A stretch of 64,000 bases of DNA from Candidatus Magasanikiibacteriota bacterium (GTDB lineage: Bacteria; Patescibacteriota; Patescibacteriia; Magasanikbacterales; 2-02-FULL-50-9b). Numbering within the stretch: position 1 is the first letter of the stretch; every line of letters begins with the position of its first letter. A program made the translations under genes and the position numbers. The notes under the pieces were generated by a model that was not told the DNA's origin, made no database searches, and worked only from the letters and a program-made list of their open reading frames with translations. Positions 1 to 64,000 of this stretch are shown here, piece by piece. The stretch lies in contig CAITMK010000012.1 in assembly GCA_903893485.1 (NCBI GenBank), positions 18,708 to 82,707 on the forward strand. The letters run 5' to 3'.

Positions 1-2036
1 TCGGTCGCATCTTCTTCAACGAAATTTTGCACGAACAGCTTCCTTGGTACAACGAAATTATTACCGTGAAGAAATTGGGTGAAATTATCCGTTTTGTTCT
101 CGAAAAAGTTGGTGAAATCGGCGCTGCTCAACAGCTCGATCGCGTGAAAGATCTTGGTTTCCGTTACGTTACCAAATCTGGTTATTCACTTGGTATGGAC
201 GATTTTCCAAAGCTCATTCACAAGGCAGAAATGCTTTCTGGTGGTGATCGCCGCATCGCAGAAATTGAAGTTCAATACGCTGAAGGTTTGCTTACCCAGA
301 ATGAACGTCACAGCAAAATTATTGAAGTTTGGACAGATATTAAAGATCGTATCGTAGCAGGTAACCGCGATGTGCTCGACAAATTCGGTCCAGTGTACGC
401 GATGATTGAATCGGGTGCTCGTGGTTCATGGGGCCAGCTCGCGCAGGTTATCGGTATGAAAGGTTTGGTGCAGTCTCCATCGGGTGACATTATCGAACTT
501 CCAGTTAAGGGCTCATTTAAAGAAGGTTTCGATGTGCTTGAATTCTTTATCTCATCTCACGGTGTGCGTAAAGGTTTGTCTGATACTGCACTTCGTACCG
601 CGAATGCAGGTTACTTGACTCGTCGTTTGGTTGATGTTGCACAAGACGTGGTTGTTTTGGAAGATGATTGTGGAGAAACAGCCGGCGTACTTCTTACTCG
701 TGCAGATTCTGAACAGATCGGTGAAAAACTTACCGAACGTGTACTTGGTCGTTTCTCAATTGCGGATATCAAAGTTCCAGGAGAAAAAACAATTATTACT
801 AAAAAGGGTACCATTATCAACGAAGAAGCATGTCGCCAAATCGATGCACATAAGGTTGATAACATTCAGGTTCGCACCGTGCTCAAGTGTCGCATGCCAA
901 AGGGTATTTGTGTGAAATGTTACGGTTGGGATCTTGGCCACAACAAAGAAGTTCGTCTTGGTCAGGCAGTTGGTATTATCGCTGCACAATCAATCGGTGA
1001 ACCAGGTACACAGCTTACCATGCGTACTTTTCATACTGGTGGTGTGGCAGGTACTGATATCACCAAAGGTTTGCCACGTGTTGAAGAATTGTTTGAAGCT
1101 CGCGCTCCAAAGAAAAAAGCAATCGTTGCTGATGTTGCAGGTCAGGTTGAAGTGTTGTCAGCTGATGGCCGCGTAATCGAATCACCAACCGGACGCCGCA
1201 TTTTCGAAGGCCGTCGTGGTCAGAAGATTGTGAAATTGCGTTTTGAAGGTGTTGATGAAGAACGTTACCGTTTGGAAGAAGGTGACACCGCATACATCAA
1301 GGACGGCAAAAAAGTTAAAAAGGGTGCCAAGCTCATGAACCGCGCAAGTGGTGAAACAATCGAAGCGCAGCATGCGGGTATTGCCAAAGTTGATGACGCA
1401 GCAGTGCGCGTTGTGTTCGAAGGTGGCAACGAAAAAGAATATATCATTCCAATTGGTTACAAATTAACTGTTCGCGATGGCGACATGGTTAATGCCGGTG
1501 ATGCACTTACCGAAGGTCACATTGAACTTCACGAGTTGCACGAACTTAAGGGTAAAGAAGCTGTACAAACTTATATCCTTAAAGAAATTCAGGATATTTA
1601 TTCTTCACAAGGTCAGAAGCTTAACGATAAACACGTCGAAATTATCTTGCGCCAAATGTTTAGCCGTGTGTATGTCACGGAAGCTGGCGAAACAGACATG
1701 ATTCCAGGTGAAATCGTTGAAAAGGCTCAGATCTTTGATGCGAATGTGAAAGTTAAAAAAGGCGAAAAGAGTGCGTTGGGTCGCGAATTGTTCCTTGGTG
1801 TTTCTAAGGTTTCACTTTCAACTCAGTCATTCCTTTCAGCTGCGTCTTTCCAAGACACCGCACGTGTTTTGATCGGCGCTGCAATTACCGGTAAAACTGA
1901 TTTCCTTGAAGGTCTTAAGGAAAACGTAATTATCGGCCGCTTAATTCCAGCAGGTACTGGCTACGAAGAACGCGCCGCAGCAGCATTAGCGCTGGGTGAT
2001 GAAGAAGTCGTAGAAGCAGAAGTCGCTGCGGAATAA
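1..2036 (+). CDS. rpoC: DNA-directed RNA polymerase subunit beta' (RpoC), C-terminal portion; 5' end lies upstream of the window
   Basis: The ORF runs off the 5' edge. Conserved beta' segments are present (MRTFHTGGVAG, trigger-loop/jaw regions, GRLIPAGTG near the C-terminus). Stop at 2036. Confidence 0.9.
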   Translation, partial: GRIFFNEILHEQLPWYNEIITVKKLGEIIRFVLEKVGEIGAAQQLDRVKDLGFRYVTKSGYSLGMDDFPKLIHKAEMLSGGDRRIAEIEVQYAEGLLTQNERHSKIIEVWTDIKDRIVAGNRDVLDKFGPVYAMIESGARGSWGQLAQVIGMKGLVQSPSGDIIELPVKGSFKEGFDVLEFFISSHGVRKGLSDTALRTANAGYLTRRLVDVAQDVVVLEDDCGETAGVLLTRADSEQIGEKLTERVLGRFSIADIKVPGEKTIITKKGTIINEEACRQIDAHKVDNIQVRTVLKCRMPKGICVKCYGWDLGHNKEVRLGQAVGIIAAQSIGEPGTQLTMRTFHTGGVAGTDITKGLPRVEELFEARAPKKKAIVADVAGQVEVLSADGRVIESPTGRRIFEGRRGQKIVKLRFEGVDEERYRLEEGDTAYIKDGKKVKKGAKLMNRASGETIEAQHAGIAKVDDAAVRVVFEGGNEKEYIIPIGYKLTVRDGDMVNAGDALTEGHIELHELHELKGKEAVQTYILKEIQDIYSSQGQKLNDKHVEIILRQMFSRVYVTEAGETDMIPGEIVEKAQIFDANVKVKKGEKSALGRELFLGVSKVSLSTQSFLSAASFQDTARVLIGAAITGKTDFLEGLKENVIIGRLIPAGTGYEERAAAALALGDEEVVEAEVAAE

Positions 2037-2053
2037 TTTTCGCTCGAAATTAG

Positions 2054-2080
2054 AAAAAGCCCCGGAAACGGGGCTTTTTT
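2054..2080 (+). terminator. Rho-independent terminator after rpoC (aaaaagccccg-gaaa-cggggctttttt)
   Basis: GC-rich 6-bp stem with GAAA loop followed by a T6 run. An identical 27-mer recurs at 3653-3679. Confidence 0.8.
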
Positions 2081-2104
2081 GTATTATGATATACTGTAAA
2101 TAAT

Positions 2105-3640
2105 ATGAAAAAAGTTCTTTCAAAAATAATACTTCTAAGTATTTTAATAATGCCTGCGGCTGCGTATGCAGATACAACAGCTGCTAATCCTGGAATTGGG
2201 TATAATGATTTTACCCCAGCGGATAAGCAGGCGCTTACCACAGCATTACCAATGGCTGGTTTTGCTCAAAAAATGATAAGCCCTGCACAAGATGCAGCGC
2301 AGTTACGTGCATGGCATAATCCACAGATTTCAAATGGCCGCGTTGCAGTAGAGGAAACGGTTGTAAATGTTGTTGAAAGATCAAAACTGATTGATTCGAT
2401 TAAAGAAATGGTGCAGAAAGTTGCCGATCAATATCCAGATATGGCAGCCGCGACATCATCAAGTGAGATAGTTGCGGCACACCCAGAATTTGAATCTAAG
2501 TTTGCAGAAGTGTTGGCACACACATTTACGTTAGATGAATTGCAGCTTGAACAGGGAAGCGAAAAGATTCAAATTCATGTTTACAACTTACATAATCCAA
2601 AGGAAGAGTTTGTAATTCCAGCTCAAGATCATGAGTTACACTTGGGTATGATTAGGGCTCCGACGTGGTCACTCGGCCCAGCTGGATTAGCATGGATAGA
2701 TAATACCGTAAGTACCGATTCAAAAACGGTAACACAGAAAATTAATTATTTTGATTTTAAAACTAATAAGAATCGCATTCTTTTAACGCAACAGAATAAG
2801 AGTGATTCACGGATTAGTAATATCCAGGCTCAATATCAAACAATTGATCTGGCTTTTAACGGCGCAAAAGCTACAAGCGGAACCATTTTTGATCTTGTTC
2901 ACAATAAATCGATATTGGTAAATTTACCATTAAAACCAATTCAAGGCTTGTCTACAGAATCAGAATGGAATATCAAGTTATTGCGTGGTGTTATGAGTTT
3001 TGTCTCAGGCTCACATTATATTGCAAATATTGAAAAAATCGATAAAAATAGTTCGACCGTTCGACTGTTAAATATAACGACGGGTAAAACGAAAAAAATT
3101 ACAATTCCAGGCGCAATAAGTGCAGCACGTATTTATGGTGAAAATTTAGTTGCGACCGTATCCGATGGCCCAACCAATTTACTGACAAGTGTGTGGGAAT
3201 ATTCAATGCAAAAAAATAAAGCAAGAAAAATTTCTGTAACAGATCAGGGCGCAAAAATCACAGCACTTGAAGGTGATGAAATTATATTATTGCCAGCTAC
3301 TCGCACGGATAATTTTATTTTGCAGCTCATTGTAATGAATCGTTTGACAGGCAAAAACAAGGTGATGGCATATCCAAGTTCCACATATTCAATGTATAGT
3401 TATCGCGTTGAAACCGGTATTCAAAAAGCAACGGATGATTTGGCGAAACAATATGGCGTGGAAAATGTTTCGTTGAACGGTTATACAACAGGCGACTTTA
3501 TTGGTGTGCAAAAACCATCTTCAATTAAGACAAGTGATATTCAAGGTACATACTGGGCGCAACAGCTTGCAAGTCTTGAAAAAATGAAAATAGATTTGAT
3601 GAGTAGTATTTCAGCACTAACAATTTATTCAGCAAAATAA
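2105..3640 (+). CDS. hypothetical secreted protein (511 aa) with N-terminal signal peptide
   Basis: N-terminus MKKVLSKIILLSILIMPAAAYA looks like a Sec signal. No recognisable catalytic motifs. Preceded by TGaTATACTG at 2086-2095, 9 nt before the ATG. Confidence 0.6.
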   Translation: MKKVLSKIILLSILIMPAAAYADTTAANPGIGYNDFTPADKQALTTALPMAGFAQKMISPAQDAAQLRAWHNPQISNGRVAVEETVVNVVERSKLIDSIKEMVQKVADQYPDMAAATSSSEIVAAHPEFESKFAEVLAHTFTLDELQLEQGSEKIQIHVYNLHNPKEEFVIPAQDHELHLGMIRAPTWSLGPAGLAWIDNTVSTDSKTVTQKINYFDFKTNKNRILLTQQNKSDSRISNIQAQYQTIDLAFNGAKATSGTIFDLVHNKSILVNLPLKPIQGLSTESEWNIKLLRGVMSFVSGSHYIANIEKIDKNSSTVRLLNITTGKTKKITIPGAISAARIYGENLVATVSDGPTNLLTSVWEYSMQKNKARKISVTDQGAKITALEGDEIILLPATRTDNFILQLIVMNRLTGKNKVMAYPSSTYSMYSYRVETGIQKATDDLAKQYGVENVSLNGYTTGDFIGVQKPSSIKTSDIQGTYWAQQLASLEKMKIDLMSSISALTIYSAK

Positions 3641-3652
3641 TTTTTTGAAGGT

Positions 3653-3679
3653 AAAAAGCCCCGGAAACGGGGCTTTTTT
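3653..3679 (+). terminator. Rho-independent terminator, exact copy of the 2054-2080 terminator
   Basis: Same 27-nt sequence aaaaagccccggaaacggggctttttt. Confidence 0.8.
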
Positions 3680-3717
3680 GCATTGAACATTTTTTGTGTT
3701 CCTGGTATTATTATGCC

Positions 3718-4434
3718 ATGTCAGGGCATTCAAAATGGTCAACAATTCAAGCATCGAAAGGCGTTGCAGATAAGCGTCGTGCGGTTATTTTTGCAAAATA
3801 CGCGCGGCTAATTGCAATTGCTGCCAAAGAAGGTGGCGGGCCCGATCCTGTGAAAAATTTTAAATTACGCGTTGCGGTCGAAAAGGCGCGCGGCGTGAAC
3901 ATGCCAAAAGAAAACATTGATCGCGCAATCGCCAAAGGCGCGGGCACTGGCGGCGCCGATGATGTCGAGTCAGTTATGTACGATGGTTTAGGGCTTGGAG
4001 GCCGTCTTGCGATTTTAATCGAATGCGCAACAAACAACACAAATCGTTCTGTAGGAAATGTTAAAAATGCGCTGGTAAAGCAAGGCGCCGCAATGGGTGC
4101 ATCGGGCAGCGCAGCATGGATGTTTGATCGCCGCGGCGTGATTCGCGTTGACCAAAAAATTTCAGAAGATCAAGAACTGCAATTAATCGACGATGGCGCG
4201 GTTGATTTTATTGAAGAAGATGGCGGTACAACCATTTATACGCTCACTGAAAAATTTTGGATTGTGATGCAGCGGTTGGCAGAGTGGGGAATCGCAACGC
4301 AATATTCAGAACTTGATTGGGTTCCAAAAAATCCAGAACATTTTACCGAAGAAGAAAACGAAAAAATTCAAAAAATTATTGAAGCATTGGAAAGCACCGA
4401 AGACGTCGAAAGCGTTTACACAAATGCGGGATAA
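3718..4434 (+). CDS. yebC: YebC/PmpR family DNA-binding transcriptional regulator
   Basis: MSGHSKWSTIQ...KRRAVIFAKYARLI...GGGPDPVKNFKLRVAVEKARGVNMPKENIDRAI is the characteristic YebC N-terminus. Start chosen at the MSGHSKW Met. TGgTATTAT lies 6 nt upstream. Confidence 0.85.
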   Translation: MSGHSKWSTIQASKGVADKRRAVIFAKYARLIAIAAKEGGGPDPVKNFKLRVAVEKARGVNMPKENIDRAIAKGAGTGGADDVESVMYDGLGLGGRLAILIECATNNTNRSVGNVKNALVKQGAAMGASGSAAWMFDRRGVIRVDQKISEDQELQLIDDGAVDFIEEDGGTTIYTLTEKFWIVMQRLAEWGIATQYSELDWVPKNPEHFTEEENEKIQKIIEALESTEDVESVYTNAG

Positions 4435-4440
4435 AAAAAT

Positions 4441-4479
4441 ACCGGATGGCGCACGAGTTATGTGCGAACATCCGGGTTG
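4441..4479 (-). terminator. Rho-independent terminator for the minus-strand GC-rich cassette A gene
   Basis: accggatg...catccggt stem, followed by a T7 run when read on the minus strand. Confidence 0.6.
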
Positions 4480-4496
4480 TGGCCAAGGCCGATGGC

Positions 4497-4850
4497 TCAG
4501 GTGATGATCCGTTCGTTGGTGACCCAGTAGAGCACGCGCGCCCATTTGGACGACGCGTACATGAGGAAGAAACACAGCAACGCGATCGGCAGTTGCCAGA
4601 TCAAAGCGCAGCAGCCAACGGCCACGAGGAGCCAAATCGCCAACATGGCAAAGCCGTTGTTTTGCAGTTCGTGCATGATATTCCAGCCGCACATGATGCC
4701 GCCGAACAGCCCGACCGCTTTGCGCAGTTCCGGAATGTCGTCGACCGTCATGTGTTTGGTGGTCATCATGATCATGTACACAATCACGATGCCCGTAAGG
4801 CCAATAAATCCGTCCCGCAAAAAGCGGTCCACCTTCCGATACAATTGCAT
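4497..4850 (-). CDS. small integral membrane protein (118 aa, ~3 TM helices), GC-rich cassette A
   Basis: Start MQLYRK sits 5 nt behind a GGAGGAAGG Shine-Dalgarno. Hydrophobic stretches IGLTGIVIVYMIMM, AVGLFGGIMCGW and FAMLAIWLLVAVGCCALIWQLPIALLCFFL. Local GC is ~60% against a ~42% background. Confidence 0.55.
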   Translation of the reverse strand: MQLYRKVDRFLRDGFIGLTGIVIVYMIMMTTKHMTVDDIPELRKAVGLFGGIMCGWNIMHELQNNGFAMLAIWLLVAVGCCALIWQLPIALLCFFLMYASSKWARVLYWVTNERIIT

Positions 4851-4960
4851 GCCTTCCTCCCGAGGTTCCCGCCCAAAATGATTTAAGGGGGAAAGCCATT
4901 GTCTCACATCTGTGGGCGTTGTCAAGAGTGGTACTTTTTTGCTACTGTGTAAGTACAAAT

Positions 4961-5434
4961 ATGATTATTTTTGGAATTGACCCGGGCTATCATCGCGTTG
5001 GTTGGGGTGTGGTAGATCGCACAGGCCGAACGGTTACGGCGCAGGAATGGGGTTGTATTGAAACTAACCCAAAAGACGATTTGCCCGAGCGTCTTTTGCA
5101 AATTTATCAGGAAATTAAAGCGATTTTAAAAAAACATAAACCAGCGGCCGTGATTTTGGAAAAATTATATTTTGCGCAGAATACCACTACGGCACTTAAG
5201 GTTTCTGAGGCTCGCGGCGTGCTTTTGCTTGCAACTGCCGAGTTAAAAATCCCTGTTTTGGAGCTGACGAATTCTCAAATTAAGTCCGGTTTTACTGGGT
5301 TTGGCGGCGCTAAAAAATTTCAAATGCAAGAAATGGTTCGACTAGTTTTTGGTATGAAAGAAAAGATAACACCTGACGATGCGGCTGACGCGCTTGCCAT
5401 GGCATATGTGGGGGCTTGGCGTATTGGAAAATAG
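4961..5434 (+). CDS. ruvC: crossover junction endodeoxyribonuclease RuvC
   Basis: MIIFGIDPGYHRVGWGVVDR is the RuvC N-terminal motif; later acidic catalytic residues are present; ~157 aa. Confidence 0.85.
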   Translation: MIIFGIDPGYHRVGWGVVDRTGRTVTAQEWGCIETNPKDDLPERLLQIYQEIKAILKKHKPAAVILEKLYFAQNTTTALKVSEARGVLLLATAELKIPVLELTNSQIKSGFTGFGGAKKFQMQEMVRLVFGMKEKITPDDAADALAMAYVGAWRIGK

Positions 5435-5473
5435 ATTGACGGACGAGGTTTTCACCAGTAAGATACCCACAAT

Positions 5474-6883
5474 ATGAATAAGCCCGTAGTCATTATCGGT
5501 GCCGGCCCGGCTGGCCTTACTGCCGCCTCCGAGCTGGTGGATCGCGGCGTCCCTGTGATTATCCTGGAAAAAACTGGGCGTGTTGGCGGCATCGCCCGCA
5601 CTGACGAATACAAGGGATACCGCTTTGACATTGGCGGCCACCGTTTTTTTACGCGCGTGCCGTGGGTCATGGAATTTTGGAAAAAAATAATGGGCGACGA
5701 TTTTTTACGCCGTCCGCGCCAAAGCCACATTTATTATCGTCGCGAATTTTATACGTACCCAATTAAACCATTCGAAGCGCTCCGCAAATTTGGGTTCAAA
5801 GAATCGGTTATCGTAATGTGGAGTTTTGGTAAGGCACAATTGTTTAAGCGCCCAACCGAAGAAACATTTGAAGATTATATCGTTAATCATTTTGGCGAAC
5901 GATTATTTCATCATTTTTTTAAATCGTACACCGAAAAAGTGTGGGGAATTCCAACGAGCGAAATCCGCGCCGAGTGGGCAGCGCAGCGTATCAAAGGCAT
6001 GAGTATTTGGGGCATGTTAAAGTCCGCGCTTTTGCCAACAAGCAATAAATTTACATCGCTCATAGAAGAATTTTATTATCCACGGCTTGGTCCGGGCCAA
6101 ATGTGGGAAAAATTAGCGGCCAAACTTTTGGTCAGCGGTTTGGTTACATTGCATTACAATGCAGAGCCAACAATTTTGCATCACGAAAATGGTGAAGTCA
6201 CCAGTGTGACATATAAAATCGGAAAAATTTTACATACCACAGAATGTCGCGCGGTAATTTCAACCATGCCGCTGCGCGAATTGTTTCATATTTTTTCGCC
6301 AGCGTTGCCGCCAGATGCAATTACTGCCGCAGACCGATTGCATTACCGCGATTTTTTAACGGTTGCACTTATCATTAATAAGGCCGACATGTTTCCAGAC
6401 AATTGGATTTATATTCACGATCCAAATGTGCGCATGGGCCGCATTCAAAATTTTAAAAATTGGTCGCCAGAATTGGTGCCAGATCAAACTAAAACTTGTT
6501 TGGGTTTGGAATATTTTTTGTTCGATACCGAAAAAATGTGGCGTATGCCTGATCATGAATTGGTAAATATGGCCGCGCAGGAATTGGTGCGAATTGGTTT
6601 GGCAAAGCGGGCCGAAATTACGGATGGCTGCGTGGTGCGTATGCCAAAAGCATATCCAACCTACGATCCAGATTACGAAGCAGCAATGCCGCAAATTCGT
6701 GCGACGCTTGCAGAATTTAAAAACTTGTTTCCGGTAGGCCGCAACGGCATGCACAAATATAACAACCAGGATCATGCTATGGTTACGGCAAAATATGCCG
6801 TTGAAAATCTGTGCGATAATGCGGGCCACAACATTTGGGAAGTAAATGTTGAACGCGTATACCACGAACAGACAACGAAGTGA
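5474..6883 (+). CDS. FAD/NAD(P)-binding oxidoreductase (amine-oxidase/PPOX-like fold), 469 aa
   Basis: N-terminal dinucleotide-binding motif VVIIGAGPAGLTAA...ILEKTGRVGGIARTDEYKGYRFDIGGHRFF. Confidence 0.6.
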   Translation: MNKPVVIIGAGPAGLTAASELVDRGVPVIILEKTGRVGGIARTDEYKGYRFDIGGHRFFTRVPWVMEFWKKIMGDDFLRRPRQSHIYYRREFYTYPIKPFEALRKFGFKESVIVMWSFGKAQLFKRPTEETFEDYIVNHFGERLFHHFFKSYTEKVWGIPTSEIRAEWAAQRIKGMSIWGMLKSALLPTSNKFTSLIEEFYYPRLGPGQMWEKLAAKLLVSGLVTLHYNAEPTILHHENGEVTSVTYKIGKILHTTECRAVISTMPLRELFHIFSPALPPDAITAADRLHYRDFLTVALIINKADMFPDNWIYIHDPNVRMGRIQNFKNWSPELVPDQTKTCLGLEYFLFDTEKMWRMPDHELVNMAAQELVRIGLAKRAEITDGCVVRMPKAYPTYDPDYEAAMPQIRATLAEFKNLFPVGRNGMHKYNNQDHAMVTAKYAVENLCDNAGHNIWEVNVERVYHEQTTK

Positions 6884-6887
6884 TATA

Positions 6888-6916
6888 TTGACGCGCATTC
6901 ATAAAAATGCTAACGT
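6888..6916 (+). promoter_or_regulatory. sigma70-like promoter TTGACG-17-TAACGT for cassette B
   Basis: Hexamers sit 17 nt apart immediately after the stop of the upstream gene. GGAGG Shine-Dalgarno at ~6943-6947. Confidence 0.4.
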
Positions 6917-6952
6917 ATTCATCATGTGGCGCGACCACGATGGAGGTTTCTA

Positions 6953-7708
6953 ATGGATTTTGAACGGTCTCATCAAATTCGCCTTGCGCTCGAAGCTGCA
7001 TTTGTGGCAGCGCAAGGCAAACCTGTGGCAATGATCGTGGGTATCGGTGACGTCGGCAAGGGTGTTGCGGCAATGATTCGGCGCATGTCGCCCTTGCATC
7101 ATCTAGTCCTGGTGAACCGGGGCGCTCAGCGGCTTGCCGCGGTTCGTCTCGATCTGGATCTCAGCGACACGCCAGGCGGGCCAATCAGCACCATCGAGCT
7201 CGATCCGGGCAACCCGGCCGAACTTGATGTGCTCAAAGGCTGGCTGCAGCAGACGGTGAATCAAATTGATTTACTTGTATTGGCTGCGGGCTGCGCGGTG
7301 CCGGATGAGGGTAGCGAGCCAGCGTACGCGGCGAATCGCCCAAACTGGCAGCTCAAGACCAGCGTCATCGACGCGGTCGCGCAGTACGTCCACCACCTCG
7401 TTGTTGTGGGGTCCATGGTCACGCATTTGCCGGAGGCGGATGTACAGAGCCAGATCGGCTATCGCACGAGCATGCGGGAGCTTGAGACTCGCGTGAGTCA
7501 GCTGCAGGTTTGGATGCGTGGCGAGAATGTCAATCCATTCCTGGCTGAGCACGTGTTCGTCTGGCCGTGCCAGCTCGTCCAGGGCGCGACCGCCGAGAAG
7601 TACAAGGGTCTCGGTTTCGTGCATGAGAGTCAGGAAATTTGGACGCCTCAGGCGCATGCCGAGGCGACGCTCTGGCCTTTCATCCGTGGGTGGTGGCCGC
7701 TGCAGTAA
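6953..7708 (+). CDS. hypothetical NAD(P)-binding Rossmann-fold protein (SDR-like), GC-rich cassette B (251 aa)
   Basis: GGAGG Shine-Dalgarno 6 nt upstream of the ATG at 6953 (the ORF track starts at an in-frame GTG at 6926). Glycine-rich AMIVGIGDVGKGVA motif and an IDLLVLAAG (NNAG-like) segment. ~63% GC. Confidence 0.5.
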   Translation: MDFERSHQIRLALEAAFVAAQGKPVAMIVGIGDVGKGVAAMIRRMSPLHHLVLVNRGAQRLAAVRLDLDLSDTPGGPISTIELDPGNPAELDVLKGWLQQTVNQIDLLVLAAGCAVPDEGSEPAYAANRPNWQLKTSVIDAVAQYVHHLVVVGSMVTHLPEADVQSQIGYRTSMRELETRVSQLQVWMRGENVNPFLAEHVFVWPCQLVQGATAEKYKGLGFVHESQEIWTPQAHAEATLWPFIRGWWPLQ

Positions 7709-7736
7709 CGGACACCCTTTGTGTCCAACGTCCGTA

Positions 7737-7770
7737 TGTTGCCAGTTTGGCAGCGTGCGGCGTTTTTTTA
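7737..7770 (+). terminator. putative terminator closing cassette B
   Basis: Short gcca/tggc stem followed by gcgtgcggcgttttttt (T7). Confidence 0.35.
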
Positions 7771-7788
7771 TGCTACAATAAATCCACT

Positions 7789-8451
7789 ATGACAGAACAA
7801 AAATATGCAGTTGTAACGGGCGGCTCTGAAGGTGTTGGATTTGCCGTGGCGCAAATGCTCGCAGGCCATGGAATGCATGTAATCCTTTTAGCGCGCGACA
7901 AAGAAAAATTAGCTGCAGCTCATACGGCGCTCGGTGGCGGCGAAAATATTTCTGTTTTTAGCGTTGATGTTTCAAACGAGGGTGCGATTGCTGAGGTAAA
8001 AAATTATATCTCCGTTGTGACTGGCCAAATCGATGTATTAGTTAACGCAGCCGGTACGTTTCGTTGGGATCCGTCCGATATTAATTTAATGACACTGAAT
8101 GCTGATAGTAAAGAATTCATACTTCACGCGTTTCACGATTTGATTATTCCAGGAAGTTTTGTAATAAATATTAGTTCGCAAGCAGCGCTATTTGCGCCGG
8201 AAGATCCACGTCGCACGGGTGAAGAAGAATATGTTGCGTCAATGCAGCGCGTCGATGCTTTGTCAGCAGAATTTGCAGCGAAACATCCCGGAGTTCATGT
8301 GCATATTTCTCATCCACCACTGATGCGCGGTAAAATTGCGGAATCACAATTTCGCGGGCGTCCTGGCTTTGAAGATATAAATTTTGATACGCTTCCGGGT
8401 CCAGAAATTGTTGCCGATGAAATTGAAAAAGTCATTTTTGGAACGGTGTGA
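7789..8451 (+). CDS. SDR family short-chain dehydrogenase/reductase
   Basis: MTEQKYAVVTGGSEGVGFAVA is the TGxxxGxG cofactor motif; NAAG region; ~220 aa. Confidence 0.7.
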   Translation: MTEQKYAVVTGGSEGVGFAVAQMLAGHGMHVILLARDKEKLAAAHTALGGGENISVFSVDVSNEGAIAEVKNYISVVTGQIDVLVNAAGTFRWDPSDINLMTLNADSKEFILHAFHDLIIPGSFVINISSQAALFAPEDPRRTGEEEYVASMQRVDALSAEFAAKHPGVHVHISHPPLMRGKIAESQFRGRPGFEDINFDTLPGPEIVADEIEKVIFGTV

Positions 8452-9188
8452 TCGGTGTTTTCGATTCTGGCTCGGGCGGACTTTCTGTTTTAGTTGCAAT
8501 TAAAAAAGTCGCGCCAGAGCTAGATATTGTTTACTTTGGCGATCTTACAAACATGCCATATGGCGCAAAATCACCGCAAGAATTATTTGATTTAACGTTA
8601 CGGGGATTTAAAATATTACGCGCCGCCGGAGCTACACAATTGGTGAGCGCGTGTAATAGTATTTCCGCGTCAGTCATTCGGCCCCTCATGCCAGATGAAG
8701 GAATTATCGAAATGGTTGGCCCGGCGGTAAGGGAATTGCTTGCGCGCCAAGTTAAACGCGTTGCAATTGTCGCGACGCCCGCGACTGTTGAATCTGGCAT
8801 CTATGATAGTGCTTGCGCCGCCGTTGGAATTCAAGCGACAATGATTGCGTGTCCGAAATTAGCTTTCGCAATCGAATACGATAATGCTGAAATAATTAGG
8901 GAAGAAGTTTTTGCGGCGTGTGAAAAAATCAAGGCAGCACGAGCAGATGCAATTTTATTAGGGTGTACACACTATCCATTTGCGCGTGGCATATTTACAG
9001 AATTTTTGCCTACAAATTTTGAAATTATTGACCCAGCATTTGCAGTTGCAGCAGAAGTTATAGCTAAATGCGGTAGTGAGGGAAGTGGCAAATTAAAAAT
9101 TATCACTTCCAAAGAAAGTGATAATTTTGGTTCGCGTATTGAAAATTTATTTGGTACCAAGCCTATGCTGCTTGGCCAAAATCCCTAG
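8448..9188 (+). CDS. murI: glutamate racemase MurI
   Basis: IGVFDSGSGGLSVL, VYFGDLTNMPYG and GCTHYP motifs. GTG start overlaps the SDR stop by 4 nt. Confidence 0.85.
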   Translation: MIGVFDSGSGGLSVLVAIKKVAPELDIVYFGDLTNMPYGAKSPQELFDLTLRGFKILRAAGATQLVSACNSISASVIRPLMPDEGIIEMVGPAVRELLARQVKRVAIVATPATVESGIYDSACAAVGIQATMIACPKLAFAIEYDNAEIIREEVFAACEKIKAARADAILLGCTHYPFARGIFTEFLPTNFEIIDPAFAVAAEVIAKCGSEGSGKLKIITSKESDNFGSRIENLFGTKPMLLGQNP

Positions 9189-9603
9189 TCGGTTCAAAGG
9201 CATTTGTGATGCGCGCCATTCGCTGGCTATAAGTCTCAGGATCATATTTGGTCGGGGTTCGTATGAGCTCAGCATTGTGTGTTTCTACAAGCGCTTTTGT
9301 AGCAGCCTCTGCTGTTACGTCTGCAGCAACTTTTTCTGCAGCAACTTCAGCGGCAGGCTTTGTTGACTGCTCCGCCTTGGTTATATATGAAGCCAGCCGA
9401 CTCAACTCTTCGGCATCATGAGGATCTTTTGCATCAAGTTTTAATTCTCCCAAAAGTTTTTGGGCTCGTGCAATTGCTTCTGGAGCGCGTGATTTTAAAT
9501 TTGGATTATTCGAGACATCATCAAGTGTTTGACGCATGCGGTCAACACGCATAAAAATGGCGGAAGGTTTGTTTGATAAAGTTTTCGGCGAATCCATAGA
9601 CAT
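9163..9603 (-). CDS. hypothetical protein with Ala/Glu-rich low-complexity C-terminal half
   Basis: ORF on the minus strand convergent with murI; the 3' ends overlap by 26 nt. Start chosen at MSMDSPK. Confidence 0.45.
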   Translation of the reverse strand: MSMDSPKTLSNKPSAIFMRVDRMRQTLDDVSNNPNLKSRAPEAIARAQKLLGELKLDAKDPHDAEELSRLASYITKAEQSTKPAAEVAAEKVAADVTAEAATKALVETHNAELIRTPTKYDPETYSQRMARITNAFEPTRDFGQAA

Positions 9604-9637
9604 ATAGATAAGTATACCATGCACCGATTATCCACAT

Positions 9638-9666
9638 TTGACATTCGGTTTCTGTTCGGTCATACT
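9638..9666 (+). promoter_or_regulatory. lexA promoter TTGACA-17-CATACT with a TTCGGT direct repeat in the spacer
   Basis: Spacer reads TTCGGTttctgTTCGGT, a possible operator. ATG of lexA is 10 nt downstream of the -10. Confidence 0.45.
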
Positions 9667-9675
9667 AAAATCACT

Positions 9676-10296
9676 ATGAAATCTACCATGCTTACCAAAA
9701 AGCAGTCAGAGCTGCTTGCCAAAATGGTCAATTTTTATAAAATGAACGATCGCGTGCCAACATATCGCGAATTGGCCGAGGAATTAGGTATTTCCTCGCC
9801 GGCAACCATTGCAGAGCACGTGTCTGGTTTGGTTAGTAAGGGTTTTTTAAAAAAAGTTGGCCAACAGATTGAGCTGACCATTAAAGCCTTTCAGCGGGGT
9901 AGTGCGGTGCGGATCCCACTTATGGGCCTCATTACCGCTGGTGAGCCAATTGAGGCCCTAGAAAACAGAGAGACAATCGTGGTACCATCTAACCTCGTCA
10001 TGGACGGAATGAATTCCTACGCGCTTAAGGTGCGCGGCGACTCCATGATCGAAGAAGGCATTTTTGACGGTGACTTTGTAGTGGTAGAACGCACGAATCG
10101 CCCACACGATGGTGATGTGGTTGTTGCGCTTTTAGACAATACCTATGCCACGCTCAAAAAGTTTTACCGCGAGAAAAATCGTATTCGTTTGCAACCGGCA
10201 AATAAACGCCTTAAGCCTATTTTTGTTAAAGATTGTATTATCCAAGGGGTTGTTCGTGGCGTAATTCGCACATTCAGAACTGCCGGAACGTTTTAA
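9676..10296 (+). CDS. lexA: LexA repressor (S24 peptidase)
   Basis: N-terminal winged-HTH (LTKKQSELLAKMVNFY...PTYRELAEELGISSPATIAEHVSGLVSKGFL). C-terminal S24 domain with GDSMIEEGIFDGDFVVVE (Ser nucleophile) and a downstream Lys. Confidence 0.85.
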   Translation: MKSTMLTKKQSELLAKMVNFYKMNDRVPTYRELAEELGISSPATIAEHVSGLVSKGFLKKVGQQIELTIKAFQRGSAVRIPLMGLITAGEPIEALENRETIVVPSNLVMDGMNSYALKVRGDSMIEEGIFDGDFVVVERTNRPHDGDVVVALLDNTYATLKKFYREKNRIRLQPANKRLKPIFVKDCIIQGVVRGVIRTFRTAGTF

Positions 10297-10301
10297 TTGT
10301 A

Positions 10302-11489
10302 ATGGCTCAAATTCAATTATCAGAAGATCAGCAGCGTGCTTTTGACCAATTATTTGATTGGTCTATTAAGCCTGTCGGTGAATCGATTACGCTTGGAGGT
10401 TTTGCTGGCACGGGCAAAACAACACTCATCAGTATTTTACGCAAAGAAATTCGTCGTAAAAATGCGGGAACACGGGTTGCATTTGTTGCATTTACGGGCA
10501 AAGCGAGTCAAGTTTTGCGCGGCACTTTGGAGGCATCAAAATCGTTATACCCAGAAGATTCATGCGGCACAATTCATTCGCTGTTATACAAAGCGCATAC
10601 CGATAAAGACGGAAAATTAATGTATTGGAAGCGCGCCAAAACCGTGGAAGCCGAATTAATTATTGTGGACGAAGCCAGCATGGTCACCAGCGAAATCTGG
10701 GATGATTTATTGGCATGTGATATTCCAATTATTGCACTCGGGGACCACGGACAGCTGCCGCCGATCTCAGGAAAATTTAATTTAATGGAAAAGCCGCATA
10801 TCGTTTTAGAAAAAATCCATCGTCAGGCAGAAAATAATCCGATTATTCAGATTGCGCATGAAGCGCGACTTACTGGCACGGTGCGCGCCGGCACATATTC
10901 CAAAAGTGTGCGTAAATTTTCGCACGAAGTAAATGACCCAAGCGAAATTAATAATGTCATCGATCATTTATTCGAAAATTATCACGACGACATGATGATT
11001 TTGTGCGGCCGCAATAAAACGCGCACTCAAATTAACGCGGCAATCCGTACCAAAATGGGCCGCGAAGATGCAACTCCAGAAGTTGGCGACAAAGTTGTAT
11101 GTTTAAAAAATAATTACGATTTAGTGCATGCGCCAATTTACAACGGCATGACCGGTTACATTACGGAACTGACGCCACACAAAGAACATTGGTACGAAGC
11201 GAGCATTGATTTCCCAGAAGAGCGACGAACGTTTAATGGACTGATTATTAAGGATCAATTCGGTGCGCCAACACTGATCGATGAGATCAAAGGCGTTAAA
11301 TTCAAGGACTTGGGTGACAAATTTGATTTTGGTTATGCACTCACCGTTCACAAAGCGCAGGGCAGTCAGGCTAAAACCGTTGTGCTGTTTGAAGAACGTT
11401 TTCAAAAATCCGATGACGAACAATGGCGACGCTGGTTGTACACGGCCATCACGCGCGCACGCGAGAATCTTTACATTATTGGAGCTTAA
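10302..11489 (+). CDS. RecD/Dda-like SF1B ATP-dependent DNA helicase
   Basis: Walker A GFAGTGKTT, motif II IIVDEASMV, and C-terminal VHKAQGSQ...VVL motif. Starts 5 nt after the lexA stop. Confidence 0.75.
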   Translation: MAQIQLSEDQQRAFDQLFDWSIKPVGESITLGGFAGTGKTTLISILRKEIRRKNAGTRVAFVAFTGKASQVLRGTLEASKSLYPEDSCGTIHSLLYKAHTDKDGKLMYWKRAKTVEAELIIVDEASMVTSEIWDDLLACDIPIIALGDHGQLPPISGKFNLMEKPHIVLEKIHRQAENNPIIQIAHEARLTGTVRAGTYSKSVRKFSHEVNDPSEINNVIDHLFENYHDDMMILCGRNKTRTQINAAIRTKMGREDATPEVGDKVVCLKNNYDLVHAPIYNGMTGYITELTPHKEHWYEASIDFPEERRTFNGLIIKDQFGAPTLIDEIKGVKFKDLGDKFDFGYALTVHKAQGSQAKTVVLFEERFQKSDDEQWRRWLYTAITRARENLYIIGA

Positions 11490-11522
11490 TTGATTTGACA
11501 GTCCATTTCAGGGGGGGGTAAA
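11484..11522 (+). promoter_or_regulatory. promoter TTGACA-18-TAAAAT containing a G8 homopolymer in the spacer
   Basis: aTTGACAgtccatttcaGGGGGGGGTAAAATg lies upstream of the 11564 gene. Confidence 0.4.
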
Positions 11523-11563
11523 ATGCTCATATTAGTAATGTTGGAACATTTAATCATAATAAT

Positions 11564-11875
11564 ATGGCATTTGACGGAAAAAGAGCAGAGGATATTGCTG
11601 CGGTTGCAGAAGAGGCAAAAGTTGAAGGAGAAGGTATTTGGACAAATTCAGATGGTTCTGAAACTCCAAAGCAAAAGATTCTCAATTTGAAGCAGCATAT
11701 CATTTCATATGAAAAACAATATGCAGTGAATATGGATGCAGCAATTGCGGACCCAACAGATTCGGAAGCTCTAGAATTGGCGGAGTTGGCGACAAAGAAA
11801 CTTGCGAAACTTCATGAAGAATTAACGGCGTTAGAGGCAGCGCATGCAAATCGTGTTGAAGAGGCTTTAAAGTAG
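11564..11875 (+). CDS. hypothetical small acidic coiled-coil protein (103 aa)
   Basis: ORF with a downstream terminator; no recognisable motifs. Confidence 0.5.
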   Translation: MAFDGKRAEDIAAVAEEAKVEGEGIWTNSDGSETPKQKILNLKQHIISYEKQYAVNMDAAIADPTDSEALELAELATKKLAKLHEELTALEAAHANRVEEALK

Positions 11876-11890
11876 GTTTTAAAGCTTTAA

Positions 11891-11926
11891 AAAAGATACT
11901 CGTCACCGCGGCGAGTATCTTTTTGT
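11891..11926 (+). terminator. Rho-independent terminator
   Basis: aaaagatactcg-tcaccgcggc-gagtatcttttt. Confidence 0.75.
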
Positions 11927-11965
11927 TATATTGACCAAACCGTAAAAATAGCATAAGCTATTCCC

Positions 11966-13393
11966 ATGGAACACATCTCCCCATCAATTTTTTATCAGTA
12001 TTTTACGTGCCCGCACTGGCCGTGGTTTGAGCGTTTTGGCGACGAAACAAAACGGGGTGAATTTGGCGAGCTTCAAAAAAAGTTACTCGAACAGGGCGTG
12101 GCGAATGAAGAAAAATTCATGGCGGAGTTTACCAATGAAAAACAGGTGGTCACGATTGTGGCGGCAAATTGGCAGCAGGGATTGGAACAGACCAAAAAGG
12201 CTATGGCCGCTGGTGCAGACTTTATTTATCATGCGTATCTCCAGGATCGCACGTATCAGGGCATACCGGATTTGCTCATGCGTGTGGAAGGCAAAAGCAA
12301 ATTTGGCGCGTGGCAGTACGAACCTGTTGATATTAAATCTGGCTATGAATTGAAAGATGAATATAAATATCAGCTCGTGTTGTACGCGCTTTTGCTGGAA
12401 ATTGCGCTGGGTGTTCGCCCAAAGCAAGGGCATATCATCACCGCTTCACACGAATTTATTTCGTTCCCCGTTGATAATTTCATGGAGAAATTTTTTGATG
12501 TTTTAGAAAAAATCGAAGCAATTATTGGTGGCGAAAAGCCACCGCTGCAGCTCACCAAATCCTGCATGAACAGCCCATGGTATGCGTGTTGTGTTGAACA
12601 GGCTGAAGCGACCGACGACATCGCACTTTTGTATAAAGTCGATAAACGCGCCCTTGGAGCGCTGCACGAAGCGGGAATTAATACCGTCGAAGACGCCCGC
12701 CACATTGATCCAGAAATATTAGGCGACTCAATTCCATTTTTAAAAAAGGGTGGATTAGAGCGCATGAAAATGCAAGCAGAATCATTGAAAACAAAAAAAA
12801 TAATTTTGCGTAAACCTGTAAAAATGCCAACGGCCGCAAATATTGTGCATTTCGATATCGAAGGCGATCCACTTTTAGGACTTGAATATTTATTTGGATT
12901 TTTAATAGAAGGCAAAAATGGCGCGCCTGATGAATATAAGGCATTTGTTGCAGAAAAACCCGAAGACGAACGCAAAATGTGGCGTGAATTTTTAGATTGG
13001 CTCGCGGGCTTGCCAACAGATATGGTGATTTTTCATTATGCAACCTACGAAAAGTCGCGCCTGACCATGCTTGCACGCCGCTACGGTCGCGACATGTCGG
13101 AAATAGATCATGTAATCTTGGCCGCGTTCGCCGGCAAACTTTTTGATCTCAATGACATCGTAAAAGATAATTTTGTTTTCCCCTTATATTTTTACGGCCT
13201 CAAACAAATCGGAAAATTTCTTGGATTTCATTGGGATAGCGCCAAAGCTGGTGGCGCACAAAGTATTTTTTGGTATGAAGAATGGCTCAAAACAAATGAT
13301 CGTGAAATTCTAAATACGATTATTCAATACAACAAAGACGATGTGCGTGCGACAAAGTTTTTAAAGGATTGGATTGTGAATTATAAAGAATAA
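11966..13393 (+). CDS. RecB-family (Cas4-like PD-(D/E)XK) nuclease with a C-terminal RNase H-like 3'-5' exonuclease domain (TM0106-type)
   Basis: N-terminus YQYFTCPHWPW plus CMNSPWYACC give a Cas4-like 4-Cys cluster. PD-(D/E)XK elements GIPDLL / EPVDIKSG / YQLVLY. Later IVHFDIEGDPL...YLFG resembles a DnaQ-like exonuclease I motif. Confidence 0.55.
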   Translation: MEHISPSIFYQYFTCPHWPWFERFGDETKRGEFGELQKKLLEQGVANEEKFMAEFTNEKQVVTIVAANWQQGLEQTKKAMAAGADFIYHAYLQDRTYQGIPDLLMRVEGKSKFGAWQYEPVDIKSGYELKDEYKYQLVLYALLLEIALGVRPKQGHIITASHEFISFPVDNFMEKFFDVLEKIEAIIGGEKPPLQLTKSCMNSPWYACCVEQAEATDDIALLYKVDKRALGALHEAGINTVEDARHIDPEILGDSIPFLKKGGLERMKMQAESLKTKKIILRKPVKMPTAANIVHFDIEGDPLLGLEYLFGFLIEGKNGAPDEYKAFVAEKPEDERKMWREFLDWLAGLPTDMVIFHYATYEKSRLTMLARRYGRDMSEIDHVILAAFAGKLFDLNDIVKDNFVFPLYFYGLKQIGKFLGFHWDSAKAGGAQSIFWYEEWLKTNDREILNTIIQYNKDDVRATKFLKDWIVNYKE

Positions 13394-13394
13394 T

Positions 13395-14552
13395 TTATTT
13401 GGGACGGGCTTCCGTTTGAGTACCAATGGGTAGAGATGGGGAGGTGATTATTTTTGGTACGTGATTTTGTGTATTTAAAAGAGCGGCATGCACAATTTGA
13501 TCAGAGGCAACATAAAAATTATAAATATTTTTGGGATAATCCGGATTAATTTTTTTCCATCTACTTCCATTGTAAAATGTTGAAAAATTTTCTAGGCTTT
13601 TTTCAGTAAAAGGAAAATCTAGGGCTGGATCATGCGATGATTCCATCGTCTTTTCATATAAATATGCCACAAATAGTTTTACCGCATTTTGTGGGTGATA
13701 CGTTTGTCCCTCGGTAAGTCCTAAATTGCGGCGAGCGCTGATTCCGGGACCTGTCATGAGCACATGAAATATTGAAAATGAGTATTCATGATGGCCGTCA
13801 TGACCCTCCCAGCGAAAGACTTCGCTCGAACCAAGTGGCGCACCACCAGCTTCTTGTTTCGCGATTGCTAAAAGTGAGCGAATAAATAACTCTGGTGACA
13901 TGCCAGGTTGTTCCAATATGTGAGCGATCATCGTTCCATACAATGGATCCGTTTGAAGTTCTGCAAGTGCCGCACTTGCGTAGATGCAAAAATCTTCATC
14001 AGTTATATAACGATCTTTGTTTTCGTGGGGGAGTGGTATCCAAGCGTCTTTTTCAGTTTTAATTAATTCACGCAACTCGGTATCCGGGATATTTATGGAA
14101 ATTGTTTTTGCAAGCTGCTTATTAAAATAGGCAAACTCAGGATATTTCGAAAATTTTTCAATAATTTTTGCTCGTGTATCGCCATGCACTGCATGATAAA
14201 ACAATAACCCCGTATCCTCAAAAATAATTTCACCATTAGGTAATTTCTTAGTTTGGTCAGCGCGCTCTGCCTCGGTGAAATCGCCATTTTTATGAAACAC
14301 AAAAAATGGTGATTCGTCTGGTGAAATTTTACGTAAATTAAATTTTATTTCGTCATTTTCATCTTTGGTTTCACTGACCATGTGTTTTGCACGCACATCT
14401 TCCTTACAGGAGCTTGCGCCCATGAGTATGACAGCTGCACCAAGTGCCGTTCCAATCTTTCCCAAAAGTGCGTTTTGCACGCGATCATATGGTGTATTTG
14501 TGTGCGTCGGTGCTTCTGGCAAACCAGTATGCAGAAATTTATTTTGCTCCAT
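13395..14552 (-). CDS. hypothetical lipoprotein/secreted protein (~385 aa)
   Basis: Hydrophobic N-terminal segment ending in ...ILMGASSCKED. Divergent from the pfkB gene. Confidence 0.5.
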   Translation of the reverse strand: MEQNKFLHTGLPEAPTHTNTPYDRVQNALLGKIGTALGAAVILMGASSCKEDVRAKHMVSETKDENDEIKFNLRKISPDESPFFVFHKNGDFTEAERADQTKKLPNGEIIFEDTGLLFYHAVHGDTRAKIIEKFSKYPEFAYFNKQLAKTISINIPDTELRELIKTEKDAWIPLPHENKDRYITDEDFCIYASAALAELQTDPLYGTMIAHILEQPGMSPELFIRSLLAIAKQEAGGAPLGSSEVFRWEGHDGHHEYSFSIFHVLMTGPGISARRNLGLTEGQTYHPQNAVKLFVAYLYEKTMESSHDPALDFPFTEKSLENFSTFYNGSRWKKINPDYPKNIYNFYVASDQIVHAALLNTQNHVPKIITSPSLPIGTQTEARPK

Positions 14553-14593
14553 ATGCATTAGTATACCCGATTTTCTGATATAATGTCTTCACT

Positions 14594-15568
14594 ATGAAGT
14601 TCGACATTATTTCTATTGGCGATGCCACGATTGATACGTTTTTGTTTCTTCACGAAGCGCAGGTTAAATGTACCATTAAATCAGAAGAATGCGAACTGTG
14701 TTTTCCATACGGCGAAAAGTTGCCCGTTCAAAGTTTGCATCGCACAGTCGCCGGAAATGCATGCAACAATGCAATTGCAAATGCACGTTTTGGGTTTAAA
14801 AATGCATTTGTAGTTTCTGTGGGCGAGGACCCAAGTGGTAATTGGATCATTGATGCCTTAAAAAAAGAGGGAATTAATACCGCATTTGTAAAAAAAGATA
14901 AAAAAACACAGACAAACGCATCGACGGTATTGAGTTTTAAGGGTGAACGCACAATTTTTGTATATCATTCGCCACGTGTTTATGCATTGCCACCAAAAAT
15001 GCCAAAAGCAAAAGCGGTATATTACACCAGCGTAGGTTTAAATCATGAAAAATTAAATAATCAAGTAGCGGCATACGTTAAAAAAACGGGCGCGCGACTT
15101 GGATTTAATCCGGGCACGTACCAAATGAACGCTGGCCTTGAAAAAATGCGTTCAGTTTTGGCAGTTACGGAAATGCTTTTTATAAATAAACAGGAAGCTG
15201 CGCGCATCTTGGCAGTTCATGGGAGTATTGCAGAGCACGCACGCCTATTTCATAATCTTGGTGTTCGTACCGTAATTATTACGGATGGCGCTAATGGTGC
15301 ATTTGTCTCCGATAGTCAGCAAATGTATTTTTTGGGAGTACCAAAAACTAAGGTTGTAGAACGGACCGGTGCAGGTGATTCATTTGCAGCTGGTTTTATG
15401 GCAGCGCGGCTGCAAGGAAAATCTATTCCTGAGGCAATGCGCATTGGCTCCGCAAATGCTTCTTCGGTAATCATGCATATTGGTCCACAAACAGGGTTGC
15501 TGAGCATGGCGCAAATAAAAAATTTCATAAAAAAATATAAAATTGGTACCCCACATTTAGTAAAATAA
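14594..15568 (+). CDS. PfkB-family carbohydrate kinase (ribokinase-like)
   Basis: N-terminal DIISIGDATIDTF and C-terminal GAGDSFAAGFMAA PfkB signature. Confidence 0.75.
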   Translation: MKFDIISIGDATIDTFLFLHEAQVKCTIKSEECELCFPYGEKLPVQSLHRTVAGNACNNAIANARFGFKNAFVVSVGEDPSGNWIIDALKKEGINTAFVKKDKKTQTNASTVLSFKGERTIFVYHSPRVYALPPKMPKAKAVYYTSVGLNHEKLNNQVAAYVKKTGARLGFNPGTYQMNAGLEKMRSVLAVTEMLFINKQEAARILAVHGSIAEHARLFHNLGVRTVIITDGANGAFVSDSQQMYFLGVPKTKVVERTGAGDSFAAGFMAARLQGKSIPEAMRIGSANASSVIMHIGPQTGLLSMAQIKNFIKKYKIGTPHLVK

Positions 15569-15569
15569 T

Positions 15570-16505
15570 ATGTTAGTAAATTTAAATAAGGTATTACCCG
15601 CGGCGCGAAAAAATAAATATGCAGTTGGTGCATTTAATTTTTCCAATTTGGAATTAGCGCAGGCAATTGTGCAAGCTGCTGATGCGCTTGGTGCCCCAGT
15701 CGTAATTCAAACATCTGAAGGTGCAATTGAATACGGTGGCATGGAATATCTGGCAGCTATTGGGCATGTTGCCGCGCAAATACATGAAAAAATTCCCGTG
15801 GTTTTGCATTTAGATCATGGTCGTGATCCAGCGCTGGTTGAAAAAGCTATTAAGTCGGGTTGGTACACAAGTGTCATGATTGATGTTTCAAATTTGGCGT
15901 ATGCAGAAAATGTTCGCATCACATCACGCATTGTTGAAATGGCACATGAACGTGGCATGAGTGTGGAGTCAGAACTCGGCCCAATTTTGGGAGTTGAAGA
16001 TAAACTGCGCAGCACCGAAGCTGCATTTACCGATCCAAAACAAGTAAAACAATTTATTGCCGACACCAAATGCGACGCACTTGCTATTTCAGTTGGCACG
16101 GCGCATGGACTGATTAAATATCCTCGCGGTGTAACACCAAAAATTGATATTGCGCGCTTGGAAGAAATCGCCGCGATTTCTTCGATTCCGCTTGTGTTGC
16201 ATGGTGCAAGTTGTGTGCCACATGTGTTGCTCGAGCGCATCCACGAAAAATGTGAAACGCTTAATGATTGCAGTCGCGCACACGATGCGGTTGGCGTCCC
16301 CGAAGATCAAATTCAGCGCGCAATTGCAGCTGGTATTTCAAAAATAAATGTTGACTCAGATATTCGTTTGGCATTTACTGGCGCCGTACGCCAAGAGTTA
16401 ATGACCGATACCGATATTACGGACCCGCGCAAATTAATTGGTCCCGGCCGTGATGCAGTACAGCAAATGGTTTCCGACAGAATCAAACTTTTTGGCTGGA
16501 AATAA
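15570..16505 (+). CDS. fba: class II fructose/tagatose-bisphosphate aldolase
   Basis: AVGAFNFSNLE...VVIQTSEGAIEYGG...VLHLDHG; the Zn-binding His cluster is typical of class II aldolases. Confidence 0.8.
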   Translation: MLVNLNKVLPAARKNKYAVGAFNFSNLELAQAIVQAADALGAPVVIQTSEGAIEYGGMEYLAAIGHVAAQIHEKIPVVLHLDHGRDPALVEKAIKSGWYTSVMIDVSNLAYAENVRITSRIVEMAHERGMSVESELGPILGVEDKLRSTEAAFTDPKQVKQFIADTKCDALAISVGTAHGLIKYPRGVTPKIDIARLEEIAAISSIPLVLHGASCVPHVLLERIHEKCETLNDCSRAHDAVGVPEDQIQRAIAAGISKINVDSDIRLAFTGAVRQELMTDTDITDPRKLIGPGRDAVQQMVSDRIKLFGWK

Positions 16506-16510
16506 TTTAA

Positions 16511-16562
16511 ATAAAAAATGCCTCCAGTAACCTTCCGAAATTAAACGGCTGGTTTCTGGAGG
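16511..16562 (-). terminator. intrinsic terminator read on the minus strand, possibly bidirectional for fba
   Basis: cctccag...ctggagg stem followed by T6 on the minus strand. Confidence 0.6.
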
Positions 16563-16992
16563 TCTTGTGACTTGTTAGTCTTTGGTATCGTCAACCTATC
16601 GGCTGAAAATCCCATTAACACCCATTTCCGCTTTGTCAAAGGCGGATTTTCCCCATCTGTTATTATCACCACGGACGCAGCGATCTTTCTGTGGGAGGTG
16701 TGAGGACGCACACCATGCATCTCTGCTTCATTTTTTATTCCGCAGTAAGCGCGGAAAAGGAGTCGTCGGGTATTGTACCCGCTGACTATACCTGGTAACC
16801 CTCCGCTCCCTACTCTCCCTTGGTTGATACGCCAAGGTTTTCAGGTTAAGAAGTTGGGCTTTGGCATCAGCGTAGCGCTGACAAACTGTTGGCCAAGAGC
16901 TGCGGATATGGCGCTCAATCCGGCATTACGCCAGGTAACCCCACTATCGCACGCATGCGCGTGCAGTTAACGGCCCTAAGGCAGGTCAACTT
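16563..16992 (-). ncRNA. candidate ~480-nt structured non-coding RNA of unknown class
   Basis: No ORF >70 aa on either strand. A minus-strand TTGACAAAA-17-TATTTT promoter lies at plus 16999-17027 and the terminator at 16511-16562. Multiple perfect local hairpins (gcacgcgcatgcgtgc, cgggtattgtacccg). GC is elevated relative to flanks. Confidence 0.4.
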
Positions 16993-16998
16993 GTGTAT

Positions 16999-17027
16999 AA
17001 AATATCAAAAGACGGTGATTTTGTCAA
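16999..17027 (-). promoter_or_regulatory. sigma70-like promoter gggggTTGACAAAA-17-TATTTT driving the candidate ncRNA
   Basis: Reverse complement of 16999-17027. Same 'TTGACAAAA' -35 context as the cassette C, E and H promoters. Confidence 0.45.
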
Positions 17028-17044
17028 CCCCCGTCCATAGAAAT

Positions 17045-18028
17045 CTACTTTAAAGCCTTTTTTGTCGCTCTTACAATATCAGCCGCGGTCATCCCGTATT
17101 TTTCTAAAAGTTCTGTTGGAGTTCCGGATTCGCCAAAACAATTTGGCATACCAACCGGCTGAATTGGCACAGGAAATGTGCTGCGTGCACTGCATTCAGC
17201 AATGGCACCAAATAATCCACCACTAATTTGGTGCTCTTCAACGGTTACGGCCGCGCCAGTTTTTTTGAGCGATCCTAAAATAGTTTTTTCATCGAGTGGC
17301 GAGATGGTTGGACAGTTAATTACTTCGGCATCGATATTTTCTTTTTTCAAAAGTTCAGCGGCCTTTAGTGCTTCGTGTAAAAGTGGCCCGCATGCAATGA
17401 TTGAAATATTTTTCCCTGGGCGTACCACATATGCGCGGCCAATTTCAAATTCGGTTTCTGGCGTGGTGATGATTGGTGTTTTTTCGCGCGTTAAACGCAA
17501 ATATACGGGCCCATCATAGGTTGCCGCAGCGCGTGTTGCACGCTCGGCCTCAAGCGCATCGCAGGGAACAAGCACCACCATTCCTGGTAATACGCGCATA
17601 ATCGCAATGTCCTCGAGCGCTTGATGAGTTGCGCCATCAGGGCCAACAGAGATCCCTGCATGGGCGCCAACAATTTTTACATTCAAATTTGAATACGCAA
17701 CTGAAACACGAATTTGATCCCAATTGCGTCCTGGTGAAAATACCGCGTAACTCACGGCAAATGGAATTTTTCCCGTTGTAGCTAAACCAGCTGCAACGCC
17801 TGCCATATTTTGTTCGGACACGCCCATTTCAAAAAAACGATTTGGATATTTTTTTGCAAATGCTTCAACGCGGGTACTTTCAATTAAATCAGCGCAAAGG
17901 GCAACGATATGTTCATTTGCATCGCCAGCTGCAATAAGTCCGGTACCAAAACCGTCGCGCGTTGGTTTTGACGCGACATCGATATCAAAAATTTTTGGAT
18001 TTAGTGCAAACATATTATTGGTGTTCAC
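17045..18028 (-). CDS. transketolase, C-terminal (pyrimidine-binding) subunit
   Basis: Split-transketolase C-terminal half; overlaps the N-terminal subunit gene by 14 nt. Confidence 0.8.
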   Translation of the reverse strand: MNTNNMFALNPKIFDIDVASKPTRDGFGTGLIAAGDANEHIVALCADLIESTRVEAFAKKYPNRFFEMGVSEQNMAGVAAGLATTGKIPFAVSYAVFSPGRNWDQIRVSVAYSNLNVKIVGAHAGISVGPDGATHQALEDIAIMRVLPGMVVLVPCDALEAERATRAAATYDGPVYLRLTREKTPIITTPETEFEIGRAYVVRPGKNISIIACGPLLHEALKAAELLKKENIDAEVINCPTISPLDEKTILGSLKKTGAAVTVEEHQISGGLFGAIAECSARSTFPVPIQPVGMPNCFGESGTPTELLEKYGMTAADIVRATKKALK

Positions 18029-18872
18029 CAGTTATAACGCCGCCGAGCGTGCGTAGTTCATTCAATGCTTTTTTGGCCTCATCGCTTGTAGGTGGTTTGC
18101 CGTGCCACAAAAAATTATTTTCCATGAAGTCCACGCCTTTGCCTGGAATGGTATGCATCATGATTAATGTTGGGCGTTCATGAATTGCCGCAGCTTCTTC
18201 GCAGGCATCAATAATCGCACGCATATTGTGGCCATCGGCTTCAATCACATGCCAGTTAAAAGCCTCATATTTTTGGCGCAGTGGCTCGAGCGGCATGATG
18301 GATTCAGTGGTTCCGTCGATCTGAATATTATTACGATCCATGATCACGGTTAGATTTGATAAACGATATTTTGCTGCACACAAAATTGCTTCCCAGGTTT
18401 GGCCTTCTTCTTGTTCACCATCGGAAACCAAACAATATACGCGTGCCGTGGAATTATCCATGCGTAGGCCAAGCGCCGCACCAACTGCTTGCGAAATTCC
18501 TTGGGCTAGGGGACCACCGGTGTTTTCAATGCCAGGAAGTGAACCCAAATGAGGATGACCTTGTAATCGAGAATTTAATTTTCGTAATGTTTTAAGTTCA
18601 TCCGGTGGAAAAAATCCACGTCGTGCAAGTGTGGCATACCACACGGGGCAAATATGTCCGTTTGATAAAAAAATTCGGTCGCGCAGCGGATCTTGTGGCT
18701 TGCTTGGATTTACATTTGCAACCGCAAAATATAAAGCCGTAAAAACATCAGCCATGCCGAGTGGCCCAGCGCTGTGGCCAGAGCCAGCTTCAACCAACAT
18801 CGCAATAATATTTTGGCGAATTTGGTTTGCGTGCGATTCAAGTTCTGCAATTGCAGCATCGGTAAGGAGCAT
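18015..18872 (-). CDS. transketolase, N-terminal (TPP-binding) subunit
   Basis: SGHSAGPLGMADV TPP-binding motif. Start chosen at MLLTDAA; TGcTATACTG is 10 nt upstream. Confidence 0.8.
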   Translation of the reverse strand: MLLTDAAIAELESHANQIRQNIIAMLVEAGSGHSAGPLGMADVFTALYFAVANVNPSKPQDPLRDRIFLSNGHICPVWYATLARRGFFPPDELKTLRKLNSRLQGHPHLGSLPGIENTGGPLAQGISQAVGAALGLRMDNSTARVYCLVSDGEQEEGQTWEAILCAAKYRLSNLTVIMDRNNIQIDGTTESIMPLEPLRQKYEAFNWHVIEADGHNMRAIIDACEEAAAIHERPTLIMMHTIPGKGVDFMENNFLWHGKPPTSDEAKKALNELRTLGGVITGEHQ

Positions 18873-18911
18873 AGTCCTTACAGTATAGCAGTTTGTTGCG
18901 CGCTGCTCCAC

Positions 18912-19823
18912 TTACAAGCGGTTTAAGTATTCAATCGCGGCAAGTGCAGCGGTACAACCCATTCCGGCGGCAACAACAATTTGTTTGTATGGCGTATTGG
19001 TAACGTCGCCGGCTGCAAAAAGCCCTGGCATATTGGTGCGACAAAGCGCGTCCACCATAATTTGACCAAGCGGATCTTTTTCTGCGGGCACGAACGCTGA
19101 ATTTGCTTTGTTGCCAATATGAATCATAACACCTTGTGATTCCACGGTGCGCGGAACGCCATTTTGTGTAAAGGTGACGCCACTAACCGCGCCTTCGCCT
19201 TCAATTTTTTGCGTGAGAGCGTTATAAATAATTTCTACATTTGGCGTTGCAGCTAATTTATCAATTAAAATTTGATCGCCTTTGAATTTATCATTTTTAT
19301 TAATTACGTACACTTTTTTTGCAAGCATTGCCATCATGAGCGCCGATTCAAGCGCGCTATTACCGCCGCCAATAGTGGTAGTAATTTTATTTTTGAAAAG
19401 CGGTCCATCGCACGTGGTGCAATAGGTAACGCCATGATGATAATTTGCTTCTTCGCCGGGCGCGCCCAATTTTTTTGGTTTTACGCCGGTTGCAATAATT
19501 ACTGCGCGCGCTTCAAAAGTTTTAGTAACGCCAGAAAGGGAAGTTGCGGTTGCGCTCCAGCCGCCTGGAACCTGCTCTAATTTTTCAACGGTAAATCCTT
19601 CTTCGATGGTGACATTATTGTAAATGAGTTGCGCTTTGAGTTGATCCGCCATTTCAAAACCGGTTGTGCTATTCACGGTTGGCCAATTCTCAACCACGCC
19701 AGACAGTGCAACTTCGCCGCCTAAATCGCTGGCAAGTAACACAAAATCCAATTTACGGCGTGAAGCGTACACAGCTGCGGTTGTTCCGGCGATCGATCCG
19801 CCAATAATAATCAAATCCATCAT
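18912..19823 (-). CDS. trxB: thioredoxin-disulfide reductase
   Basis: N-terminal IIIGGSIAGTTAAVY FAD motif, redox-active CTTCDG motif, and a second GxGxxA NADPH motif. Confidence 0.85.
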   Translation of the reverse strand: MMDLIIIGGSIAGTTAAVYASRRKLDFVLLASDLGGEVALSGVVENWPTVNSTTGFEMADQLKAQLIYNNVTIEEGFTVEKLEQVPGGWSATATSLSGVTKTFEARAVIIATGVKPKKLGAPGEEANYHHGVTYCTTCDGPLFKNKITTTIGGGNSALESALMMAMLAKKVYVINKNDKFKGDQILIDKLAATPNVEIIYNALTQKIEGEGAVSGVTFTQNGVPRTVESQGVMIHIGNKANSAFVPAEKDPLGQIMVDALCRTNMPGLFAAGDVTNTPYKQIVVAAGMGCTAALAAIEYLNRL

Positions 19824-19835
19824 AGTGTATTGAGT

Positions 19836-20471
19836 TTAACTGAGCTGGGCGAGTGTTGCAAGGGCAGCGACTGGGTTTGGCGTGTTAAAGATCGCGCCAT
19901 TTACGATAAACCGAGTGGCGCCAGCTGTTTTTGCAGCTGGAATCGTTGCAGCGCTGAGCGCGCCATCAACCGTAATCGCTAATGTTGGGGTTGCAGTGCG
20001 GCATTCAGCAATTTTTTCGAGCACCGATTGCTCAAATGGACGTCCACTGGCGCCTGGATGCACGGTTAAAAACAAAATGTCATCAACATAGGGTAATAGA
20101 TGCGCGACGTCTGCTAGCGGCGTTTCTGGAGCCACCGCAATGCCAGCTTGCCACCCGTGAAATTTTATTGCCTCGATAACTTTTTTTGGGTCTTCAACAG
20201 GTTCAACATGAAAATAAACCATTTTGACCGCGGTTGTTTCGGTCCAGGCGTCTAAATGCTGCAATGGATTCGCGACCATTAAGTGCAGCTCAAAATGCGC
20301 AGGGGAAAGCATTTGGCCAATGAGTCCTGGATCCGCCCATGATTTTTCTGGCTGCCAGGTTCCATCTAAAACATCGATTTGAATGCGGGGCGCCTCGGCC
20401 TCAATGGTGCGCAATCGCGACTCAAATTCTGCCGCAGAATGTACAAGGATCGCAGGAATAATTTGTGTCAT
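19836..20471 (-). CDS. rpe: ribulose-phosphate 3-epimerase
   Basis: PAIL...DVLDG...HLMV motifs of Rpe; 211 aa. Confidence 0.8.
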   Translation of the reverse strand: MTQIIPAILVHSAAEFESRLRTIEAEAPRIQIDVLDGTWQPEKSWADPGLIGQMLSPAHFELHLMVANPLQHLDAWTETTAVKMVYFHVEPVEDPKKVIEAIKFHGWQAGIAVAPETPLADVAHLLPYVDDILFLTVHPGASGRPFEQSVLEKIAECRTATPTLAITVDGALSAATIPAAKTAGATRFIVNGAIFNTPNPVAALATLAQLS

Positions 20472-20908
20472 ACTTCGAGCTTTGCAACCATTTCTAGGCG
20501 GCGAATATGGCGTTCGTCATTGGAAAATTCAGTGTCTAAAAATTTGCGCACAATTGCACGCGCAAAATCAGGTTGCAAAACGCTGCCCGCAAGGCAAAGC
20601 ACGTTTGCGTTGTCATCGGTGCGCATGGTTTCGGCAGCAAGCAGGTTGTAGCCAATGCCCGCGCGGATCCCCGGATGTTTATTTGCAGCCATGCAAACAC
20701 CAACGCCGTTGGCACACAGCAAAACGCCACGGTTTGCAGGATCTGCAAGCACTTTGCGGCTTAGTTTTTCTGTTACCACTGGGTAATCGTCCCCGGGAAC
20801 CATTGGTCCAGCGCTTAAATCCTCAAAAGGAATTTCCTGAAGTTTTAAAAATTCTTTGATGGCTTCTTTGAGTTCAAAACCCGCGTGATCCGCGCCAAGA
20901 TAAAGCAT
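20468..20908 (-). CDS. rpiB: ribose-5-phosphate isomerase B
   Basis: LGADHAGFELK...CANGVGVCMAANK is the RpiB/LacAB signature. First gene of the minus-strand pentose-phosphate operon; TGcTATAAT extended -10 upstream. Confidence 0.85.
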   Translation of the reverse strand: MLYLGADHAGFELKEAIKEFLKLQEIPFEDLSAGPMVPGDDYPVVTEKLSRKVLADPANRGVLLCANGVGVCMAANKHPGIRAGIGYNLLAAETMRTDDNANVLCLAGSVLQPDFARAIVRKFLDTEFSNDERHIRRLEMVAKLEV

Positions 20909-20952
20909 ATTTTATAATTTATTGAGAAATTATAGCACAGGTGGGGCGGGTC

Positions 20953-20982
20953 TTGACAAAAAAGCCCAGATATGATTAAATA
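20953..20982 (+). promoter_or_regulatory. sigma70-like promoter gggtcTTGACAAAAaagccc ... TTAAAT for GC-rich cassette C
   Basis: Consensus -35 flanked by the gggc/gccc inverted repeat; the -10 match is weaker. Confidence 0.4.
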
Positions 20983-21093
20983 TTGAGGCTAGAGTGTTAT
21001 TTTAGGAGTAAGGCACACGGGCCCCAATCCAATTGTCCAGCAACCAGCGGTATTCCCCTCGATGGGTAACCCGCTTCAGCAAGGAGGTCAGTC

Positions 21094-21204
21094 ATGATCC
21101 AGTCCACCGCCAGCCCCGCGCGCAACCATGCGGGTGAGTTATCCTTCAAGCCATCGCTGCTGCAGTCCATCAACGGCCGCGCCGGGCGCCGCGCCAAGAA
21201 GTAG
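21094..21204 (+). CDS. hypothetical 36-aa peptide in GC-rich cassette C (MIQSTASPARNHAGELSFKPSLLQSINGRAGRRAKK)
   Basis: Perfect AAGGAGG Shine-Dalgarno 6 nt upstream of the ATG. ~68% GC island ending in a terminator at 21337-21373. The region could instead be a structured RNA. Confidence 0.35.
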   Translation: MIQSTASPARNHAGELSFKPSLLQSINGRAGRRAKK

Positions 21205-21336
21205 CCACGGCGACGCCGGCGGCTACTGACGCGCGGCGCCGACGAAGGAGATTCGCTTCTCCAACGCCGGCGCCTCGCAACCGCTGAAATCACCGTTTTC
21301 TTGCCGGCCAACGCCGACACGAGCACGAGTTTCGGC

Positions 21337-21373
21337 GCCACCAACCCACAGGGGCTCTGGTGGTCTTTTTTTA
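21337..21373 (+). terminator. terminator closing cassette C
   Basis: ccacc...ggtgg hairpin followed by T7. Confidence 0.45.
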
Positions 21374-21411
21374 TTTGCACGCAAATGCGATTTCCGCTAG
21401 GATACATAGAT

Positions 21412-22836
21412 ATGAAGAATCCACCAAAAAATCTACCATCAGCCGTTGTAATTACGCCTGTTTTTAAAAATCAAAAAAATTCGCCAAGCTTGCCGCACGC
21501 AACCGAAGCCGGCGAAACTATTTTTGCGGTTATCGAAGGGCAGCCAACGATTTTTGTGGGCCTTGGTGAGGAAAAAGAAATTACATTGCTTGGTGTTGCT
21601 ACGACATTTGCCACGGCAATTCGTTTGGCCGAAGACAAAAAATATATAAATGTTGTTGCAAATATTCCAGCGCAGCTTTTTAAAATTGCTGATGGAAAAA
21701 AAGTTGGTGAAACAATGTCGCGCCTTGCGGATATTGCAATTTATCGGTTCCACGATTACCACACCAACAAAGATCGTCATACAAACCCAATTGTTGATTT
21801 ACTTTGGCAGGGAATTCCAGTGCCGCAGCAAAAAGATTTTGCCATTGGCATGAGTACGGGCTCGGCGATCGCGCGTGCAACAAATTTTGCGCGCGATTTG
21901 GGAAATCATCCGCCTTCCTACATGAACCCAGAACAGCTTGCGAGGGAAGTTGAAGAGTTAGGCAAGCATATTCCAAAACTCGCCGTTACGGTTTTGCGTA
22001 AAAAAGAAATTGAAAAAGAAAAAATGGGTGGGTTACTTGGCGTTTCGTCCGGTAGCGCGCAGCCACCAACATTTATCATTATGGAATATGCTGGCGGCAA
22101 AAAGGGGGCGGCGCCAATTGCCTTGATGGGCAAGGGTGTTACGTTCGATGCTGGCGGTATTTCAATTAAACCATCCAGCAAAATGGATGAAATGAAATTC
22201 GATATGATGGGCGGCGCAACTGTTGTGGGCGCGGTTTTGGCCGCAGCTAAATTACAGCTGCCGATAAATGTAGTGGGGCTTATTCCTGCAACCGAAAATT
22301 TGCCATCTGGCACGGCAATGCGCCCGGGTGATATTTTGCACATGCATTCTGGTAAAACGGTTGAGGTTTTGGACACCGACGCGGAAGGCCGTTTGATTTT
22401 AGCAGACGCGTTGTCTTATGCGCGTCGATTTAAACCAGCCGCTGCAATTGACTTGGCAACGTTAACGGGTGCTTGTGTGGTGGCGCTCGGTGAATCTTAT
22501 GCGGGTCTCTGGTCAACCGACGAAAAATTAACGCGCCGCATCTCGGCCGCATCAGAACAAGTTGGTGAAAAAGTATGGCCAATGCCTTTGGGCGAAGATT
22601 TTTCATGCCAAATCAAATCAGAAGTTGCAGATATCAAAAATTTAACAGATCGCTGGGGCAGCGCAAATACCGCCGCGGCATTTTTGCAAGAATTTGCACC
22701 AACTAAAAATTGGGCACATTTGGATATCGCGGGTGTTGCCTATTCCGATCGCCTAAAGCCAGTGCGCACCAAGGGCGCAACAGGTTGGGGCGTTGCGCTG
22801 CTCGTGGACATGCTGCGCGGATTCAAGGTACAATAA
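21412..22836 (+). CDS. pepA: leucyl aminopeptidase (M17 family)
   Basis: VLDTDAEGRLILADAL matches the M17 NTDAEGRL motif, and the catalytic region KGVTFDAGGISIKP is present. Confidence 0.85.
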   Translation: MKNPPKNLPSAVVITPVFKNQKNSPSLPHATEAGETIFAVIEGQPTIFVGLGEEKEITLLGVATTFATAIRLAEDKKYINVVANIPAQLFKIADGKKVGETMSRLADIAIYRFHDYHTNKDRHTNPIVDLLWQGIPVPQQKDFAIGMSTGSAIARATNFARDLGNHPPSYMNPEQLAREVEELGKHIPKLAVTVLRKKEIEKEKMGGLLGVSSGSAQPPTFIIMEYAGGKKGAAPIALMGKGVTFDAGGISIKPSSKMDEMKFDMMGGATVVGAVLAAAKLQLPINVVGLIPATENLPSGTAMRPGDILHMHSGKTVEVLDTDAEGRLILADALSYARRFKPAAAIDLATLTGACVVALGESYAGLWSTDEKLTRRISAASEQVGEKVWPMPLGEDFSCQIKSEVADIKNLTDRWGSANTAAAFLQEFAPTKNWAHLDIAGVAYSDRLKPVRTKGATGWGVALLVDMLRGFKVQ

Positions 22837-22842
22837 AGACCT

Positions 22843-23235
22843 ATGGACGTCTCTGCAATCGAACCTCAAACTCCAGCGCCTCAGGCGCCAGCGGTATCTA
22901 ACGATGACATTGCTGATGTATTATTGGATCAAGTTGATGATACCATCACAAAAATCGAAGTTGAAAAATCAAACTTATTGCCTTTGGAGCACGCGCTTGA
23001 TTTGGCAATGGCAGATCTGGCAAATGTTCAAGCTGCAAAAAAAGCAAGCACCAAACCAGAATTGCTTGATGTGTATGGTCGTGCGGAAGCCGTGGCGCAA
23101 GAAATTGTGAATACTACGCGAAGTGCTGCAATCGAACGATCTAAAAAAATCGAAGAATTGCAAAATGCGCTGCGCACCATTTTACAGGAACTTAAAAAAA
23201 TGGATCCAGAAAATCCATTAGTACAAAAAATTTGA
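22843..23235 (+). CDS. hypothetical coiled-coil protein (130 aa)
   Basis: ORF only. Confidence 0.45.
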   Translation: MDVSAIEPQTPAPQAPAVSNDDIADVLLDQVDDTITKIEVEKSNLLPLEHALDLAMADLANVQAAKKASTKPELLDVYGRAEAVAQEIVNTTRSAAIERSKKIEELQNALRTILQELKKMDPENPLVQKI

Positions 23236-23236
23236 T

Positions 23237-23479
23237 ATGAGTTTTTTGGGAAACCTTTTTGGTAAAAAAAGTGTCGTTGCAAAATTATCTGAATCAGAAA
23301 TGATTTCCAGAACAATTGAAGTTACCGAAGGAGAATTGCATGATGCTGAGGACCGTTTGCTTGCCGCAACAGATAACAAAATCAAGGAATCACTAGAATT
23401 TTTGGTATCACGAAAGACGCAGGCAATTGCGGATTTAAAAGATAAATTGCGCGCCGCACAAGTACGCGAAAACACATGA
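23237..23479 (+). CDS. hypothetical small protein (80 aa)
   Basis: ORF only; directly follows the previous gene. Confidence 0.4.
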   Translation: MSFLGNLFGKKSVVAKLSESEMISRTIEVTEGELHDAEDRLLAATDNKIKESLEFLVSRKTQAIADLKDKLRAAQVRENT

Positions 23480-24042
23480 TCGGATTTTTGTCAGGAATTA
23501 TTCGGCAGGTTAAAGGCACACGCGTTTTAGTAGATGTGCATGGTGTTGGGTATGAAGTTGACATGTCAGTAGCCGACGCAGCGCGTGCGCGAACCGGCGA
23601 CGCAGTAGAGATTTATTGCCACACGCATGTTCGCGAAGATGCGCTGCTGTTGTTTGGTTTTTTTACACCAAGCGCCAAAGATTTTTTTGAAATATTAATT
23701 GGCGTGAGTGGCGTTGGTCCAAAATCTGCATTGCAAATTTTATCGATTGGCACCGTTGATGAAATCCGTTCCGCGGTTTTGCGTGCTGACATTGATTTTT
23801 TAACGCGCGTCCCAGGAGTTGGAAAAAAAATTGCTGAACGCATGGTACTTGATTTGCGTGGTAAAATTTCTGATGTGCTGCTTGCCGATGTAGGTGACGT
23901 AAATACGCGCGATGCGGTTGAAGCATTGGTCCAACTCGGATTTAAAAAAGATGATGCTGCGAAAGTTCTGCAGGGTGAAACAGGTACTGCAGAAGAACTC
24001 ATTCGCAAGGGACTCAAACAATTACATGGCAAAAAAATTTAG
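23476..24042 (+). CDS. ruvA: Holliday junction DNA helicase subunit RuvA
   Basis: MIGFLSGII...VDVHGVGYEV...GVGPKSALQILS gives the RuvA OB domain and HhH motifs. Confidence 0.85.
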   Translation: MIGFLSGIIRQVKGTRVLVDVHGVGYEVDMSVADAARARTGDAVEIYCHTHVREDALLLFGFFTPSAKDFFEILIGVSGVGPKSALQILSIGTVDEIRSAVLRADIDFLTRVPGVGKKIAERMVLDLRGKISDVLLADVGDVNTRDAVEALVQLGFKKDDAAKVLQGETGTAEELIRKGLKQLHGKKI

Positions 24043-24997
24043 CGGCACAAACGAAGAATGGGATGCGTTAGTTCTGAACGCTGGCGCGCAAAATAATGCG
24101 TGGGGTTTTGTGTTACAAAGCAGTAAATGGGCTGATGTATTGGTCGCGCGTGGCGCGCGTGTGGTGCGAATCGTCGATGAATCAAATCAGCCGTCGCTGT
24201 GGACATTGTTAAAAATTACGCACGGTATTTGGGTGTGGTATTGTCCAAAAGGGCCGATTGTATTGCCCGAACATGCAAATGAATGGCGCGCTCTTATTTC
24301 AGTTTTGCAGCACGAACGTCATGCCACGGTGCTTCGCATTGAGCCAACAATTGCTGCGCCAGAAAATTTTAAAAAAAGAAAATCAATTTCACCAACGCAT
24401 TCATTGATTACATTACTCGGAAATAATTTTGAATCTTTATTCAAAAGTTTTCACGAAAAAACACGATACAATATTCGTGTTGCAGAAAAACACGGCGTGC
24501 GCGCAGTACGATTGACCGGCGAGATGCTTCATCAGCAGCTCCATCGCATTTTGAGTTTGTATACGGCAACGGGCGAGCGCCATGGAATTTCTTCTATGCC
24601 TGCAGCGGAGCTTCGTGCGCTCGTTGCAACAGCGGACGTTTGGGTTGCCTGGTACGAAAATCGTATTATCGCGACTTCGTTTCATGTTGGATTTGGTGAC
24701 ACATATACGTATTTGCACGGAGCTTCATCGTACGATGACCGCGCACTCATGGGGCCGTACGCGTTACATGCGGCGGCAATGCAGTACGCAATTGAACAGA
24801 GTTTTGCACGGTATGATTGGTGGGGCGTTGCACCAGAAAACGATGAAACGCACCCACTCGCGGGCGTTACACGGTTTAAATTGGGTTTTGGTGGCAGCAT
24901 GGTAAGTGCGCCAGGAACATTCGATTTGGGCATTGACCGACTACGCTATTCTTTGTACACTTGGGGAGTTCGAGCGGCTAAACGCATGCGCTCGTAG
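24026..24997 (+). CDS. FemAB-family peptidoglycan interpeptide-bridge aminoacyltransferase-like protein (GNAT fold)
   Basis: C-terminal YLHGASSYDDRALMGPYALHAAAMQYAIEQSFARYDWWGV resembles the FemABX signature. Overlaps the ruvA 3' end in another frame. Confidence 0.5.
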   Translation: MAKKFSGTNEEWDALVLNAGAQNNAWGFVLQSSKWADVLVARGARVVRIVDESNQPSLWTLLKITHGIWVWYCPKGPIVLPEHANEWRALISVLQHERHATVLRIEPTIAAPENFKKRKSISPTHSLITLLGNNFESLFKSFHEKTRYNIRVAEKHGVRAVRLTGEMLHQQLHRILSLYTATGERHGISSMPAAELRALVATADVWVAWYENRIIATSFHVGFGDTYTYLHGASSYDDRALMGPYALHAAAMQYAIEQSFARYDWWGVAPENDETHPLAGVTRFKLGFGGSMVSAPGTFDLGIDRLRYSLYTWGVRAAKRMRS

Positions 24998-25059
24998 TAC
25001 AGTGGATAGTACGCTGGCCTCCGAAGCTGGAAACACAGGTTCGACTCCTGTCGGGCGCA
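24988..25059 (+). tRNA. tRNA-Arg (anticodon CCG)
   Basis: Cloverleaf by eye: acceptor GCGCTCG/CGGGCGC (one T·G pair), D-arm GTAC..GTAC, anticodon loop CTCCGAA, T-arm ACAGGTTCGACTCCTGT. The 5' end overlaps the last codons of the upstream CDS. Confidence 0.75.
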
Positions 25060-25062
25060 AAT

Positions 25063-25092
25063 AAAAAATCCTACGTTGGTAGGATTTTTTAT
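25063..25092. terminator. bidirectional intrinsic terminator aaaaaatcctac-gttg-gtaggatttttt
   Basis: Perfect stem with A-run 5' and T-run 3'. Confidence 0.8.
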
Positions 25093-25105
25093 TTGAAGTA
25101 AATTT

Positions 25106-26527
25106 TTACTGCGCGCCAAAAGTCATTTGTACCGGAGTTCCTGACTGACTAAATCCATCACCCGTAATTGCTGCAACAAATGAAGCATTAAGACCTGCTG
25201 GAAATGGGGAATAGCTGCCAGCGTCTTTTACACCTACTGTGAACAAAACAGATACGCTTGCGCCCGGCGCAATTTCTGCCAAATCAGGTACATCTTTTGC
25301 AAGCCAGGTAATTGTTGCGGCGCGACGATCCGGAGTGAGTTGATTTCCCATCACGAGTGGATCACCCGTTGATTGTAGATTTAAGAAGTCAAAAATACTT
25401 TTATTTTTGCTAGATGGCGCTTCAACAGAAACGGCAAATTTTGCATTTTTAATAGGCGCGCTCGTACCATTGGTAAAGTGAATGGTAAATGGAATTGCAT
25501 CACCAGCTTTAAGCGCCATGGGATGATCGATCGACGAGGTTAAAGAAAACCCAGCGGTTTTTGAAGCCGTTGCAGGTGTTGATGTTGTGGTTGAAGTCGC
25601 AGAACCAAAATCTGTTTGCGCGAAAATAATTGGAGTATCGCCATTTGCACGTTGAAGCGAAACTGATTTTGGCGCCGCAAAAGGAGCAGCCGCACTACCT
25701 GTTTTTGGCGTGGTAATAATAATTAACGTGCTTGTTGATTGTCCTTTAATTTCAGCAAAAGGAAGTGTGATTTCGCCTCCCGAAATCTGAGCAGCTGGAG
25801 TTGTCTTTGAAATTGTTACATCGCTGCCTAATTCAGCCACTAGCTGTGTGTTTAGAATTGAAGTACTCGCCGTATTCGCAAGCAAAATCGTGTGAGTTGT
25901 GTTTTTATCTGTCGTAACACTGGTAACGCCAAGCACGATCGCCGTTGATTCAACTGAAATTTTTTGATCCGCAACTTTTTCGAAATCAGCATTAAAATTT
26001 GATGGACGATAGGAAACTAATGCACGCAGTACATCCTCAGCACCAGGTTTACCCAAATACAATGCCTTAATATGCACCACCTTTTCACCACCACTTGAAA
26101 TGCCGCCAAGCGTCCAGCGTTCATTTTTGGTTGTCACGGCAACAGGGTCAGCGCTTACAATGATAAAGCCTTGCGGTGCATGCAAATTCATTTCAGCGGC
26201 AGCAATTTCACGTGCGCTTGTGTTTTGAACCGTAACGGAATAATCATCTTCAATGCCGGCAATAATATGTTCAGGAGCGCTCACGGTAACCACGACTTGT
26301 TCCTCAGAAAAGTTACCACGTGATGGATTAAACATAAAGTAGCCAAGCCATGCCGCGCCCGTTGCTGCTGCCAAGAACAAACACACGACAAAAGTTACAA
26401 AAAATCCACCGCGAGAATTTCGTTGTTCAATATGACGCATGTCCGGCATAGCACCGTCTTCATCTTTGTAGATCGCGGTTACACGGTCCTCGAGTTCATT
26501 TTTAGTTTTGCGAATTTGTTTTGGCAT
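25106..26527 (-). CDS. hypothetical membrane-anchored protein (473 aa), last gene of the polysaccharide-locus operon
   Basis: Cytoplasmic N-terminus, then TM segment FFVTFVVCLFLAAATGAAWLGYFMF, then a long Thr/Ser-rich extracellular part. Confidence 0.5.
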   Translation of the reverse strand: MPKQIRKTKNELEDRVTAIYKDEDGAMPDMRHIEQRNSRGGFFVTFVVCLFLAAATGAAWLGYFMFNPSRGNFSEEQVVVTVSAPEHIIAGIEDDYSVTVQNTSAREIAAAEMNLHAPQGFIIVSADPVAVTTKNERWTLGGISSGGEKVVHIKALYLGKPGAEDVLRALVSYRPSNFNADFEKVADQKISVESTAIVLGVTSVTTDKNTTHTILLANTASTSILNTQLVAELGSDVTISKTTPAAQISGGEITLPFAEIKGQSTSTLIIITTPKTGSAAAPFAAPKSVSLQRANGDTPIIFAQTDFGSATSTTTSTPATASKTAGFSLTSSIDHPMALKAGDAIPFTIHFTNGTSAPIKNAKFAVSVEAPSSKNKSIFDFLNLQSTGDPLVMGNQLTPDRRAATITWLAKDVPDLAEIAPGASVSVLFTVGVKDAGSYSPFPAGLNASFVAAITGDGFSQSGTPVQMTFGAQ

Positions 26528-28817
26528 AGGATGTTATTGCGTAAGAAATATCATGATCAAAGGGAACTGAAATAAGCGCACCATTTTCTGCAAGTGTAGC
26601 ACGGGTGTCTGTAATGGCACCAACCTGCCAGTTGTCTGGCAAAATTACGCGCGAAGAAAATCGCGTGTTCTGCGTACCACTTTGGCGTTGTACGTAAAGT
26701 GAATAACTCGCAACCTGCGTTGAATCACCAAATGCGCCGGCGATTTTACTCATGAGATTTGGTGCCTGCGGTGTCATTTTGAATGGCAATTTATAAGTAA
26801 GCATTGCCTCTGCGCTTCCGCCAGGCTGTGTGATCATCCAATTACCAAATACCATGTGCCCAAACTCACGCGTGATGCGTGTGCCTGATTTTTCATCGGT
26901 GCCTACAAGTTGCTCAATGGTTTCCAAATCCGTATCTGGTTTTTCCCAGGTTGCAGCGCCTTGAAAAAGTGAATCATCGGGAAAGGTAAAACCGTCGGCA
27001 GAAACCAGCGTGCTATTGTCTGGCACGTAAAAGCGCAAATATGAAATATTAGGCGCATCTTCGAGTACGCGATCACTTTTAAGTTGGGTGCGTGACACAC
27101 GAACAGAAACTTCGATACTTCCATCGTCTGCAATTTTTGCTTGGTGATCGATGGTTTGAGAAATTACGGCATCAGTTTTTTGGCCGCCAATATTTGTGGT
27201 GATCATTTGCAAATAATCGCCATTTGGATTATCGCGTACCGCACCGTCCCATCCAAAAGAAGCGATTTGAACCTCAGTATCTGTATCCGAGGTATACAAT
27301 TGAATCTCACGGGTTTCTAGCGCCTTAAGTAACGTCGTAATGACTGGTAAAAAATGTTCAGCCTTGCCCGCTTTCAACGTGTTAATCAATGCCGGCGCCG
27401 CATCGGTGATAATTGATTTCGGTTTTGTATTATGATCGAGCGCCTTTTCAGTGATTGAATCTCGCAAGGTGCTGAGCGCGCTATTTGCATCAAGCGTTTG
27501 ATCGGATCCATCCACGTGAATCGGGCCAACCACTGCAAGTAATTCCGGCAACACCGTTGCGTTAATTGCAATCACACCATCAACACTTGGGCCTTGGGAT
27601 TTTTCCAAAAACCACATGAGTTTTTTAGCTGATGTTGGAAAATCAGGGAACCAATTACCATCTTGAAATTCCCAACGTGGATTTACTATATGAAGCGGCA
27701 GTGGCGCATAAATTTGATTTTTGAGCGAACCTTGCAAATCATATGAGCCACCTGGTGGAACTTCCATTTTGGTGATCTCGCCATTTTTGATATCGATAAG
27801 TGCAAATGAACCAATAAAACCGCCGGTTGGGCGCATTTCCGTTGGATTTTGGAACACGATTAAATAGCGACGTGGCTGCGTGGTGCCAAGCGTGGATAAA
27901 ATTACCGGGCCGGCAGATGCTAAATAAGTTGCATCGTTATCGAGTGCTAAAATTGCATCGCGTGCGGTTGAAACTAATTTTTGCTGTGAGTCGGGCAGCC
28001 CAGAAACATCGATTGGACGAACTAAATCAGCTGCTTGATCCAAATCAGAAACAACGGCGCGATTGCCATCAAAAAATAAATTTAAACGCTCAATGAGTGG
28101 CGCATCTGAACGTTCTTTGAGTGTGCGGAAAAGCTGCATGTATGACGCGGCTGCCAAAGAAACATGTTCGCCAGCGTTCACGAGGCGCGTGGCCACACCA
28201 AATTTTTCTCCGAGAACAGGAATGTGTTGCAGAACAAAATCTTCGGTGGAGTCGATGCCTGAAAGGGAAGTTTGGGCAGCGTGAAATTGACGGAGCGCAT
28301 CATCAATGACACTTGAAGCCTGGCTAAAATTTGATAAATCATGGGCGCTGGCAGCGGTCGAAGCTTTTAAATCCTCGACAGATGTTTCTGCCGCGCGCAG
28401 TTGTTCAAAGGTGGTGAGTGCTTTGAGCGGCGTAACTAAAACAAATGCAATGAGCACAAACATGGCGCTTGCACGATGCAATGATTTTACCGCATGCGTT
28501 TTTTTTGCTTTTGTTTTTTGCTTTTGTTTCTGTTTTGGCTCAGGAATTGGTGTTGGCGCGGCTGGTGCAAATGATGGATTTAATGCGGCGCGAACAATTG
28601 GCGCTGGTTTCGCATTTTCTTTGTGCAAACCTTTTAATAAATCCACCTCGACATGCGCGGCAGTATTTTTCTGTTGCGCGGGCACATGCTTTGGAGTATT
28701 TTGTGAAAAATCAAAAATATCATCGACTTCGGTTGGCCGAAGTGATGCAAAGTGCGGAGAAAATTCGTGCTCTCCGCGTGAAATGGGAATAAACTTTGGA
28801 GGCTTACTCGAGGCCAT
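26502..28817 (-). CDS. hypothetical large membrane-anchored protein (771 aa) with Pro/Ala/Lys-rich N-terminal low-complexity region
   Basis: TM segment AMFVLIAFVLVTPL after a basic low-complexity N-terminus. No catalytic motifs recognised. Confidence 0.5.
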   Translation of the reverse strand: MASSKPPKFIPISRGEHEFSPHFASLRPTEVDDIFDFSQNTPKHVPAQQKNTAAHVEVDLLKGLHKENAKPAPIVRAALNPSFAPAAPTPIPEPKQKQKQKTKAKKTHAVKSLHRASAMFVLIAFVLVTPLKALTTFEQLRAAETSVEDLKASTAASAHDLSNFSQASSVIDDALRQFHAAQTSLSGIDSTEDFVLQHIPVLGEKFGVATRLVNAGEHVSLAAASYMQLFRTLKERSDAPLIERLNLFFDGNRAVVSDLDQAADLVRPIDVSGLPDSQQKLVSTARDAILALDNDATYLASAGPVILSTLGTTQPRRYLIVFQNPTEMRPTGGFIGSFALIDIKNGEITKMEVPPGGSYDLQGSLKNQIYAPLPLHIVNPRWEFQDGNWFPDFPTSAKKLMWFLEKSQGPSVDGVIAINATVLPELLAVVGPIHVDGSDQTLDANSALSTLRDSITEKALDHNTKPKSIITDAAPALINTLKAGKAEHFLPVITTLLKALETREIQLYTSDTDTEVQIASFGWDGAVRDNPNGDYLQMITTNIGGQKTDAVISQTIDHQAKIADDGSIEVSVRVSRTQLKSDRVLEDAPNISYLRFYVPDNSTLVSADGFTFPDDSLFQGAATWEKPDTDLETIEQLVGTDEKSGTRITREFGHMVFGNWMITQPGGSAEAMLTYKLPFKMTPQAPNLMSKIAGAFGDSTQVASYSLYVQRQSGTQNTRFSSRVILPDNWQVGAITDTRATLAENGALISVPFDHDISYAITSYAKTNSQN

Positions 28818-28839
28818 GTAAATGAAAGCTTAACCTTCA

Positions 28840-29904
28840 TTAGTATAGCACCTTTTGCAGAAAATTTCGTGTGGATAGTGCGGCATTTTTCCATTGAAAT
28901 GTTGCAGCAAACTTTTTTCCAGCATCGCCAGGTTTTGGAAGCGTCAAAATACGTTTCATGGCAGCAAATAATTCTTCAGAATCGTCGGGTGAAACCCAGG
29001 TAACATTGTCTTTTAAAATTTCTGGCATGACCGAGGTGTGCGCAACAATTGCAGGTGTGCCATATGAAAGTGCTTCGAGCGGCGGAAAGCCAAAACCTTC
29101 GGCGCGCGATGGAAAAATAAGCGCTGCAGCCGCTGCATAATGTGCGCAAATAATTTCATCGGGTGCATCGAATACAATTTTGATTCGGCTGTCGGTGTTG
29201 CGTGCCGCAAGCTGCTCTGAAAATCGATCTTGATGTGTAAAAATGATAGTCTCCGTAGTAAATTCTGGGTGCGCGGCGTATGCGGCAAAAAGCAGCGTCT
29301 GATTTTTATGCGGATAGCTGTTGCCAACCATCATAAAAAAAGGCGCAGCTGGAGTTGACGCGTTTGATGGCAGCGGCGCCGAAACGCCAGGATAAATCGC
29401 AACCGTTTTTGATGCGGCCCAGGGAAAACGTTCGATCACACCCTTTTTTACAAATTCAGAAACCGTAATAATGCCTTTGGTACGCTGCACATTCCAGCCC
29501 AAAAGCATGCGCCAAATTCCCCATTTGATAAAAAAATTAATTTTATTCCAGCGGCCTGGTGAATATGTTGGAAATTCTTCAAAAATAAAATCGTGAATCG
29601 TAAAAACAAACGGCTGAAACAAAAAAAGCGGCACATTCCAATGAGGAATAAACCAAGTTTCAACACGCGTCATGCGATTCATGATGAGGCCAAGTTTGAT
29701 TTGCTCGGCAATGCCATACCAGGGAATGGCAACCTCGATATATTCAACGTTGCGCATGGTCGGTAGATTTGGCGTTTCAGGAAGCACTAAAACCGTAAAA
29801 TGATCCTGCGGACTTTGCCCCGCAAGATGTGTGATGAGTTCGCGCGTGTAGCGGCCAAGCCCGCCAGGCACACGCATAAAGCGTCCGTCGATTCCTAAAA
29901 ACAT
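28840..29904 (-). CDS. glycosyltransferase family 1 (GT4-like)
   Basis: EGFGFPPLEALSYGTPAI matches the GT1 E-x7-E motif region. Confidence 0.75.
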   Translation of the reverse strand: MFLGIDGRFMRVPGGLGRYTRELITHLAGQSPQDHFTVLVLPETPNLPTMRNVEYIEVAIPWYGIAEQIKLGLIMNRMTRVETWFIPHWNVPLFLFQPFVFTIHDFIFEEFPTYSPGRWNKINFFIKWGIWRMLLGWNVQRTKGIITVSEFVKKGVIERFPWAASKTVAIYPGVSAPLPSNASTPAAPFFMMVGNSYPHKNQTLLFAAYAAHPEFTTETIIFTHQDRFSEQLAARNTDSRIKIVFDAPDEIICAHYAAAAALIFPSRAEGFGFPPLEALSYGTPAIVAHTSVMPEILKDNVTWVSPDDSEELFAAMKRILTLPKPGDAGKKFAATFQWKNAALSTRNFLQKVLY

Positions 29905-29908
29905 ACTC

Positions 29909-30949
29909 TTATCCTACGGCTTCCAAGACTTTTTGTAAACTTGCTCGAGTTTTAGCTGCGGAAAATTCTGCCGCTCGGGCAAACGCGCGGGCGGAAAGTT
30001 CTGCATGAAGTTTGTCGTTTGTCGCGAGTGTTTCAATTCCCAGCGCAATTTCACGCGCATCATACGGATTCACCAAAAGCGCAGCCGCGCCCATGGTTTC
30101 TTTTGGCGCTGTGACATCGGCAATTAAACTTGGCGTGCCAACGGCGCCGGCTTCGAGCGGTGGCAAACCAAATCCTTCATAAAAAGATGGATACAAAAGC
30201 GCGCGCGCATTTTTTAACAGCCACCATTTTTCTTCGGGCGTGCAATAGGTAATTGATTGCGCATTTTTTGGCGCGCCATATCCACTGCGACCAACAAATA
30301 ATAATTCTTCACCGCAGTATGACGCAGACTTTTTAAAAATTTCAAACGCGCGCAAAATTCCTGCTGAATTTTTTCGCCACTCGCGCGTGCCAAGCGCTAA
30401 AAAATATGTAGTGTTTGGTGAAAAAGGCAACTGCGGCATTTTTTGTTCAATCGGCGCGGGTGTAAATGGCGGCGTAATAAAAATTTTGTGAGCCGGAATT
30501 TGCAATTCTTCTTGCAAGCGTTGCGCGGTAAAATCAGAAACCGCGCACAAAATATCTGCGCGTAATAAATTTTGTTTTGCACGTGCTGCCACATGCCACG
30601 CACGCACGCGCGGGGAATACCACCACGGCGAATCCAAAAAAGAAATGTCGTGCACAAGCTGAACAACTTTTGTATTCGACCTTGTATTTACAAAATGAAT
30701 GTTTGGCAAAAAAACGGTGTGAGCCTCATTTTTCGGCGCGCTTACTAGCGATTCGATGGTTGTGGCACGCGTGGTAAGCGCAAGATTCGTGAGCGAATTT
30801 GAGCGGCCAGCGCGCGGTTCCAAAAAAATAGTTTCAGGGCGGAGCTCTTTTATAATTTCCAAAAACTGACGTGCAACTTCCGTGACGCCGGTTGGTTGCG
30901 GCTCAAATAAACTGCGTGCGTCAGCGATCAGCATGTTCATGTGCGGCAA
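29909..30949 (-). CDS. glycosyltransferase family 1
   Basis: YEGFGLPPLEAGAVGTPSL motif. Start ambiguous (30949, 30940 or 30934). Confidence 0.7.
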   Translation of the reverse strand: MPHMNMLIADARSLFEPQPTGVTEVARQFLEIIKELRPETIFLEPRAGRSNSLTNLALTTRATTIESLVSAPKNEAHTVFLPNIHFVNTRSNTKVVQLVHDISFLDSPWWYSPRVRAWHVAARAKQNLLRADILCAVSDFTAQRLQEELQIPAHKIFITPPFTPAPIEQKMPQLPFSPNTTYFLALGTREWRKNSAGILRAFEIFKKSASYCGEELLFVGRSGYGAPKNAQSITYCTPEEKWWLLKNARALLYPSFYEGFGLPPLEAGAVGTPSLIADVTAPKETMGAAALLVNPYDAREIALGIETLATNDKLHAELSARAFARAAEFSAAKTRASLQKVLEAVG

Positions 30950-32012
30950 TTATTTCTGCAATTTTTTTAGCAAAAACTTCGTGACTAAATTGTGCTGCGT
31001 GGTTTTGAATTACGCTACTATTAAAATTGAATGTATCAAAGCGAAGCAGTGCATCGAGCACGCCTTCAACGCCTGGATAGCGCATAAAAATACCAGTTAC
31101 GCCATCGACAATCGTTTCAGTGGATCCGCCTTCTGGCAGCGCAATTACTGGGCGTCCCGCGGCCATGGCTTCAACTGCGGTCATACCAAAATCTTCAACT
31201 TGCGGTTGCATATATGCGCGGCAATTTGCATATAATTTTTTTTGTTCGTCTGCGGAAACGCGCCCTAAAAATTCAATAGTTGGCCCGGCAATTTTGCGTA
31301 AATTTTTTTCTGCAATTCCTTCACCAAAAATTTTGAGTGGTAATTGCAAACGGTTGCAAGCTTTAATAATCCAATCAAATTTTTTGTAAGCAACTAAGCG
31401 GCCACCCGCTAAAAAATAGTTTTCTGGTGTGCCCGCGCTAAATGCAGCAACATTAACGGGCGGATAAATAATCACACTGTCGCGGCGATAATATTTTTTA
31501 ATGCGCGCTTCAACTGTTTTTGAATTTGCGATAAAAAAATCCACGCGGTCTGCGGCCAACCGATCCCACAAACGCATGCGACCTAAAAATTTTTGCACCA
31601 ATAATTCCACGGCGCGGCCAAGTTTTAAATGGCCAACATATGAATGCGTGTCACTCCACAAATAACGCGTTGGCGTGTGGCAATAACAAATGTGCACCGT
31701 GTTTGGGCTCGTGATAATTCCTTTTGCAAATGCCGAAACCGAAGAAATTACTACATCAAATTCCGACAAATCATACTGCTCGGTTGCAAACGGCATGAGC
31801 GGCAAAAACCATTGGTAGTGTGATTTGATAAAAGGGAATCCAGCCAAAACGGATCCACGAATATCAGCGCCCGCAAACATATCACCAAATTTTTTTGGAT
31901 CGTAAAAAAGCGTATAGATTGGTGCGTCAGGATATAAATCATGTAGCACCTTGAGCACCTGTTCGGCGCCGCCATTTTGAGAGAGGTAGTCGTGGACGAG
32001 GGCGATTTTCAT
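30921..32012 (-). CDS. glycosyltransferase family 1
   Basis: MKIALVHDYL N-terminus and EDFGMTAVEAMAAGRPVIA motif. Confidence 0.75.
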   Translation of the reverse strand: MKIALVHDYLSQNGGAEQVLKVLHDLYPDAPIYTLFYDPKKFGDMFAGADIRGSVLAGFPFIKSHYQWFLPLMPFATEQYDLSEFDVVISSVSAFAKGIITSPNTVHICYCHTPTRYLWSDTHSYVGHLKLGRAVELLVQKFLGRMRLWDRLAADRVDFFIANSKTVEARIKKYYRRDSVIIYPPVNVAAFSAGTPENYFLAGGRLVAYKKFDWIIKACNRLQLPLKIFGEGIAEKNLRKIAGPTIEFLGRVSADEQKKLYANCRAYMQPQVEDFGMTAVEAMAAGRPVIALPEGGSTETIVDGVTGIFMRYPGVEGVLDALLRFDTFNFNSSVIQNHAAQFSHEVFAKKIAEIIAAHEHADR

Positions 32013-33436
32013 ACAACAGTTCGGCGACGAATAACCGCAAACGGCGTTTTAACTAAAATAAAAATATCCATCACCAGCGACCAATTTTCCAAGTAAAACA
32101 TGTCCAAGCGAATTTCATCTTCAAAAGTTAAATCGCTGCGACCGGAAATTTGTGCCAGACCTGTCATGCCTGGTTTTACGGCATGCACGCGGCGATCTTC
32201 GGGTGAATATTTTGCAACCTCGCGTGGCTGATGTGGGCGAGGCCCAACTAAACTCATGGTGCCGGTAAGTACGTTAAATAATTGTGGCAACTCATCGATG
32301 GACCAACGGCGGATCACCGCGCCAACTGGCGTCACGCGCGGGTCTGCCATGATTTTGTAAATCGGCCCTTCTTTGCTGTTTTGTTCCACGATTAATTTTT
32401 CTTCAACTTCAAGTGCAGCAGGGTTCGTTGCAGCGCCCCATTCGGTGCAATATTTTTGATACATCGAACGAAACTTTAATGTGCGAAATAGTTTTCCACG
32501 AAAACCAACGCGCGTGTTCTTGAAAAAAATTGGGCGGCCAGTTTCGCTGGCAACTGCAATAGCGCCGCCGATCAAAAACGGCGACGTGAGAATAATTAAA
32601 ATCAAACTTCCTAAAATATCAAACAAACGTTTTGAAACTTTCCCCCAACCATCCAGGCGCGCGCGGCGAAATTCAATGAGTGGAATTTCTTGGATGGCGG
32701 ATACACGCATGTTTGGCGCAAGTGTCGAAAATAAATCCGCCGAATATTTTAATGTAAAATGATTTTCTTCTGCGAACGCTAAAATCGTGAGTGTTTCTTC
32801 GCGACTTGCTTTTGGATTTGATAATAAAATTTCATCAACTTCATTGGCGCCATCGAGCGCTAAAATTTCTTCGCGCACCTTTTCGTTGAAAATAGGGTAG
32901 CGAGCAACAATGGTATAGCCCAAAGATTTTTGATGGTTCATGATTTCTGCCAAGCGATCCGTGATTGGGCCGGATCCCAAAATAACAATGCGGCGTGCGC
33001 CAACACCACGCGTGTAGCAATATAATTTAATTAAGCGCATGAACAAATGCACGGCAGTAACGTAAACCATGCCGACGATCCACGCAGCTAAAACAATAAA
33101 GCGCGAGTTAAAAAATTCACCGCGGAAAAAAATATAAACCGTAATTGCGGCAAGTCCAACGGTACATGCAAAAAAAATGCGAGAAATTTCGTTGGCAAAT
33201 TTGCGATTGGAATCCATGGTGTACAGGCCGTTGGTCGCAAGCACCAAAATCCACACCGGCACAACGGTAATGAGCACGCGCACAAAATCGTGGCTCGTCA
33301 TGGTGAACAAAACCGGGCGAATGCCCGTTGCCAAATGTGTAAAACGCAGCGCGTACGCCGTGATACCCGCCGCAAATAAAACCACAGCATCGAGAGGAAC
33401 TTGAATGGCGTTCAGCATGAGCTCAAATTTCTTCAT
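32009..33436 (-). CDS. undecaprenyl-phosphate sugar phosphotransferase (WbaP/bacterial sugar transferase family)
   Basis: N-terminal TM helices. C-terminal PGMTGLAQISGRSDLTFEDEIRLDMFYLENWS sugar-transferase signature. Promoter TTGACG-17-TACAAT at 33441-33470. Confidence 0.8.
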   Translation of the reverse strand: MKKFELMLNAIQVPLDAVVLFAAGITAYALRFTHLATGIRPVLFTMTSHDFVRVLITVVPVWILVLATNGLYTMDSNRKFANEISRIFFACTVGLAAITVYIFFRGEFFNSRFIVLAAWIVGMVYVTAVHLFMRLIKLYCYTRGVGARRIVILGSGPITDRLAEIMNHQKSLGYTIVARYPIFNEKVREEILALDGANEVDEILLSNPKASREETLTILAFAEENHFTLKYSADLFSTLAPNMRVSAIQEIPLIEFRRARLDGWGKVSKRLFDILGSLILIILTSPFLIGGAIAVASETGRPIFFKNTRVGFRGKLFRTLKFRSMYQKYCTEWGAATNPAALEVEEKLIVEQNSKEGPIYKIMADPRVTPVGAVIRRWSIDELPQLFNVLTGTMSLVGPRPHQPREVAKYSPEDRRVHAVKPGMTGLAQISGRSDLTFEDEIRLDMFYLENWSLVMDIFILVKTPFAVIRRRTVV

Positions 33437-33472
33437 AGGTTGAAGGAATTGTAGCTAAAATGCGGGGTTTCG

Positions 33473-33754
33473 TCAATTTTTTTGCGCCAATCTTACGATT
33501 TCTGGGATATCCTGTTCGGTAACGCCGCCAAGCCACAAATTTTCCGGCATGATGACCACGGTTGGACCAGTTGAACAGTGGTCAAGGCAGCCAGTTTTGG
33601 ACACGCGCACAGTTGGCGCAACGGCTTTTACCGCGGCTTTAATTTGCGCGTGCAGGTCCACGCCACCACGGGCGCCGCAACATTCGCGGCCGCCATCTTT
33701 AATATTCGTGCAGACTAAAATTAATTTGGTGAAATTTGCGGGAACGGTTTGCAT
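33473..33754 (-). CDS. thioredoxin-like [2Fe-2S] ferredoxin domain protein (93 aa)
   Basis: Cys pattern C-x9-CC ... C-x3-C in a ~90-aa protein. Confidence 0.45.
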   Translation of the reverse strand: MQTVPANFTKLILVCTNIKDGGRECCGARGGVDLHAQIKAAVKAVAPTVRVSKTGCLDHCSTGPTVVIMPENLWLGGVTEQDIPEIVRLAQKN

Positions 33755-33813
33755 ATCAAAATCAGGATTGATGAATTGTATTACAGTGTATTACAAAATG
33801 TTAGGACTGTATA

Positions 33814-34254
33814 CCACATTGACAAAACCCATTTTTTCTGGTGTAATGCGCGGGCTACGAAACCAGGACGAGTGCCCTACGGGGAGGAAAGTCCGGACAC
33901 CCTTTGCGGGGCAACCCGCATCGTCGTGGTGCTGGCTAACGGCCAGGCATTCTGCGGGGTATAAACGACGCGTCGCAAGACGCCCGCGAAAACCTTCTGA
34001 CGGAAAGTGCCACAGAGACAATTAAAGTTTTGACCTCGGTCAATTCCAAAGGTGAAAAGTGAGGTGGTGTACGGGCGCAAGCTCATGCTACACCTCTTTG
34101 CCCGGGCGCGAGTCCGTGGCAGTGGCAAACCCCACCTGGTGCAAGTGCGTATGCACGCATCGAGCGACGTAGTAATACGGCGCCAAGACAGATACTCGTC
34201 ACCGCGCGCCTCAAAACGCACGGGACAAAATCCGGCTTATATGGTTTTGTAGTG
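33814..34254 (+). ncRNA. rnpB: RNase P RNA (bacterial type A-like)
   Basis: Universally conserved P4 segments GGGAGGAAAGTCCGGAC (33883-33899) and ACAAAATCCGGCTTAT near the 3' end. 5'/3' termini can pair as P1 (ccacattgacaaaacccat / atggttttgtagtg). TGtATACC box upstream. Confidence 0.8.
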
Positions 34255-34282
34255 AAATCCGCCTTCGGGCGGATTTTGATTT
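34255..34282 (+). terminator. terminator after rnpB (aaatccgcc-ttcg-ggcggatttt)
   Basis: Perfect 8-bp stem with tetraloop and T-run. Confidence 0.75.
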
Positions 34283-34379
34283 TCCATAAAATAAAAAAAT
34301 CGCCGAGACGATTCCCGCGTGAGTCAAGCTCTCGCGAAAACCGTCCCGGACGATGGCGTGGTTGCACGCCTTGTGCGCG

Positions 34380-34832
34380 TCAGCGGTCGATGACTTGCTT
34401 CCAGCCCGGGTGCGAATTCGCCGCCGCGTCTTGGATGCTGTTGTCAGAGGCACTGTCGTGTGCCGGACCGTTGGTCTTGTTCACGATGATTTGCGGCGTA
34501 TCCGGCGGCGGGCCCTGGTTGGCCGTCAGCGCATGGTTGTTGCTCACGGGGTTGTTGACGGCGATGTGCACGCCGAGGTCGTCGCGCAGCAGCCGCGCCT
34601 TGTGGATGAACTGCGCTTCCGTCGCGCCGTCCGTGGTGATGCACGCCAGGCTTTCCGCCAGCTTCCCGCCGTGGTCCAGGTTGACCAACGCAATCGGGAT
34701 GTCGGCGACGACGCCAAGCTCCTTGTCCGAAGACGGCGGCGACTGGGCGAGCGGCGCGGCAATGGCCGTCATGGCGAGCAGGGCGCTCGTCGCGATGGTC
34801 ATCTGCAAGAAACGAATGAGCTTGTGGCCCAT
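34380..34832 (-). CDS. hypothetical secreted protein (150 aa), GC-rich cassette D
   Basis: GGAGGT Shine-Dalgarno 5 nt before the ATG. Signal peptide MGHKLIRFLQMTIATSALLAMTAIAAPLAQ. ~62% GC. Overlapping plus-strand ORFs look like GC-driven artefacts. Confidence 0.5.
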   Translation of the reverse strand: MGHKLIRFLQMTIATSALLAMTAIAAPLAQSPPSSDKELGVVADIPIALVNLDHGGKLAESLACITTDGATEAQFIHKARLLRDDLGVHIAVNNPVSNNHALTANQGPPPDTPQIIVNKTNGPAHDSASDNSIQDAAANSHPGWKQVIDR

Positions 34833-34970
34833 GGGTACCTCCAGGAAAGTTGTCACTGAGTACTCCTTAAACCGCAAAGGGCCGGGTTAAGGTTGCGGCA
34901 ACGCACCGCATGAAAGACAATATATCAGTCTGCGGGGTAGTCGTCAAGTATGTTATACTGTGGAATATTT

Positions 34971-35477
34971 ATGAAGGAGCTCTTTGACAAAAATAATCCA
35001 AGCACACTTGTGAGCGAAAATTTTTCGTGGGATGAATTCGAAGCCCGGCATGTTGATTCTGTTCGGCCGCCTGTAAAACTTTCAAAACACGAGCTTGCCG
35101 ATCTTGAAGCGCAATCCGAGAGCTTAGAAACTGAAGAAGCAAAATTAGTTGCTCAAATTAAGGATCCACATTTTGTGCAAAACATGGTGGAACGTGAAAT
35201 TGAATCAGCCACCAAAGAAATTGCAGTCGTGGTCGCTGAAATGGAAAAAATAAAAAAGCAGCAATCAATTTTAGGACGTTTATTAAAACGTGATTTGCCA
35301 CCAGAATATGAACGCCTCGAGGAACATTTTTTTCATTTGCAAAGTAAACTTATTTTGCTAGATGGCAAACGATTACACCCCGATGTGGTGCATGTGGGAA
35401 CCATGCGCGCACTTAAATCGGTACGCGAAAAAATCGCACGTATTGCGCTGCTCAAAAAAGAAATCGAACACTTTTAG
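34971..35477 (+). CDS. hypothetical coiled-coil protein (168 aa)
   Basis: TGtTATACTG box 10 nt upstream of the ATG, so likely leaderless. Confidence 0.5.
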   Translation: MKELFDKNNPSTLVSENFSWDEFEARHVDSVRPPVKLSKHELADLEAQSESLETEEAKLVAQIKDPHFVQNMVEREIESATKEIAVVVAEMEKIKKQQSILGRLLKRDLPPEYERLEEHFFHLQSKLILLDGKRLHPDVVHVGTMRALKSVREKIARIALLKKEIEHF

Positions 35478-36430
35478 ATAAGTCCCAATGCGCCGCGAAC
35501 CTCGGACATTGTTTTTTGTGCGCGAGCACTTGCAGCGGCGCGGCCCATTTCCAAAACTTCGGTAATGCGCGCGTCGGTAATTTCTTCGCGGCGAGCGCGA
35601 AAATCTGCAAAATAATTTGCAATCAAATCAGCGAGCGTATCTTTCAGATCTACATTTTTTAACGTGCCGGCTGCAAATTCTGCAGACAATTTTTGGTGCG
35701 TACCATTGGCATCAAAAAGTTGTGCGAGTCCTAACAAATTTTGTACGCCAACTTCGTCGGTCACGGCTTTGCGCATTTTATCGTGAATCGAATCTGAGTC
35801 GTCGGTCAAATAAATACATGATTTGTCGCCATGTGATTTTGACATTTTTTTTGTTGGTTCAGCGAGCGACATAACGCGTGGCGTTTGGGTGAGCAGCGCT
35901 TGTGGTTCGGGGAAGAGTACACTAAATTTATTGTTAAACTTTTTTGCAATCACGCGTGCAAGTTCCACATGCTGCACCTGATCTTCGCCAACAGGAATTT
36001 GATGTGGTTTGTATAATAAAATATCCGCGGCCATGAGCACTGGATATGTGTACAAGCCGGCGTTAATATTTTCTGCGTGGCGCGCTGCCTTATCTTTAAA
36101 TTGCGTCATTTTATCGAGCTCGGCCAGGGGAGTCAGCGTTAAGAAAATCCAACAAAGTTCGGAATGTTCTGGCACATGCGACTGCACAAATAAATTTGAT
36201 TTTGTAGGATCAATGCCAAGCGCCAAAAGATCGCGTACCAAATTGCGAACCATTTTTTGTTTTTGTGCCGGGTCAAAATCAACCGTAAGCGAATGCAAAT
36301 CTGGAATAAAATAAAAACGTTCAAGGCCTGGATCGGCTTGCATGTCCACCCAATTTTTAACCGCGCCCAAATAATTACCAATATGCATGCTGCCGGTTGG
36401 CTGGATTCCAGAAATGATGACGTTTTTCAT
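35474..36430 (-). CDS. trpS: tryptophan--tRNA ligase
   Basis: GIQPTGSMHIGNY HIGH motif and KMSKS motif. The ORF-track 620-aa reading is an upstream extension antisense to cassette E. Confidence 0.85.
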   Translation of the reverse strand: MKNVIISGIQPTGSMHIGNYLGAVKNWVDMQADPGLERFYFIPDLHSLTVDFDPAQKQKMVRNLVRDLLALGIDPTKSNLFVQSHVPEHSELCWIFLTLTPLAELDKMTQFKDKAARHAENINAGLYTYPVLMAADILLYKPHQIPVGEDQVQHVELARVIAKKFNNKFSVLFPEPQALLTQTPRVMSLAEPTKKMSKSHGDKSCIYLTDDSDSIHDKMRKAVTDEVGVQNLLGLAQLFDANGTHQKLSAEFAAGTLKNVDLKDTLADLIANYFADFRARREEITDARITEVLEMGRAAASARAQKTMSEVRGALGLI

Positions 36431-36461
36431 AGTAGGAGGATTATAGCGGATGCGGCGGATC

Positions 36462-36490
36462 TTGACAAAACCGCTAAAACATGGTATGCT
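36462..36490 (+). promoter_or_regulatory. strong sigma70-like promoter gatcTTGACAAAA-17-TGgTATGCT for cassette E
   Basis: Consensus -35, 17-nt spacer, extended -10, followed by a ~95-nt leader with a hairpin. Confidence 0.55.
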
Positions 36491-36583
36491 GCTCGGTCTA
36501 GTTGAAAAGGGCTTTCCTAGCGGAAAGATTAGGCTTGTGGCAGATAAGTATTTGCTGCAAAACCCTCGTGATCGGAGGACAAG

Positions 36584-37291
36584 ATGAATGAGAAAAACTC
36601 GGAAAAGCGGTACGTTGTCGCGGCTTTGTTGCGGCAGGTTTTGGGCCTCGGGCCGAATGACCTGACGGCAAAAATGCTGCTGGCGACGGCCATGACGCAG
36701 ACGCAAGCCGCAGTGTTCGCCGAGGCGGTGCATCCGAATTTCCCGCGTTGGGCTGGCCGCTCGACCCGCGATTTCGCGGACTCGTGTGGTCCGGACGCGC
36801 ATTTCAAGGGCGAGACGGACCTGATGAAGGTCCTGGTCTCGGAGGACCTGAATAAGGCCATGCTGATCGACATCGGCTGGCGGCTGGGCACGGTGATCGT
36901 TCCGATGCCGGGCAAGCGCGAGCGGGAGAGCCTGCACGACCTGTTCAAGCACTTCATGGTCACGGACGAAGAGCTCGATCGGCCGAACATCGCTGCGATG
37001 GCGGCGGCTGGTGCTCAGGTTCCCCGCGATCGTGCGACTCCGCCGGCGCCGACCAAGGCGAGCCAAGTGGCACGCGCCAATCAGGCGGTCGTGCGCAAGG
37101 ACATTCTCGCGGGCAAGCACATGCCGTCGGGCGATGCTGGCTTTGGCGGTGCGTCCAACGAGCCGCGCGGCGATCATCGCGGTCGGCGTGCGCGTCTCGA
37201 AGAAGAGCAGCGCATGCGTCAGCGCGGCAAGCCGGCTGAAGGCACGGGCAAGCACTCGGCGAAGCGCAAGCAGGGCGGCGGTCGCGGTTAG
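36584..37291 (+). CDS. hypothetical protein (235 aa) with basic disordered C-terminal tail, GC-rich cassette E
   Basis: GGAGGA Shine-Dalgarno 5 nt upstream. ~66% GC. C-terminal ~70 aa are Arg/Lys/Gly-rich. Confidence 0.5.
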   Translation: MNEKNSEKRYVVAALLRQVLGLGPNDLTAKMLLATAMTQTQAAVFAEAVHPNFPRWAGRSTRDFADSCGPDAHFKGETDLMKVLVSEDLNKAMLIDIGWRLGTVIVPMPGKRERESLHDLFKHFMVTDEELDRPNIAAMAAAGAQVPRDRATPPAPTKASQVARANQAVVRKDILAGKHMPSGDAGFGGASNEPRGDHRGRRARLEEEQRMRQRGKPAEGTGKHSAKRKQGGGRG

Positions 37292-37312
37292 CGCAAACGT
37301 GCGCGGCCAATC

Positions 37313-37378
37313 GGCGTACAACATAGAGACTCGCACAGAAATTTCGTGCTTGAGACTCTGGTTGTACGCTGTTTTTTA
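37313..37378 (+). terminator. long-hairpin intrinsic terminator after cassette E
   Basis: gtacaacatagagactc...gagactctggttgtac stem followed by gctgtttttt. Confidence 0.6.
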
Positions 37379-37439
37379 TTTGACTGAAAAATGTAATTAC
37401 ACTAGGATTGATGAGGTTTCGCAACTTTTGGAGGATGTG

Positions 37440-38249
37440 ATGAAACAAGCTCAGATTAGGGATGATTTGCAACAAGCGTATTTGGAAACAATTGTGCTGG
37501 CACAACTGCTCGATGAAGGGTTTATTGGGCCGGCGAACTTGCTTCTTCGAGTTTTTGGTGCGTGCAAGGTGCCGCACAAAAACGCGTGGAGTGGTACGTT
37601 CGGAAATTCGCAGCTCTTTCAATTTGGTACAAATGGCCGTGCCCTGCGTTTGACCTTTACCACTACAATAACTGAAGCCAGTCTGATTCTGGACTGGACT
37701 TCAGATTATCAGGCGACAGAGCAGGACGTGGACCTGTGGTCACAGCGCGTGGAGCTCGGTTACGTCAGGTCTCGTGGTAAGTGGTTTTTTGAGACGAACC
37801 TCTCTGCCGACGGCTTTGGGGAATGGTTCGGTCGTCATGGTTCGCGCCTTCCAATTCCGGATTGGCATCACGACGATCCCATGCCCTGGCTTGCAATCAA
37901 CGCGGTCACACGTGGTTTCTTGCCCAAGAGGCCGGAAAGATTTGCACGCGCAATGGTCATGATTTTTTTGGAGGGAAATCAGACTGCGGATCGGTATCAA
38001 GCTGATCCGCTTACGGTGAGCGAGGCTACTGTTCTGAAGTCCATCGCGCATGCAGTCATGAATGGTAATCGGTGGATGGTTGTTCGGACGCGCGCCGGCA
38101 GACGTCTGGATTCGCAAGACGCACGGGATGCCCTTGATGTAATTATGGGGATCAAACCGCCTTTGGAGTGCTCCAGAGATTTGCTCGAATTCGTCAAGAT
38201 GATCTGTGGCGCTGCTGGCGACGCAAGCTTCGGCGGCCGCATTGTTTGA
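37440..38249 (+). CDS. hypothetical protein (270 aa), cassette F, tandem with E
   Basis: TTGACT-17-TAGGAT promoter at ~37380-37410. GGAGGA Shine-Dalgarno 5 nt before the ATG at 37440. ~53% GC. No recognisable motifs. Confidence 0.5.
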   Translation: MKQAQIRDDLQQAYLETIVLAQLLDEGFIGPANLLLRVFGACKVPHKNAWSGTFGNSQLFQFGTNGRALRLTFTTTITEASLILDWTSDYQATEQDVDLWSQRVELGYVRSRGKWFFETNLSADGFGEWFGRHGSRLPIPDWHHDDPMPWLAINAVTRGFLPKRPERFARAMVMIFLEGNQTADRYQADPLTVSEATVLKSIAHAVMNGNRWMVVRTRAGRRLDSQDARDALDVIMGIKPPLECSRDLLEFVKMICGAAGDASFGGRIV

Positions 38250-38336
38250 GGAAAACCAAAAACGCACCCCCGTTTGAGTCGGCCAAAATTTCTGGCGATT
38301 CGCGGGCGGTGCGTCTTTTATTTTGCAATTATTTTT

Positions 38337-40439
38337 TTAGACCTCAATGATTACGGGCAACACCATTGGGCGTCGCTTGGTTTGATTGAACAAGAATTGT
38401 CCAACATCATTGCGGATGCGTGTTTTGATGTATTCATCAAACGCAGGGGATTTGTGATCCGATTCGTCCATGATTTTTTGAACGAGCGCGCGTGTTTTGT
38501 CCAAAATTTCCTGGTTATCTTTGATAAGAATAAACCCACGAGAAATAATGTCCGGTGCGCCGATGAGCGCGCCCGATGATTCTTCGATGGTTGCAATAAC
38601 CACGAGCATACCGTCTTGCGACATTTCCATGCGATCGCGCAGAATTACTTCTGACACATCGCCAACGCCAAGGCCATCAACCATAACATATTCTGCAGGA
38701 TGACGTTCTTCGGTAAGGCGGCCGCCGCTTACATCGAATTGCACGACTTGGCCGTTATCGGCAATGAAAATATTTTCTTTTTCAACACCAACCGCTGCAG
38801 CAAGACGGCCGTGAGCCGCAAGCATAAAGCGGTTGCCATGAATTGGCATGAAATGTTTTGGCTTGGTAAGGCGCAACATTAATTTGAGATCTTCTTGTTT
38901 TGCGTGACCGCCGGCGTGCACATCCATGTGCACCGAATGCACCACGTTTGCACCATGGCGAACCAACGTGTCTTTGAGGCGTTGAACACTGCGTTCATTA
39001 CCTGGAACAACTGATGAAGAGAAAATCACGGTGTCATTGTCTTCCAATTTAAGGAAACGATGTTCGCCGGTTGCAATGCGCATGAGCGCCGCTTTTTCTT
39101 CGCCTTGTGCGCCAGTACACAAAATAAGTAAGTTTTCTGGGCGATATTTGTTGTAATCGTTTTCATCGATGATGGTGCCTGGTTTGAACTGCAAGTAGCC
39201 AAGTTCATGAGCAAGATCAACGTTTTTTTGCATTGAACGACCCTGAATTAAAACCTTGCGGCCATACTTTTCGGCAAGCGCCAAAATGATTTGCACGCGA
39301 GTTAAAAGGGAAGAGAAAGTACCAACAATAATGCGGCTTTCTGCGTTGCCGATTACGCGATCAAGTTCGTTATACACAACTTGTTCTGAAATTTGGTGAC
39401 CTGGAATGTCTGCGGCGGTTGAATCTGACAAAAGTGCCAAAACACCTTTTGAGCCATACATTGCAATGCGGCCAAGATCTGCTGGCTCTTCGTTCACTGG
39501 GGTGAAATCGAATTTGAAGTCACCGGTAATAAGAACTGGGCCAAATGGTGTGTGAATTGCAACACCAAACGCATCGGAAATGGTGTGGTTAATGTGGAAC
39601 GGTTCAAAGATAAAGTTTTTACCCAAATGAAAACGTTCGTCGGCGTGCTGCACAATTACCATGTTTAATTTTGGCAAATGTGGATATTCTTCGTGGCGTG
39701 CGCGAACGATACCGGCGGTTAATGGCGCGGTATAAATTGGCGGATTGCCAATTTTTGGGAGCACGTGTGAAATTGCACCAACGTGGTCCAAATGGCCGTG
39801 AGTGATAATGACACCGCGAATATTTTTTTCGCGACCCTTAAAGGTTGCAACATTTGGAATAATGTAGTCGATGCCTGGCATGCCTTCTTCGGGGAACATA
39901 AGGCCGACGTCAACGATAATAATATCGTCGCCGCATTCCAAAACGGTACAGTTGCGGCCAATTTCTTCCAAGCCGCCAAGTGCGTAAATTTTAAGTTTCA
40001 AATCTGAGTCTGCGGTTGGGGCAACGAGTGGTTCAAAATAAACCGCTTCACGGTCGCCACGTTGAACATCATAACCCGCTGGAATTGGGGTGTTGAAATC
40101 TGGAGCGTTGCGTGGGCGCATAACGCCAGCTGCTGCATGAAATGCTGAACGTTTTTGGATAATTGGTAAGCCTCCAACGCGTGCGGTTGGACCGCTTTGC
40201 TGCTGATTGCCATAAGCTGGGCGTGAAGCAGCACCGCCACGCATAGGTGGGCGGTTTGAACGCTGAAACGGTGGGCGTCCACCAATCATTGGAGGGCGAC
40301 CATCGGGGCGCGCTGGTGTGGCAGGCATGCCTGAATTATTGAAGCGGCGAGGGCCACCCATAGGTGGACGTCCCTGGTTTGGGCCACGACGAAGTGGCGG
40401 CGGTGCCATGTTTGGCGACGCTGATACTGGATCTGTCAT
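38337..40439 (-). CDS. rnj: ribonuclease J (beta-CASP metallo-beta-lactamase RNase) with ~180-aa Arg/Gly/Pro-rich N-terminal extension
   Basis: HGHLDHVGA zinc motif, beta-CASP and C-terminal domains. N-terminus is rich in RPPMGGPRR / GGRPPF repeats. Confidence 0.8.
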   Translation of the reverse strand: MTDPVSASPNMAPPPLRRGPNQGRPPMGGPRRFNNSGMPATPARPDGRPPMIGGRPPFQRSNRPPMRGGAASRPAYGNQQQSGPTARVGGLPIIQKRSAFHAAAGVMRPRNAPDFNTPIPAGYDVQRGDREAVYFEPLVAPTADSDLKLKIYALGGLEEIGRNCTVLECGDDIIIVDVGLMFPEEGMPGIDYIIPNVATFKGREKNIRGVIITHGHLDHVGAISHVLPKIGNPPIYTAPLTAGIVRARHEEYPHLPKLNMVIVQHADERFHLGKNFIFEPFHINHTISDAFGVAIHTPFGPVLITGDFKFDFTPVNEEPADLGRIAMYGSKGVLALLSDSTAADIPGHQISEQVVYNELDRVIGNAESRIIVGTFSSLLTRVQIILALAEKYGRKVLIQGRSMQKNVDLAHELGYLQFKPGTIIDENDYNKYRPENLLILCTGAQGEEKAALMRIATGEHRFLKLEDNDTVIFSSSVVPGNERSVQRLKDTLVRHGANVVHSVHMDVHAGGHAKQEDLKLMLRLTKPKHFMPIHGNRFMLAAHGRLAAAVGVEKENIFIADNGQVVQFDVSGGRLTEERHPAEYVMVDGLGVGDVSEVILRDRMEMSQDGMLVVIATIEESSGALIGAPDIISRGFILIKDNQEILDKTRALVQKIMDESDHKSPAFDEYIKTRIRNDVGQFLFNQTKRRPMVLPVIIEV

Positions 40440-40816
40440 AGGAGTGTTAAATTGATTTCTTTCTCTTTTCGTGGACACGCGTCGCATTCTCCTGCGAGAA
40501 TGCGCGCTCGGCCCCGGTTCGCCAGTTTTGCTTCGCAAAACACCATGCTGGCTCACCTGCGGATGGTCCACTAAAACAGAAAGAAATCGATTTTAGTGAG
40601 TATGAGTGATTAAATTTTTGAAATAGTGCTGAACTGGTCAAGTAAAAAAGGTGTGTCGCAAGGTTTATAAAAATCTATTGTGAGGGACCATCCGCAGCCT
40701 GAGCGGGCCGGAGTTTTGGCACGTAGGGCCAAAACGAGCGAGGGCGAGGCTGAGTGCAAATTCCCGCCGGGGAATTTGCCACGTGTCCTGAACATTAGAT
40801 TTTTATAAACCGGCTT
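40440..40816 (-). promoter_or_regulatory. long structured leader/spacer between tRNA-Leu and rnj, with interleaved inverted repeats
   Basis: IR1 ggtttataaaaatct / agatttttataaacc and IR2 ctgcggatggtcc / ggaccatccgcag are arranged 1a-2a-1b-2b. Several perfect local hairpins are also present. Confidence 0.4.
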
Positions 40817-40903
40817 TGGTGCCGCGGGCGGGACTTGAACCCGCACACTCTTGCGAGCGCTAGCACCTGAAGCTAGTGTGTCTGCCAATTTCACCACCGC
40901 GGC
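40817..40903 (-). tRNA. tRNA-Leu (anticodon CAG), long variable arm
   Basis: Acceptor GCCGCGG/CCGCGGC, anticodon stem CTAGC/GCTAG with loop TTCAGGT, T-arm GCGGGTTCAAGTCCCGC, encoded CCA. Confidence 0.8.
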
Positions 40904-40967
40904 AGGGAGTGGATAGGAAACAAAAGTAGACCAAACTATAGCATACCAAGGTCGGATTTGTCAATTA

Positions 40968-42683
40968 TCACTTCTTAACCTGTTTGGTCGAAATAAACCA
41001 ACTGGTGATATTTTGAAAACGTTCGTCAGCGTTAACACCTGGGGGAACCGTAACGCCTTGGACTTTTTGGGCCACAAAATATTCGTATACTGGTTGGTAC
41101 AAAAATATAGCTGGGGTATCGGCAACAATGCGGTTCGAAATTTTCTTTAATAAAGTGGCGCGTGTGGCGGGGGCGGGCTCAGAAAGTAATGATTGGAGCC
41201 ATGCGTCAACTTCGCTCATTTGGTAACGCGCATAGTTTACGCCATCATCGGCGCTGCCCGTGGAATTCCAGTAAGGATAGGCGCTATTTGGCGTTTCGTA
41301 GGATTGGCCAGCAAGTAGCATATCCTGAGTGGCTGCGTCTTGTGGCGCATTTTCTAAATCAACGGTGCGTGTGGCAACGGGCAATCCAATTGCTTTTAAA
41401 TTTTCAACAATTTGATTCGCTGCATTTACAAGCGCAGCTGAACTTGGAACGCCCAAAGACAGCGGCGTTGTGGGTAGTTTAACATTAGCTTTTTTTAGCA
41501 GCGCCAACGCATTGGCGGTGTTCATATCCGGAAGTGCTGCTAAGTCGCCACCAATAATTGAAGCCGGAAAAGGTTCACGCGCTGGCACACCATTACTTTT
41601 TAAAGCATTTTTAACAATTGCGGTGCGATCGATGGCAAGTGCAATTGCATCGCGCAAATCCGGGTTTTTAAATAATGGATTTTTTGATGGATTGAAAAAT
41701 AAACTTACAACGGTTGGTGGCGTAATTTCGTAGCGTTTTACGTCGTGCTTAAAAATGGTGTCATCAGCGCTTGGATCGAAAGCGGTAAATGCGTCCACGG
41801 TGCGACTGCGAAATAAATCCGCGGCAGTATCAGCGTCGGGCGCAAAACGAAACGTAAGCTCTTCAATGTACGCCGGTTTTGGTTTGAAATCCGAAAACAC
41901 ATCAAACGTCATGCTTTGTAAAAAGCCACCCGCATCCGCAGTTGCGCTTTCGAATTGAAACGGTCCAGATCCAACGGGTTTAAGATTTAATGAATCGGTT
42001 CGCATGTGCGTTGGGTCAACATTTTTCCAAATATGTTCTGGGATGATGCCTACATGCAAAAGCGCAGGTAAATCTGGCATGCTATGCGCGACTGAAATTT
42101 GTACGGTACCATCGGCAGCGGCAACCGCGGTAATTTTTTGCGCCGCGGGCTGCCATGGGCTGCCAACCGCGGTGTTTTGCATTGCTTGAATGGTAAATAA
42201 AACATCTTGCGCCGTAATTGCAGCACCATCGTGCCATTCATGATCGCCAAGCGTAATAGTTGCGCGCGTTAAGGTGCTATTAAATTTGCACGTTGCAAGC
42301 GCAGGGCCAGCATCGGCGCACAAAGGCAAAAATAAAACGTTGGTGAGCGACAGGTCAATGTCTGTTGCGGCAAAAAGAGGATTAATATTTTGCGGCTCGC
42401 CAACGAGCGCTTCTTTAAAAGTGCCGCCAGTGGTTGGCACCGTAACCATATTAAATCGTTGAAATGACCAAAAAAGGCCAATCACTGAAATAATGGCAAG
42501 TGCTGATGCGCCGGAAAAAACTAGTCGCTCCCATTTGCTGAGAAACATGTCCAAATGGGCAAGCTGTTGGCGCGAAGGGAAAAATTTTTCATGGCGCGCA
42601 TGAAAAACAGAGCGGTCAAGACGCGTCATACGCTGCCGCACAAAGGTATCGTAAATTCGTCGTCCTTCTGAAAGAAGGCTCAT
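40968..42683 (-). CDS. ABC transporter substrate-binding protein, family 5 (Opp/Dpp-like), membrane-anchored
   Basis: N-terminal TM anchor LVFSGASALAIISVIGLFW followed by an SBP_bac_5-like domain. Start uncertain (42716, 42683 or 42629). Confidence 0.55.
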   Translation of the reverse strand: MSLLSEGRRIYDTFVRQRMTRLDRSVFHARHEKFFPSRQQLAHLDMFLSKWERLVFSGASALAIISVIGLFWSFQRFNMVTVPTTGGTFKEALVGEPQNINPLFAATDIDLSLTNVLFLPLCADAGPALATCKFNSTLTRATITLGDHEWHDGAAITAQDVLFTIQAMQNTAVGSPWQPAAQKITAVAAADGTVQISVAHSMPDLPALLHVGIIPEHIWKNVDPTHMRTDSLNLKPVGSGPFQFESATADAGGFLQSMTFDVFSDFKPKPAYIEELTFRFAPDADTAADLFRSRTVDAFTAFDPSADDTIFKHDVKRYEITPPTVVSLFFNPSKNPLFKNPDLRDAIALAIDRTAIVKNALKSNGVPAREPFPASIIGGDLAALPDMNTANALALLKKANVKLPTTPLSLGVPSSAALVNAANQIVENLKAIGLPVATRTVDLENAPQDAATQDMLLAGQSYETPNSAYPYWNSTGSADDGVNYARYQMSEVDAWLQSLLSEPAPATRATLLKKISNRIVADTPAIFLYQPVYEYFVAQKVQGVTVPPGVNADERFQNITSWFISTKQVKK

Positions 42684-42693
42684 ACGAAAAAAA

Positions 42694-42912
42694 TTACTTG
42701 ATAATGAAGTTTGCAACCGCGGTTACAAAGTACAAAACAGCGATTACAATAGTTGCGCGGAACAAAATTTTGTCCACACCACGCTTGGTTGAGTACACAT
42801 TACTTGAGCCACCAAAAGCAGCCCCAAGACCAGTGCCTTTCTGCTGAAGCAAAATTACTGCAATCAGCGCAATCGAAATAAGAATTTGGATGATGTTTAA
42901 TGCGAGTTTCAT
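42694..42912 (-). CDS. secG: preprotein translocase subunit SecG
   Basis: 72 aa with two TM helices and the LLQQKGTGLGAAFGG signature. Promoter TTGACA-18-TACAGT upstream. Confidence 0.8.
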   Translation of the reverse strand: MKLALNIIQILISIALIAVILLQQKGTGLGAAFGGSSNVYSTKRGVDKILFRATIVIAVLYFVTAVANFIIK

Positions 42913-42984
42913 AGCCCATACTGTATCAAAAGGGTCCCGCGTATGTCAAGCATGTGATATACTGAGCGCAACATTCTTTGACCT

Positions 42985-43725
42985 ATGCAAGAAACTGTTT
43001 TAGTACAAATTCCCGGGCAGCCATGGTGGAAACGCTGGTGGGGAATTCTTATCATTTTGATTTTAGGCACCGGCACGATCTTTACTTTGTGGTTCGGGGC
43101 ACTTGTTTATTCAAACGTAAAGATGATTCGCTCCGGCGCACTCAAACCGCTGAGTAGTTATAATTCAGATTTTACCGGCAGCGGCGCGGCAGCTGGTACG
43201 GCAAGCAAAGGCGCACAATTAATTCGCCCAGAAAATGCAACCATGGGCAAGGGCGATCATACCATTGTTGAATTTGGTGATTTTGAATGTCCATTTACTG
43301 CCAAAGAATTTCCAGTTATCCGTCCGCTCATGGAAAAGGTGTTGGGAGTGAAATTTGTATTTCGAAATTTTCCGCTCACCACGATTCATACACACGCATA
43401 TAATGTAGCGCTTGCAGGCACCTGTGCCAAAGCGCAAGGGAAATTTTGGGAATATCATGATCAGGTTTTTTTGAATCAAACTGATTTGACTGATACGGCG
43501 CTCGCACATTATGCGCAAACCGCGGGTTTGGATACTGATAAATTTGCAACGTGTTTTAGTGACAAAACTTATAAAGACGAAGTTGCACGTGACGCGCAAG
43601 ATGGCTATGCGCTTGGGGTTCGTGGCACGCCAACATTTTTCATTGATGGTTTCAAAGTTGAAGGCGCAATTCCAACCGATGCGTGGACCGTAATTTTGGG
43701 CAAACTTGGAATCTCGGTTAATTAA
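42985..43725 (+). CDS. DsbA-like thioredoxin-fold protein with N-terminal membrane anchor; active-site motif reads CPFT
   Basis: TM segment ILIILILGTGTIFTLWFGALV. FGDFECPFTAKEF sits at the position of the DsbA CxxC motif. TGaTATACTG box upstream. Confidence 0.5.
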   Translation: MQETVLVQIPGQPWWKRWWGILIILILGTGTIFTLWFGALVYSNVKMIRSGALKPLSSYNSDFTGSGAAAGTASKGAQLIRPENATMGKGDHTIVEFGDFECPFTAKEFPVIRPLMEKVLGVKFVFRNFPLTTIHTHAYNVALAGTCAKAQGKFWEYHDQVFLNQTDLTDTALAHYAQTAGLDTDKFATCFSDKTYKDEVARDAQDGYALGVRGTPTFFIDGFKVEGAIPTDAWTVILGKLGISVN

Positions 43726-43726
43726 T

Positions 43727-46318
43727 ATGAAACAGCTGCTGCAAAAACTTGGGATCATGGTAAGTTTTGCAGCGGCAGTTTTTTTTCCGGTTGCACGGCC
43801 GGTGTTTGCTGCAACATCTAATTGTTGTTTATATCAACCAAATACTGCGGCACCACAATGGTTAAATGATTTGGGTGCAAGTGCAAATGTGGTGACGAAA
43901 CTTCCAGCATCAGGAAAGTGTGACGCACCATCCGAGGTCGTATCAATTTCAGCGTTGAAAGAATTTTATACGGGGGACGTTTTAACCAATGACGCGGCAA
44001 CTTGCTCAAGTGCCAGCGGTAACGAAGTCAAATTGTCTCAGGCAAGTAATGCGCCAATCCAATGTTGCATGCTGCAGAGTAGTGATTCAAAAACAGTGGC
44101 ATGCGTTCCAAAAAAAGCAGGGGATGGTGCGACAAGTTGTCTTACTGCCACGGTTTCGCAAATTAAATCTGGCATGTCAATTGTTCAGACCACAAATACT
44201 TGTGACTCTCAAGTGCCATGTCAAAATTTAACACTTGCGCAAACGGCGCAAACCTTGAATAGTGGTGCACAAAATCCTGCGCCTGCTGCGGGTGCTGCAG
44301 CAGATGGGGCAAATGCGCCAACACCTCCCTGGACCAAAACGGATTGTTTGTTAGAAAAAGATGCGGGCGGCGCAACACATAACATGTGGTTGCCACCAGC
44401 AAATGATGCAACTGCGACAACAGGAAATTATTGTTACGTAAAACCAATCCCGGTTAATTTGGAAATTCCATTTGGCGGGCAGATTTCAACAGCAACGGGG
44501 CTTCCACAATATATTAACGCGGCATACAAATATGCAATCGGTATTGCGGTCATGGCAGCGGTGCTCATGTTTATGTACGGGGGGTTTTTGTGGATGTTTT
44601 CTGGTGTTTCAAGTCAGATAAGTCAGGCTAAGACGGTGATGCTAACTTCTATTACTGGATTAACATTGGTTTTTGGTGCATATATTATTTTAAATACCAT
44701 TGATCCGTCGCTCATTAATTTGCAAGCGCCGCCGATTCATGCAATTAGGCCAGATGTTTTAGTGACCGCAGATAAATTAGCGACCTGTGATCCAAGTGCA
44801 GAAAATAGCTGCGGGCCTTCTAAGTATTGCGAGCCAACCATGACGGGTGTGGAAAATGCTTGTAACCGACAGATGATGGCTTTTGGTGGCGCGGTGTTCG
44901 GAAGTGCGGCGATTGCTGCTGCAGCTCCATTTGCGCTCGCTGCAGGCGCAACAGCACTTGCAAATGCTGGTGAAAAAATAGCTGCAGATGGGATGGGTTT
45001 GATAATAAAAAATGCCGCCAAAAGCGCCGCGGTTAATTATTTTAAGGGGCAAGCCGTTGAAACAGTGGGAAGTAAAATTACCGATGCCATTGGGCCGGCT
45101 GTTTTTGTAACACTTGGGTTGGCGTACGTAAATTATGAAATGGCACCAAAAGATGTGGAAGGATATTGCGTTGATTTAAATCACGATAAAATCGTGGGAC
45201 AAATTTGCGCGGGCGATGCTGATTGTCAATCAAATAAATGTCTGCAAACCTCAAAAAGTTCATGCTCAACCGTAAAAAGAGGTATTTGTGTGAACGGCGA
45301 TTTACGTGATCCGTGTCCGATTGAAGTGACTGAACAAACTAAAAAGTATGCTTGCCTAAATGGCGTCACTTGCGTCGATAACGAACATGGATCAAGTAGA
45401 TTCGGAATTGGATTTTGTTCCGACGGATCTCATTTAGGAATGCCATGCAACGATAAAGTTGCGTGTAAATCATTTGCTGATGGATTGAATTTGATGTGTG
45501 CTGGCGGATATTGTCGACAAAAAGAGTATTATGAGAAAGACGGAACTCTTACTGATGTAGCCGGAGGTAATCCGCGTTGTATTATTCCGTCAGATTGTAC
45601 CGGTGATGATTATACTAAGCTTAATGCGTCTCAGCATTTGGGGCAGGCACTGGCCAGCGGTAGAACAACTTACGCCGGTTGTTTAAAAAAAGGTGATCCT
45701 GAATCTGGGCTGCCAGCACGTTTTTTGGTGCCAGTTATGAATTATGAAGTACGTGCTGCATATCTTGCAGAACTCAGTTCTTCAGGGATCTGCACAACCG
45801 CGGCACCCTTTTTTGTTAATGCGGCTGGGAAAAAAACAGCAAACGTGTGCTACGTTAATATTTATCAAAGCAAAAAAACAGCAAGTCCTCCAGCCAAGGC
45901 TGAAGCGGAAAATAAAACAGTTTTAGACGCAATAAGTGCAAAATATGGAGCAAATAGTATGGGCTCTGATTTTGCAGCGGGTATTGTTTTTAATAAAGTT
46001 GGTTGTGGAATTGATAAAGATCAAATTAACCACGCGGTTATTAATGGTACACCTATTTTTGATACATCAGGTGATTGTGTCATTGATGCTGGTTCGGTTC
46101 TCTCGCAAAATTTGGCATTAGTAAATGGCGTGGGAGTCGTCAGGGGATATTGTTCGGATCAAGTCGGCGGAAAAAATGGTGAAAGTTATGTTTGGACGCA
46201 GACAGAACTTGGACAATACCTTATGTATGTACACGCTGATGATGCAAATTCTGGATGGGTAAAGACGCCAGATCTGACCAATTTAAGCAACACATACGCA
46301 GGCACCGTGACGCAGTAA
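43727..46318 (+). CDS. large secreted cysteine-rich protein (~865 aa) with a central pair of TM helices (VirB2/TrbC-pilin-like hairpin?)
   Basis: Signal peptide, then >50 Cys in both extracytoplasmic halves. The central hydrophobic hairpin is YAIGIAVMAAVLMFMYGGFLWMFSG...TGLTLVFGAYIILN. Confidence 0.5.
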   Translation: MKQLLQKLGIMVSFAAAVFFPVARPVFAATSNCCLYQPNTAAPQWLNDLGASANVVTKLPASGKCDAPSEVVSISALKEFYTGDVLTNDAATCSSASGNEVKLSQASNAPIQCCMLQSSDSKTVACVPKKAGDGATSCLTATVSQIKSGMSIVQTTNTCDSQVPCQNLTLAQTAQTLNSGAQNPAPAAGAAADGANAPTPPWTKTDCLLEKDAGGATHNMWLPPANDATATTGNYCYVKPIPVNLEIPFGGQISTATGLPQYINAAYKYAIGIAVMAAVLMFMYGGFLWMFSGVSSQISQAKTVMLTSITGLTLVFGAYIILNTIDPSLINLQAPPIHAIRPDVLVTADKLATCDPSAENSCGPSKYCEPTMTGVENACNRQMMAFGGAVFGSAAIAAAAPFALAAGATALANAGEKIAADGMGLIIKNAAKSAAVNYFKGQAVETVGSKITDAIGPAVFVTLGLAYVNYEMAPKDVEGYCVDLNHDKIVGQICAGDADCQSNKCLQTSKSSCSTVKRGICVNGDLRDPCPIEVTEQTKKYACLNGVTCVDNEHGSSRFGIGFCSDGSHLGMPCNDKVACKSFADGLNLMCAGGYCRQKEYYEKDGTLTDVAGGNPRCIIPSDCTGDDYTKLNASQHLGQALASGRTTYAGCLKKGDPESGLPARFLVPVMNYEVRAAYLAELSSSGICTTAAPFFVNAAGKKTANVCYVNIYQSKKTASPPAKAEAENKTVLDAISAKYGANSMGSDFAAGIVFNKVGCGIDKDQINHAVINGTPIFDTSGDCVIDAGSVLSQNLALVNGVGVVRGYCSDQVGGKNGESYVWTQTELGQYLMYVHADDANSGWVKTPDLTNLSNTYAGTVTQ

Positions 46319-46339
46319 TTAACTAGCTGCAGCGCGCTC

Positions 46340-46368
46340 TTGAACAATATTGACATCCGTGGTATCCT
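46340..46368 (+). promoter_or_regulatory. uvrA promoter TTGAAC-17-TGgTATCCT flanked by TTGAACAA / TTGTTCAA inverted repeats
   Basis: CTTGAACAATATT at 46339-46351 and CTTGTTCAAAATATT at 46384-46398 bracket the promoter and start codon. Confidence 0.4.
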
Positions 46369-46399
46369 CTGAGGCATTGTATTTCTTGTTCAAAATATT

Positions 46400-49237
46400 A
46401 TGCCACGACCTAAAGAAACCGGGGGAGAAAAGCTCATCGTTCGCGGATGCCGCGTGCACAATTTAAAAAATGTTTCCGTTGAAATTCCAAAAAATTCTTT
46501 AACCGTAATTACGGGTTTATCTGGTTCGGGCAAGTCATCGCTCGCGTTCGATACAATTTATGCCGAAGGCCAACGTCGTTACGCCGAAAGTTTGTCGAGC
46601 TATGCGCGTCAATTCATGGGCATGCAAGACAAGCCAGACGTTGATGAAATGAAAGGCTTGTCTCCAACGATTGCGATTGATCAAAAAACCGCAGCGCTGA
46701 ATCCACGTTCAACCGTTGGTACGGTTGCTGAAATTTATGACCACTTGCGTTTGCTTTTTGCACGCATCGGCAAGCAACATTGCCCGGAATGTGGTGGCGC
46801 CTCACGCGAATTTTCGCGCGGCCAAATCGTCGAAGAAATGCGTCGCATGGCGCGCGATGGGGAATTATATATTTTGGCGCCCGTATATAAGGATGAAGCA
46901 ATCACTGATCATGTTTTGTACTCAGCCATGGAAAAGGCAGAGGTTGAAATGGTGCGCGTTGACGGCATGTTTATTCGCAAAGGTGAAGTGATGCAATTGC
47001 ATTTATCACCAGAAACACCACACACGATTGAATTTATTTGTGGCCGCATTGAAGATGTTAAAAAAGCAGATATTTCTGGCGCAGTTACCAAAGCACTTGA
47101 ATGGGGAAATGGTTTTTTGATTGCCGTGTCACTCGAAACTGGCGCGGAAGAAATTTTTTCAACGGAACGTTTGTGTTCAAATTGTGGAAAACGGTTGCCG
47201 CAACTTGAGCCTGGATTTTTTAGTTTTAATTCGCCACACGGCGCATGTCCACGATGTACTGGTCTTGGTATCACGCTCGATGTTGATCCGGATTTGGTAA
47301 TTCCAAACAATCGTTTGACGCTTGCCGAAGGTGCGATTCAACCATGGACGCGCATTACGGGCAATCAGCAGTACTACCAAAAACTATTGTCAGCTGTTGC
47401 AGCGGTGCACGGATTTTCAACCGAAGAAGCGGTTGCAAACTTGCCAAAAAAAGCACTCGATATTTTGTTATACGGCACAGGCCAACAAATTTATTCAGTT
47501 GAAGACAAGCCGGTTGTGTTTGAGGGTATCGTTGCAAATTTAACGCAACGTCACACCGAAACTACCTCAGATTATATCCGTAAAGAAATCGAAGGCTACA
47601 TGCGTGAACGCATTTGTCCGGTGTGTACGGGCCGTCGTTTGCGCGCAGAAGCGCTTGCGGTTACAATTTTGGACAAAACGATTGCCGAATACACCGCATT
47701 TTCGATCGAAGAAGCGATTGATGTGTTTGGCGCACTTGCCGCAGATAAAAAATCACCATTCACCGAACGCGAACAATTAATTGCAGCGCCCGTGGTGCGC
47801 GAAATTATTAAACGCTTGCAAGATTTGGCACGCGTTGGTTTGGAATATATCACCATCGATCGCTCAATGAATACGTTGTCTGGTGGTGAAGCGCAGCGTG
47901 TACGTTTATCAACGCAGCTTTCATCGGCGCTCACCGGCGTGATTTATATTTTGGATGAACCTTCGATCGGTTTACATCCAACTGACACACAAAAATTAAT
48001 CGACACATTAAAATCACTTCGCGACATTGGTAACACGGTTATCGTTGTTGAACACGACGAAGCAATGATGCAGCAAGCAGATTATGTGATTGATGTTGGC
48101 CCAGGCGCGGGCCGTTACGGCGGCGAAATTATGGCAGCAGGTACATTAAAAGATGTTTTGAAATGCAAAGATTCTTTGACCGCACAATATTTGTCCGGCA
48201 AGCGCAGCATTGAAGTGCCAAAAAAATTGCACAAAGGCACGGGCAAAAATATTACCATCAAAGGTGCAACCGCATTTAATTTGCGCAACATCGATGTCTC
48301 AATTCCACTTGGTAAATTTGTTTGTGTGACCGGTGTTTCAGGTTCGGGTAAATCAACACTTATCATCGACATTTTGGGCAAGGCTTTGGCGAAACATTTT
48401 TTCCGCGCAAAAGATGAACCAGGTGCACACAAATCAATCACTGGTTTGGAACACATCGACAAAGTTATTACGATTGATCAATCACCAATTGGTCGCACAC
48501 CGCGTTCAAATCCTGCAACATACACCAGCGTGTTCACCGCGATCCGCGATTTGTACACCGAGCAGCCAGAAGCAAAAATGCGTGGCTACGATGCGGGTAA
48601 ATTTTCTTTCAACGTGAAAGGCGGCGGCCGTTGTGAAGCATGTAGCGGTGAAGGGTACGTGCGCATCCCAATGCAATTTTTGGCGGACGTATATGTTGAA
48701 TGTGATGAATGTCACGGCAAACGTTATAACGCAGAAGCGCTCGACATTCATTATCGTGGTAAACATATCGCCGACGTTTTGGCGATGACGGTTGATGAAG
48801 CGCGTCAGTTTTTTCACGACGTTCCAGGCATTGCAGATAAGCTCGAAATTTTGTTTGATGTGGGTTTAGGTTATTTGCAACTTGGCCAGCCAGCGACAAC
48901 GCTTTCAGGTGGTGAAGCGCAGCGTGTGAAACTTGCAACAGAACTTTCGCGTCGCGCAACGGGTAAAACGTTATACATTTTGGATGAACCAACAACGGGT
49001 TTGCACTTCGAAGATATCAAACGCCTCCTTCACGTTCTTCAAAAATTAGTTGAAAAAGGAAATTCACTCTTGGTAATTGAGCATAATACTGATATCATTA
49101 AGTCATCAGATTGGGTAATTGATTTGGGCCCTGGTGGCGGCAAACATGGCGGCCAGGTAGTTGCAGAGGGCGCACCAAAAGATGTTGCCAAAATTAAAGG
49201 CAGCCCAACAGGATTACAATTAAAAGCGGTTTTATGA
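46400..49237 (+). CDS. uvrA: excinuclease ABC subunit A
   Basis: Two ABC modules ([10 protein letters not shown] and [10 protein letters not shown]) with zinc-finger Cys pairs; 945 aa. Confidence 0.9.
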
Positions 49238-49953
49238 GCACACTCACCCCACAGGTAATTGCAGAAACTCCGGACTACGTGGTGGTGTTAAAACCAGCAG
49301 GTCTTTTGGTTCACGAAGCAGATAGCGCGCCAGGCGAAAAAACATTGGTTGACTGGCTCATCAAAAAATATCCAGAAGTAAAAAAAGTTGGTGACGATCC
49401 AAAAACTCGCCCGGGCATTGTGCATCGCCTTGATCGCGAAGCGTCGGGTCTTTTGGTGGTGGCTCGAACACAAAAAATGTTCGAGATGTTAAAAATACAA
49501 TTTCAGGAACACACAATCGATAAACGATACATGGTTTTGGTGCACGGCAAAGTGATTAACTCACATGGCGACATCAAATTGCCAATCGGGCGTGCCGGCC
49601 GCGGTGGCCGCATGGCAGCGCACAACACCGGCGTTGAAGACGCGCGCGAAGCACACACGTTTTATGAAGTTAAAGCGCGCTACGGTGGCGTTACGCTCCT
49701 TGAGGTAACCATCACCACGGGTCGCACGCACCAAATCCGCGTGCACATGTTTGCGCTCCAGCATCCAGTTGTTGGCGACACCTTGTATCCGGTTAAAAAA
49801 GTTGGCAAAGCGTTTCCAATTTTGGATCGGTTGTTTTTGCACGCAACACATTTGGCATTCACGGATTTAGCAGGGCAGCGCGTTGAATTCGATGCCCCGC
49901 TTCCAACAGAACTCGATCGATACCTTACGTACTTTAAACCAGTGACCGTATGA
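49234..49953 (+). CDS. RluA-family pseudouridine synthase
   Basis: HRLDREASGLLVVA catalytic-Asp motif; overlaps uvrA by 4 nt. Confidence 0.8.
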   Translation: MSTLTPQVIAETPDYVVVLKPAGLLVHEADSAPGEKTLVDWLIKKYPEVKKVGDDPKTRPGIVHRLDREASGLLVVARTQKMFEMLKIQFQEHTIDKRYMVLVHGKVINSHGDIKLPIGRAGRGGRMAAHNTGVEDAREAHTFYEVKARYGGVTLLEVTITTGRTHQIRVHMFALQHPVVGDTLYPVKKVGKAFPILDRLFLHATHLAFTDLAGQRVEFDAPLPTELDRYLTYFKPVTV

Positions 49954-50528
49954 ACCAGAAGCCACCGATTTTTATTATCACGGGCCCTAGCGGCGTTGGA
50001 AAAACAACCATCGCTCATGCACTCCTGCGACGATTTAAGTGGCTCCAAAAAGTGACCACGCACACCACGCGCACGCCACGCCCCGGTGAGATCGATGGGC
50101 GCGATTATCATTTTGTTACGCCCGTGGAATTTGAAAAAAAGATAAAGGCCAATGAATTTTTGGAACATGCAACCGTGTATGGCGACAGCTATGGCACCGC
50201 ATGGAAAGACGTTGATGCAGTTGCAAACGCTGGCCACGCCGCACTTTTTGTGGTTGACGTGCAAGGCGCGAAAACCTTAAAACGAAAATTAAAAACCGCG
50301 TCACTAATTTTTTTGGCGCCAGATAGTTTGCAATCTTTGCGCACCCGCATCGGCCGCCGCCGCAGCAACGAAACGCCGGAGCAACTCGAGCGCCGCATGA
50401 AAACCGCAACCGACGAAATGGCATCACAGGGAAACGCGGACCACATTATTTTAAATCGACAAGGTGAGCGCCCACTGGCAATTCGGGCAGTGGCACATGT
50501 TTTGAAGAGTAAAATGCAGGGGCGCTAG
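49950..50528 (+). CDS. gmk: guanylate kinase
   Basis: ITGPSGVGKTT P-loop with typical Gmk length and downstream motifs. Confidence 0.8.
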   Translation: MNQKPPIFIITGPSGVGKTTIAHALLRRFKWLQKVTTHTTRTPRPGEIDGRDYHFVTPVEFEKKIKANEFLEHATVYGDSYGTAWKDVDAVANAGHAALFVVDVQGAKTLKRKLKTASLIFLAPDSLQSLRTRIGRRRSNETPEQLERRMKTATDEMASQGNADHIILNRQGERPLAIRAVAHVLKSKMQGR

Positions 50529-50583
50529 GTTCCCATCTATCGCTCTTGACGAAAAACCCCCACTTTGCTAAACTAGTCCCACT

Positions 50584-50943
50584 ATGGAACTTCACCCAGA
50601 AATCCGCCCGGGCGCTTTCATCCGCGTACACCAGGCGATCAAAGAAACAACGCCAAAAGGCGAAGTAAAAGAACGTATTCAGATTTTCGAAGGTTTGGTG
50701 CTTAAGCGCTCACACCGCAAGGAAATTGGTGCGACTATTATTGTGTACAAAAAATCAGGCACTGTTGGTGTGGAAAAAATCTTTCCACTCAACTCTCCAA
50801 CTATCAAAAAGTTTGAGTTTGTACGCCAGTACAAAGTAGCCCGTGCAGATATCTCATTTGCAAAGGACACTCACAAGAAATTGAAAGAATTGCGCGCTCC
50901 AGGAACCGCTAAGCCAAAAGCTAAGGTTGCAAAAGCAAAATAA
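50584..50943 (+). CDS. rplS: 50S ribosomal protein L19
   Basis: IQIFEGLVLKRSHRKEIGATIIVYKKSGTVGVEKIFPLNSP matches the conserved L19 core. Confidence 0.85.
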   Translation: MELHPEIRPGAFIRVHQAIKETTPKGEVKERIQIFEGLVLKRSHRKEIGATIIVYKKSGTVGVEKIFPLNSPTIKKFEFVRQYKVARADISFAKDTHKKLKELRAPGTAKPKAKVAKAK

Positions 50944-50956
50944 TTTTTCTAGAAGA

Positions 50957-50990
50957 AAAAGCCCTGGTGAAAGCCGGGGCTTTTTTGTAT
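50957..50990 (+). terminator. intrinsic terminator agccctgg-tgaaag-ccggggc + T6
   Basis: Stem-loop followed by a T-run. A related copy with compensatory base changes is at 51764-51800. Confidence 0.75.
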
Positions 50991-51002
50991 ACTGATCAAC
51001 AT

Positions 51003-51752
51003 ATGATTTGGGATCCGATCACTCTAAAACAAGAAGATGAGCTGCGCGCTGCGACAAACAGCTGTCTAGCTGCAAATAAAAAAACGCCAACGATTGCATT
51101 GCGCGTTGCAGGAGTAGACATTGTCCTATTTGCGATATTTCTTTTTTGGGCTCACACAAGTACACTCACCTCTGATGTAATTTGGGATATAAGCATTTTT
51201 TTATTATTTATCCCCATCATGTGTTTGGCTGCTTGGGTGCAATCAAATGATAATGTGACTTTTATGACCGTGCGTCTTGCCCACGGTTGGGATGTCATCA
51301 CCAATCCAGATAAACAGCGATTCCGTGATTTAAATGCTAAATATAATTTTTTGATACCACGTGATACTCTAAAAAGAGGTGAGGGGGCTTACGTATGCCG
51401 TAATGAAATTTGGGGTAAGGCATCGCAAACAAGTTTCTTTTCGTGCCAAATTGATTATGCATGCGGTGGTAACAGAATCACAGCTGCTGAATCTCGACAA
51501 TTACTTTTTGTAAAATTACCTGCGCCACAAAAATCAATAAAAACAGATGGTGATTTTGACATTTCAATCCTGAGTTCTGCAGCTCAGGCGGCATGGAATG
51601 ATTTGACTGCACAATGTGGTAAGACCAAATTTATTATTGAAAATGACCTTGCGGCAATTAGCACGTTAACGGGATTCCTAAAGTTAGGGACACCGGAAAA
51701 AATTGAAGAAGTGTGTGTTAAAATTTTGGCATTAGCTGCTGCGCTTGTATAA
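51003..51752 (+). CDS. hypothetical membrane protein (249 aa)
   Basis: TGTATACTG box 9 nt upstream of the ATG. Two TM segments near the N-terminus. Confidence 0.5.
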   Translation: MIWDPITLKQEDELRAATNSCLAANKKTPTIALRVAGVDIVLFAIFLFWAHTSTLTSDVIWDISIFLLFIPIMCLAAWVQSNDNVTFMTVRLAHGWDVITNPDKQRFRDLNAKYNFLIPRDTLKRGEGAYVCRNEIWGKASQTSFFSCQIDYACGGNRITAAESRQLLFVKLPAPQKSIKTDGDFDISILSSAAQAAWNDLTAQCGKTKFIIENDLAAISTLTGFLKLGTPEKIEEVCVKILALAAALV

Positions 51753-51763
51753 AGATCTGATTC

Positions 51764-51800
51764 AAAAAAGCCTTGGTGAAAACCAAGGCTTTTGCTTTTG
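51764..51800. terminator. bidirectional terminator agccttgg-tgaaaa-ccaaggc
   Basis: Perfect stem between convergent genes with flanking A/T runs. Confidence 0.7.
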
Positions 51801-51820
51801 AAATGTTCTCTTATTGCGGA

Positions 51821-54193
51821 CTAAAATTTATACATTGAAATCTTAGCCACATTAATAAGTCCTTTCATAAAGTCTGACTTATACTGCTGAAGCGTTTTAA
51901 TTGCGCGCGCAATTTCAAGTGGATCATTTTTTTGAACAGGCGCTTCGGTCATAGTTACTTTGTCATCTTTCACTTTGGTAACAATTTGATTTCCCGCAAC
52001 GCCGATGTAAGTCGAAGACTTGAAATCAATTGCGTATTGCAATGGATCGCCGCCAGCAAGCGGAAGAATTACTAAAGAATCTGGTTGACTAATCTTAAAG
52101 ACTAAACGGGCACCATCAAATGAAAGCAGCTCTCGCTCAGAATGCTTTTGAAGAATTGGCGGTAATGGAATTTCAGTGGTTACGAAATTTTTTAGGTCAA
52201 CTTGTGCATAGGTATTGCCATCACTCATGACTGCGGTATCCCCATATAGTTTAATTGTTCTGATCTGTCCGTAAAAAGGGTACCCCAGTTCTTTGCCCGT
52301 ATTCATGTCGAGCACATGCAGCGCCGGTGCGTTTGTGGTGGTATCAAAAAGTGCCCACGCAATATAATGAGAACCGCCCACCACTGTTGTCAGCATTTGA
52401 TTTTCTCCTACATTATCCGATTGTAGCTGCTTAACGAGCTTACCGGTTTTTGTATTCCAAGCGCTATATGCCGTAATGCCACTTTTTGAATGAGTTTCTA
52501 ATATTAATGATTGATATTCGGCATGCACGGTAAAGCTTAAAAGATCTGCCATGTTGGCTGCGGTGATTTTTTGTACGACCGTATCTTTTTTTGTGGCAAA
52601 ATCGTACCAATGTACCTCGCCGGTTGTTATTTTTTTAGCGGTTACCACACGAAACCATGCGAGGCCGGTTGGACCAACACTCCAAGGTTTCGTGGAATTA
52701 AGTTGCGGCATCCCGATTGTTGGAATTGTAAAATTCTTACCGGTACTTATTTTATGTACAATGATTGATTGAGTGGAAGTTACTCCGCCAAAGGCATTCG
52801 CTATGAGCGCGCCACCTGCACTAGCGACTGTCCCCATTAGTTTATTAAAAACATCGGGATGGGTTTTCAAGTAATCATTTGCGGCCGCTTGAGTTTTAAT
52901 ACTTTTTGGAACCGTTGCACTAAGTTTTTGTAAGCCGCTGGTAAGCGTATTAAAAAACTTTGTAGTATCTTTTGCCGAGACCAGTGGTACGTTTGCAGCG
53001 ATCACATCATTGGCTACATCAAAATCCCCGTACTCTGCGATTGTCCCTTTGGGACCTGGTGGAACAGTCCACAATGAAACAGGTAAACTTGAAGCCCCGG
53101 GAATATCGCTGGTCTGCTGAAGTTTTTGTAGCGTCGCATCATCAATGCTGTTGTCACATTGAATCGTTTTGTATCGAAGGCCATTTGAGTCTGCCCAATA
53201 GATATATGGACCGGTTAGAACCGCATGACTTGCATTTTCAATGCCATCAGCCTTAGTAAAATTTGTAGGACAAGACATCTGCGTTGACTCGTTGAAGAAA
53301 TTATATACAGAACCTTGTTTCCATAGCAGGCCAGAATCACCTGAAAGAAAATATGAAGCTTTCGCGTCATTAATTACAACAGGAGCAATGGTTTTGGTAT
53401 CCATGGCGACTCGGTAATAACCATTATTCAAGTACAATGGATTTTCGACGTAGAATGATGACTTATCTGCCATGGATAAGAATTTTAAAACACCCTCTGT
53501 CTGTATGAATGCCGTATAATCAATTGTGGTCGCTGCGGTATCGACAAATCGGCGAAATACGATTGTGTGATTATTTATATCGCTCGCTGCGATATAATCA
53601 GGCCCGATAACAAAATTTGTATTGCCCGCTTGATCTACCACGTCAACATCAGGATCTTGTAGAAAATCAGCAACACTTTGCGTCTTATTTTGCGCAACAT
53701 CAAGGACTTCATACGTTTGGGTGTCCGTACTATAGACTGCAAACTTTCCATCTACGGATGCAGCAACCTCACCCAAAAGAGTATCTGATGATTTTGCGAT
53801 AAGTTGCGAGACTTTTTTACTTGTAAAATCGTATTGATATATGCCGGATGTTGCATCTTTGCTTCCCCAAATGACGGTGTTGTTTGTAATCGCTGCGTTT
53901 GAGAGCTCGTATAGCGGATCTGAAATTGGCGCAAAACTACCGGTGCCTACATCGGTCATCATGAGTTGGCCATCTGGATGAGTTGAAACAAATGGGGATT
54001 GGCCGCTAGGACTTGTGAACCAAACAACATGTGAACCAAATGCAGCCCAATCGTTTGCAGGGTCCTGTTGAAATCCACTTTGCGTTCCGTAGCCAGCAAC
54101 CGGAGTTGCAGTAGTTGCGGCAATTGCGGATGCCGTTGGCAATAATAATGAAATAACGGTGAAGAGCGAAACGAAAGAGCTTTTTTTAAACAT
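51821..54193 (-). CDS. hypothetical large secreted protein (790 aa)
   Basis: Signal peptide MFKKSSFVSLFTVISLLLPTASAIAA. Repetitive beta-rich composition. Confidence 0.5.
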   Translation of the reverse strand: MFKKSSFVSLFTVISLLLPTASAIAATTATPVAGYGTQSGFQQDPANDWAAFGSHVVWFTSPSGQSPFVSTHPDGQLMMTDVGTGSFAPISDPLYELSNAAITNNTVIWGSKDATSGIYQYDFTSKKVSQLIAKSSDTLLGEVAASVDGKFAVYSTDTQTYEVLDVAQNKTQSVADFLQDPDVDVVDQAGNTNFVIGPDYIAASDINNHTIVFRRFVDTAATTIDYTAFIQTEGVLKFLSMADKSSFYVENPLYLNNGYYRVAMDTKTIAPVVINDAKASYFLSGDSGLLWKQGSVYNFFNESTQMSCPTNFTKADGIENASHAVLTGPYIYWADSNGLRYKTIQCDNSIDDATLQKLQQTSDIPGASSLPVSLWTVPPGPKGTIAEYGDFDVANDVIAANVPLVSAKDTTKFFNTLTSGLQKLSATVPKSIKTQAAANDYLKTHPDVFNKLMGTVASAGGALIANAFGGVTSTQSIIVHKISTGKNFTIPTIGMPQLNSTKPWSVGPTGLAWFRVVTAKKITTGEVHWYDFATKKDTVVQKITAANMADLLSFTVHAEYQSLILETHSKSGITAYSAWNTKTGKLVKQLQSDNVGENQMLTTVVGGSHYIAWALFDTTTNAPALHVLDMNTGKELGYPFYGQIRTIKLYGDTAVMSDGNTYAQVDLKNFVTTEIPLPPILQKHSERELLSFDGARLVFKISQPDSLVILPLAGGDPLQYAIDFKSSTYIGVAGNQIVTKVKDDKVTMTEAPVQKNDPLEIARAIKTLQQYKSDFMKGLINVAKISMYKF

Positions 54194-54273
54194 AATACCG
54201 CCAGTATACTAGAGCTAAATAAAAATAAATAGCCATTGTTGGTTTATGATATTATTTGTATACTGATCGACAT

Positions 54274-55038
54274 ATGAAAAAACTCATCGCCTTATTGAGC
54301 ATTATTTCAGCATTTACATTTTGTTCAACCGCGCTTGCCTCTAATGGATATCCTGCACATACCTATACGTATGTGAATGATTTTGCCAAAGTGCTCACAC
54401 CAGATGACATTAATACATTGCAATCGCAGCTTTCAAAATTTGATACTGATAATGATGTTTCAATTATTGTGGCGACCGTGAATTCAATTCAAGATTATCC
54501 AACGGGCGACCAAACAATTGAATCATTTGGAATGAATTTGTTTAATAACTGGGGCGTCGGCAGCGCAAAAAAAAATAATGGCGTACTTATGTTGGTTGCG
54601 GTTAAAGATCGTAAAATTCGCATTCAACTTGGTTCGGGATACGGATCATCGTATGATGCTACGATGACGAAAATTATTGCGAGTGACATGTCGCCATCTT
54701 TTAAAGCGGGGCAGTTTGGTGCAGGCTTCAGACTCGGCGCTGCATCGGTTATGAATGTGGTGGGGGTTGCAAATCGTGTGCTAACACCAGAAGAGAAAAA
54801 AGCGGCAATGGTAAAAACTTATGTAGTCATGGGCGGTATCGCAATCTTATTGATTGTGCTTATTGCCGCGGCGATCTCCGCCTTTCGTTCGGGCAAAACA
54901 GGTTGGGGTTGGATATTTTTGGCAGCTATTGGCGCGATAATTTGGTTTTTATTTCGATTAATGCCAAACGGACGTGGTGGCGGTGGCGGATATGGCGGTG
55001 GCTCGTCATCGGGTGGTGGTGGATCAGGTAGTTTTTAA
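54274..55038 (+). CDS. TPM-domain (YgcG-like) protein with C-terminal TM helix and Gly-rich tail
   Basis: TPM-like core YVNDFAKVLTP...VSIIVATVNSI...GVLMLVAVKDRKIRIQLGSGYG, then a TM helix and GGGGGYGGGSSSGGGGSGSF tail. TGTATACTG box upstream. Confidence 0.55.
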   Translation: MKKLIALLSIISAFTFCSTALASNGYPAHTYTYVNDFAKVLTPDDINTLQSQLSKFDTDNDVSIIVATVNSIQDYPTGDQTIESFGMNLFNNWGVGSAKKNNGVLMLVAVKDRKIRIQLGSGYGSSYDATMTKIIASDMSPSFKAGQFGAGFRLGAASVMNVVGVANRVLTPEEKKAAMVKTYVVMGGIAILLIVLIAAAISAFRSGKTGWGWIFLAAIGAIIWFLFRLMPNGRGGGGGYGGGSSSGGGGSGSF

Positions 55039-55076
55039 AAAAACAGCCGACCTTGCGTTTCCACAAAATCGGCGGG

Positions 55077-55700
55077 TTAGGGGTTTGGCACTTCCGGCCG
55101 GCCCAAAATAATGTCTGAGTGTGCCCAATCGATGCGCCAGCCGCGTAGATAAACAGCTCCGAGAATTCGTTGCAGAATTTCCTTTGCTCGTTGATCTTTT
55201 GGATGTCTGAGCGAAGTAATCCGAATCACGAAATGTTCGCGCCGCGATGGTTTGCTTAGGGTCTCTACGGTAATTTGGGCGCAACCGATCTTTGCCCACT
55301 GAGGTTGGAGTTCTGGGGCGGCGTAACGGACGCTCACCGGTATGCGGTTAGCCACAGCCTCGACATCGGCAAGACTTGGCATAGGGAAACGCGTCGTATC
55401 GGCCTGTGCAAAATGGTACACGTCGGTGTTTACTTTTTTGAGGATGGCAATTTCTACCGGGACTGATCCTGGAAGAAGGATGATTTCGTCAGAGAAGTCT
55501 TGTGACTCAACATCGCTTGGCAGGCCAACCTCGACACACTTTGCAAAGCCGGCCCTAATAAATGGAGCCTGCAGGTGCGGCGGAATTGCCGAGAGCAACT
55601 TTGAGTTGTCGCCTGGTGCGCATGGTTCGCGCGTTGCAAAAAATTGCTTTAAAGGCACCTCGCTTGAAGCGGGCACCACGAAATAGGTACGCCAGTTCAT
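55077..55700 (-). CDS. hypothetical protein (207 aa), GC-elevated cassette G
   Basis: AGGAGGTG Shine-Dalgarno 5 nt before the ATG, with TAACGT immediately after the cca stop. ~54% GC. No recognisable motifs. Confidence 0.45.
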   Translation of the reverse strand: MNWRTYFVVPASSEVPLKQFFATREPCAPGDNSKLLSAIPPHLQAPFIRAGFAKCVEVGLPSDVESQDFSDEIILLPGSVPVEIAILKKVNTDVYHFAQADTTRFPMPSLADVEAVANRIPVSVRYAAPELQPQWAKIGCAQITVETLSKPSRREHFVIRITSLRHPKDQRAKEILQRILGAVYLRGWRIDWAHSDIILGRPEVPNP

Positions 55701-55725
55701 GAGACACCTCCTGAACGCAACGTTA

Positions 55726-57204
55726 CTACTGTTTTTTCAAAAAGTCAATCGCCTGGAGTTTAGTTGAAAGTTTGCCACTGAGCTGCGCTTCGCGAAGTAA
55801 TTCCAAAAGTTCACCAACGCGTGGGCCCGGTGCGATTTTAAGAGCCGACATAATTTCAGTGCCGTCTAAAAGTGGCTCAATTACTTTTTGCATGGGACCG
55901 CGGCCACGCAGTAATTTTTTGACGCGCGCCAAAACAGCATGCACATGTTTTTTCTTTGGAAAACCAGCAGATGGAATGGTTGCGGAGCCATCGCTAAAAA
56001 GCATGGTCAATAATTCGCGGCCCGCATTTAGGTCACGCACAAAATATTTTTCAATCGTAGTTTCTTTTAAATCTGCAACATCAGCTTGCACCGCGAGTAG
56101 GTGATGATCGATGAGCCACACGGCCAAATCAACATCAACATTACAACCTTCCACGGATGATAGTTTTAAGCGTTCCATGATTTGCCGACCAACGCGCCCG
56201 CCAACAACATCGTGGCCGGTGAATCGAATGCGATCGACACCGTCTTTTTTTGGTGTTTGAATGGTTAATGGTTTTGCGACGTCGTGCAAAAGTGTTGCAA
56301 TGTACTGTGTTGGCGTTGCTTTGAGCGGCGCTTTATAAATGCGCGGCAGCAATTTAATAAAGCGGCGATATGGCGTGCCATGCAAATTTGAAACTGCAAC
56401 AACGGTATGTTTCCACACGTCGCCTTCGCTATGATAATTTTTTGGCTGTGGGCATTTGTGCATTGTCAAAAGTTCTGGTGCTACTGTGGCGAATGCACCA
56501 AACTTATCCCAGAGTTCCATGAATCGCGCCGGATTTGCAATCAACGATTTCATAAATTCACGACCAACTAATTCGTATGGCACCAAGCGTTCACCGTTTT
56601 TGGTAACGTCATTTACGCGTGGCATTAATTTTTTCATGGCAGCGGCAGTTTTTGGTTCAATTGCAAAATTCAGCTGGCACGCAAAGCGCAACCCACGTAA
56701 AATGCGCGTGTAATCTTCTTGAAAACGTTCGGCCGGCTTGCCGACCGCGCGCAATTTTTTGGCGCGCAAATCAGCGCGGCCGCCAAAGGGGTCGATGAGT
56801 TTATCGGTTGCCAAATCAAGTGCAATTGCATTAATGGTAAAATCTCGACGTGCTAAATCTTTTTCGATTGGTAGGGTGTGTGCGGCATAAACTTCAACAT
56901 CGCGATAGGCGCCCGTGCCACCTGGAACTTCGGTGCGGGGAAGCGCGATATCGATTTGCGCGCCGCCTTTTTGCGGCGCAAATTTAATTACACCAAACGT
57001 TTTGCCAACCACATCAACGGATCCATAAGTTTCCAAAAAAGAAATCAAATCTTCGAGTGGTACGCCGCGCACCACTAAATCAACATCCTTACTTGGGCGA
57101 CGCAGCAAAATATCGCGCACCATGCCGCCAACCAAAAAAATCTGCGCATCAGGATATGCGCGCAGCAGCGGTTTTGCCCATGAAAATTTAAGTCCATGTT
57201 TCAT
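55726..57204 (-). CDS. cca: CCA tRNA nucleotidyltransferase / poly(A) polymerase family with HD domain
   Basis: Pol-beta-like motif IFLVGGMVRDILLRRPSKDVDLVV, followed by a head domain and an HD-like C-terminal region. Confidence 0.75.
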   Translation of the reverse strand: MKHGLKFSWAKPLLRAYPDAQIFLVGGMVRDILLRRPSKDVDLVVRGVPLEDLISFLETYGSVDVVGKTFGVIKFAPQKGGAQIDIALPRTEVPGGTGAYRDVEVYAAHTLPIEKDLARRDFTINAIALDLATDKLIDPFGGRADLRAKKLRAVGKPAERFQEDYTRILRGLRFACQLNFAIEPKTAAAMKKLMPRVNDVTKNGERLVPYELVGREFMKSLIANPARFMELWDKFGAFATVAPELLTMHKCPQPKNYHSEGDVWKHTVVAVSNLHGTPYRRFIKLLPRIYKAPLKATPTQYIATLLHDVAKPLTIQTPKKDGVDRIRFTGHDVVGGRVGRQIMERLKLSSVEGCNVDVDLAVWLIDHHLLAVQADVADLKETTIEKYFVRDLNAGRELLTMLFSDGSATIPSAGFPKKKHVHAVLARVKKLLRGRGPMQKVIEPLLDGTEIMSALKIAPGPRVGELLELLREAQLSGKLSTKLQAIDFLKKQ

Positions 57205-57273
57205 GGCTCTATCGTAGCGCAAAAGTACTTGATTGTCCACCCCACGGACGTGGTATACTACGCGCAACTTTTT

Positions 57274-58179
57274 ATGCAGAATTTGTCTTTTAAAAAACAA
57301 GGACGCCAATATCATATTTTTTTGAATGATACCGAAATTGCGGTTGCACCAGAATTTGTATTTCCAGATTCAGAAGCAGCTGACCCCACAATTGAATTGC
57401 AATCAAATCAAGAAGGTTTTGTTGTGGGCAATGAGGCGATTTACCTAATTGAGCCAAAAGCAACGGTGACGTTTTTGTACAATGGCGTTCCCGCAGCGCA
57501 CATGCCGCTTTCGCAGTTTATGATGCCGGGAAATTATACGTTTTCAGATGCGGGGCATCATTCTGCCGCGATTGAAAAAGGTTTTGATAAATTATTGGAT
57601 CGAATGTATGCGCTCGCGGAGCGCGCCGGCGCAGATCCTTCGGTGGTTGAACTTTTTGATGCAGAGACGGGGCCGGTTGATTTACAAAACGCTGCCGAAG
57701 AGATCGGGCAGCGAATGTTGGTTGCTGAAAAAGATGAAGCGCTGAAAAATAAAATTACGCAGGCTTTTGCAAAATTAGGTAAAATTAAATTTTTGCCAAA
57801 ATCGTTAGGCATGGATCAAACGCAGGACAATCGTGAAATTATAAATCGCTATGCTGAGACGTTTAAAATATTTCGAGAAATAAAAGAAGATTCTGCTGCA
57901 GAAGCGGTAAAAGCATATCCACATAAAAATGAACTGTACGTTATTTTTGAACGCGCGCCAGAACTGCTGGAAACGCATGTGCGTGTAGCTGTCGCCGAAA
58001 ATTACAAAGAGTATCGACACCAAGAAGAATTGCTTACAGGAATTGATTTGGCAGCACTTAAAGAAATTAGAGCGGATCAAAAGGGAATGGCCACCGCAGA
58101 AAAAACGGAATTACTTAGGGGTGCAACGGAGCCTCAGAAGGTGAATGAAATTGAGGCGTCCCTTGGTTCAAGAAAGTGA
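57274..58179 (+). CDS. hypothetical protein (301 aa)
   Basis: TGgTATACT box 14 nt upstream; divergent from cca. Confidence 0.45.
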   Translation: MQNLSFKKQGRQYHIFLNDTEIAVAPEFVFPDSEAADPTIELQSNQEGFVVGNEAIYLIEPKATVTFLYNGVPAAHMPLSQFMMPGNYTFSDAGHHSAAIEKGFDKLLDRMYALAERAGADPSVVELFDAETGPVDLQNAAEEIGQRMLVAEKDEALKNKITQAFAKLGKIKFLPKSLGMDQTQDNREIINRYAETFKIFREIKEDSAAEAVKAYPHKNELYVIFERAPELLETHVRVAVAENYKEYRHQEELLTGIDLAALKEIRADQKGMATAEKTELLRGATEPQKVNEIEASLGSRK

Positions 58180-58336
58180 TCTTGAAGGTTTGAGGGGTAA
58201 CGTGGTAAAGTGCAGGCGTTCAAAAACGTATTCTCTTCGGGCCGTAGATACTTCGCGCACGTTGTGCGCTCGTCGCTACTGGCCCTCCAGTCGAAGACAA
58301 CTTCAAATGCACGCATTTGAATTGTCGTCTCCTTAC

Positions 58337-58410
58337 GGGCCAGTAGCTCAGTTGGTGAGAGCACGGTGCTTATAACGCCGGGGTCCTGGGTTCGAGTCCC
58401 AGCTGGCCTA
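58337..58410 (+). tRNA. tRNA-Ile (anticodon UAU)
   Basis: Acceptor GGGCCAG/CTGGCCT (G1·U72), D-arm GCTCAGTTGGTGAGAGC, anticodon stem CGGTG/CGCCG with loop CTTATAA, T-arm CTGGGTTCGAGTCCCAG. CCA not encoded. Confidence 0.7.
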
Positions 58411-58412
58411 TA

Positions 58413-58446
58413 TAAAAATACCACCCATTTGGGTGGTATTTTTATA
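58413..58446. terminator. bidirectional terminator aaaataccaccc-attt-gggtggtatttt
   Basis: Perfect 8-bp stem flanked by A- and T-runs. Confidence 0.8.
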
Positions 58447-58514
58447 TTTGTTTAAGGCTGGGATTCGAAGGGTTGTCGCGCCTCCGCGCGAAGCGAATCC
58501 CAGCAACCACAAAA

Positions 58515-59186
58515 TTATTTAACCCCTCTAACTACAAACGATTGCAACAGCTGCTCAAACATCATTTGGGTTGCCGTATCATCGGATCCAGAATAATTTT
58601 CTGTAATCAGAATCGCGTGATCTTTATTTGGAGTGATATAAACGCTCACACGTGCGCCATAGATATCATCTGTATTGTATCGAATACCAGGGGCCGCTAC
58701 ATCGAGATTGGATTTTATCGTTGGCGCCACTTCAGATTTACCCGTCATTAAATTGTACGATGAAATATCTGAATTTTTTTGGGCCCATGTAAGTGCATCG
58801 TACGCATCCGGATTGCCATATACGGTAAACGTTATAAATGGCGGAGGAGTTTCACCTTCAAAAACGCCAAGCAGTGTTTCGTATGTTTTTTCTGGATATA
58901 CAGTCATGCCGGTTTCGTAATGATTCTTTTTGTAGTTTTCGTCAAAGGATTGCGCAGCTGCAACAAGTCCTTGCGGCATTAAAAAATATCCGGAAAGCCC
59001 CAAACCAATTTTAGTAGGCTGCGGCGCTGGCACCGGTGCAATATTTGAAGGCCCTGGCTGTACAATAGTTGAAGGTGGTACCGCAACAGGCTCGGCAACT
59101 GGTCGAACGGGTTGAGCTAAATCTGGCGCACACCCAGCACCCGCAAGTATTAATACCAGAGGAATCGCAAAATAGGAAAGTTTCAT
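58515..59186 (-). CDS. hypothetical lipoprotein (223 aa)
   Basis: Signal plus lipobox LILAGAGC, then a Pro-rich linker. Confidence 0.5.
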   Translation of the reverse strand: MKLSYFAIPLVLILAGAGCAPDLAQPVRPVAEPVAVPPSTIVQPGPSNIAPVPAPQPTKIGLGLSGYFLMPQGLVAAAQSFDENYKKNHYETGMTVYPEKTYETLLGVFEGETPPPFITFTVYGNPDAYDALTWAQKNSDISSYNLMTGKSEVAPTIKSNLDVAAPGIRYNTDDIYGARVSVYITPNKDHAILITENYSGSDDTATQMMFEQLLQSFVVRGVK

Positions 59187-59266
59187 AGATTTTTTTAAGG
59201 AATTTATAGTATAGCATCGCGGGTTGCATCATCCAACAAAAAAAGCTAGAATACATTCATATTTGT

Positions 59267-60283
59267 ATGAAAGAAATCCTTGAAGACCTTCTTACCCGCG
59301 CTACCGCAGCAGTCGCTGCGACCACAACATTAGACGAACTTGAAGCGGTTGATACCGCATTTTTAGGTCGCAAACAAGGCGAGCTCACGAATATTTTGCG
59401 TGGGGTGAAGGATTTGTCCGTCGAGGAAAAACGCATAGCTGGTAGCCGCGCAAATGAAATTAAAATCGAGTTGGAAACTGCGCTCGCGGCACGTCGCGAA
59501 TTATTGCAGGAGCAATCCGAGGACACAACATTTGATATTTCAGAACCAGTTTTACCACGTGCATCGCATGGCACGCTTCATCCGATTACACAGATTTCAG
59601 AAATTTTGGAAAAGTTTTTTGCCGGCCTTGGATTCACGACATTGTCAGGTCCAGAACTTGAACATGATTATTTTAATTTTGAAGCGCTGCACATTGCGCC
59701 AGATCATCCAGCGCGCGACATGCAAGATACATTTTATATTAAGGATCATCCAGAGTGGCTCATGCGTACACACACGTCATCCATGCAGGTGCGTGCGCTT
59801 CGCGAATATGGTGCGCCGCTCGCTGCAATAATGCCAGGCCGCTGCTATCGCAACGAAGCAACGGATGTTCGCCACGAACACACCTTTCATCAGATGGATG
59901 GTTTTATGGTGGGTCCAAAAATTTCTTTTGCCGAACTTAAAGGCGTATTACTTGCTCTTGCGCAACATCTGTACGGTCCTGATACCGAAGTTCGTCTTCG
60001 CCCAAAGTTTTATCCATTCGTTGAGCCTGGTGTGAACGGCGAGGTGACGTGCGTATTTTGTAAAGGCAAGGGCTGCAAACTCTGCAAGCACACTGGTTTT
60101 TTGGAAGTCTTTGGTGCAGGCATGATCCATCCAGAAGTTTTGCGCGCTGCAAATTTAAATCCCGAAGAATTTTCTGGTTTTGCATTTGGGCTTGGTCTTA
60201 CACGGCTCGCGATGCTTAAATACGGGGTGAGCGATGTGCGCCTTCTGCAAAATTCCAGCGTAAATTTCCTTGAACAATTTTGA
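59267..60283 (+). CDS. pheS: phenylalanine--tRNA ligase alpha subunit
   Basis: FNFEALHIAPDHPARDMQDTFY and class II motifs 2/3. Confidence 0.9.
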   Translation: MKEILEDLLTRATAAVAATTTLDELEAVDTAFLGRKQGELTNILRGVKDLSVEEKRIAGSRANEIKIELETALAARRELLQEQSEDTTFDISEPVLPRASHGTLHPITQISEILEKFFAGLGFTTLSGPELEHDYFNFEALHIAPDHPARDMQDTFYIKDHPEWLMRTHTSSMQVRALREYGAPLAAIMPGRCYRNEATDVRHEHTFHQMDGFMVGPKISFAELKGVLLALAQHLYGPDTEVRLRPKFYPFVEPGVNGEVTCVFCKGKGCKLCKHTGFLEVFGAGMIHPEVLRAANLNPEEFSGFAFGLGLTRLAMLKYGVSDVRLLQNSSVNFLEQF

Positions 60284-60284
60284 T

Positions 60285-62735
60285 ATGTTAATTTCCAAAG
60301 AATGGCTTTCTGAATACGTCGCATTGCCCGCCGAAATTTCCGCGGCAGAATTAGCATTTCGATTTTCTTTGGCCACTGCCGAAATCGAAGGTGTGGTTGA
60401 TGCGGGTGCTGCATTTGAAAATATTGTTGTCGGCGTTATCGAATCCGTTGGCCCGCATCCAGGCGCTGATAAATTACGCATTTGCAAAGTTGATGTTGGC
60501 ATGGATACGCCGGTACAAATTGTATGCGGCGGATCAAATTTGGTGCCGGAACAAAAAGTTGTTGTCGCGCTTCCGGGCGCACGCGTGCGCTGGCACGGGG
60601 AAGGTAATTTAGTCACACTCGAAAAAACAAAAATTCGCGGCGAGGAAAGTATCGGTATGATTTGTGGCGCAGATGAAGTCGGTCTCTCGTCAGAATTTCC
60701 ATCCAGCGGCGAAAAAGAAATTGTCGATTGTTCATCATGGAACGTGCCAGCGGGTACGCCACTTGCCGAAGCGCTTGGCCGCACCGGTGTGGTTTTTGAA
60801 ATCGATAATAAATCACTTTCAAACCGCCCAGATTTATGGGGCCATATTGGTGTTGCGCGCGAATTTGCTGCACTGCTTAAAACCTTTACCATGTTACCGC
60901 AGCCTCCAGTACTTGCGGCGGGCGATTCAATTTATTTAGACGTGACTGTTGCAGATTCGGTGCGCGTACCACGATATACCGCAGCGGTAGTAACCGGTGT
61001 TGCCGCGCTTCCGGCAGCAGATTTTATTCAAAAACGTTTGACCGCTTGTGGCGTCGCCTGCGTGAATGCTATTGTTGATACACTGAATTACGTCATGCTC
61101 GAAACCGGTCAACCTATGCACGCATTTGATTACGACAACGTAAAAAATGCGGATGGATCAGTAACGCTCGAGGTTCGCCCGCATGGCAGCGACGGAAAAT
61201 TCACGACATTTGCAGGCACACAAATTGCGCCGGCAGCAGATGCGCTCATGATTACAAATCCTGCGGGGCCGCTTGTGGTTGCGGGTATTATTGGTGGCGC
61301 CGCATCGGGCGTGAATGCACAAACGCACACCGTTGTTTTGGAATCCGCTGTTTTTAATGCGCAGCAAATTCGTCGCACTTCAAATGCGCTTGGTATTCGT
61401 ACCGAAAGTTCAACGCGTTTTGAAAAGGGATTAGATCCAGCAGGCGCATCATTTGCATTGGCACGCGCCATTGAATTACTCCAAAAACAATTTCCAAATT
61501 TGCAGGTCGCAAGTAATTTAGTTGATTTGCAAACAACGGCTGCTCACGAACGTGTACTCAGTGTTTCAGAAGAGTATATTCACAACATGCTTGGTATTTC
61601 ATTACCAACAGAAGTCGTGCTGCACATTTTAAATAGTTTAGGTTTTGGTGTGGCACACGAAGGCACGGCATATATTATTACCGTGCCAAGTTTCCGTGCG
61701 AAAGATATTGTGGGGCCTGAAGATATTGTAGAGGAATTGGTGCGCCTCTATGGTTATGAGCATATTCCGGCTCGCTTGCCGCATATCACGGGTCGCGTAA
61801 TCGAACCAAATGGCGCGGATATTTTGGGCAAAAAAATAAAATTGCATACCGCACTTGCATCGCGTTTTCACGAAATAAATTGTTACGCATTTATTCGCGG
61901 TGAGTCTGCAGCGGCGCTTGGTTTGCAGTCAGAAAATTTATTGCAGCTTGCAAATCCACTTTCAACCGAACGTCCATTTATTACGCCAATGTTGAAAATT
62001 AATTTAATGGAATCAGCGAGCGCCGCGGAGCACACGCGCGATACCGTTGCACTGTTTGAAATCGCACGCGTATTTGCGCCACACACGGCCGCGCCATTTA
62101 TTGGCGGCGAAGTTGCAAAATCGATTCCGATGCAGCCACTGCACGCGGGATTTATTTTTGCTGATCGCGCGCAGAAAAATTCTTTCGGCGTTTTGCGCGA
62201 TGTAATTTTTGCAGCCGCGCACAGTGCTGGCTATACACTTACGCTGCGCACACCGGACGCACCATATAACTGGCACAAAAAACAGGTAAGCGCGAATATT
62301 TTTTGTGGTACCCAGCATGTTGGATCCATTGGTGCTGCAAATAGCCGCACGGCGCGCGCTTTTGGATTCGTCTACGAAACAATTGTTGCTGAAATTGATT
62401 TGGAATTATTAGCGGCATGTCCTGCTACGCCACGCGTTTTGGCCGAAGTAAATAATTTCCCCATGTCAGTTCGTGATATTGCATGTGTCGTAGATGAAAA
62501 AATAAAATATGAACAACTTGCCGCAGCTGCACGCACTGCCGCGCCAGAAGTTGTATTAGTTGAAGCAGTAGATTTATATCGCAGCGCTACAACGGTTGGT
62601 GAAAATAAAAAAAGTATCGCCATTCGCGTGGGATACCAAAGTGAAACGCACACACTTACGAGTGAAGAAATCGAAACCGCTCATGCAAAAGTTTTGGGAG
62701 CGCTGCAAACAAATGTTCAGGCGCAGATTCGATAA
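60285..62735 (+). CDS. pheT: phenylalanine--tRNA ligase beta subunit
   Basis: MLISKEWLSEY N-terminus, tRNA-binding, B3/4 and B5 domains. An alternative ATG at 60270 overlaps pheS. Confidence 0.9.
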   Translation: MLISKEWLSEYVALPAEISAAELAFRFSLATAEIEGVVDAGAAFENIVVGVIESVGPHPGADKLRICKVDVGMDTPVQIVCGGSNLVPEQKVVVALPGARVRWHGEGNLVTLEKTKIRGEESIGMICGADEVGLSSEFPSSGEKEIVDCSSWNVPAGTPLAEALGRTGVVFEIDNKSLSNRPDLWGHIGVAREFAALLKTFTMLPQPPVLAAGDSIYLDVTVADSVRVPRYTAAVVTGVAALPAADFIQKRLTACGVACVNAIVDTLNYVMLETGQPMHAFDYDNVKNADGSVTLEVRPHGSDGKFTTFAGTQIAPAADALMITNPAGPLVVAGIIGGAASGVNAQTHTVVLESAVFNAQQIRRTSNALGIRTESSTRFEKGLDPAGASFALARAIELLQKQFPNLQVASNLVDLQTTAAHERVLSVSEEYIHNMLGISLPTEVVLHILNSLGFGVAHEGTAYIITVPSFRAKDIVGPEDIVEELVRLYGYEHIPARLPHITGRVIEPNGADILGKKIKLHTALASRFHEINCYAFIRGESAAALGLQSENLLQLANPLSTERPFITPMLKINLMESASAAEHTRDTVALFEIARVFAPHTAAPFIGGEVAKSIPMQPLHAGFIFADRAQKNSFGVLRDVIFAAAHSAGYTLTLRTPDAPYNWHKKQVSANIFCGTQHVGSIGAANSRTARAFGFVYETIVAEIDLELLAACPATPRVLAEVNNFPMSVRDIACVVDEKIKYEQLAAAARTAAPEVVLVEAVDLYRSATTVGENKKSIAIRVGYQSETHTLTSEEIETAHAKVLGALQTNVQAQIR

Positions 62736-63878
62736 TTATCCGCGCATTCTTGCACGCAAAACATTTGTAACTTTTTGTACCGCGTCGCCAAGTGAATAGC
62801 CGGGCATTGGAGAAACCATGCGGCTCGCGCTGCCACTGCCACCTGAAAAACCAGATGAAAGCCCTGCTGCATTGTAGGGCTTTTGAGTATCAATCAAAAC
62901 ACGCACCTCATGTGGCGCAACAGGCGATTCATAAACCAACGCAAAAACTTTGGCATGAGGCGCAGTAGAAATTAATTCTTCAACCAGCGCATCCATCGCG
63001 TGCTCACCGGCGCCGGCGCGCGCAAAATCTTCACGTGTCAAAGTACTCCACAGTAAAGGCTGTTGTGGGTCGGATTGTAAATTCGTGAGCGCGGCACCCC
63101 ATAATTTTAATGTTGCAACGCTGCGCTGACGATATAGTGCATGTACAATTTTTTCACGATCAGCGCCGGAGCCAATAAGCGCGCTTGCAGTTTGTAAAGT
63201 CCGCGCATTTACATTTGCTGTTTTAAAACTTTGTGTTGCCGCGATCATGCCGGTTAAAAGTAAATTTGCAATTGGGCCGGTCATAGTTGCGCCCGCTTCG
63301 GTCAAAAAATCATTAACCACTTCACATACACTGGTGGCGGTGATGCGCACATAATTTACATGCCCAAAAAATTCATGGGCCGGATCAGAGTTGATTGCTA
63401 AAATTGGCGCAGTATTAAAAAGTGCCGTGTTGCCCATGTACACACTACCAAGCGATGCCAAATCCGGTGCGCCAACTGCAATAATTGCATCATAGCGGAA
63501 TGCCGACGAAATGGTAGTAAGACCAGCCGGATCAATCACCCCATGCTGCGGCGTTACATATACGGTGAGCTGGCCGTTGTGATATTCGTGGCGCACGTGG
63601 CCTAAATTTTCCTCGCCAAGGGGCAGGGAAATCATGAATTCGTGCAAATTGCCGATTGCGCCTTTGACACTGGCGATTTCAGGCAAAAAGCTAAGATTCT
63701 CTGGGGCACTAAAGCTGGTGCTGACCACATCTACCGTTTTGCCCAGTTGCTTAATGTAGGCACCAACCGCCAAAGCAGCAGAAATCTGGTCAACCGTGGG
63801 ATTTTTTCGGGTCACCACAAGCACCGCATGGGCGGCGTCGATTTGCTGCTTTAATTGCTCGTGGGGCAGAAGGGCCAT
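62736..63878 (-). CDS. DHH/DHHA1-like (NrnA-like) protein with degenerate catalytic motifs
   Basis: Overall NrnA-like length and a C-terminal Gly-rich GFSGGSGS segment, but no clear DHH or DxD motifs. Confidence 0.3.
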   Translation of the reverse strand: MALLPHEQLKQQIDAAHAVLVVTRKNPTVDQISAALAVGAYIKQLGKTVDVVSTSFSAPENLSFLPEIASVKGAIGNLHEFMISLPLGEENLGHVRHEYHNGQLTVYVTPQHGVIDPAGLTTISSAFRYDAIIAVGAPDLASLGSVYMGNTALFNTAPILAINSDPAHEFFGHVNYVRITATSVCEVVNDFLTEAGATMTGPIANLLLTGMIAATQSFKTANVNARTLQTASALIGSGADREKIVHALYRQRSVATLKLWGAALTNLQSDPQQPLLWSTLTREDFARAGAGEHAMDALVEELISTAPHAKVFALVYESPVAPHEVRVLIDTQKPYNAAGLSSGFSGGSGSASRMVSPMPGYSLGDAVQKVTNVLRARMRG

Positions 63879-63926
63879 AATTTGGGTGATAGAGCATCTT
63901 ACCGAAATCGCTTAGATTGGTCAAGG

Positions 63927-63958
63927 GATTGACAAAATGAGCAAAAATCGATACAGTT
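63927..63958 (+). promoter_or_regulatory. promoter gggaTTGACAAAA-17-TACAGT followed by GGGAGG Shine-Dalgarno at 63984-63989; gene body lies beyond the window
   Basis: Same TTGACAAAA -35 context as cassettes C and E. GC rises toward the window edge. Confidence 0.4.
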
Positions 63959-64000
63959 CCGGCCGTCAGAGCAGTTAACTCGGGAGGCGAGCTGCAAAAA

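Follow-up and report, generated by a model that had tools for sequence, protein, structure and literature searches.

A probable autoregulated lexA operon in Candidatus Magasanikbacteria, with a direct-repeat LexA operator whose reach probably ends at a Dda-like helicase

Four genes that follow lexA's strand within 3.8 kb, lexA itself being the first, raise the question of how far LexA control extends beyond its own gene. The locus lies in a 64-kb stretch of a Candidatus Magasanikbacteria (Patescibacteria) genome, referred to here as the window. The first-pass annotation read the genes as a single LexA-controlled cluster, and the four genes and the repeat ahead of them were found at the positions it gave. 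The features, by position in the window, are as follows.

9166..9603, (-) strand: divergent orphan gene, 146 aa, with an extended -10 (TGgTATACT, 9619-9611) read by eye; context only, outside the operon
9628..9636, (+) strand: perfect match to the DnaA-box consensus, TTATCCACA, abutting the lexA -35 and overlapping the -35 region of the divergent promoter
9638..9666, (+) strand: lexA promoter TTGACA-17-CATACT (-35, 9638-9643; -10, 9661-9666)
9643..9660, (+) strand: predicted LexA operator, direct repeat ATTCGGT-N4-GTTCGGT (TTCGGT-N5-TTCGGT), 11-bp period
9676..10296, (+) strand: lexA, 206 aa (TIGR00498; PF01726 and PF00717 domains)
10302..11489, (+) strand: Dda/RecD-like SF1B helicase, 395 aa (PHROG 325), starting 5 nt after the lexA stop
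11495..11524, (+) strand: orphan ORF promoter TTGACA-18-TAAAAT, 11 of 12 consensus positions (promoter scan)
11564..11875, (+) strand: orphan acidic ORF, 103 aa, pI 4.74
11890..11924, (+) strand: intrinsic terminator, 15-bp stem flanked by A and T runs (-23.3 kcal/mol, z = -4.67)
11931..11959, (+) strand: candidate nuclease promoter TTGACC-17-TAAGCT, read by eye, with the ATG 6 nt later
11966..13393, (+) strand: TM0106/COG2251 nuclease, N-terminal Cas4/Dna2-like PD-(D/E)XK domain and C-terminal PF13482 DEDD-type 3'-5' exonuclease-like domain

The first gene encodes LexA. Its product scores 157 bits against TIGR00498 (curated equivalog cutoff 111), with an N-terminal PF01726 domain (39.7 bits) and a C-terminal S24 peptidase domain, PF00717 (106.8 bits). 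The cleavage site A88-G89 (ITAGEP) and the dyad residues S123 (GDSM) and K161 (TLKK) are all present, so that by family chemistry the protein would undergo RecA-stimulated self-cleavage. In public gene calls lexA begins at 9619 (225 aa), and the operator would then fall within the coding sequence; homologues are 206–210 aa long, and we correct the start to 9676. The promoter matches the consensus at 10 of 12 positions in the promoter scan, with a layout that is alike in relatives. Its -10 hexamer ends close to the gene, the ATG lying 9 nt downstream, and the lexA mRNA is therefore nearly leaderless.

The repeat TTCGGTTTCTGTTCGGT at 9644-9660 exactly fills the 17-bp spacer between the lexA -35 and -10 and has no other exact match in the window. 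With a scoring matrix built from lexA upstream sites, no site in the 64 kb other than the operator, at 27.0 bits, is strong; the next best (12.7 bits) falls within the range of shuffled sequence. We assign TTCGGT-N5-TTCGGT as the LexA operator because the same repeat precedes lexA in about 45 other genomes: about 45 of 76 loci have it ahead of lexA and on the same strand as the gene, and it is almost absent elsewhere in 761 kb. The consensus over the fetched lexA loci, mostly from Patescibacteria, is GTTCGGTTTTTGTTCGGT, which contains an exact GTTC-N7-GTTC; the window's own operator is ATTC-N7-GTTC, its first half-site being ATTC, not GTTC. Judged by this conservation, the repeat is a real, non-palindromic LexA operator of an autoregulated lexA, and the non-palindromic direct repeat that the first-pass annotation saw in the promoter spacer is borne out.

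This type of operator is already published. Direct-repeat LexA motifs (GTTC-N7-GTTC) are established (PMC8565304), and the box of Alphaproteobacteria and Acidobacterium shares with ours the direct repeat and the 11-bp period and is contained in GTTCGGTTTTTGTTCGGT. Our conserved unit extends further, to (G)TTCGGT; the window's first unit is ATTC, and the likeness holds at the level of the motif. PMC7739468 (ref. 52) names a study of the SOS network in the same phylum as an example of a direct repeat (Sanchez-Osuna, Barbe and Erill, Environ Microbiol 2017; also cited in PMC8565304). That study offers a close parallel, lexA reportedly controlling its own expression through an operator that is a direct repeat, not a palindrome, and overlaps the promoter; the parallel extends to the type of operator rather than to a side-by-side match of exact motif or regulon.

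Searching for the repeat upstream of further SOS genes, as the first-pass annotation had proposed, gave no support for a wider regulon in the window: uvrA lies within it and has no LexA box upstream, and recA is absent from the 64 kb. Sanchez-Osuna and colleagues reportedly found a small SOS regulon in Patescibacteria; their study is not known to describe an operon of lexA with a helicase, or a DnaA box next to the LexA site.

Beside the operator lies the DnaA box, TTATCCACA being present as a single copy in 64 kb. Of 45 related loci, 31 have an exact DnaA box no more than 60 nt from the LexA box; random windows of the same loci averaged 0.29 and never exceeded 2. It is usually found 6–8 bp upstream of the -35 across many lineages; in the five closest relatives it carries one mismatch and has the opposite orientation. 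This conservation suggests that the box probably adds a replication-status signal, of either sign, to lexA transcription. In E. coli, DnaA and LexA co-repress the uvrB, recN and dinJ promoters (PMC6015884), where a DnaA box and a LexA box likewise stand together at an SOS promoter. Here, by comparison, the pair is known from sequence, belongs to the promoter of lexA itself in a phylum far from E. coli, and is conserved in many lineages; its occurrence at lexA is possibly a new observation. The divergent gene on the other side of the box had no family matches in profile searches and no homologue among the fetched loci, and its codon score is 0.36.

The gene that follows lexA probably belongs to the same transcription unit. 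A scan for promoters and terminators between lexA and the helicase gene found none, and the gene order is kept in six related contigs (L001–L003, L081–L083) with gaps of 16–25 nt. Together with the 5-nt gap in the window, these observations uphold the earlier proposal of a lexA–helicase SOS operon; by its predicted signals, only this gene pair forms the LexA-operated operon. The best family label for the helicase is PHROG 325, Dda-like helicase (322 bits over residues 1–394). Motor motifs Walker A, Walker B, III, V and VI can be read in the translation (GTGKT, DEASM, GDxxQLPP, VHKAQGS), and its relatives in the PDB are 9kwf_B, RecD2 (3e1s) and Dda (3upu). By its family membership it would translocate 5'-3' on single-stranded DNA. 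The protein shares its helicase core and every motor motif with T4 Dda and Deinococcus RecD2, with sequence matches to 3upu and 3e1s. Unlike RecD2, it is without the N-terminal region of about 310 residues, and whereas Dda is phage-borne, this helicase is chromosomal and widespread in Patescibacteria. Identity as RecD2 itself was rejected (TIGR01448: 139 bits, cutoff 500; alignment restricted to model positions 314–688).

LexA control of the helicase is confined to one narrow clade, orthologues in other clades having no LexA box. In 23 loci of sister Patescibacteria the position directly 3' of lexA, on the same strand, is occupied by a Y-family polymerase; the 64-kb window has none, nor do L001–L005 within 6 kb of lexA. 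Both arrangements place a damage-response gene directly downstream of lexA, a dinB/imp-like polymerase in the sister loci, whereas in the window's clade the slot is held by the Dda-like helicase.

Beyond the helicase the transcriptional signals change. The 103-aa ORF has its own promoter, with a G8 tract in the spacer (11511-11518) that two of the seven assemblies from this population show as G7; the small acidic protein and G8-tract promoter described in the first pass are thereby confirmed. No homologue was found among 1.84 billion representative proteins and the ORF is missing from relatives' loci, which makes it, on present sequence comparison, a species-specific orphan. Its codon-usage score of 0.61 is host-like, and a single-sequence AF2 model (pLDDT 76; helices 35–62 and 67–102) predicts a helical hairpin. 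The terminator at 11890..11924 is predicted to separate the nuclease gene from upstream transcription, with some read-through conceivable. The candidate nuclease promoter beyond it has a weak -10 (TAAGCT) and falls below the promoter-scan threshold; TTGAC occurs at the same place in L001, L002, L003 and L005, and no LexA box was found at the nuclease gene in the window or ahead of it in relatives.

The nuclease is a member of the TM0106 family (TIGR03491, 329 bits, cutoff 97.45; PF13482, 108 bits), with the architecture described for TM0106/COG2251, a Cas4-like domain followed by PF13482 (PMC3985635). Its AF2 model (pLDDT 95) matched Cas4, Dna2 and the exonuclease domain of B-family polymerases in Foldseek. 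Of the two-part identity first proposed for this gene, the TM0106 assignment stands, and the supposedly DnaQ-like C terminus is nearer to the B-family polymerase exonuclease. Conserved residues include D102, D122, K124, Q136, Y140, C15, C200, C209, D297, E299 and D459. Of the four cysteines proposed alongside for an Fe-S cluster, three are conserved across the family: over 109 members C15 is invariant and conservation of C200 and C209 reaches 90% or more, whereas the other cysteine of the C209/C210 pair is lineage-specific and one homologue is without the C-terminal cysteines. With the Fe-S nucleases Cas4, AddB and Dna2 the protein has in common the fold and the catalytic motifs D...D-x-K and QxxxY, and the placing of one N-terminal cysteine and of C-terminal cysteines resembles Cas4. 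The TM0106 nuclease differs from all three in having only three family-wide cysteines, the PF13482 fusion and no CRISPR context. A Cas4 identity was rejected (TIGR00372 equivalog, 44.6 bits, cutoff 65; no repeat array in the window).

These signals bear on whether the four genes form a single LexA-controlled module for damage-induced end resection, replacing RecBCD, AddAB or RecJ. The genes do share a strand over a short distance, seven related contigs have helicase and nuclease side by side (only 42–63 nt apart in L001, L003 and L081–L083), and in L005 the nuclease lies directly 3' of lexA. Certain COG2251 nucleases carry a fused AAA/helicase domain (PMC3985635), and the nuclease domain here is similar to its counterpart in Dna2, a protein that joins a nuclease to an SF1B helicase. 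We nevertheless consider such a module improbable. Between helicase and nuclease lie an independent promoter and a terminator, both strong, and every relative has the TTGAC -35 before the nuclease, none a LexA box there. Helicase and nuclease are each widespread in Patescibacteria and neighbours only in one narrow clade; outside it they are unlinked and the helicase has no LexA box, and in Uhrbacteria the nuclease lies 2.5–4 kb upstream of lexA, on the opposite strand and again without a box. The small ORF is an orphan, its place in L002 being taken by an unrelated reverse-strand SET-domain gene. The claim of one LexA-controlled cluster is thus only partly supported, since the orphan ORF has its own promoter, a terminator follows it and the nuclease has its own candidate promoter with no LexA box; both genes appear to be separate transcription units outside LexA control. 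A two-subunit machine of the AddAB, AdnAB or RecBCD type was likewise rejected, given the separate units and a linkage limited to one clade. However they are transcribed, the helicase and nuclease might cooperate in processing ends or flaps, as a split helicase-nuclease resembling Dna2 or AddB, a tentative proposal that is compatible with a two-gene LexA operon. Their adjacency in one clade, their wide distribution in the phylum, the reported fusions, the Foldseek match to the Dna2 nuclease domain and a TM0106-like gene 3.6 kb from the helicase orthologue in L096 are consistent with it; against it, the genes are unlinked in L095, L097, L098 and L084–94, and L005 retains lexA and the nuclease without the helicase.

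The first-pass annotation also raised a damage-induced defence module, and a mobile or anti-phage island would account for the orphan genes inserted between helicase and nuclease. With PADLOC models, the helicase partially matches PDC-M16A and type IV RecD and the nuclease matches Cas4. These matches are to generic domains and cover only part of much longer profiles, and the PADLOC search of the cluster gave no specific full-length match to the components of any one system. Base composition of the cluster equals that of the rest of the window, housekeeping genes flank it (murI, a PfkB-family kinase and an aldolase) with the murI synteny kept in relatives, and both genes are vertically conserved across Patescibacteria. 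Together with the sub-cutoff Cas4 score and the missing CRISPR array, this makes a defence island very unlikely, and the suggestion finds no defence-system signature behind it.

We therefore favour, with good confidence, an autoregulated lexA operon of Candidatus Magasanikbacteria in which LexA would govern lexA and the helicase, and neither the orphan ORF nor the nuclease. A LexA dimer bound to the direct-repeat operator in the -35/-10 spacer would exclude RNA polymerase. DNA damage would lead, by the chemistry of the family, to RecA-stimulated cleavage at A88-G89 by the S123/K161 dyad and to derepression, giving the nearly leaderless bicistronic lexA–helicase mRNA. The 5'-3' helicase would thereby become damage-inducible in this clade, in the slot that sister lineages give to the Y-family polymerase. 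Any read-through from the operon would end at 11890-11924, and the DnaA box by the -35 may, as its conservation suggests, provide a second, replication-status input.

LexA's regulatory reach would then end one gene after lexA, a caution for annotation in that gene adjacency does not amount to co-regulation. Of modest practical value are the corrected lexA start and the clean transcription-unit boundaries. Because candidate-phyla bacteria encode very few repair functions and cannot be cultured on their own, promoter anatomy is one of few routes to their damage response. Neighbouring lineages carry different cargo in the lexA operon, a helicase in this clade and a Y-family polymerase in sister groups. 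The conserved pairing of DnaA box and LexA box, if functional and unreported, is the more useful lead. Speculatively, lexA promoters of Patescibacteria may be composites of DnaA box and LexA operator that join replication-initiation status to DNA damage; in the Magasanikbacteria clade this dual control would have passed from a translesion polymerase to a Dda-like helicase, and the damage response would thereby move away from lesion bypass and towards the processing of forks or ends, perhaps jointly with the TM0106 nuclease next to it.

At 157 bits, lexA exceeds the NCBIfam equivalog cutoff of 111, and its product retains the A88–G89 cleavage site and the S123/K161 dyad. Public gene calls begin a 225-residue LexA at 9619, which would make the −35 hexamer, the operator and the −10 hexamer coding sequence. 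A start at 9676, with a probably almost leaderless mRNA, is favoured by the promoter and by homologues of 206–210 residues. The first-pass annotation had placed lexA, the helicase, the 103-residue ORF, the nuclease and the repeat correctly, and the region reads as follows.

9166–9603 (−), divergent orphan gene, 146 residues
9628–9636, DnaA box, TTATCCACA
9644–9660, direct repeat TTCGGT-N5-TTCGGT (LexA box), TTCGGTTTCTGTTCGGT
9676–10296, lexA
10302–11489, helicase, 395 residues
11564–11875, orphan ORF, 103 residues
11890–11924, terminator
11966–13393, TM0106 nuclease

In the lexA promoter, TTGACA and CATACT are 17 bp apart, and the LexA box occupies exactly this spacer. Most of 80 lexA loci taken from species-representative genomes have the same direct repeat immediately ahead of lexA, on its strand; the element that the first-pass annotation had noticed in the spacer is thus conserved. 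Its consensus in these loci is GTTCGGTTTTTGTTCGGT, and variants typical of particular clades include GTTCTATTTTTGTTCTA and TTTGGGTAnnnTTTGGTA. A position weight matrix built from 36 lexA-upstream sites gives the window's box 27 bits; the runner-up in the 64 kb scores 12.7 bits, inside the shuffled-sequence range. Neither the matrix nor a search allowing up to two mismatches found another LexA box above shuffle range in the window, and in 761 kb of related loci strong matrix sites are almost restricted to lexA promoters. Of the SOS genes, uvrA lies inside the window and recA outside it; a search upstream of uvrA, which had been proposed earlier, found no box. The repeat is the predicted LexA operator. 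Its type is already known rather than new, since the consensus contains GTTC-N7-GTTC, a direct-repeat class known from Alphaproteobacteria (PMC8565304), and since a 2017 study of the Patescibacteria SOS response is cited as another direct-repeat case in PMC7739468.

Two further arrangements were seen around this box. In Uhrbacteria-type lexA promoters (L006, L007, L009–L012, L019, L021, L027, L033, L034 and L037) the −10 seems to be followed at once by another LexA-like repeat, on the opposite strand (…tataatACGAACAtaagCCGAACa…); if real, it would make an inverted pair of direct-repeat boxes. At L010 (5485–5995), L028, L044, L014, L016, L018 and L031 the LexA box lies 170–500 nt upstream of lexA with a small gene intervening, in L010 that of a 124-residue 23S rRNA intervening-sequence protein (PF05635); other genes can therefore stand ahead of lexA in its operon.

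The window has a single copy of the DnaA box, which abuts the −35 hexamer of lexA; beyond the window, the pairing was noted in lexA promoters across L006–L061. The 80 loci hold 62 exact copies of it, about two-thirds of them adjoining the LexA box. Of 45 loci whose LexA box is strong, 31 have an exact copy no more than 60 nt from it, whereas random windows in the same loci averaged 0.29 and never exceeded 2; with one mismatch allowed, the figure is 40 of 47. The usual place of the DnaA box is 6–8 bp upstream of the −35, and its flanks, spacing and even orientation vary by lineage. That flanking sequence and orientation differ between lineages argues for selection acting on the DnaA box, as against shared descent of the whole segment. 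DnaA and LexA act together at uvrB, recN and dinJ in Escherichia coli (PMC6015884); the literature searched contained no statement of such pairing at lexA promoters, and an earlier mention is possible. A replication origin near lexA was considered and rejected, the window having this single DnaA box and a cumulative GC skew that keeps climbing and shows no inflection at 9.6 kb. Further copies of TTATCCACA in L018 and L031 fall partly within ORFs. The −35 region of the divergent 146-residue gene also overlaps the DnaA box. This gene has no family matches. Its start codon comes 7 nt past an extended −10 (TGgTATACT), and at the 3′ end it overlaps the end of murI; like the nuclease gene, it looks leaderless.

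The helicase gene begins 5 nt past the lexA stop codon. Because no promoter- or terminator-like site separates the two genes in a scan of the window, and because six related contigs repeat their order, at distances of 16–25 nt, lexA and the helicase are predicted to form an operon. Among protein families the helicase best fits PHROG 325, Dda-like helicase (322 bits, full-length match), and its relatives in the PDB are 9kwf_B, RecD2 and Dda. It falls far under the RecD2 cutoff and lacks the N-terminal region of RecD2.

The first-pass annotation had proposed that lexA, the helicase, the small protein and the nuclease form one LexA-controlled cluster for repair or defence. Its lexA–helicase part stands; the orphan ORF and the nuclease probably drop out, with a promoter of its own for the ORF, a candidate one for the nuclease, a terminator between the two and no LexA box. 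The terminator follows the orphan ORF and has a 15-bp stem (−23.3 kcal/mol, z = −4.67). Beyond it, a candidate nuclease promoter (TTGACC-17-TAAGCT) stands 6 nt upstream of the ATG, and TTGAC occurs at the same place ahead of the nuclease gene in L001, L002, L003 and L005. No LexA box was found in the promoter regions of the orphan ORF or the nuclease in the window, or ahead of the nuclease gene in these four relatives. Both genes are probably transcription units independent of lexA, as judged, like all regulatory assignments here, from sequence and conservation. A single LexA-controlled module of four genes is unlikely.

A physical partnership of helicase and nuclease is possible, but less likely than not. 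In favour of a functional one, AAA domains are often carried by COG2251 proteins (PMC3985635), and the nuclease domain resembles that of Dna2. However, although both families are widespread in Patescibacteria, that of the 395-residue helicase at 50–65% identity, helicase orthologues beyond the clade (the narrow Magasanikbacteria group with the lexA–helicase order, comprising the window, L001–L003 and L081–L083) stand in unrelated gene contexts; L096 is the only outside locus with a TM0106-like gene near one, and the two are 3.6 kb apart. No LexA boxes were found upstream of the helicase orthologues in L084–L098. In Uhrbacteria the nuclease and lexA are on opposite strands, the nuclease 2.5–4 kb upstream, and in these loci too no LexA boxes were found upstream of TM0106 genes. 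A defence island, the other option raised earlier, is unlikely, because the PADLOC matches are only to generic domains and no repeat array that would point to a CRISPR association occurs in the window.

The helicase–nuclease gap is empty in L001, L003 and L081–L083, and holds the orphan ORF in the window. In L002 it is filled by a reverse-strand SET-domain-like gene (7830–8290 (−), with an NHSCQPNC motif seen in translation), and the gap therefore seems to be an insertion hotspot for unrelated small genes. In L005 the helicase is missing, and the nuclease comes straight after lexA.

The orphan ORF product is acidic (pI 4.74), as first described, and the promoter with a G8 tract ascribed to it was borne out: TTGACA-18-TAAAAT agrees with the consensus at 11 of 12 positions, the strongest match of the region, with the tract in its spacer (11511–11518). 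No homologue was found in Pfam, NCBIfam, PHROGs, PADLOC or the related loci, nor among 1.84 billion representative proteins. Codon usage is host-like (0.61, against means of 0.54 in frame and −0.73 off frame), and in a single-sequence model the acidic N terminus is predicted to be disordered and to precede a hairpin of two helices. A small RNA in place of the ORF was rejected, since the one Rfam match, OrzO-P, reached 26 bits where the threshold is 60. Tract length differs among seven assemblies of one population: five have G8 and two have G7 (compared as L099 and L102 against L100, L101, L103 and L104), with all flanking bases identical, the spacer being 18 or 17 bp, respectively. The difference could be slipped-strand (phase) variation or homopolymer assembly noise. 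Several contigs break at the G tract or at the terminator.

The nuclease matches TM0106/TIGR03491 at 329 bits, which confirms its initial assignment; its N-terminal half is Cas4-like and its C-terminal half belongs to PF13482. In an alignment of 109 sequences, D102, D122, K124, Q136 and Y140 are conserved in the first domain and D297, E299 and D459 in the second. The Cas4-like domain had been credited with a cluster of four cysteines; the domain holds, but the family-wide conserved cysteines in these sequences are only three (C15, C200 and C209/C210). The AlphaFold model is confident (pLDDT 95) and matches Cas4, the Dna2 nuclease domain, the exonuclease domain of a B-family polymerase and RNase H. 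This architecture is in line with what has been published on COG2251 (PMC3985635).

Homologues of LexA, the helicase and the nuclease at 60–86% identity come from Candidatus Magasanikbacteria, and remoter ones from Uhrbacteria, Falkowbacteria and other Patescibacteria. The rest of the window is of even base composition and carries housekeeping genes, among them rpoC, murI, uvrA, pheT, trpS and those for RNase J, transketolase, aldolase and glycosyltransferases, together with RNase P RNA and three tRNAs. RNase J and tryptophanyl-tRNA synthetase (38337–40571 (−) and 35474–37336 (−)) carry N-terminal extensions of about 190 and about 300 residues, neither with a family match. For an 870-residue protein directly upstream of uvrA (43706–46318 (+)) the sole match is a weak one to a type IV secretion pilin-like domain (PF18895, 26.5 bits), and the large ORFs at 2105–3640, 51821–54193 and 37011–38249 have zero family matches.

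In sister lineages lexA is followed by a different gene. A Y-family (IMS) polymerase gene lies 130–1,160 nt downstream on the same strand in 23 loci from Uhrbacteria, Falkowbacteria, Parcubacteria and Kerfeldbacteria (for example L006, L010, L016, L018 and L058), and that of L058 is preceded by a LexA box of its own. A DnaA box stands immediately ahead of the polymerase start in L024 and L032. No Y-family polymerase was found in the window or in L001–L005; in the clade the helicase fills the polymerase's slot. The locus is a well-formed but ordinary, probably autoregulated lexA operon carrying a clade-specific helicase, and the pairing of DnaA box and LexA box is the one lead in it that merits a bench test.

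Follow-up and report, generated by a model that had tools for sequence, protein, structure and literature searches.

In the 64-kb window, the whole stretch of DNA that was analysed (64,000 nt), the convergent genes for a class-II fructose-bisphosphate aldolase (fba) and for the C-terminal transketolase subunit (tktC) leave between their stop codons a gap of 539 nt (16506-17044), the largest noncoding stretch of this tightly packed sequence with the exception of RNase P (Table 1). The host is a Magasanikbacteria-like bacterium of the Patescibacteria (CPR); its TktC has its best GTDB match, at 70% identity, in a Candidatus Magasanikbacteria MAG. Same-strain contigs have the same sequence throughout the region, with no SNPs and hence no population signal. 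Among 17 neighbouring ORFs in the 8.4-25 kb interval, all compared with Pfam and two with NCBIfam as well, 14 match housekeeping families and three were unmatched; genes for a transposase, a reverse transcriptase or a Nop/Tas protein were not found among them. A 387-aa ORF on the minus strand (13395-14558), which has a signal sequence resembling that of lipoproteins and matches nothing in Pfam or NCBIfam, constitutes a second lineage-specific insertion nearby; the syntenic relative L086 has a 73-aa ORF in its place.

The initial annotation had seen no credible ORF in the gap, and this assessment holds: the longest ORFs reach 59-67 aa (including one of 59 aa at 16541-16720), none of them matches Pfam, and a tblastx comparison with the homologous insert of the nearest relative found no reading frame conserved between the two inserts. 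The transcription signals of the gap lie on the minus strand. A sigma-70-type promoter with 10/12 matches and an extended TG at its -10 box predicts a transcription start near 16992. The pattern TTGACA-N16-18-TAnnnT occurs six times in 64 kb (1.7 expected), and five of the six sites lie between genes and point towards a gene downstream of them, in one case a tRNA gene; judged by sequence pattern, a minus-strand promoter at this place is credible for this genome. At the other end, just before fba, lies a strong intrinsic terminator, whose hairpin (-23 kcal/mol, z -5.9; stem CCUCCAG-A-AACC..CCG[UUUAAUUU]CGG..GGUU-A-CUGGAGG) is followed on the minus strand by CAUUUUUUAUUU; read on the plus strand, the same hairpin lies 3' of fba with a weak U-tract. 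Promoter and terminator had both been called previously and were found again where they had been placed. The earlier account had missed a second, upstream hairpin (GGACGG-G-GGUU[GACAA]AAUC-A-CCGUCU, then a U-tract), which overlaps the -35 box of the RNA promoter and terminates the tkt operon; since the operon has this separate terminator, the predicted RNA looks like a transcription unit of its own and not like a 3' UTR. The features by which stand-alone ncRNA genes are generically recognized, an own promoter and an intrinsic terminator on one strand and no coding potential, occur together in this gap. As a side observation, the -35-like sequence TTGAC recurs on the RNA strand at 17027, 16989, 16639 and 16594; these four copies in 540 nt, where ~0.5 would be expected, were counted post hoc.

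Table 1. Predicted features of the fba-tktC gap and its flanking genes (window coordinates), and protein genes in the corresponding slot of related loci (coordinates of each locus).
Feature	Position	Strand	Remarks
fba (class-II fructose-bisphosphate aldolase)	15570-16505	+	pfkB kinase gene precedes
tktC (C-terminal transketolase subunit)	17045-18028	-	final gene of rpiB-rpe-trxB-tktN-tktC string
tkt-operon intrinsic terminator hairpin	17010-17036	-	-12.7 kcal/mol, z -3.0; UUUUGAUAUUUU at 16998-17009
Sigma-70-type promoter	16999-17027	-	-35 TTGACA 17027-17022, 17-nt spacer, -10 TATTTT 17004-16999
Predicted noncoding transcript, ~480 nt	16511-16992	-	body + terminator
5' hairpin AGUUGAC..GUUAACU	16965-16991	-	pair probabilities 0.97-1.00 across both 5' hairpins
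5' hairpin GCACGC-GCAU-GCGUGC	16949-16964	-	as above
GGTTACCWGG motif copy 1, GGTTACCTGG	16931-16940	-	
Central hairpin run, perfect stems	16767-16882	-	
Central hairpin UCAGCG-CUA-CGCUGA	16867-16881	-	
Central hairpin CCUUGG-N8-CCAAGG	16818-16837	-	
GGTTACCWGG motif copy 2, GGTTACCAGG	16791-16800	-	
Central hairpin CGGGUA-CAA-UACCCG	16767-16781	-	
Hairpin g, UUCCGC-GCUUACU-GCGGAAU	16737-16756	-	-8.6 kcal/mol, z -3.1; then A-rich AUGAAGC
Hairpin GGUGUG-CGUCCU-CACACC	16697-16714	-	in perfect-hairpin count
Hairpin j, UCCGC-C-UUU-GAC-AAA-GCGGA	16627-16646	-	AGAUG precedes at 16654-16658
Intrinsic terminator of predicted RNA	16511-16562	-	hairpin 16521-16562, then U-tract CAUUUUUUAU
Degenerate third motif copy, GGTTACTGG	16524-16532	-	inside RNA terminator
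Slot protein gene, L140	3486-4031	-	
Slot protein gene, L150	3458-3904	-	
Slot protein gene, L154	2147-2710	-	
Slot protein gene, L159	1325-1876	-	
Slot protein gene, L001	~3958-4390	-	

Composition and folding of the gap

Several perfect hairpins, a GC content above that of the flanks and repeated GGTTACC(T/A)GG elements had been noticed in the initial annotation, and all three observations were borne out quantitatively. Perfect hairpins of at least 6 bp with loops of 3-8 nt number six in 430 nt, a count not exceeded in any of 296 windows of the 64 kb, where 0.5 +/- 0.7 are expected (none of 1000 dinucleotide shuffles reached six); the GC content is 51% in the core versus 46% in the window; and the only two exact copies of GGTTACCWGG in 64 kb both fall in the gap, this motif being absent from the relative's insert. 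The predicted fold is a string of short local hairpins with neither a long rod nor a rod-plus-bubble shape, and it is more stable on the minus strand (z -5.6) than on the plus strand (z -3.5); high-probability helices that need G-U pairs, for example AUCGCUGC/GUGGUGAU, form on the minus strand only. All of the perfect hairpins, on the other hand, consist of Watson-Crick pairs and would form in DNA or on the opposite strand too, which counts against the reading as ncRNA. When folding energy is corrected for GC content, the region ranks 9th of 532 windows, a high but not extreme position. Values at least equal to that of the gap were found in the windows 58081-58800, 40321-41040, 6961-7920 and 51361-52080, two of which hold tRNA genes; 6961-7920 lies inside ORFs and has an unusually high GC content (0.55-0.60). 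The sequence UCCGC and its complement GCGGA each occur three times in the gap RNA, so that alternative pairings are possible, an observation made post hoc.

Known RNA families were not recovered. Rfam 15 (4227 models) gave no match in the gap at gathering thresholds, and with relaxed filters (E<=10) it returned only sub-threshold, miRNA-like chance matches; ARAGORN found no tRNA or tmRNA between 16000 and 17500. The scan that had been proposed together with the initial annotation thus yields no known family, and the earlier view that the region does not fit tmRNA, SRP, 6S or RNase P stands. A tmRNA was rejected on the ARAGORN result and on the lack of any match to the Rfam tmRNA families even at E<=10; RNase P, SRP and 6S RNA on the negative Rfam scans and on a fold of local hairpins instead of a rod, the RNase P of the window lying at 33856-34255 with a score of 125 bits. 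OLE, ROOL, GOLLD, HEARO and raiA RNAs were not matched by their Rfam 15 models, and group I and group II introns left no Intron_gpI, Intron_gpII or group-II-D1D4 match at E<=10. A riboswitch, T-box or other leader was discarded because what follows on the minus strand is the 3' end of convergent fba, and a CRISPR array because direct repeats with regular spacing are absent. A TIGR array was rejected as well: the 17 neighbouring ORFs include no Nop-domain gene, repeats are limited to short two-copy matches, and the loops measure 3-8 nt and do not form dual-spacer units. Literature searches on the hairpin sequence and on CPR ncRNAs found nothing relevant.

Relatives of the locus

The pfkB-fba / tktC-tktN synteny is kept across relatives, but relatives differ in what the slot between fba and tktC contains. 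In four lineages the slot is reduced to 0-12 nt or to overlapping stop regions; in five others it holds a conserved gene for a protein of 148-187 aa on the fba strand, opposite to the predicted RNA (Table 1). This protein is uncharacterised and without a Pfam or NCBIfam family, and carries the motifs RYDxIDDLP, KYKCKT, WVPTTRDEI and TLDAL; its gene, which does not occur in this window, shows translational coupling to the end of fba and shares an overlap with the end of tktC. A noncoding insert was found only in the host and in its nearest sampled relative (77% identity in TktC, 70% in FBA), and BLASTN and nhmmer searches of 80 GTDB tktC loci returned no homologue of the gap element. The cassette is absent from most relatives, and is therefore accessory and dispensable, which counts against the ncRNA reading. 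Downstream of tktC, more distant relatives appear to have other small RNA genes with TTGAC-type promoters (L002 2909-3350; L009 3896-4450; L026 3961-4400; L028 3961-4760); by eye, L009 and L026 share a sequence resembling a tRNA-Leu(UAA) gene, L028 contains a tRNA-like and L002 an SRP RNA-like sequence, and the DNA downstream of tktC seems to be a site where RNA genes often land.

The relative's insert was joined from the ends of a tktC contig (L084) and an fba contig (L096) of the same run, which overlap by an exact 21 nt and give a 578-nt composite spanning both stop codons, with 572 nt between them. This insert has stops in all frames, and its orientation and its layout of promoter, body and terminator are those of the gap: a promoter TTGACA-17-TATAGT occupies the same place on the tkt side, the tkt terminator hairpin with its T-run overlaps the perfect TTGACA, and a strong terminator follows at the fba side on the strand of the promoter. 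Its GC content is 56%, versus 48% in its flanks, and the excess over the flanks amounts to 5-9 points in both inserts. The insert folds with z -2.8 (its 5' half alone with z -0.45), and the excess of perfect hairpins is not seen in it, which again counts against the ncRNA reading. In the TktC tree, the sister lineage of this relative is wholly without the insert, by a clean deletion; on this distribution the cassette would have been either lost once or gained twice. That it was kept at full length in two lineages whose TktC sequences differ by 23%, while the sister lineage deleted it cleanly, argues for selective retention.

In primary sequence, the two inserts have diverged almost completely. 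Global, local and generalised-affine alignments give 43-47% identity, which is the random level; the local alignment score lies within shuffles, and k-mers common to the gap and to the first half of the relative's insert occur at chance level only. Two collinear blocks, the hairpins g and j, are shared nevertheless. Hairpin g has the consensus UUCCG(C/U)-loop-GCGGAAU followed by AUG(A/G)AGC in both inserts and its distance from the -35 box is 284 nt in the host versus 278 nt in the relative; a search of 732 kb of CPR loci found its pattern in these two inserts only, and 99 matches in viral contigs were at chance level, none of them resembling the gap RNA. The apical 12-mer of hairpin j, CCTTTGACAAAG (RNA CCUUUGACAAAG), is identical in both inserts and unique to them in the 732 kb of CPR DNA; an outer complementary pair, GAAAAUCC (16644-16651) and GGAUUUUC (16605-16612), flanks the hairpin. 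In the lower stem of hairpin j, four of the eight pairs have changed on both sides and all eight remain paired (n=2 sequences). The chance that g and j occur collinearly in a 578-nt sequence is of the order of 1e-5, as estimated from pattern frequencies, and the two inserts are accordingly treated as homologous.

The covariation analysis against homologous intergenic regions that had been suggested earlier could use one such region (n=1), and its outcome is divided: compensation in four of eight pairs of hairpin j and a conserved stem in hairpin g support pairing, and the remainder is unalignable. Since the inserts are at random level outside these two hairpins of ~20 nt, covariation lends no statistical support to the overall fold; selection is treated as visible only on hairpins g and j, the promoter and the terminator.

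Hairpin j was also used to scan metagenomes, with the pattern AGATG-N3-10-SSS-CCTTTGACAAAG-SSS. None of the 43 loci recovered is a further CPR homologue: ~20 are chance matches in coding DNA, and another ~20 belong to a different, abundant palindromic repeat of ~95 nt with poly-C/poly-G stems (AAATCCCCC..CCCCCTTTGTCAAAGGGGG..GGGGGATTT), which occurs in multiple copies on non-CPR metagenome contigs of 44-63% GC. We found this repeat neither in Rfam nor in the literature; conservation of AGATG does not extend across the repeat family as a whole. Units written AAATCCCCCC-N-CCCCCCTTTGTCAAAGGGGGG ... GGGGGGATTT were noted in L101 (6226-6320, 6593-6686, 6940-7003), L134 (4852-4990) and L104 (6399-6492), and the repeat is also present in L098, L116, L117, L121, L132 and L136; in one contig group it sits inside a conserved noncoding region of ~250 nt. 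The repeat and hairpin j have the same apex, C-TTTGACAAA-G, and loosely similar outer arms (AAAATCC/GGATTTT); in contrast to hairpin j, the repeat has homopolymer stems and consists of multi-copy units outside the CPR, whereas the CPR inserts have stems of mixed GC content and contain a single hairpin module within a 480-nt unit. The likeness extends over ~13 nt, was partly imposed by the search pattern, and is an unexplained resemblance, not membership. The pair GGGTTACCWGG..GGGTTACCWGG was dropped as a search motif, as it matches collagen-like Gly-X-Y repeats in viral contigs.

Function of the insert and alternative readings

The retained cassette of promoter and terminator, the GC elevation, the minus-strand-specific structure, the compensated hairpin j and the conserved hairpin g argue for function. 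The reading that we favour, and to which we would give about even chances, is that the gap encodes a lineage-restricted, independently transcribed, hairpin-rich ncRNA of ~480 nt that belongs to a new family and acts via its conserved hairpins. Transcription of the tkt operon would end at its own terminator (17010-17036), and the overlapping sigma-70 promoter would start a new minus-strand transcript near 16992, which the strong intrinsic terminator would stop at ~16511, just before convergent fba. The RNA would fold as a series of short, stable local hairpins, of which UUCCG..CGGAAU and C-UUUGACAAA-G may be the ones that a protein or another RNA recognizes; the remainder would be a fast-evolving, GC-rich scaffold that serves mainly for stability. 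Such an RNA could act in trans, as a small RNP or as a sequestering RNA, and in the host and its sister lineage the cassette would fill the slot that elsewhere belongs to a conserved small protein gene. That the RNA is transcribed and stable, and that it acts in this way, we infer. No gene for a partner protein was found within ~8 kb on either side of the gap, which counts against the ncRNA reading. A more ambitious version, that the element together with its one homologue founds a new family of ~0.5-kb structured RNAs in a Magasanikbacteria-related clade, that it replaced the protein gene between the tkt operon of the pentose-phosphate pathway and the glycolytic pfkB-fba operon, and that its two hairpins recruit a partner, is put forward tentatively.

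A non-functional origin is the strongest competitor, although we regard it as rather unlikely: the insert could be relic or insulator DNA, a leftover of the slot gene or foreign DNA, tolerated because two terminators separate the tkt and pfkB-fba transcripts, with any RNA being incidental. The five lineages with a slot gene of 148-187 aa lend this idea substance, since insert lengths of 539 and 572 nt are near the length of that gene, and the plus strand just past fba starts with ATG-CCT-CCA-G, recalling the MAPP start of the slot gene; this is the sole hint of such an ancestry. The patchy presence among close relatives and the divergence of the two inserts to random level beyond two short blocks point in the same direction. 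Yet a pseudogene of the slot protein was not detected by a profile HMM (built on four homologues) in any of the 12 frames of both inserts, despite the strongly conserved motifs of the family, and tblastn with single proteins gave noise only. Both inserts are richer in GC than their genomes, unlike the slot gene, which has no GC enrichment. The -35 box, the 17-nt spacer, the -10 box and a strong terminator are kept in both inserts on the strand opposite the former gene, and the protein-bearing relatives have neither promoter nor terminator on the tkt strand, which also led us to reject an antisense transcript of the slot gene; the inserts are thus recognisable neither as decayed copies of the slot gene nor as its antisense derivatives. 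Two compact genomes would, moreover, probably not have kept ~550 nt of neutral DNA over this divergence, given that a clean deletion is viable, and the compensated hairpin j indicates selection for pairing.

It is improbable that the insert is what remains of a small, non-autonomous mobile element or of a palindromic repeat cluster (MITE, REP, PATE-like) that came to rest past the tkt terminator. Its insertion-like, variable presence and its many short palindromes would suit such an origin, and the core of hairpin j with its AAAATCC..GGATTTT flanks recalls the poly-C/poly-G element, within the limits of that likeness given above. MITE and IS-derived elements (PATE, REP cluster) were nonetheless rejected: the insert has no terminal inverted repeats, no convincing target-site duplication and no second copy in the 64-kb window, and the neighbouring ORFs include none of the mobility-related genes looked for. 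BLAST searches of phages and plasmids and of viral contigs gave no match, and an exact 18-mer from the gap had zero matches in viral contigs. The two inserts share their locus and their orientation, and each has a promoter and a terminator, which fits vertical descent better than repeated insertion.

Very improbable is the reading in which the gap encodes one or more very small proteins, such as the 21-aa peptide MKQRCMVCVLTPPTERSLRPW after GCGGAAU-A6 or the 59-aa ORF, and the hairpins are an mRNA leader or trailer. Small ORFs are present, and in both inserts an AUG follows a GGA-containing hairpin (GCGGAAU..AUG(A/G)AGC); the peptides that start at this common AUG are, however, unrelated between the inserts, tblastx detects no conserved frame, and Pfam matches and a good Shine-Dalgarno sequence are lacking. 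The least probable of all is a divergent member of a known RNA class (6S/Ms1-like, tmRNA, SRP, intron, or a guide-RNA array such as TIGR), an idea that draws on the divergence of CPR housekeeping RNAs (RNase P reaches only 125 bits here) and on the occurrence of TIGR arrays with variable palindromes and a final terminator in CPR bacteria (PMC12045711), and that conflicts with the negative Rfam (E<=10, relaxed filters) and ARAGORN results, with a fold that has no rod-plus-bubble shape, repeat unit or periodicity, and with loops of 3-8 nt, as opposed to guide units of ~40 nt, in a neighbourhood free of Nop/Tas genes within ~8 kb.

The hairpin-rich ncRNA thus remains our preferred reading, and the insert is a well-delimited, statistically unusual candidate ncRNA that rests on one homologue. 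CPR bacteria (Patescibacteria) are uncultivated episymbionts with minimal genomes and almost no spare DNA, and beyond housekeeping RNAs hardly any RNA has, to our knowledge, been described from them. If the reading is correct, an RNA gene of 0.5 kb would provide a rare handle on RNA regulation or RNP biology in these episymbionts; its position, where relatives carry a conserved protein gene, adds to its interest.

Comparison with known systems

TIGR arrays are found in CPR bacteria as stem-loop arrays of variable palindromes with a terminator at the end (PMC12045711). The gap resembles them in its CPR host, in its array of variable palindromic sequences and in its final rho-independent terminator; it differs in that TIGR arrays consist of dual-spacer box C/D units accompanied by a Tas gene with a Nop domain, whereas the gap has loops of 3-8 nt, no repeated unit and no Tas gene within ~8 kb. 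The large bacterial RNAs OLE, ROOL, GOLLD, HEARO and raiA share with the gap a length of ~200-800 nt, a stand-alone transcription unit and many helices. In contrast to these RNAs, the gap has no Rfam match and no conserved multi-helix core, its sequence being unalignable at 77% TktC identity, and its fold consists of simple hairpins without GNRA loops or long-range architecture. The proposal of a large structured ncRNA, as the initial annotation had phrased it, is sustained in part: above-chance structure, promoter, terminator, noncoding character and a positional homologue of the same layout are in its favour, and a large structure in the sense of OLE or GOLLD is not established, since conservation is confined to two short hairpins in an otherwise unalignable sequence.

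The closest parallel may be the orphan ncRNA candidates that surveys of GC-rich intergenic regions (GC-IGR) have reportedly found in AT-biased bacterial genomes. Acceptance of such a candidate requires many homologues as well as covariation. The gap is like them in its length and GC enrichment, its own promoter and terminator, its lack of an ORF and its above-chance folding; unlike the accepted ones, it has one homologue and two conserved hairpins. Placed among these systems, the gap element is an unclassified candidate of the kind "stand-alone bacterial ncRNA gene".

Follow-up and report, generated by a model that had tools for sequence, protein, structure and literature searches.

A GC-rich, Shine-Dalgarno-led small open reading frame between rpiB and pepA: a candidate accessory cassette in a Magasanikbacteria-like bacterium

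Results and Discussion

Setting and composition of the islet

The 64-kb stretch of DNA analysed here (the window) comes from an uncultured Magasanikbacteria-like bacterium (CPR) with a genome of approximately 46% GC. Between rpiB on the minus strand (PF02502) and pepA on the plus strand (PF00883) it holds a GC-rich islet of approximately 380 nt on the plus strand, and the Pfam assignment of both neighbours bears out the placement given in an earlier note on this DNA, nearly all of whose elements were found at or near the coordinates it gave. The GC content is 0.65–0.68 in a core at 21015–21365, 0.76 in 21176–21278 and 0.71 in the peak 150-nt window, compared with a mean of 0.46 (sd 0.063) for the 64-kb window; the 68% GC previously attributed to the islet is right for this core but not for the full span to which it was applied, where GC is 0.60. 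Called genes within approximately 4 kb are rpiB, rpe, a thioredoxin-reductase-like (trxB-like) gene and a transketolase gene on one side, and pepA, two small ORFs without any Pfam match, ruvA and a femAB-like gene on the other, while the islet itself is left uncalled by gene callers in most assemblies. Blastn revealed no second copy in the rest of the 64-kb window, with only the promoter box being shared (36451–70). The sole repeat flanking the islet is a low-complexity 11-nt inverted repeat (20958–68/21361–71) and a target duplication is absent, on which grounds an origin as a MITE or other insertion was rejected.

Putative promoter and leader

The plus-strand signals begin with a -35 hexamer, TTGACA followed by AAAAA (20953–20958; motif TTGACAAAA), and an extended -10-like TGaTTAAAT 17 nt after it (20973–20981), both read from the sequence; the hexamer shares bases with TTGTCA, the -35-like element of the divergent rpiB promoter. 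In a sigma-70-type promoter, TTGACA and a TATAAT-like box lie 16–18 nt apart, and the -10 has A as its second and T as its sixth base. Here the -35 is perfect, the spacer measures 17 nt and the TGn is present; the second base of the -10 (TTAAAT) is not A, and the promoter scan did not pick out a site. The -10 of the RNase P RNA promoter in this DNA is similarly imperfect (TGTAAT). The TTGACAAAA box also precedes the RNase P RNA (33819) and a 235-aa GC-rich gene (36462), with the layout of this box and a TGn -10 common to all three, and it is kept beside rpiB in the related loci L081 and L083, although such cross-genus conservation of the -35 box could stem from the rpiB promoter on the opposite strand. 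The gggc/gccc inverted repeat described as flanking the promoter has arms of only 4 nt, which the repeat finder did not report and which are not kept in relatives.

With the RNase P RNA promoter as analogue (37 nt from the -35 to the RNA 5' end), transcription of the islet is predicted to start at approximately 20988–20991, so that a sigma-70-type promoter back-to-back with that of rpiB would start an mRNA near 20990. The putative 5' UTR of approximately 104 nt (20990–21093; GC 0.53) has no significant structure (folding z=-0.14) and would expose a canonical AAGGAGG.

The 36-codon ORF

This Shine-Dalgarno (SD) sequence lies at 21081–21087, 6 nt ahead of an ATG at 21094, exactly as reported earlier, and leads an ORF of 36 codons (ORF36; 21094–21204; MIQSTASPARNHAGELSFKPSLLQSINGRAGRRAKK) that ends in a TAG at 21202–04 and whose exact translation is the 36-aa product already quoted. 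With both strands of the 64 kb counted, AGGAGG occurs just four times, in two cases with an ATG exactly 6 nt on. An SD-led protein-coding gene should combine an SD 5–9 nt ahead of its start with an open frame and the codon statistics of coding sequence; ORF36 has all three, in a frame of only 36 codons. GC by codon position is 0.54/0.54/0.89, the GC3 representing 32 of the 36 codons (binomial p=0.002). Seven GC-rich SD-led ORFs, together only approximately 1,000 codons, served to train a codon model, under which ORF36 scores +10.4 bits (+0.29 bits per codon), equal to the mean of true windows and the best among the six frames. A score this high is attained by 4.8% of wrong-frame windows, by 0.2% of dinucleotide shuffles and by no RNase P window. 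The body of the ORF is unstructured (z=+0.75) and, as the leader is too (z=-0.1), an accessible ribosome binding site is possible.

The intrinsic tests (GC3, codon score, unstructured 5' UTR and ORF, rare AGGAGG) favour a coding origin on the plus strand. ORF36 is a genuinely gene-like, SD-led ORF of this strand and is predicted to be translated, in which case ribosomes would make a strongly basic, hydrophilic peptide of 36 residues. Beyond the TAG its frame stays open through pepA; recoding of the TAG, or read-through into pepA, was rejected because all three stops are used normally (TAA 28, TGA 10, TAG 9) and homologues begin at the MKNPP-equivalent codon.

On the minus strand, an ORF of 136 aa (20997–21407) was judged a compositional artefact, in agreement with the earlier note, on account of its shared third positions, lower codon score, missing SD and singleton status. 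GC3 periodicity fits this ORF equally because its third positions coincide with those of ORF36, but over the ORF36 region it scores 2.6 bits compared with 10.4 bits for the plus frame, and its Viterbi score is 8.1 compared with 13.9 for the plus strand. It is scarcely credible that this minus-strand ORF is the real gene. It is the islet's sole long ORF, its frame scores positive at both islet ends, and it was called in just one of several assemblies (a Logan contig), giving the singleton protein cluster P0123; however, at 65–70% GC chance alone is expected to give open frames this long (approximately 8% per frame by base-composition arithmetic), and the codon score lies below that of the plus path. 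Moreover, the ORF has no SD and no recognisable promoter, it starts inside the pepA promoter/start region and reads through the terminator hairpin and an A7 run, and its predicted product is Arg/Ser/Pro-rich, without relatives and without a match in Pfam or PHROGs.

The structured 3' tail

Downstream of ORF36, approximately 165 nt form very stable structure, with 134 nt between the stop codon and the terminator, and the 3' 200 nt of the islet fold at z=-4.8. The GC-rich 3' sequence described earlier, which runs into a terminator, is predicted to be strongly structured and to fold into three modules, with z of -4.0, -3.2 and -2.4. The first is a Y-shaped domain of 0.76 GC (21176–21278; MFE -61.9 kcal/mol, z=-4.0; inverted repeats I1 and I4), made up of an outer stem and hairpins A and B. 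Hairpin A (GGCGCCGCGC/GCGCGGCGCC plus GUAGCC/GGCUAC) encloses the ORF36 stop codon, and hairpin B (GGAGA/UCUCC) corresponds to the second GAAGGAG that had been noted as lacking an ATG: it is located at 21244–50, has no ATG, GTG or TTG within reach and forms the 5' arm of this small hairpin. The second module is a long irregular hairpin (21282–21337; MFE -22.9 kcal/mol, z=-3.2, 61% of the ensemble), whose sequence, when read in the frame of ORF36, likewise shows codon usage of a coding kind. The third is an intrinsic terminator (21337–21372), a GC-rich stem-loop directly before a U-tract, where the proposed hairpin and T7 resolve into a 7-bp stem GCCACCA/UGGUGGU (21337–43/21358–64), an inner 3-bp CCC/GGG and U7 at 21366–72 (-15 kcal/mol, z=-2.4); the terminator scan missed it because the loop exceeds the scan's 8-nt limit. 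Across the 3' structure the MFE accounts for 8–61% of the ensemble. Both strands of the islet fold well (z=-4.8 compared with -3.8), so folding does not tell the strand. A functional RNA, too, would be expected to have a 3' structure as stable and well defined as this one.

At Rfam gathering thresholds there was no match in the islet, and a search of 20850–21450 at E≤10 returned sub-threshold chance matches only (eukaryotic miRNA, snoRNA and lncRNA; the bacterial sRNA Bcj14), the best at 22 bits compared with a gathering score of 80. ARAGORN detected no tmRNA in the 64-kb window, only three tRNAs. We consider it distinctly improbable that the islet encodes a purely non-coding structured sRNA of approximately 380 nt, with an SD, ATG and ORF that are fortuitous or serve for ribosome loading only. 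The strong folding (z=-4.8), a composition resembling that of RNase P RNA and the fact that most assemblies leave the islet uncalled would all suit such an RNA, whereas its 5' 185 nt are unstructured, it matches no RNA family, and ORF36 matches true genes in GC3 periodicity and codon score and surpasses every RNase P window; AAGGAGG-6 nt-ATG is, furthermore, very rare in the genome and, where found elsewhere, belongs to real genes.

Codon usage is coding-like in the tail as well, but in shifted frames. A frame-switching Viterbi path along the plus strand of the islet scores 13.9, compared with -4.6±5.8 for shuffles (0.2% reach it), and the tail alone scores 8.8 (reached by 0.4% of shuffles), while the RNase P RNA control in this codon test was not significant. 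Former coding sequence seems a better description of the GC-rich tail than RNA under selection for structure, and ORF36 probably represents what is left, at the 5' end, of an ORF that once had approximately 80–110 codons. No intact longer ORF can be reconstructed, since a TGA lies in the way of even the best "ancestral" path and frame 1 runs without a stop as far as pepA.

The same architecture could be read as that of a genuine small-protein gene or of an RNA with a dual function, in which the 36-aa peptide is intended and the 3' half is a selected RNA module (a stabiliser, a base-pairing domain or a protein-binding domain), which we regard as possible but unlikely. Consistent with this, the 5' half is unstructured and contains the SD-led ORF while the 3' half divides into three separate modules of high stability, and the islet has a putative promoter and a terminator of its own, with all expression signals intact. 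Streamlined genomes usually purge dead DNA, and structured RNAs are GC-rich here (0.62–0.64 for the RNase P RNA). Nevertheless, the codon usage of the tail in shifted frames is coding-like and that of the RNase P control is not, Rfam has no match for the islet at E≤10 either, neither a second copy nor a relative turned up in which conservation might be seen, and no target complementarity was identified. Small-ORF and dual-function sRNA genes (SgrS/SgrT, RNAIII/hld, SR1/SR1P) resemble the islet in being short independent transcripts with their own promoter and intrinsic terminator, and in combining an SD-led ORF of fewer than 50 codons with a structured non-coding portion; unlike them, the islet has no sequence or family relation and its structured part resembles former coding sequence.

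The boundary with pepA

The right boundary lies outside the unit and consists of a pepA promoter (TTGCAC-17-TAGGAT) and a near-leaderless ATG at 21412 (21375–21414, plus strand), recognised by alignment with L081, L083 and L086. The promoter sits downstream of the islet terminator and approximately 9 nt ahead of the pepA ATG, so the islet transcript would end approximately 40 nt before pepA, which would be expressed from its own promoter. A reading of the islet as a cis-acting regulatory leader for pepA is not borne out, since pepA has a promoter of its own past the terminator that is conserved in relatives.

A more specific version, a leader-peptide attenuator in which translation of ORF36 into hairpin A remodels the downstream hairpins and tunes T7 termination and read-through into pepA, is in our view very improbable. 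The ORF36 stop and last 8 codons do sit within the Y-domain stems, 21231–40 is able to pair with either 21185–94 or 21269–78, and the terminator stands 40 nt before pepA in the same orientation; in its order of a short ORF, alternative GC-rich hairpins, a terminator and a co-oriented gene the islet is like the trp, his and pheST attenuators. Unlike them, its peptide has no run of regulatory codons, and pepA keeps its promoter layout in L081, L083 and L086 despite differing upstream genes. An attenuator would need an antiterminator as rival to the terminator, as well as a downstream gene relying on read-through, which does not describe the islet: no competitor for the 5' arm of the terminator was noticed on a non-systematic reading of the region, the MFE holds hairpins A and B at once, and relatives have no such leader.

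The predicted peptide and database searches

The predicted ORF36 peptide has a GRAVY of -0.71, a charge of about +5.6, no hydrophobic stretch and no Cys. Its hydrophilic, charged character argues against the toxin-like product that had been proposed: type I toxins are short hydrophobic membrane-spanning peptides, usually with an overlapping antisense RNA, and neither a scan nor reading of the sequence made a minus-strand promoter evident. A RiPP precursor, likewise proposed, would be expected to have a Cys/Ser/Thr-rich core and neighbouring modification, export or protease genes. The genes called within approximately 4 kb are instead of housekeeping type (rpe, the trxB-like reductase, transketolase, RuvA, FemAB-like) or Pfam-less, with no recognisable RiPP modification enzyme among them, and PepA, a general M17 aminopeptidase, is found in synteny also in relatives without the islet.

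Phmmer against 1.84 billion representatives gave no true match to the peptide, the lone match (P0121) being a repeat artefact in which a eukaryote-like tandem-repeat protein was aligned at "NGRAGERKRK", and the exact peptide is absent from a 15-billion protein collection. Pfam and PHROGs contained no match for the peptide, the antisense ORF or the ORFs of the corresponding slots in relatives; nor did scans of JGI metagenomes with the plus frame and the antisense 136-aa frame, or of IMG/VR viral sequences with the islet and the 235-aa ORFan, retrieve one. Blastn against phages and plasmids gave just a 43-nt chance match to a Halobellus plasmid. A concatenated six-frame pseudo-protein searched against a 5.8-billion collection returned nothing, a search that is unreliable as it also missed P0123, which is present there. 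In these searches the islet matches no known RNA or protein, and conservation of the product in other genomes was not observed.

Relatives and other GC-rich, SD-led ORFs

Same-population contigs from six other assemblies, among them L088 (with a single PepA mismatch elsewhere) and L092–L097, are identical over 20400–22000 with no SNPs. Samples in which this population occurs are ERZ18662466 and ERZ18665887 (BUCK21-1), ERZ27313554, ERZ27313557, ERZ27313573, ERR4195059 and ERR4194672. Relatives nearest in PepA reach no more than 62% identity, and their slots hold unrelated sequence; a contig scan with the PepA pattern MDEMKFDM, which is universal in M17 peptidases, was swamped by Proteobacteria and contained no close relative. 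In three related loci the slot is occupied by plus-strand ORFs of 87, 75 and 108 aa (L081 and L083, adjacent to rpiB, and L086, upstream of pepA, respectively) with GC of 0.61–0.67, each with an SD and ATG and its own plus-strand terminator, and these are unrelated in sequence to one another and to the islet.

Within the window, GGAGG followed after 5 or 6 nt by ATG and an ORF of at least 30 aa occurs seven times, ORF36 included, and all seven are GC-elevated (0.53–0.67 compared with 0.46); most of these ORFs have no recognisable protein family. Approximately 40 core genes, by contrast, are without an SD, many having a -10-like box just ahead of the ATG. Across five related loci, the SD sites at called gene starts are those of small accessory ORFs upstream of pepA, the remaining motif hits falling inside core genes. 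Three of the four clearest cases in the window stand back-to-back with the start of a core gene (rpiB, trpS and the gene at 34950), among them, like the islet, 34380–34832 and 36584–37291.

The islet shares several features with the other GC-rich SD-led ORFs of the window (36584–37291, 34380–34832 and 6953–7708) and with the slot ORFs of L081, L083 and L086, namely GC of 0.60–0.67 with high GC3, an ATG led by GGAGG or GAGG, promoters of TTGAC(A/G) type and terminators of their own. They have no sequence similarity to the islet, and none reaches a Pfam gathering score, the best being a weak Rossmann-type match of a 251-aa protein (E=0.0035). They differ in that their frame fills the GC-rich tract and stops 25–80 nt before the terminator, whereas the ORF of the islet fills a third of the tract and stops 134 nt before it. 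ORFans and single-gene insertions ("morons") are comparable in their deviant composition, their own promoter, SD and terminator, their position in a slot of varying content and the failure to find homologues. Foreign DNA in bacteria is more often AT-rich; the islet deviates towards high GC, and no donor, mobility gene or repeat boundary was found.

Taken together, our data lead us to a tentative preference, at slightly under an even chance, for the islet as a self-contained, lineage-specific accessory cassette of the plus strand, an orphan whose ORF36 is probably truncated. It may belong to a class of GC-rich SD-led genes scattered through an otherwise SD-less genome, and would occupy an rpiB-promoter slot that in related Magasanikbacteria holds unrelated GC-rich SD-led small ORFs. 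A broader proposal, more speculative and rather unlikely as it stands, is that the islet is one visible member of a distinct Magasanikbacteria gene class of GC-rich SD-led cassettes, mostly family-less, set beside the promoters of core genes that are themselves SD-less or leaderless, with the rpiB slot a recurrent hot spot carrying unrelated cargo across genera. Such cassettes could have been captured from high-GC donors or born de novo from divergent promoters, and the islet would be one in decay or in birth.

By itself the islet, a small-ORF unit without conservation from a CPR bacterium not yet in culture, is locally curious rather than a discovery, and little hinges on it. It hints at a pattern in which a canonical SD and high GC mark accessory genes, mostly family-less, among the SD-less core genes of this lineage. 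If general, this pattern would bear on how ultra-small genomes acquire or invent genes, on the coexistence of two modes of translation initiation in one cell, and on errors of gene calling in CPR MAGs, which either leave the islet without a gene or place one on the wrong strand. It is also a well-delimited candidate for peptide or transcript detection, the predicted tryptic peptides of ORF36 being MIQSTASPAR and NHAGELSFKPSLLQSINGR.

A Gene-Like Small ORF in the GC-Rich Islet

The GC-rich islet of about 380 nt lies between rpiB (20468-20908, - strand), which heads an rpiB-rpe-trxB-like-tkt operon, and pepA (ATG at 21412, + strand), and is most likely an orphan, GC-rich, Shine-Dalgarno (SD)-led accessory cassette with a reading frame now truncated to 36 codons. 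All the elements quoted in the earlier note are present on the + strand: a -35 box TTGACA (20953-58), an SD AAGGAGG (21081-87) followed after 6 nt by the ATG at 21094 of a 36-codon ORF (ORF36) that ends in TAG at 21202, a second GAAGGAG (21244-50) not followed by a start codon, and, by sequence and folding, a terminator hairpin plus T7 (21337-72). The reported 68% GC applies to the core (0.65-0.68) but not to the full span for which it was claimed (0.60); GC rises to 0.76 within 21176-21278, and the richest 150-nt stretch reaches 0.71, approximately 4 sd over the mean of the window (46%), a level matched in the window only at 34355-34864 and 36825-37373. The gggc/gccc inverted repeat said to flank the promoter has arms of only 4 nt and is neither significant nor conserved. 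The sole boundary repeat seen is an 11-nt inverted repeat (20958-20968/21361-21371; AAAAAAGCCCA/TGGTCTTTTTT; 91% complementary) that brackets the islet; it is low-complexity and probably fortuitous.

AGGAGG occurs four times in the 64 kb, and in two of the four an ATG follows at exactly 6 nt, namely ORF36 and a 207-aa gene. The GC1/2/3 of ORF36 is 0.54/0.54/0.89 (p=0.002), and the GC-rich genes of the window have a GC3 of 0.78-0.86. Periodicity alone cannot choose the strand because the antisense 136-aa ORF (20997-21407, - strand) has identical third positions. A codon log-odds model was trained on seven ORFs that are GC-rich and SD-led, three of the window and four of relatives. On leave-one-out it separated the true frames, which with one exception scored between +0.26 and +0.42 bits per codon, from the others. 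ORF36 scored 10.4 bits, or +0.29 per codon, which is the mean of true 36-codon windows, is reached by few wrong-frame windows (4.8%) or dinucleotide shuffles (0.2%), and exceeds every 36-codon window of the RNase P RNA in any frame; the antisense frame over the same stretch scored 2.6 bits. With a - strand also weaker in the Viterbi test described below, the antisense gene was rejected as an artefact. The earlier reading is thus partly right: its small ORF is gene-like and lies in a + strand unit, and the antisense ORF is an artefact as it said, but its toxin or RiPP suggestions were rejected, as the peptide is hydrophilic (pI about 12) and lacks Cys, and its neighbors are housekeeping genes.

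Reading Frames and Folding of the GC-Rich Tail

ORF36 fills just one third of the GC-rich tract, and its stop-to-terminator gap is 134 nt vs 25-80 nt in the other GC-rich and slot ORFs. A frame-switching Viterbi score of 13.9 was obtained for the + strand of the islet (-4.6±5.8 in shuffles, 0.2% of which reach 13.9) and of 8.8 for the GC-rich tail alone (reached by 0.4%), the corresponding - strand figures being 3.8% and 9.8%; the RNase P RNA, our in-genome control for promoter spacing, codon statistics and structure statistics, was not significant. The GC-rich tail is not just structure. The path follows the ORF36 frame, moves to the +1 frame at approximately 21199 and returns at approximately 21284, still crossing a TGA at 21227, as expected of a longer ORF that has decayed. 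An intact ancestral ORF could not be reconstructed; frame 1 stays open as far as pepA.

Folding scores by module predict an open, translatable 5' half of the transcript, comprising the 5' UTR together with the opening 17 nt of the ORF (20990-21110; z -0.14, MFE -28.6 kcal/mol) and the ORF body (21094-21175; z +0.75, -15.4 kcal/mol), and a compact 3' half, with a Y-shaped domain around the ORF36 stop codon (21176-21278; z -4.0, -61.9 kcal/mol), a long hairpin (21279-21337; z -3.2, -22.9 kcal/mol) and the terminator (21330-21375; z -2.4, -15.0 kcal/mol); the whole 3' 200 nt (21175-21375) reaches z -4.8 (-100.1 kcal/mol). Folding of the - strand is almost as strong (z=-3.8), since the structure stems from DNA-level inverted repeats. 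A less likely alternative to the truncated cassette is a functional microprotein or dual-function RNA.

ORF36 and pepA share a frame (21094-22836, + strand) whose sole interruption is the TAG at 21202, hence the mechanical 511-aa 'pepA' ORF beginning at TTG 21301; the alignment of relatives favors the 474-aa start at 21412. Read-through of the TAG was rejected, all three stop codons being in ordinary use.

The Slot Upstream of pepA and Searches for Relatives

Across the islet, the window is matched without a single difference by seven further contigs of the same population, which come from several samples and assemblers; the sequence is therefore no assembly artefact. The islet had no match in Rfam, even with the isolated region searched at E<=10, no tmRNA by ARAGORN and no meaningful blastn match among phages and plasmids, and neither the peptide nor the antisense ORF matched Pfam or PHROGs. 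Two JGI metagenome scans, with a frame from either strand, and one viral scan showed no relatives, and the single match to the peptide that phmmer returned among 1.84 billion representatives is a tandem-repeat artefact. A concatenated six-frame pseudo-protein query of a 5.8-billion collection was also negative but was discounted, because it did not return the antisense ORF (P0123), a positive control known to be present; negatives from composite, low-complexity queries to word-indexed protein searches should not be trusted.

The best named relatives of the PepA are from Candidatus Magasanikbacteria (CPR/Parcubacteria), the nearest non-self PepA being only about 60% identical. Two related pepA loci (L081, L083) have, in the slot beside rpiB, a conserved bidirectional promoter followed by ORFs of 87 and 75 aa that are SD-led, terminator-closed and of GC 0.61-0.67, and a third (L086) has a membrane-like 108-aa ORF upstream of pepA. 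Two more carry a conserved small SD-led gene pair there (L089, 3172-3423 and 3599-3949; L090, 1497-1763 and about 1944-2290), consisting of a CxxC...CxxC zinc-ribbon ORF (83/88 aa, 60% identical between the loci) and an ORF of 115/116 aa. This pair may be toxin-antitoxin-like, in which case it would show the slot hosting accessory modules. None of these ORFs is similar to the islet, and they are mutually unrelated save for the shared zinc-ribbon ORF; the accessory content of the slot thus varies, and ORF36 conforms to its local type.

Putative Promoter and Terminator

The putative islet promoter reads TTGACA, 17 nt, TGaTTAAAT, and the TTGACAAAA box with a TG-extended imperfect -10 is common to the regions upstream of the islet, the RNase P RNA and a 235-aa gene (36584). 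Its -10 lacks an A at position 2, and a consensus promoter scan called no site. The class A RNase P RNA (33856-34255, + strand; 125 bits; GC 0.62-0.64) is preceded by ATTGACAAAA-17-TGTAAT and has its 5' end 37 nt past the start of its -35; an equivalent spacing would place the start of the islet RNA near 20990. The islet -35 shares positions with a -35-like TTGTCA that belongs to the divergent rpiB promoter (TGCTATAAT, 20929-37, - strand), to which its conservation in L081 and L083 may be owed. Judged from sequence, the hairpin plus U7 would work only on the + strand, because on the - strand the A-run precedes the hairpin; the slot ORFs of relatives are closed by equally clear + strand terminators. 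An attenuator of pepA was considered and rejected: pepA is served by a separate promoter, TTGCAC-17-TAGGAT, about 9 nt upstream of its ATG, the layout is identical in relatives with different upstream genes, and no antiterminator was noticed.

Three GC-rich cassettes (the islet, a 150-aa gene and the 235-aa gene) stand back-to-back with the starts of core genes (rpiB, the gene at 34950 and trpS), sharing with them compact bidirectional promoter regions of the form TTGAC(A/G)-17-TGnTAnnnT (20929-20981, 34878-34950 and 36440-36490).

SD-Led GC-Rich Genes and SD-Less Core Genes

Elsewhere in the window, the GC-rich islets hold SD-led protein-coding genes without a significant Pfam family. These are the 235-aa gene (36584-37291, + strand), for which a search of 5.8 billion proteins returned only itself, the 150-aa gene (34380-34832, - strand) with a signal-peptide-like N-terminus, and a 251-aa gene (6953-7708, + strand) with weak Rossmann-type matches; further GC-elevated SD-led genes lie at 37440-38249 (+), 55077-55700 (-) and 4497-4850 (-), and all six stay below the gathering score of any Pfam family. 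At seven places in the window, ORF36 included, GGAGG stands 5/6 nt before the ATG of an ORF of 30 aa or more, and all seven ORFs have a GC of 0.53-0.67, vs 0.46 for the genome; the window has no other canonical SD-led ORFs. Approximately 40 core genes lack an SD (e.g., ATG 2105, 13395-14558 (-), 14594, 51821-54193 (-) and 21412), and many have a -10-like box (tatact, tataat, taggat) 5-10 nt upstream of the ATG, a direct proximity which suggests mostly leaderless or short-leader mRNAs. More interesting as a lead than the islet itself is this genome-wide division into accessory genes that are SD-led and GC-rich and core genes that have no SD.

The mechanical trpS ORF (35474-37336, - strand, 620 aa) extends approximately 300 codons upstream of the real start near 36440 (MKNVIISGIQPTG...), an open stretch that mirrors the GC-rich 235-aa gene as its antisense shadow, and is a likely source of mis-annotation. 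A tRNA-Ile with anticodon UAU (gene TAT) is encoded at 58337-58410 (+); reading AUA in this way is uncommon in bacteria, the alternative being a lysidine-modified tRNA-Ile(CAU).

What the first reader, a model, noticed from the sequence alone, without database searches (positions are those of the whole stretch)
38337..40903. RNase J with a ~180-aa Arg/Gly/Pro-rich N-terminal extension, preceded by a 375-nt leader with interleaved inverted repeats and a co-oriented tRNA-Leu
tRNA-Leu(CAG) is followed by a spacer in which two 13-15-bp inverted-repeat pairs are interleaved (1a-2a-1b-2b; plus coords ~40796-40812 / 40661-40677 and 40552-40565 / 40686-40699). This allows mutually exclusive folds or a pseudoknot, an architecture typical of autoregulatory leaders; RNase J would then process its own tRNA-containing transcript. 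The N-terminal RGG/PRG-like low-complexity region is unusual for bacterial RNase J and could serve RNA binding or condensate formation.
Basis: seen in the sequence. Interest (0 to 1): 0.55.

Follow-up and report, generated by a model that had tools for sequence, protein, structure and literature searches.

The report
Palindromic repeat copies upstream of RNase J
The inverted repeats in front of this RNase J gene are not a dedicated self-regulating leader but two back-to-back copies of a previously undescribed ~145-base folded repeat that is scattered through the genomes of ultra-small (Patescibacteria) bacteria and even sits in-frame inside essential genes.

Summary
The extension is about 145 aa, not 180, because the true start is ATG 40439.

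The autoregulatory-leader interpretation is not supported. The spacer holds two head-to-head copies of a ~145-nt structured element: a ~100-nt GC-rich three-way-junction core plus a closing stem unique to each locus.
- Repeat pair 1 is the closing stem of copy A.
- Repeat pair 2 is the same core segment present in both inverted copies. That complementarity is not kept in relatives.

A covariance model finds the element at many unrelated loci, and 43 of 49 metagenome loci lack rnj. It occurs in both orientations and in-frame inside ligA, tsaD and other genes, like Rickettsia palindromic elements. Related genomes carry 2, 1 or 0 copies in this same spacer.

Covariation is very strong (94.5% of cells paired, 45 of 47 pairs compensated). 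Copies on one contig share 89-95% identical cores but unrelated stems. Rfam and the searchable literature do not hold the family.

The disordered basic N-terminal extension is common in Patescibacteria RNase J. The tRNA-Leu/rnj adjacency is part of a larger conserved gene block.

The parts
40935..40964 (-). Sigma-70-like promoter (TTGACA-18-TATAGT, TG-extended) upstream of tRNA-Leu
   Evidence: 11 of 12 matches. Near-consensus promoters sit at the same place in relatives (sequences).
40817..40903 (-). tRNA-Leu(CAG), with CCA encoded
40661..40812 (+). Repeat element copy A. Its model orientation is on the + strand, so it is antisense to tRNA-Leu and rnj. It starts 5 nt after the tRNA 3' end.
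   Evidence: Model R1 scores 133 bits on the + strand against 24 bits on the - strand. Fold. Alignment.
40594..40660 (.). AT-rich spacer between the two copies. It cannot be aligned between relatives and holds only a weak promoter-like match (TTGACC-16-AAAAAT).
40449..40593 (-). Repeat element copy B, sense with rnj. It has a 28-nt closing stem whose 3' arm ends 9 nt before the rnj ATG.
   Evidence: Model R1 scores 128 bits..
40685..40697 (-). This is the conserved core segment of copy A (complement of GGACCATCCGCAG).
40557..40569 (-). This is the same core segment (GGACCATCCGCAG) in copy B.
40440..40571 (-). Spurious 5' extension of the rnj open frame, running through copy B. It is not coding.
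   Evidence: An in-frame TAA at 40595-40593 is read.
38337..40439 (-). rnj coding sequence, 700 aa
40005..40439 (-). Coding region of the ~145-aa Arg/Pro/Gly-rich, predicted-disordered N-terminal extension of RNase J. It includes a conserved N-terminal motif, V(T/S)ASPxM(P/A)(T/P)PPLRR.

Best explanation
The tRNA-Leu/rnj spacer is occupied by two inverted, head-to-head copies of a non-coding ~145-nt palindromic repeat element that is dispersed in Patescibacteria genomes.

Each copy has two parts. The first is a conserved ~100-nt GC-rich core that folds into a three-way junction: a bipartite arm with a conserved internal loop (GCGGGC..GG.G / CGAGCGAG) plus a second hairpin. The second is a 17-28 bp closing stem whose sequence is different at every locus.

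They are a by-product of the inverted duplication, not a designed switch.

The family behaves like Rickettsia palindromic elements. It is multi-copy, sits in intergenic spacers in either orientation, varies in presence between related genomes, and is tolerated in-frame inside housekeeping genes.

Inferred, not shown:
- The core is the unit that spreads, and the flanking inverted repeat is created or recruited at each insertion.
- The element folds as a single strand of defined polarity.
- At this locus it is carried on the transcript that starts at the tRNA-Leu promoter. Copy B's stem buries the region just upstream of the rnj start codon, so it probably affects rnj mRNA stability or translation only incidentally.

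The RNase J itself is a canonical beta-CASP RNase J with a basic, disordered N-terminal tail that is typical of its phylum.
For: - Copy A (reverse complement) and copy B align over their full length in five genomes.
- Model R1, built from them, finds further copies. Two lie just after the rnj stop codon (L007, L002), one between a dsbA-like gene and secG (L007), and one between the SBP gene and the tRNA promoter (L002).
- A core-motif scan of metagenomes gave 49 loci with 58 copies. Only 6 of these loci hold rnj.
- Neighbouring genes include recR, iPGM, mgsA, PBPs, pgk, dnaN, an aminoacyl-tRNA synthetase, rmuC, rpsB and rny.
- In-frame insertions: ligA carries a ~47-aa insert relative to E. 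coli LigA; tsaD carries a ~42-aa insert relative to T. maritima TsaD. Copies also lie within the long open frames of the PMT_2 and TMEM260-like genes.
- 9 of 120 LigA homologs carry the long loop. The DNA of 4 of them still matches R1 at the same site.
- Structure: 94.5% of cells are paired against 35-46% in slid controls, and 45 of 47 pairs show compensatory change. G.U pairs number 101 against 32 A.C.
- Three copies on one 300-kb contig have cores 89-95% identical but unrelated, near-perfect stems. Further copies from the same sample reach 98% core identity.
- The tRNA-rnj spacer holds two copies (window, L001, L010, L007, L009, L091, L098, L100), one copy (L132, L006), a degenerate copy (L135) or none (L002, L003).
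- Three contigs (L132-L134) start 149 nt before the rnj start, and L132, the one read, begins inside copy A, as is typical of repeats.
Against: - No transposase, target-site duplication or clean filled/empty site pair was found, so mobility is inferred rather than shown.
- Only the two copies occur in the 64-kb window, even with search filters off.
- The A+B pair is retained in at least 8 sampled genomes or contigs.
- Copy B copies show more G.U pairs on the rnj sense strand than on the antisense strand (12 against 4). A local function in the rnj 5' UTR therefore cannot be excluded.
- The very strong covariation, also seen inside coding regions, is more than expected for decaying selfish DNA. 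It suggests a function at the RNA or single-stranded DNA level that is not yet understood.
- The metagenome scan only returned copies that match one chosen core motif.
Confidence: 0.78

Rival explanations
1. One reading: a dedicated autoregulatory rnj leader whose interleaved repeats form mutually exclusive folds or a pseudoknot sensed or cleaved by RNase J.
For: The arms overlap in a 1:2 / 2:3 / 3:4 layout in the window. In the window a full A:B duplex (-123.5 kcal/mol) is close in energy to the two local folds together (-130.7). Other RNases (E, III, Y, PNPase) are known to autoregulate through their leaders (PMC4838370, PMC10303841).
Against: The 2:3 pairing is not conserved. The longest perfect A:B complement is 6-11 nt, at other positions, in L001, L010, L007 and L009, and the duplex is far weaker than the local folds in L009 and L007. 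The element occurs at dozens of loci unrelated to rnj and inside coding regions. The spacer is empty in L002 and L003. The scan reported no terminator-like site within the spacer.
Confidence: 0.05
2. Local co-option (compatible with the best explanation). The old A+B pair now serves the tRNA-Leu/rnj co-transcript. The long stems could act as double-strand RNase processing sites that separate the tRNA from the mRNA. Copy B could be a 5' structure that protects rnj mRNA from 5'-exonucleolytic attack or gates ribosome access.
For: The pair is retained in all sampled genomes with at least 76% RNase J identity. Orthologous B cores (56-85% identical) are better conserved than A cores (43-67%). G.U pairs favour the sense strand in B copies, 12 against 4. 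B's 3' arm ends about 2-28 nt before the ATG in the window, L001, L010, L007 and L009. The same antisense+sense pair exactly fills a tRNA-Leu(GAG)/tRNA-Val spacer (L124).
Against: Related lineages manage with 0 or 1 copy. There are no expression or cleavage data. A head-to-head pair reads the same on both strands, so its arrangement carries no information about direction.
Confidence: 0.22
3. The family is a functional structured RNA rather than selfish DNA. It could be a protein-binding module, or an intron-like insert that is excised using the closing stem to bring the flanks together.
For: Covariation is extreme in all helices. There is a 3:1 excess of G.U over A.C. Structure is retained in orthologous ligA inserts whose peptide sequences have diverged and partly shifted frame. 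The core sequence is conserved across distant lineages.
Against: Copies lack their own promoters (9 of 73 weak matches). Orientation relative to neighbouring genes is mixed (11 antisense against 6 sense in tandem contexts). The reading frame is kept open in all 9 long-loop LigA proteins and in tsaD, which would be unnecessary if the insert were spliced out. No Rfam family matches.
Confidence: 0.15

Closest known systems
Rickettsia palindromic elements (RPEs)
   Same: Both are about 100-150 bp palindromic, hairpin-forming repeats. Both are multi-copy, found in intergenic DNA and inserted in-frame into unrelated housekeeping genes, adding a peptide segment (PMC10969869 for RPEs; here).
   Different: The host phylum is unrelated. 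The Patescibacteria element has a conserved three-way-junction core. Its outer stem differs at every copy, even when cores are 89-95% identical on one contig and up to 98% within one sample. Sequence homology to RPEs was not tested. Both orientations can be in-frame (tsaD antisense, ligA sense).
Bacterial MITEs and interspersed palindromic repeats (Correia, ERIC, BOX, REP/REPIN)
   Same: Both are short, non-coding, dispersed, orientation-independent intergenic repeats with hairpin potential. Both are often co-transcribed with neighbouring genes and show presence/absence differences between relatives.
   Different: No conserved terminal inverted repeats and no target-site duplication were seen. 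The conserved part is internal and the termini are locus-specific, the reverse of a classical MITE. No partner transposase was identified.
Autoregulatory leaders of ribonuclease genes (rne 5' UTR, rnc and pnp leaders, rny)
   Same: In each case structured RNA lies immediately upstream of a ribonuclease gene.
   Different: Those leaders are gene-specific and conserved with the gene. This structure is a generic repeat, absent from the same spacer in relatives and present at many unrelated genes.
N-terminal disordered extension of Helicobacter pylori RNase J
   Same: Both are extensions of about 130-145 aa, predicted to be disordered, placed in front of a canonical RNase J core (PMC10700544).
   Different: There is no sequence alignment between the two extensions (8cgl aligns only from query residue 134). 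The Patescibacteria tail is Arg/Pro/Gly-rich and varies from 0 to about 155 aa across the phylum. The Helicobacter tail was described as specific to that lineage.

Membership tests
RNase J (beta-CASP metallo-beta-lactamase ribonuclease) | Domain set Lactamase_B + beta-CASP + RMMBL + RNase J C-terminal domain | tested here: met
   RNase_J_b_CASP 9e-45, RNase_J_C 2e-29, Lactamase_B 3e-11, RMMBL 4e-6.
RNase J (beta-CASP metallo-beta-lactamase ribonuclease) | Full-length similarity to solved RNase J structures and the metal-binding HxHxDH motif | tested here: met
   residues 148-700 align to 6k6s, 3zq4, 5a0t and others, with E-values down to 1e-138. H214, H216, D218 and H219 are invariant in the 32-sequence alignment.
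Gene-specific autoregulatory or attenuator leader | Structure conserved with the gene across orthologs | tested here: not met
   The spacer is 42 nt in L002 and 62 nt in L003 with no element. Other relatives carry 1 copy or a degenerate copy. No R1 hits fall in rnj leaders of more distant Patescibacteria.
Gene-specific autoregulatory or attenuator leader | Conserved mutually exclusive pairings (alternative helices) | tested here: not met
   the 13-nt A:B complement is specific to the window. Relatives have 6-11 nt at other positions.
Gene-specific autoregulatory or attenuator leader | Element restricted to the regulated gene | tested here: not met
   43 of 49 metagenome loci with the element lack rnj. 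Neighbouring genes are diverse.
RPE-like palindromic element | Multi-copy, dispersed, about 100-150 bp, with hairpin-forming potential | tested here: met
   Three copies lie on one 300-kb contig.
RPE-like palindromic element | In-frame insertions in unrelated protein-coding genes that keep the ORF | tested here: met
   Insertions in ligA and tsaD are shown against solved homologs. Copies in PMT_2 and TMEM260-like genes lie inside long open frames. Nine long-loop LigA proteins are intact.
RPE-like palindromic element | Sequence homology to Rickettsia RPE families | not tested
The claimed resemblance is in behaviour only.
Classical MITE | Conserved terminal inverted repeats shared by copies | tested here: not met
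   Outer stems are 17-42% identical between copies whose cores are 89-98% identical.
Classical MITE | Direct target-site duplication | tested here: not met
   None is visible in 73 copies. One 14-bp direct repeat flanks the L006 copy at some distance and is unexplained.
Classical MITE | Partner autonomous element or transposase | not tested
   This would need whole-genome co-occurrence analysis.
Any Rfam 15 RNA family | Match to a curated covariance model | tested here: not met
   Only tRNA matched at E<=1 in window 37500-42000, at the gathering threshold in the whole window, and at E<=0.5 in 12 further element loci.

The most novel reading that the evidence does not exclude
The element is a new kind of mobile structured element. 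Only the ~100-nt three-way-junction core would be copied to new sites. Each insertion would generate its own ~20-bp perfect inverted repeat from the target, for example by target-primed synthesis that snaps back onto the primer strand, instead of a direct target duplication. The result would be a stable hairpin tolerated in UTRs and, in-frame, in essential genes of streamlined Patescibacteria. A further possibility is that some copies, such as the A+B pair in front of rnj, have been co-opted for RNA processing or stability.
Probability: 0.3. Interest if true: 0.85.

Novelty: new variant of a known kind. Interest (0 to 1): 0.6.

Why it matters
For the original claim, this removes a false lead. 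A leader with 'regulatory-looking' interleaved repeats turns out to be two copies of a repeat element.

For genome biology, it brings to light an apparently undescribed, structurally conserved repeat family in the Candidate Phyla Radiation, whose genomes are usually regarded as streamlined and poor in repeats. The family inserts in-frame into essential genes such as DNA ligase and TsaD, a behaviour best known from Rickettsia.

Its conserved core with copy-specific perfect stems points to an unusual insertion or maintenance mechanism.

Practical consequences:
- The element breaks metagenome assemblies.
- It creates spurious ORF extensions, such as the 744-aa rnj frame here.
- It can mimic riboswitch-like or attenuator-like signals in scans for non-coding RNA.

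The work also shows that a disordered basic N-terminal tail on RNase J, so far described as specific to Helicobacter, is widespread in another phylum.

Tried and rejected
- **Known RNA families.** Rfam gave nothing but tRNA and RNase P RNA.
- **Other copies in the window.** Neither blastn nor the covariance model with filters off found any.
- **Independent small-RNA genes.** Rejected, because there is no consistent promoter upstream of copies (9 of 73 weak matches against 4 in the control).
- **Outer stems as pre-existing terminator hairpins split by the core.** This is attractive for copy A (placed like the hairpins after tRNA-Arg and tRNA-Ile) and for L007 downstream of rnj. It fails as a general rule: arm composition does not fit, and long palindromes are implausible inside ligA or tsaD.
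- **One stem arm as native target sequence.**
  - The L084/L124 comparison is ambiguous; L084 may be a deletion remnant.
  - The LigA loop is too variable to decide.
  - The closest pgk relative (77% identity) is too diverged.
- **tRNA-Leu/rnj adjacency as a specific functional link.** Weakened, because the whole dsbA/secG/SBP/tRNA-Leu/rnj/trpS block is conserved.
- **Concerted evolution as the sole reason for identical cores.** Unlikely to be general, because A and B cores about 70 nt apart are only 35-70% identical.
- **Translation of copy B as part of RNase J.** Rejected: there is an in-frame stop at the 5' edge of B, the frame is closed in L001, and homologs start at the same Met.
- **Literature.** Searches for repeat, MITE or palindromic elements in CPR/Patescibacteria and for RNase J autoregulation returned nothing relevant.
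Full report
**1. What is in the window**

tRNA-Leu(CAG) lies at 40817-40903 on the minus strand. A near-consensus promoter, TTGACA-18-TATAGT, precedes it.

Downstream on the same strand is an open frame, 38337-40571, with the full RNase J domain set. The first 44 codons of this frame are not coding:
- An identical 700-aa database protein starts at ATG 40439.
- Close homologs start at the equivalent Met with the same motif: MPQSVTASPSMPTPPLRR against MTDPVSASPNMAPPPLRR here.
- An in-frame TAA sits at 40595-40593.

The spacer is therefore 377 nt and the N-terminal extension about 145 aa. The organism is a Patescibacteria (CPR) bacterium close to Magasanikbacteria, judging from the source names of homologs.

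**2. The N-terminal extension**

- It is 43% Arg+Gly+Pro with net charge +11, and contains RPPM-type repeats.
- AlphaFold gives pLDDT below 50 and no secondary structure for residues 1-131, followed by a confident RNase J fold.
- All solved RNase J structures align only from residue ~148. The full-length H. pylori enzyme aligns from residue 134, so the two extensions are not alignable.
- Among the 120 best homologs, all from CPR-type sources, the median extension is 48.5 aa. 89 have at least 30 aa and 12 have at least 100 aa. Arg is 13% and Pro 15%, against 6% and 5% in the core.

The tail is thus typical of the phylum and variable in length. It is unusual only against characterised enzymes, where H. 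pylori is the one precedent and is described there as lineage-specific (PMC10700544). RNA binding or condensate formation is a reasonable inference but was not tested.

**3. Anatomy of the spacer**

Folding gives two independent ~145-150-nt domains.

| Domain | Coordinates | Closing stem |
|---|---|---|

Each domain encloses a GC-rich interior with two perfect hairpins.
- The interior of B is the reverse complement of the interior of A (44 nt at 73%; full-length alignment in five genomes).
- In relatives the longest perfect A:B complement is 6-11 nt and lies elsewhere.
- In L009 and L007 an A:B duplex is far weaker than the two local folds.

There is therefore no conserved alternative pairing.

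**4. Relatives**

| Spacer content | Loci |
|---|---|
| A+B pair, 377-420 nt spacer (RNase J at least 76% identical) | L001, L010, L007, L009 and metagenome loci L091, L098, L100 |
| Empty, 42 nt (72% identical) | L002 |
| Empty, 62 nt (71% identical) | L003, L008 |
| One copy, antisense | L006 |
| Copy A only; L132 begins inside the copy, and contigs L132-L134 all start 149 nt before rnj | L132 |
| Weak, degenerate copy | L135 |

The spacer content is variable. It is not a conserved leader.

**5. The element family**

*Further copies near rnj.* Covariance model R1, built from the ten A/B copies, is strongly strand-specific: 133 bits against 24 bits. It finds further copies:
- immediately after the rnj stop codon in L007 and L002;
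- between a dsbA-like gene and secG in L007;
- between the SBP gene and the tRNA promoter in L002.

*Metagenome copies.* An exact scan of JGI metagenomes with a core motif returned 49 loci, holding 58 model hits.
- Only six of these loci contain rnj.
- The other neighbours are unrelated housekeeping genes.
- Orientation relative to neighbouring genes is mixed.
- Copies lack their own promoters and show no target-site duplication.
- Adjacent pairs are always head-to-head. This was seen at the rnj locus and in L124, L106 and L092.

*Structure.* On the 58-copy alignment:
- 94.5% of cells are paired, against 35-46% when partners are slid.
- 45 of 47 pairs show compensatory changes.
- The covariation score is 0.70, against about 0.1 in controls.

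The alignment is fitted to the model, which inflates these numbers somewhat, but not to this degree. G.U pairs outnumber A.C mismatches 101 to 32, which points to folding of one defined strand. Rfam has no matching family, and literature searches found no description.

**6. In-frame copies inside genes**

- *ligA.* In L128 the element lies inside ligA. The protein aligns to E. coli LigA in two blocks, residues 7-104 with 5-102 and residues 151-725 with 100-668. This leaves a ~47-aa insert just before the KxDG active-site motif, coinciding with the element.
- *tsaD.* In L126 an antisense copy gives a ~42-aa insert in TsaD relative to the T. maritima enzyme.
- *Other genes.* Further copies lie within the long open frames of a PMT_2 glycosyltransferase and a TMEM260-like protein. 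Sense copies share one frame and encode similar peptides..KVSRR.SGHGVPT.VGTSEAESQA...
- *LigA homologs.* Nine of 120 CPR LigA homologs have an 80-92-aa segment where most have 35 aa. The DNA of four of them still matches R1 at the same site in sense orientation (20-53 bits), each with a different closing stem.

This is the behaviour described for Rickettsia palindromic elements (PMC10969869).

**7. What moves**

Five copies from one sample share a ~100-nt core (CCTCTCGCAGG...CACGCGGG) at 89-98% identity. Three of them lie on one 300-kb contig, where core identity is 89-95%. Their 19-26-bp closing stems are near-perfect but unrelated in sequence, at 17-42% identity.

By contrast, in the window's clade the A and B cores, about 70 nt apart, are only 35-70% identical, while orthologs are 43-85% identical. 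These are old insertions without general homogenisation.

My inference is that the core is the copied unit and the flanking inverted repeat is made or recruited at each insertion. A target-primed, snap-back synthesis would produce exactly this layout, but I could not obtain a clean empty site to test it. Gene conversion limited to cores remains an alternative.

**8. tRNA-Leu and rnj**

A co-oriented tRNA-Leu(CAG) lies upstream of rnj in 25 of 32 Patescibacteria loci and in none of 45 loci from other phyla. However, the whole block dsbA-like / secG / SBP_bac_5 / tRNA-Leu / rnj / trpS is conserved in the same genomes. The adjacency alone is therefore weak evidence for a specific functional link.

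- In short-spacer relatives there is hardly room for a terminator and a promoter, which favours co-transcription.
- In L012 I read, from the spacer sequence, a terminator-like hairpin right after the tRNA and a promoter-like TCGACA-17-TATACT before rnj; no scan was run on that locus.
- In the window, copy A starts 5 nt after the tRNA. Only a weak internal promoter-like site exists.

**9. Likely consequence here (inference)**

If the region is transcribed from the tRNA promoter, the RNA carries two very stable domains, about -65 kcal/mol each. The 3' arm of B's stem ends 9 nt before the rnj ATG. It could therefore hinder ribosome access, offer a double-stranded cleavage site, or act as a 5' block to exonucleolytic decay after tRNA processing.

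Two observations leave room for local co-option: retention of the pair in at least eight sampled genomes or contigs, and the excess of G.U pairs on the sense strand in B copies (12 against 4). Neither shows RNase J-specific autoregulation.

**10. Verdict**

Its regulatory interpretation is not supported. The N-terminal tail is real, conserved and phylum-typical.

The underlying object is a new variant of a known kind: a palindromic repeat like the Rickettsia elements, with a covarying three-way-junction core and copy-specific stems. It is moderately to highly interesting in its own right.

Noticed in passing
window 33856-34255 (+): Bacterial RNase P RNA class A (125.5 bits), about 4 kb from rnj on the opposite strand.
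   Followed up: no
window 25058-25095 and 58410-58447: tRNA-Arg and tRNA-Ile are each followed at once by a perfect 17-18 bp AT-rich hairpin (terminator-like). The closing stem of copy A sits at the equivalent position after tRNA-Leu.
   Followed up: partly
window 35474-37336 (-) and 36430-38336: The TrpRS open frame is spuriously extended to 620 aa through a GC-richer region (about 54% GC). The ORFs between trpS and rnj (235 and 412 aa) have no Pfam match. Relatives carry different, unannotated genes at this position.
   Followed up: partly
L002 2525-2590; L007 1215-1285: A second, smaller palindromic repeat family (outer stem plus a 'CGCGAGAGGCC.GCAACGCG' core) lies in intergenic DNA of relatives, next to copies of the main element.
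   Followed up: no
L140 about 1110-1260: A third hairpin repeat type (AAAAAGAGATCTCTCGA...TCGAGATGA, two copies) lies upstream of pgk in another Patescibacteria contig.
   Followed up: no
L014, L015, L017 (rnj leaders): Another Patescibacteria clade has a different conserved rnj 5' leader (..CCACTTTTCCACTTCTCGC.. and ..CATTCATTTTTATTCGCC..GGCGGCC.TCTTGCCG..). It may be a genuine gene-specific leader and deserves its own analysis.
   Followed up: no
L006 2783-2796 and 2982-2995: A 14-bp direct repeat (AAAAATTTATTACG) flanks, at 4 and 21 nt distance, the single element copy in the tRNA-Leu/rnj spacer. It could be an insertion footprint or a slippage product.
   Followed up: partly
LigA homologs P0121-P0240, loop between ENYLG and FYCELKIDG: This loop is a hot spot for length change. 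It spans 35 aa in most homologs, rising to 92 aa. Variants include tandem peptide duplications (P0130, P0211) and intermediate lengths that may be element remnants.
   Followed up: partly
L124 2034-2500; L084 1108-1459: tRNA-Leu(GAG) and tRNA-Val are separated by an antisense+sense element pair that exactly fills the spacer (6 nt and 1 nt gaps). L084 has only the first copy plus what looks like the 3' end of the second.
   Followed up: partly
window 40439-40386 and relatives: The extreme N-terminus of RNase J carries a conserved short motif, V(T/S)ASPxM(P/A)(T/P)PPLRR, in all close relatives down to 64% identity. This suggests a binding motif inside the otherwise variable tail.
   Followed up: partly
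L102 2218-2355: One element copy abuts the 3' end of the RNase Y gene (rny). This is probably coincidence, given the diversity of neighbouring genes.
   Followed up: no
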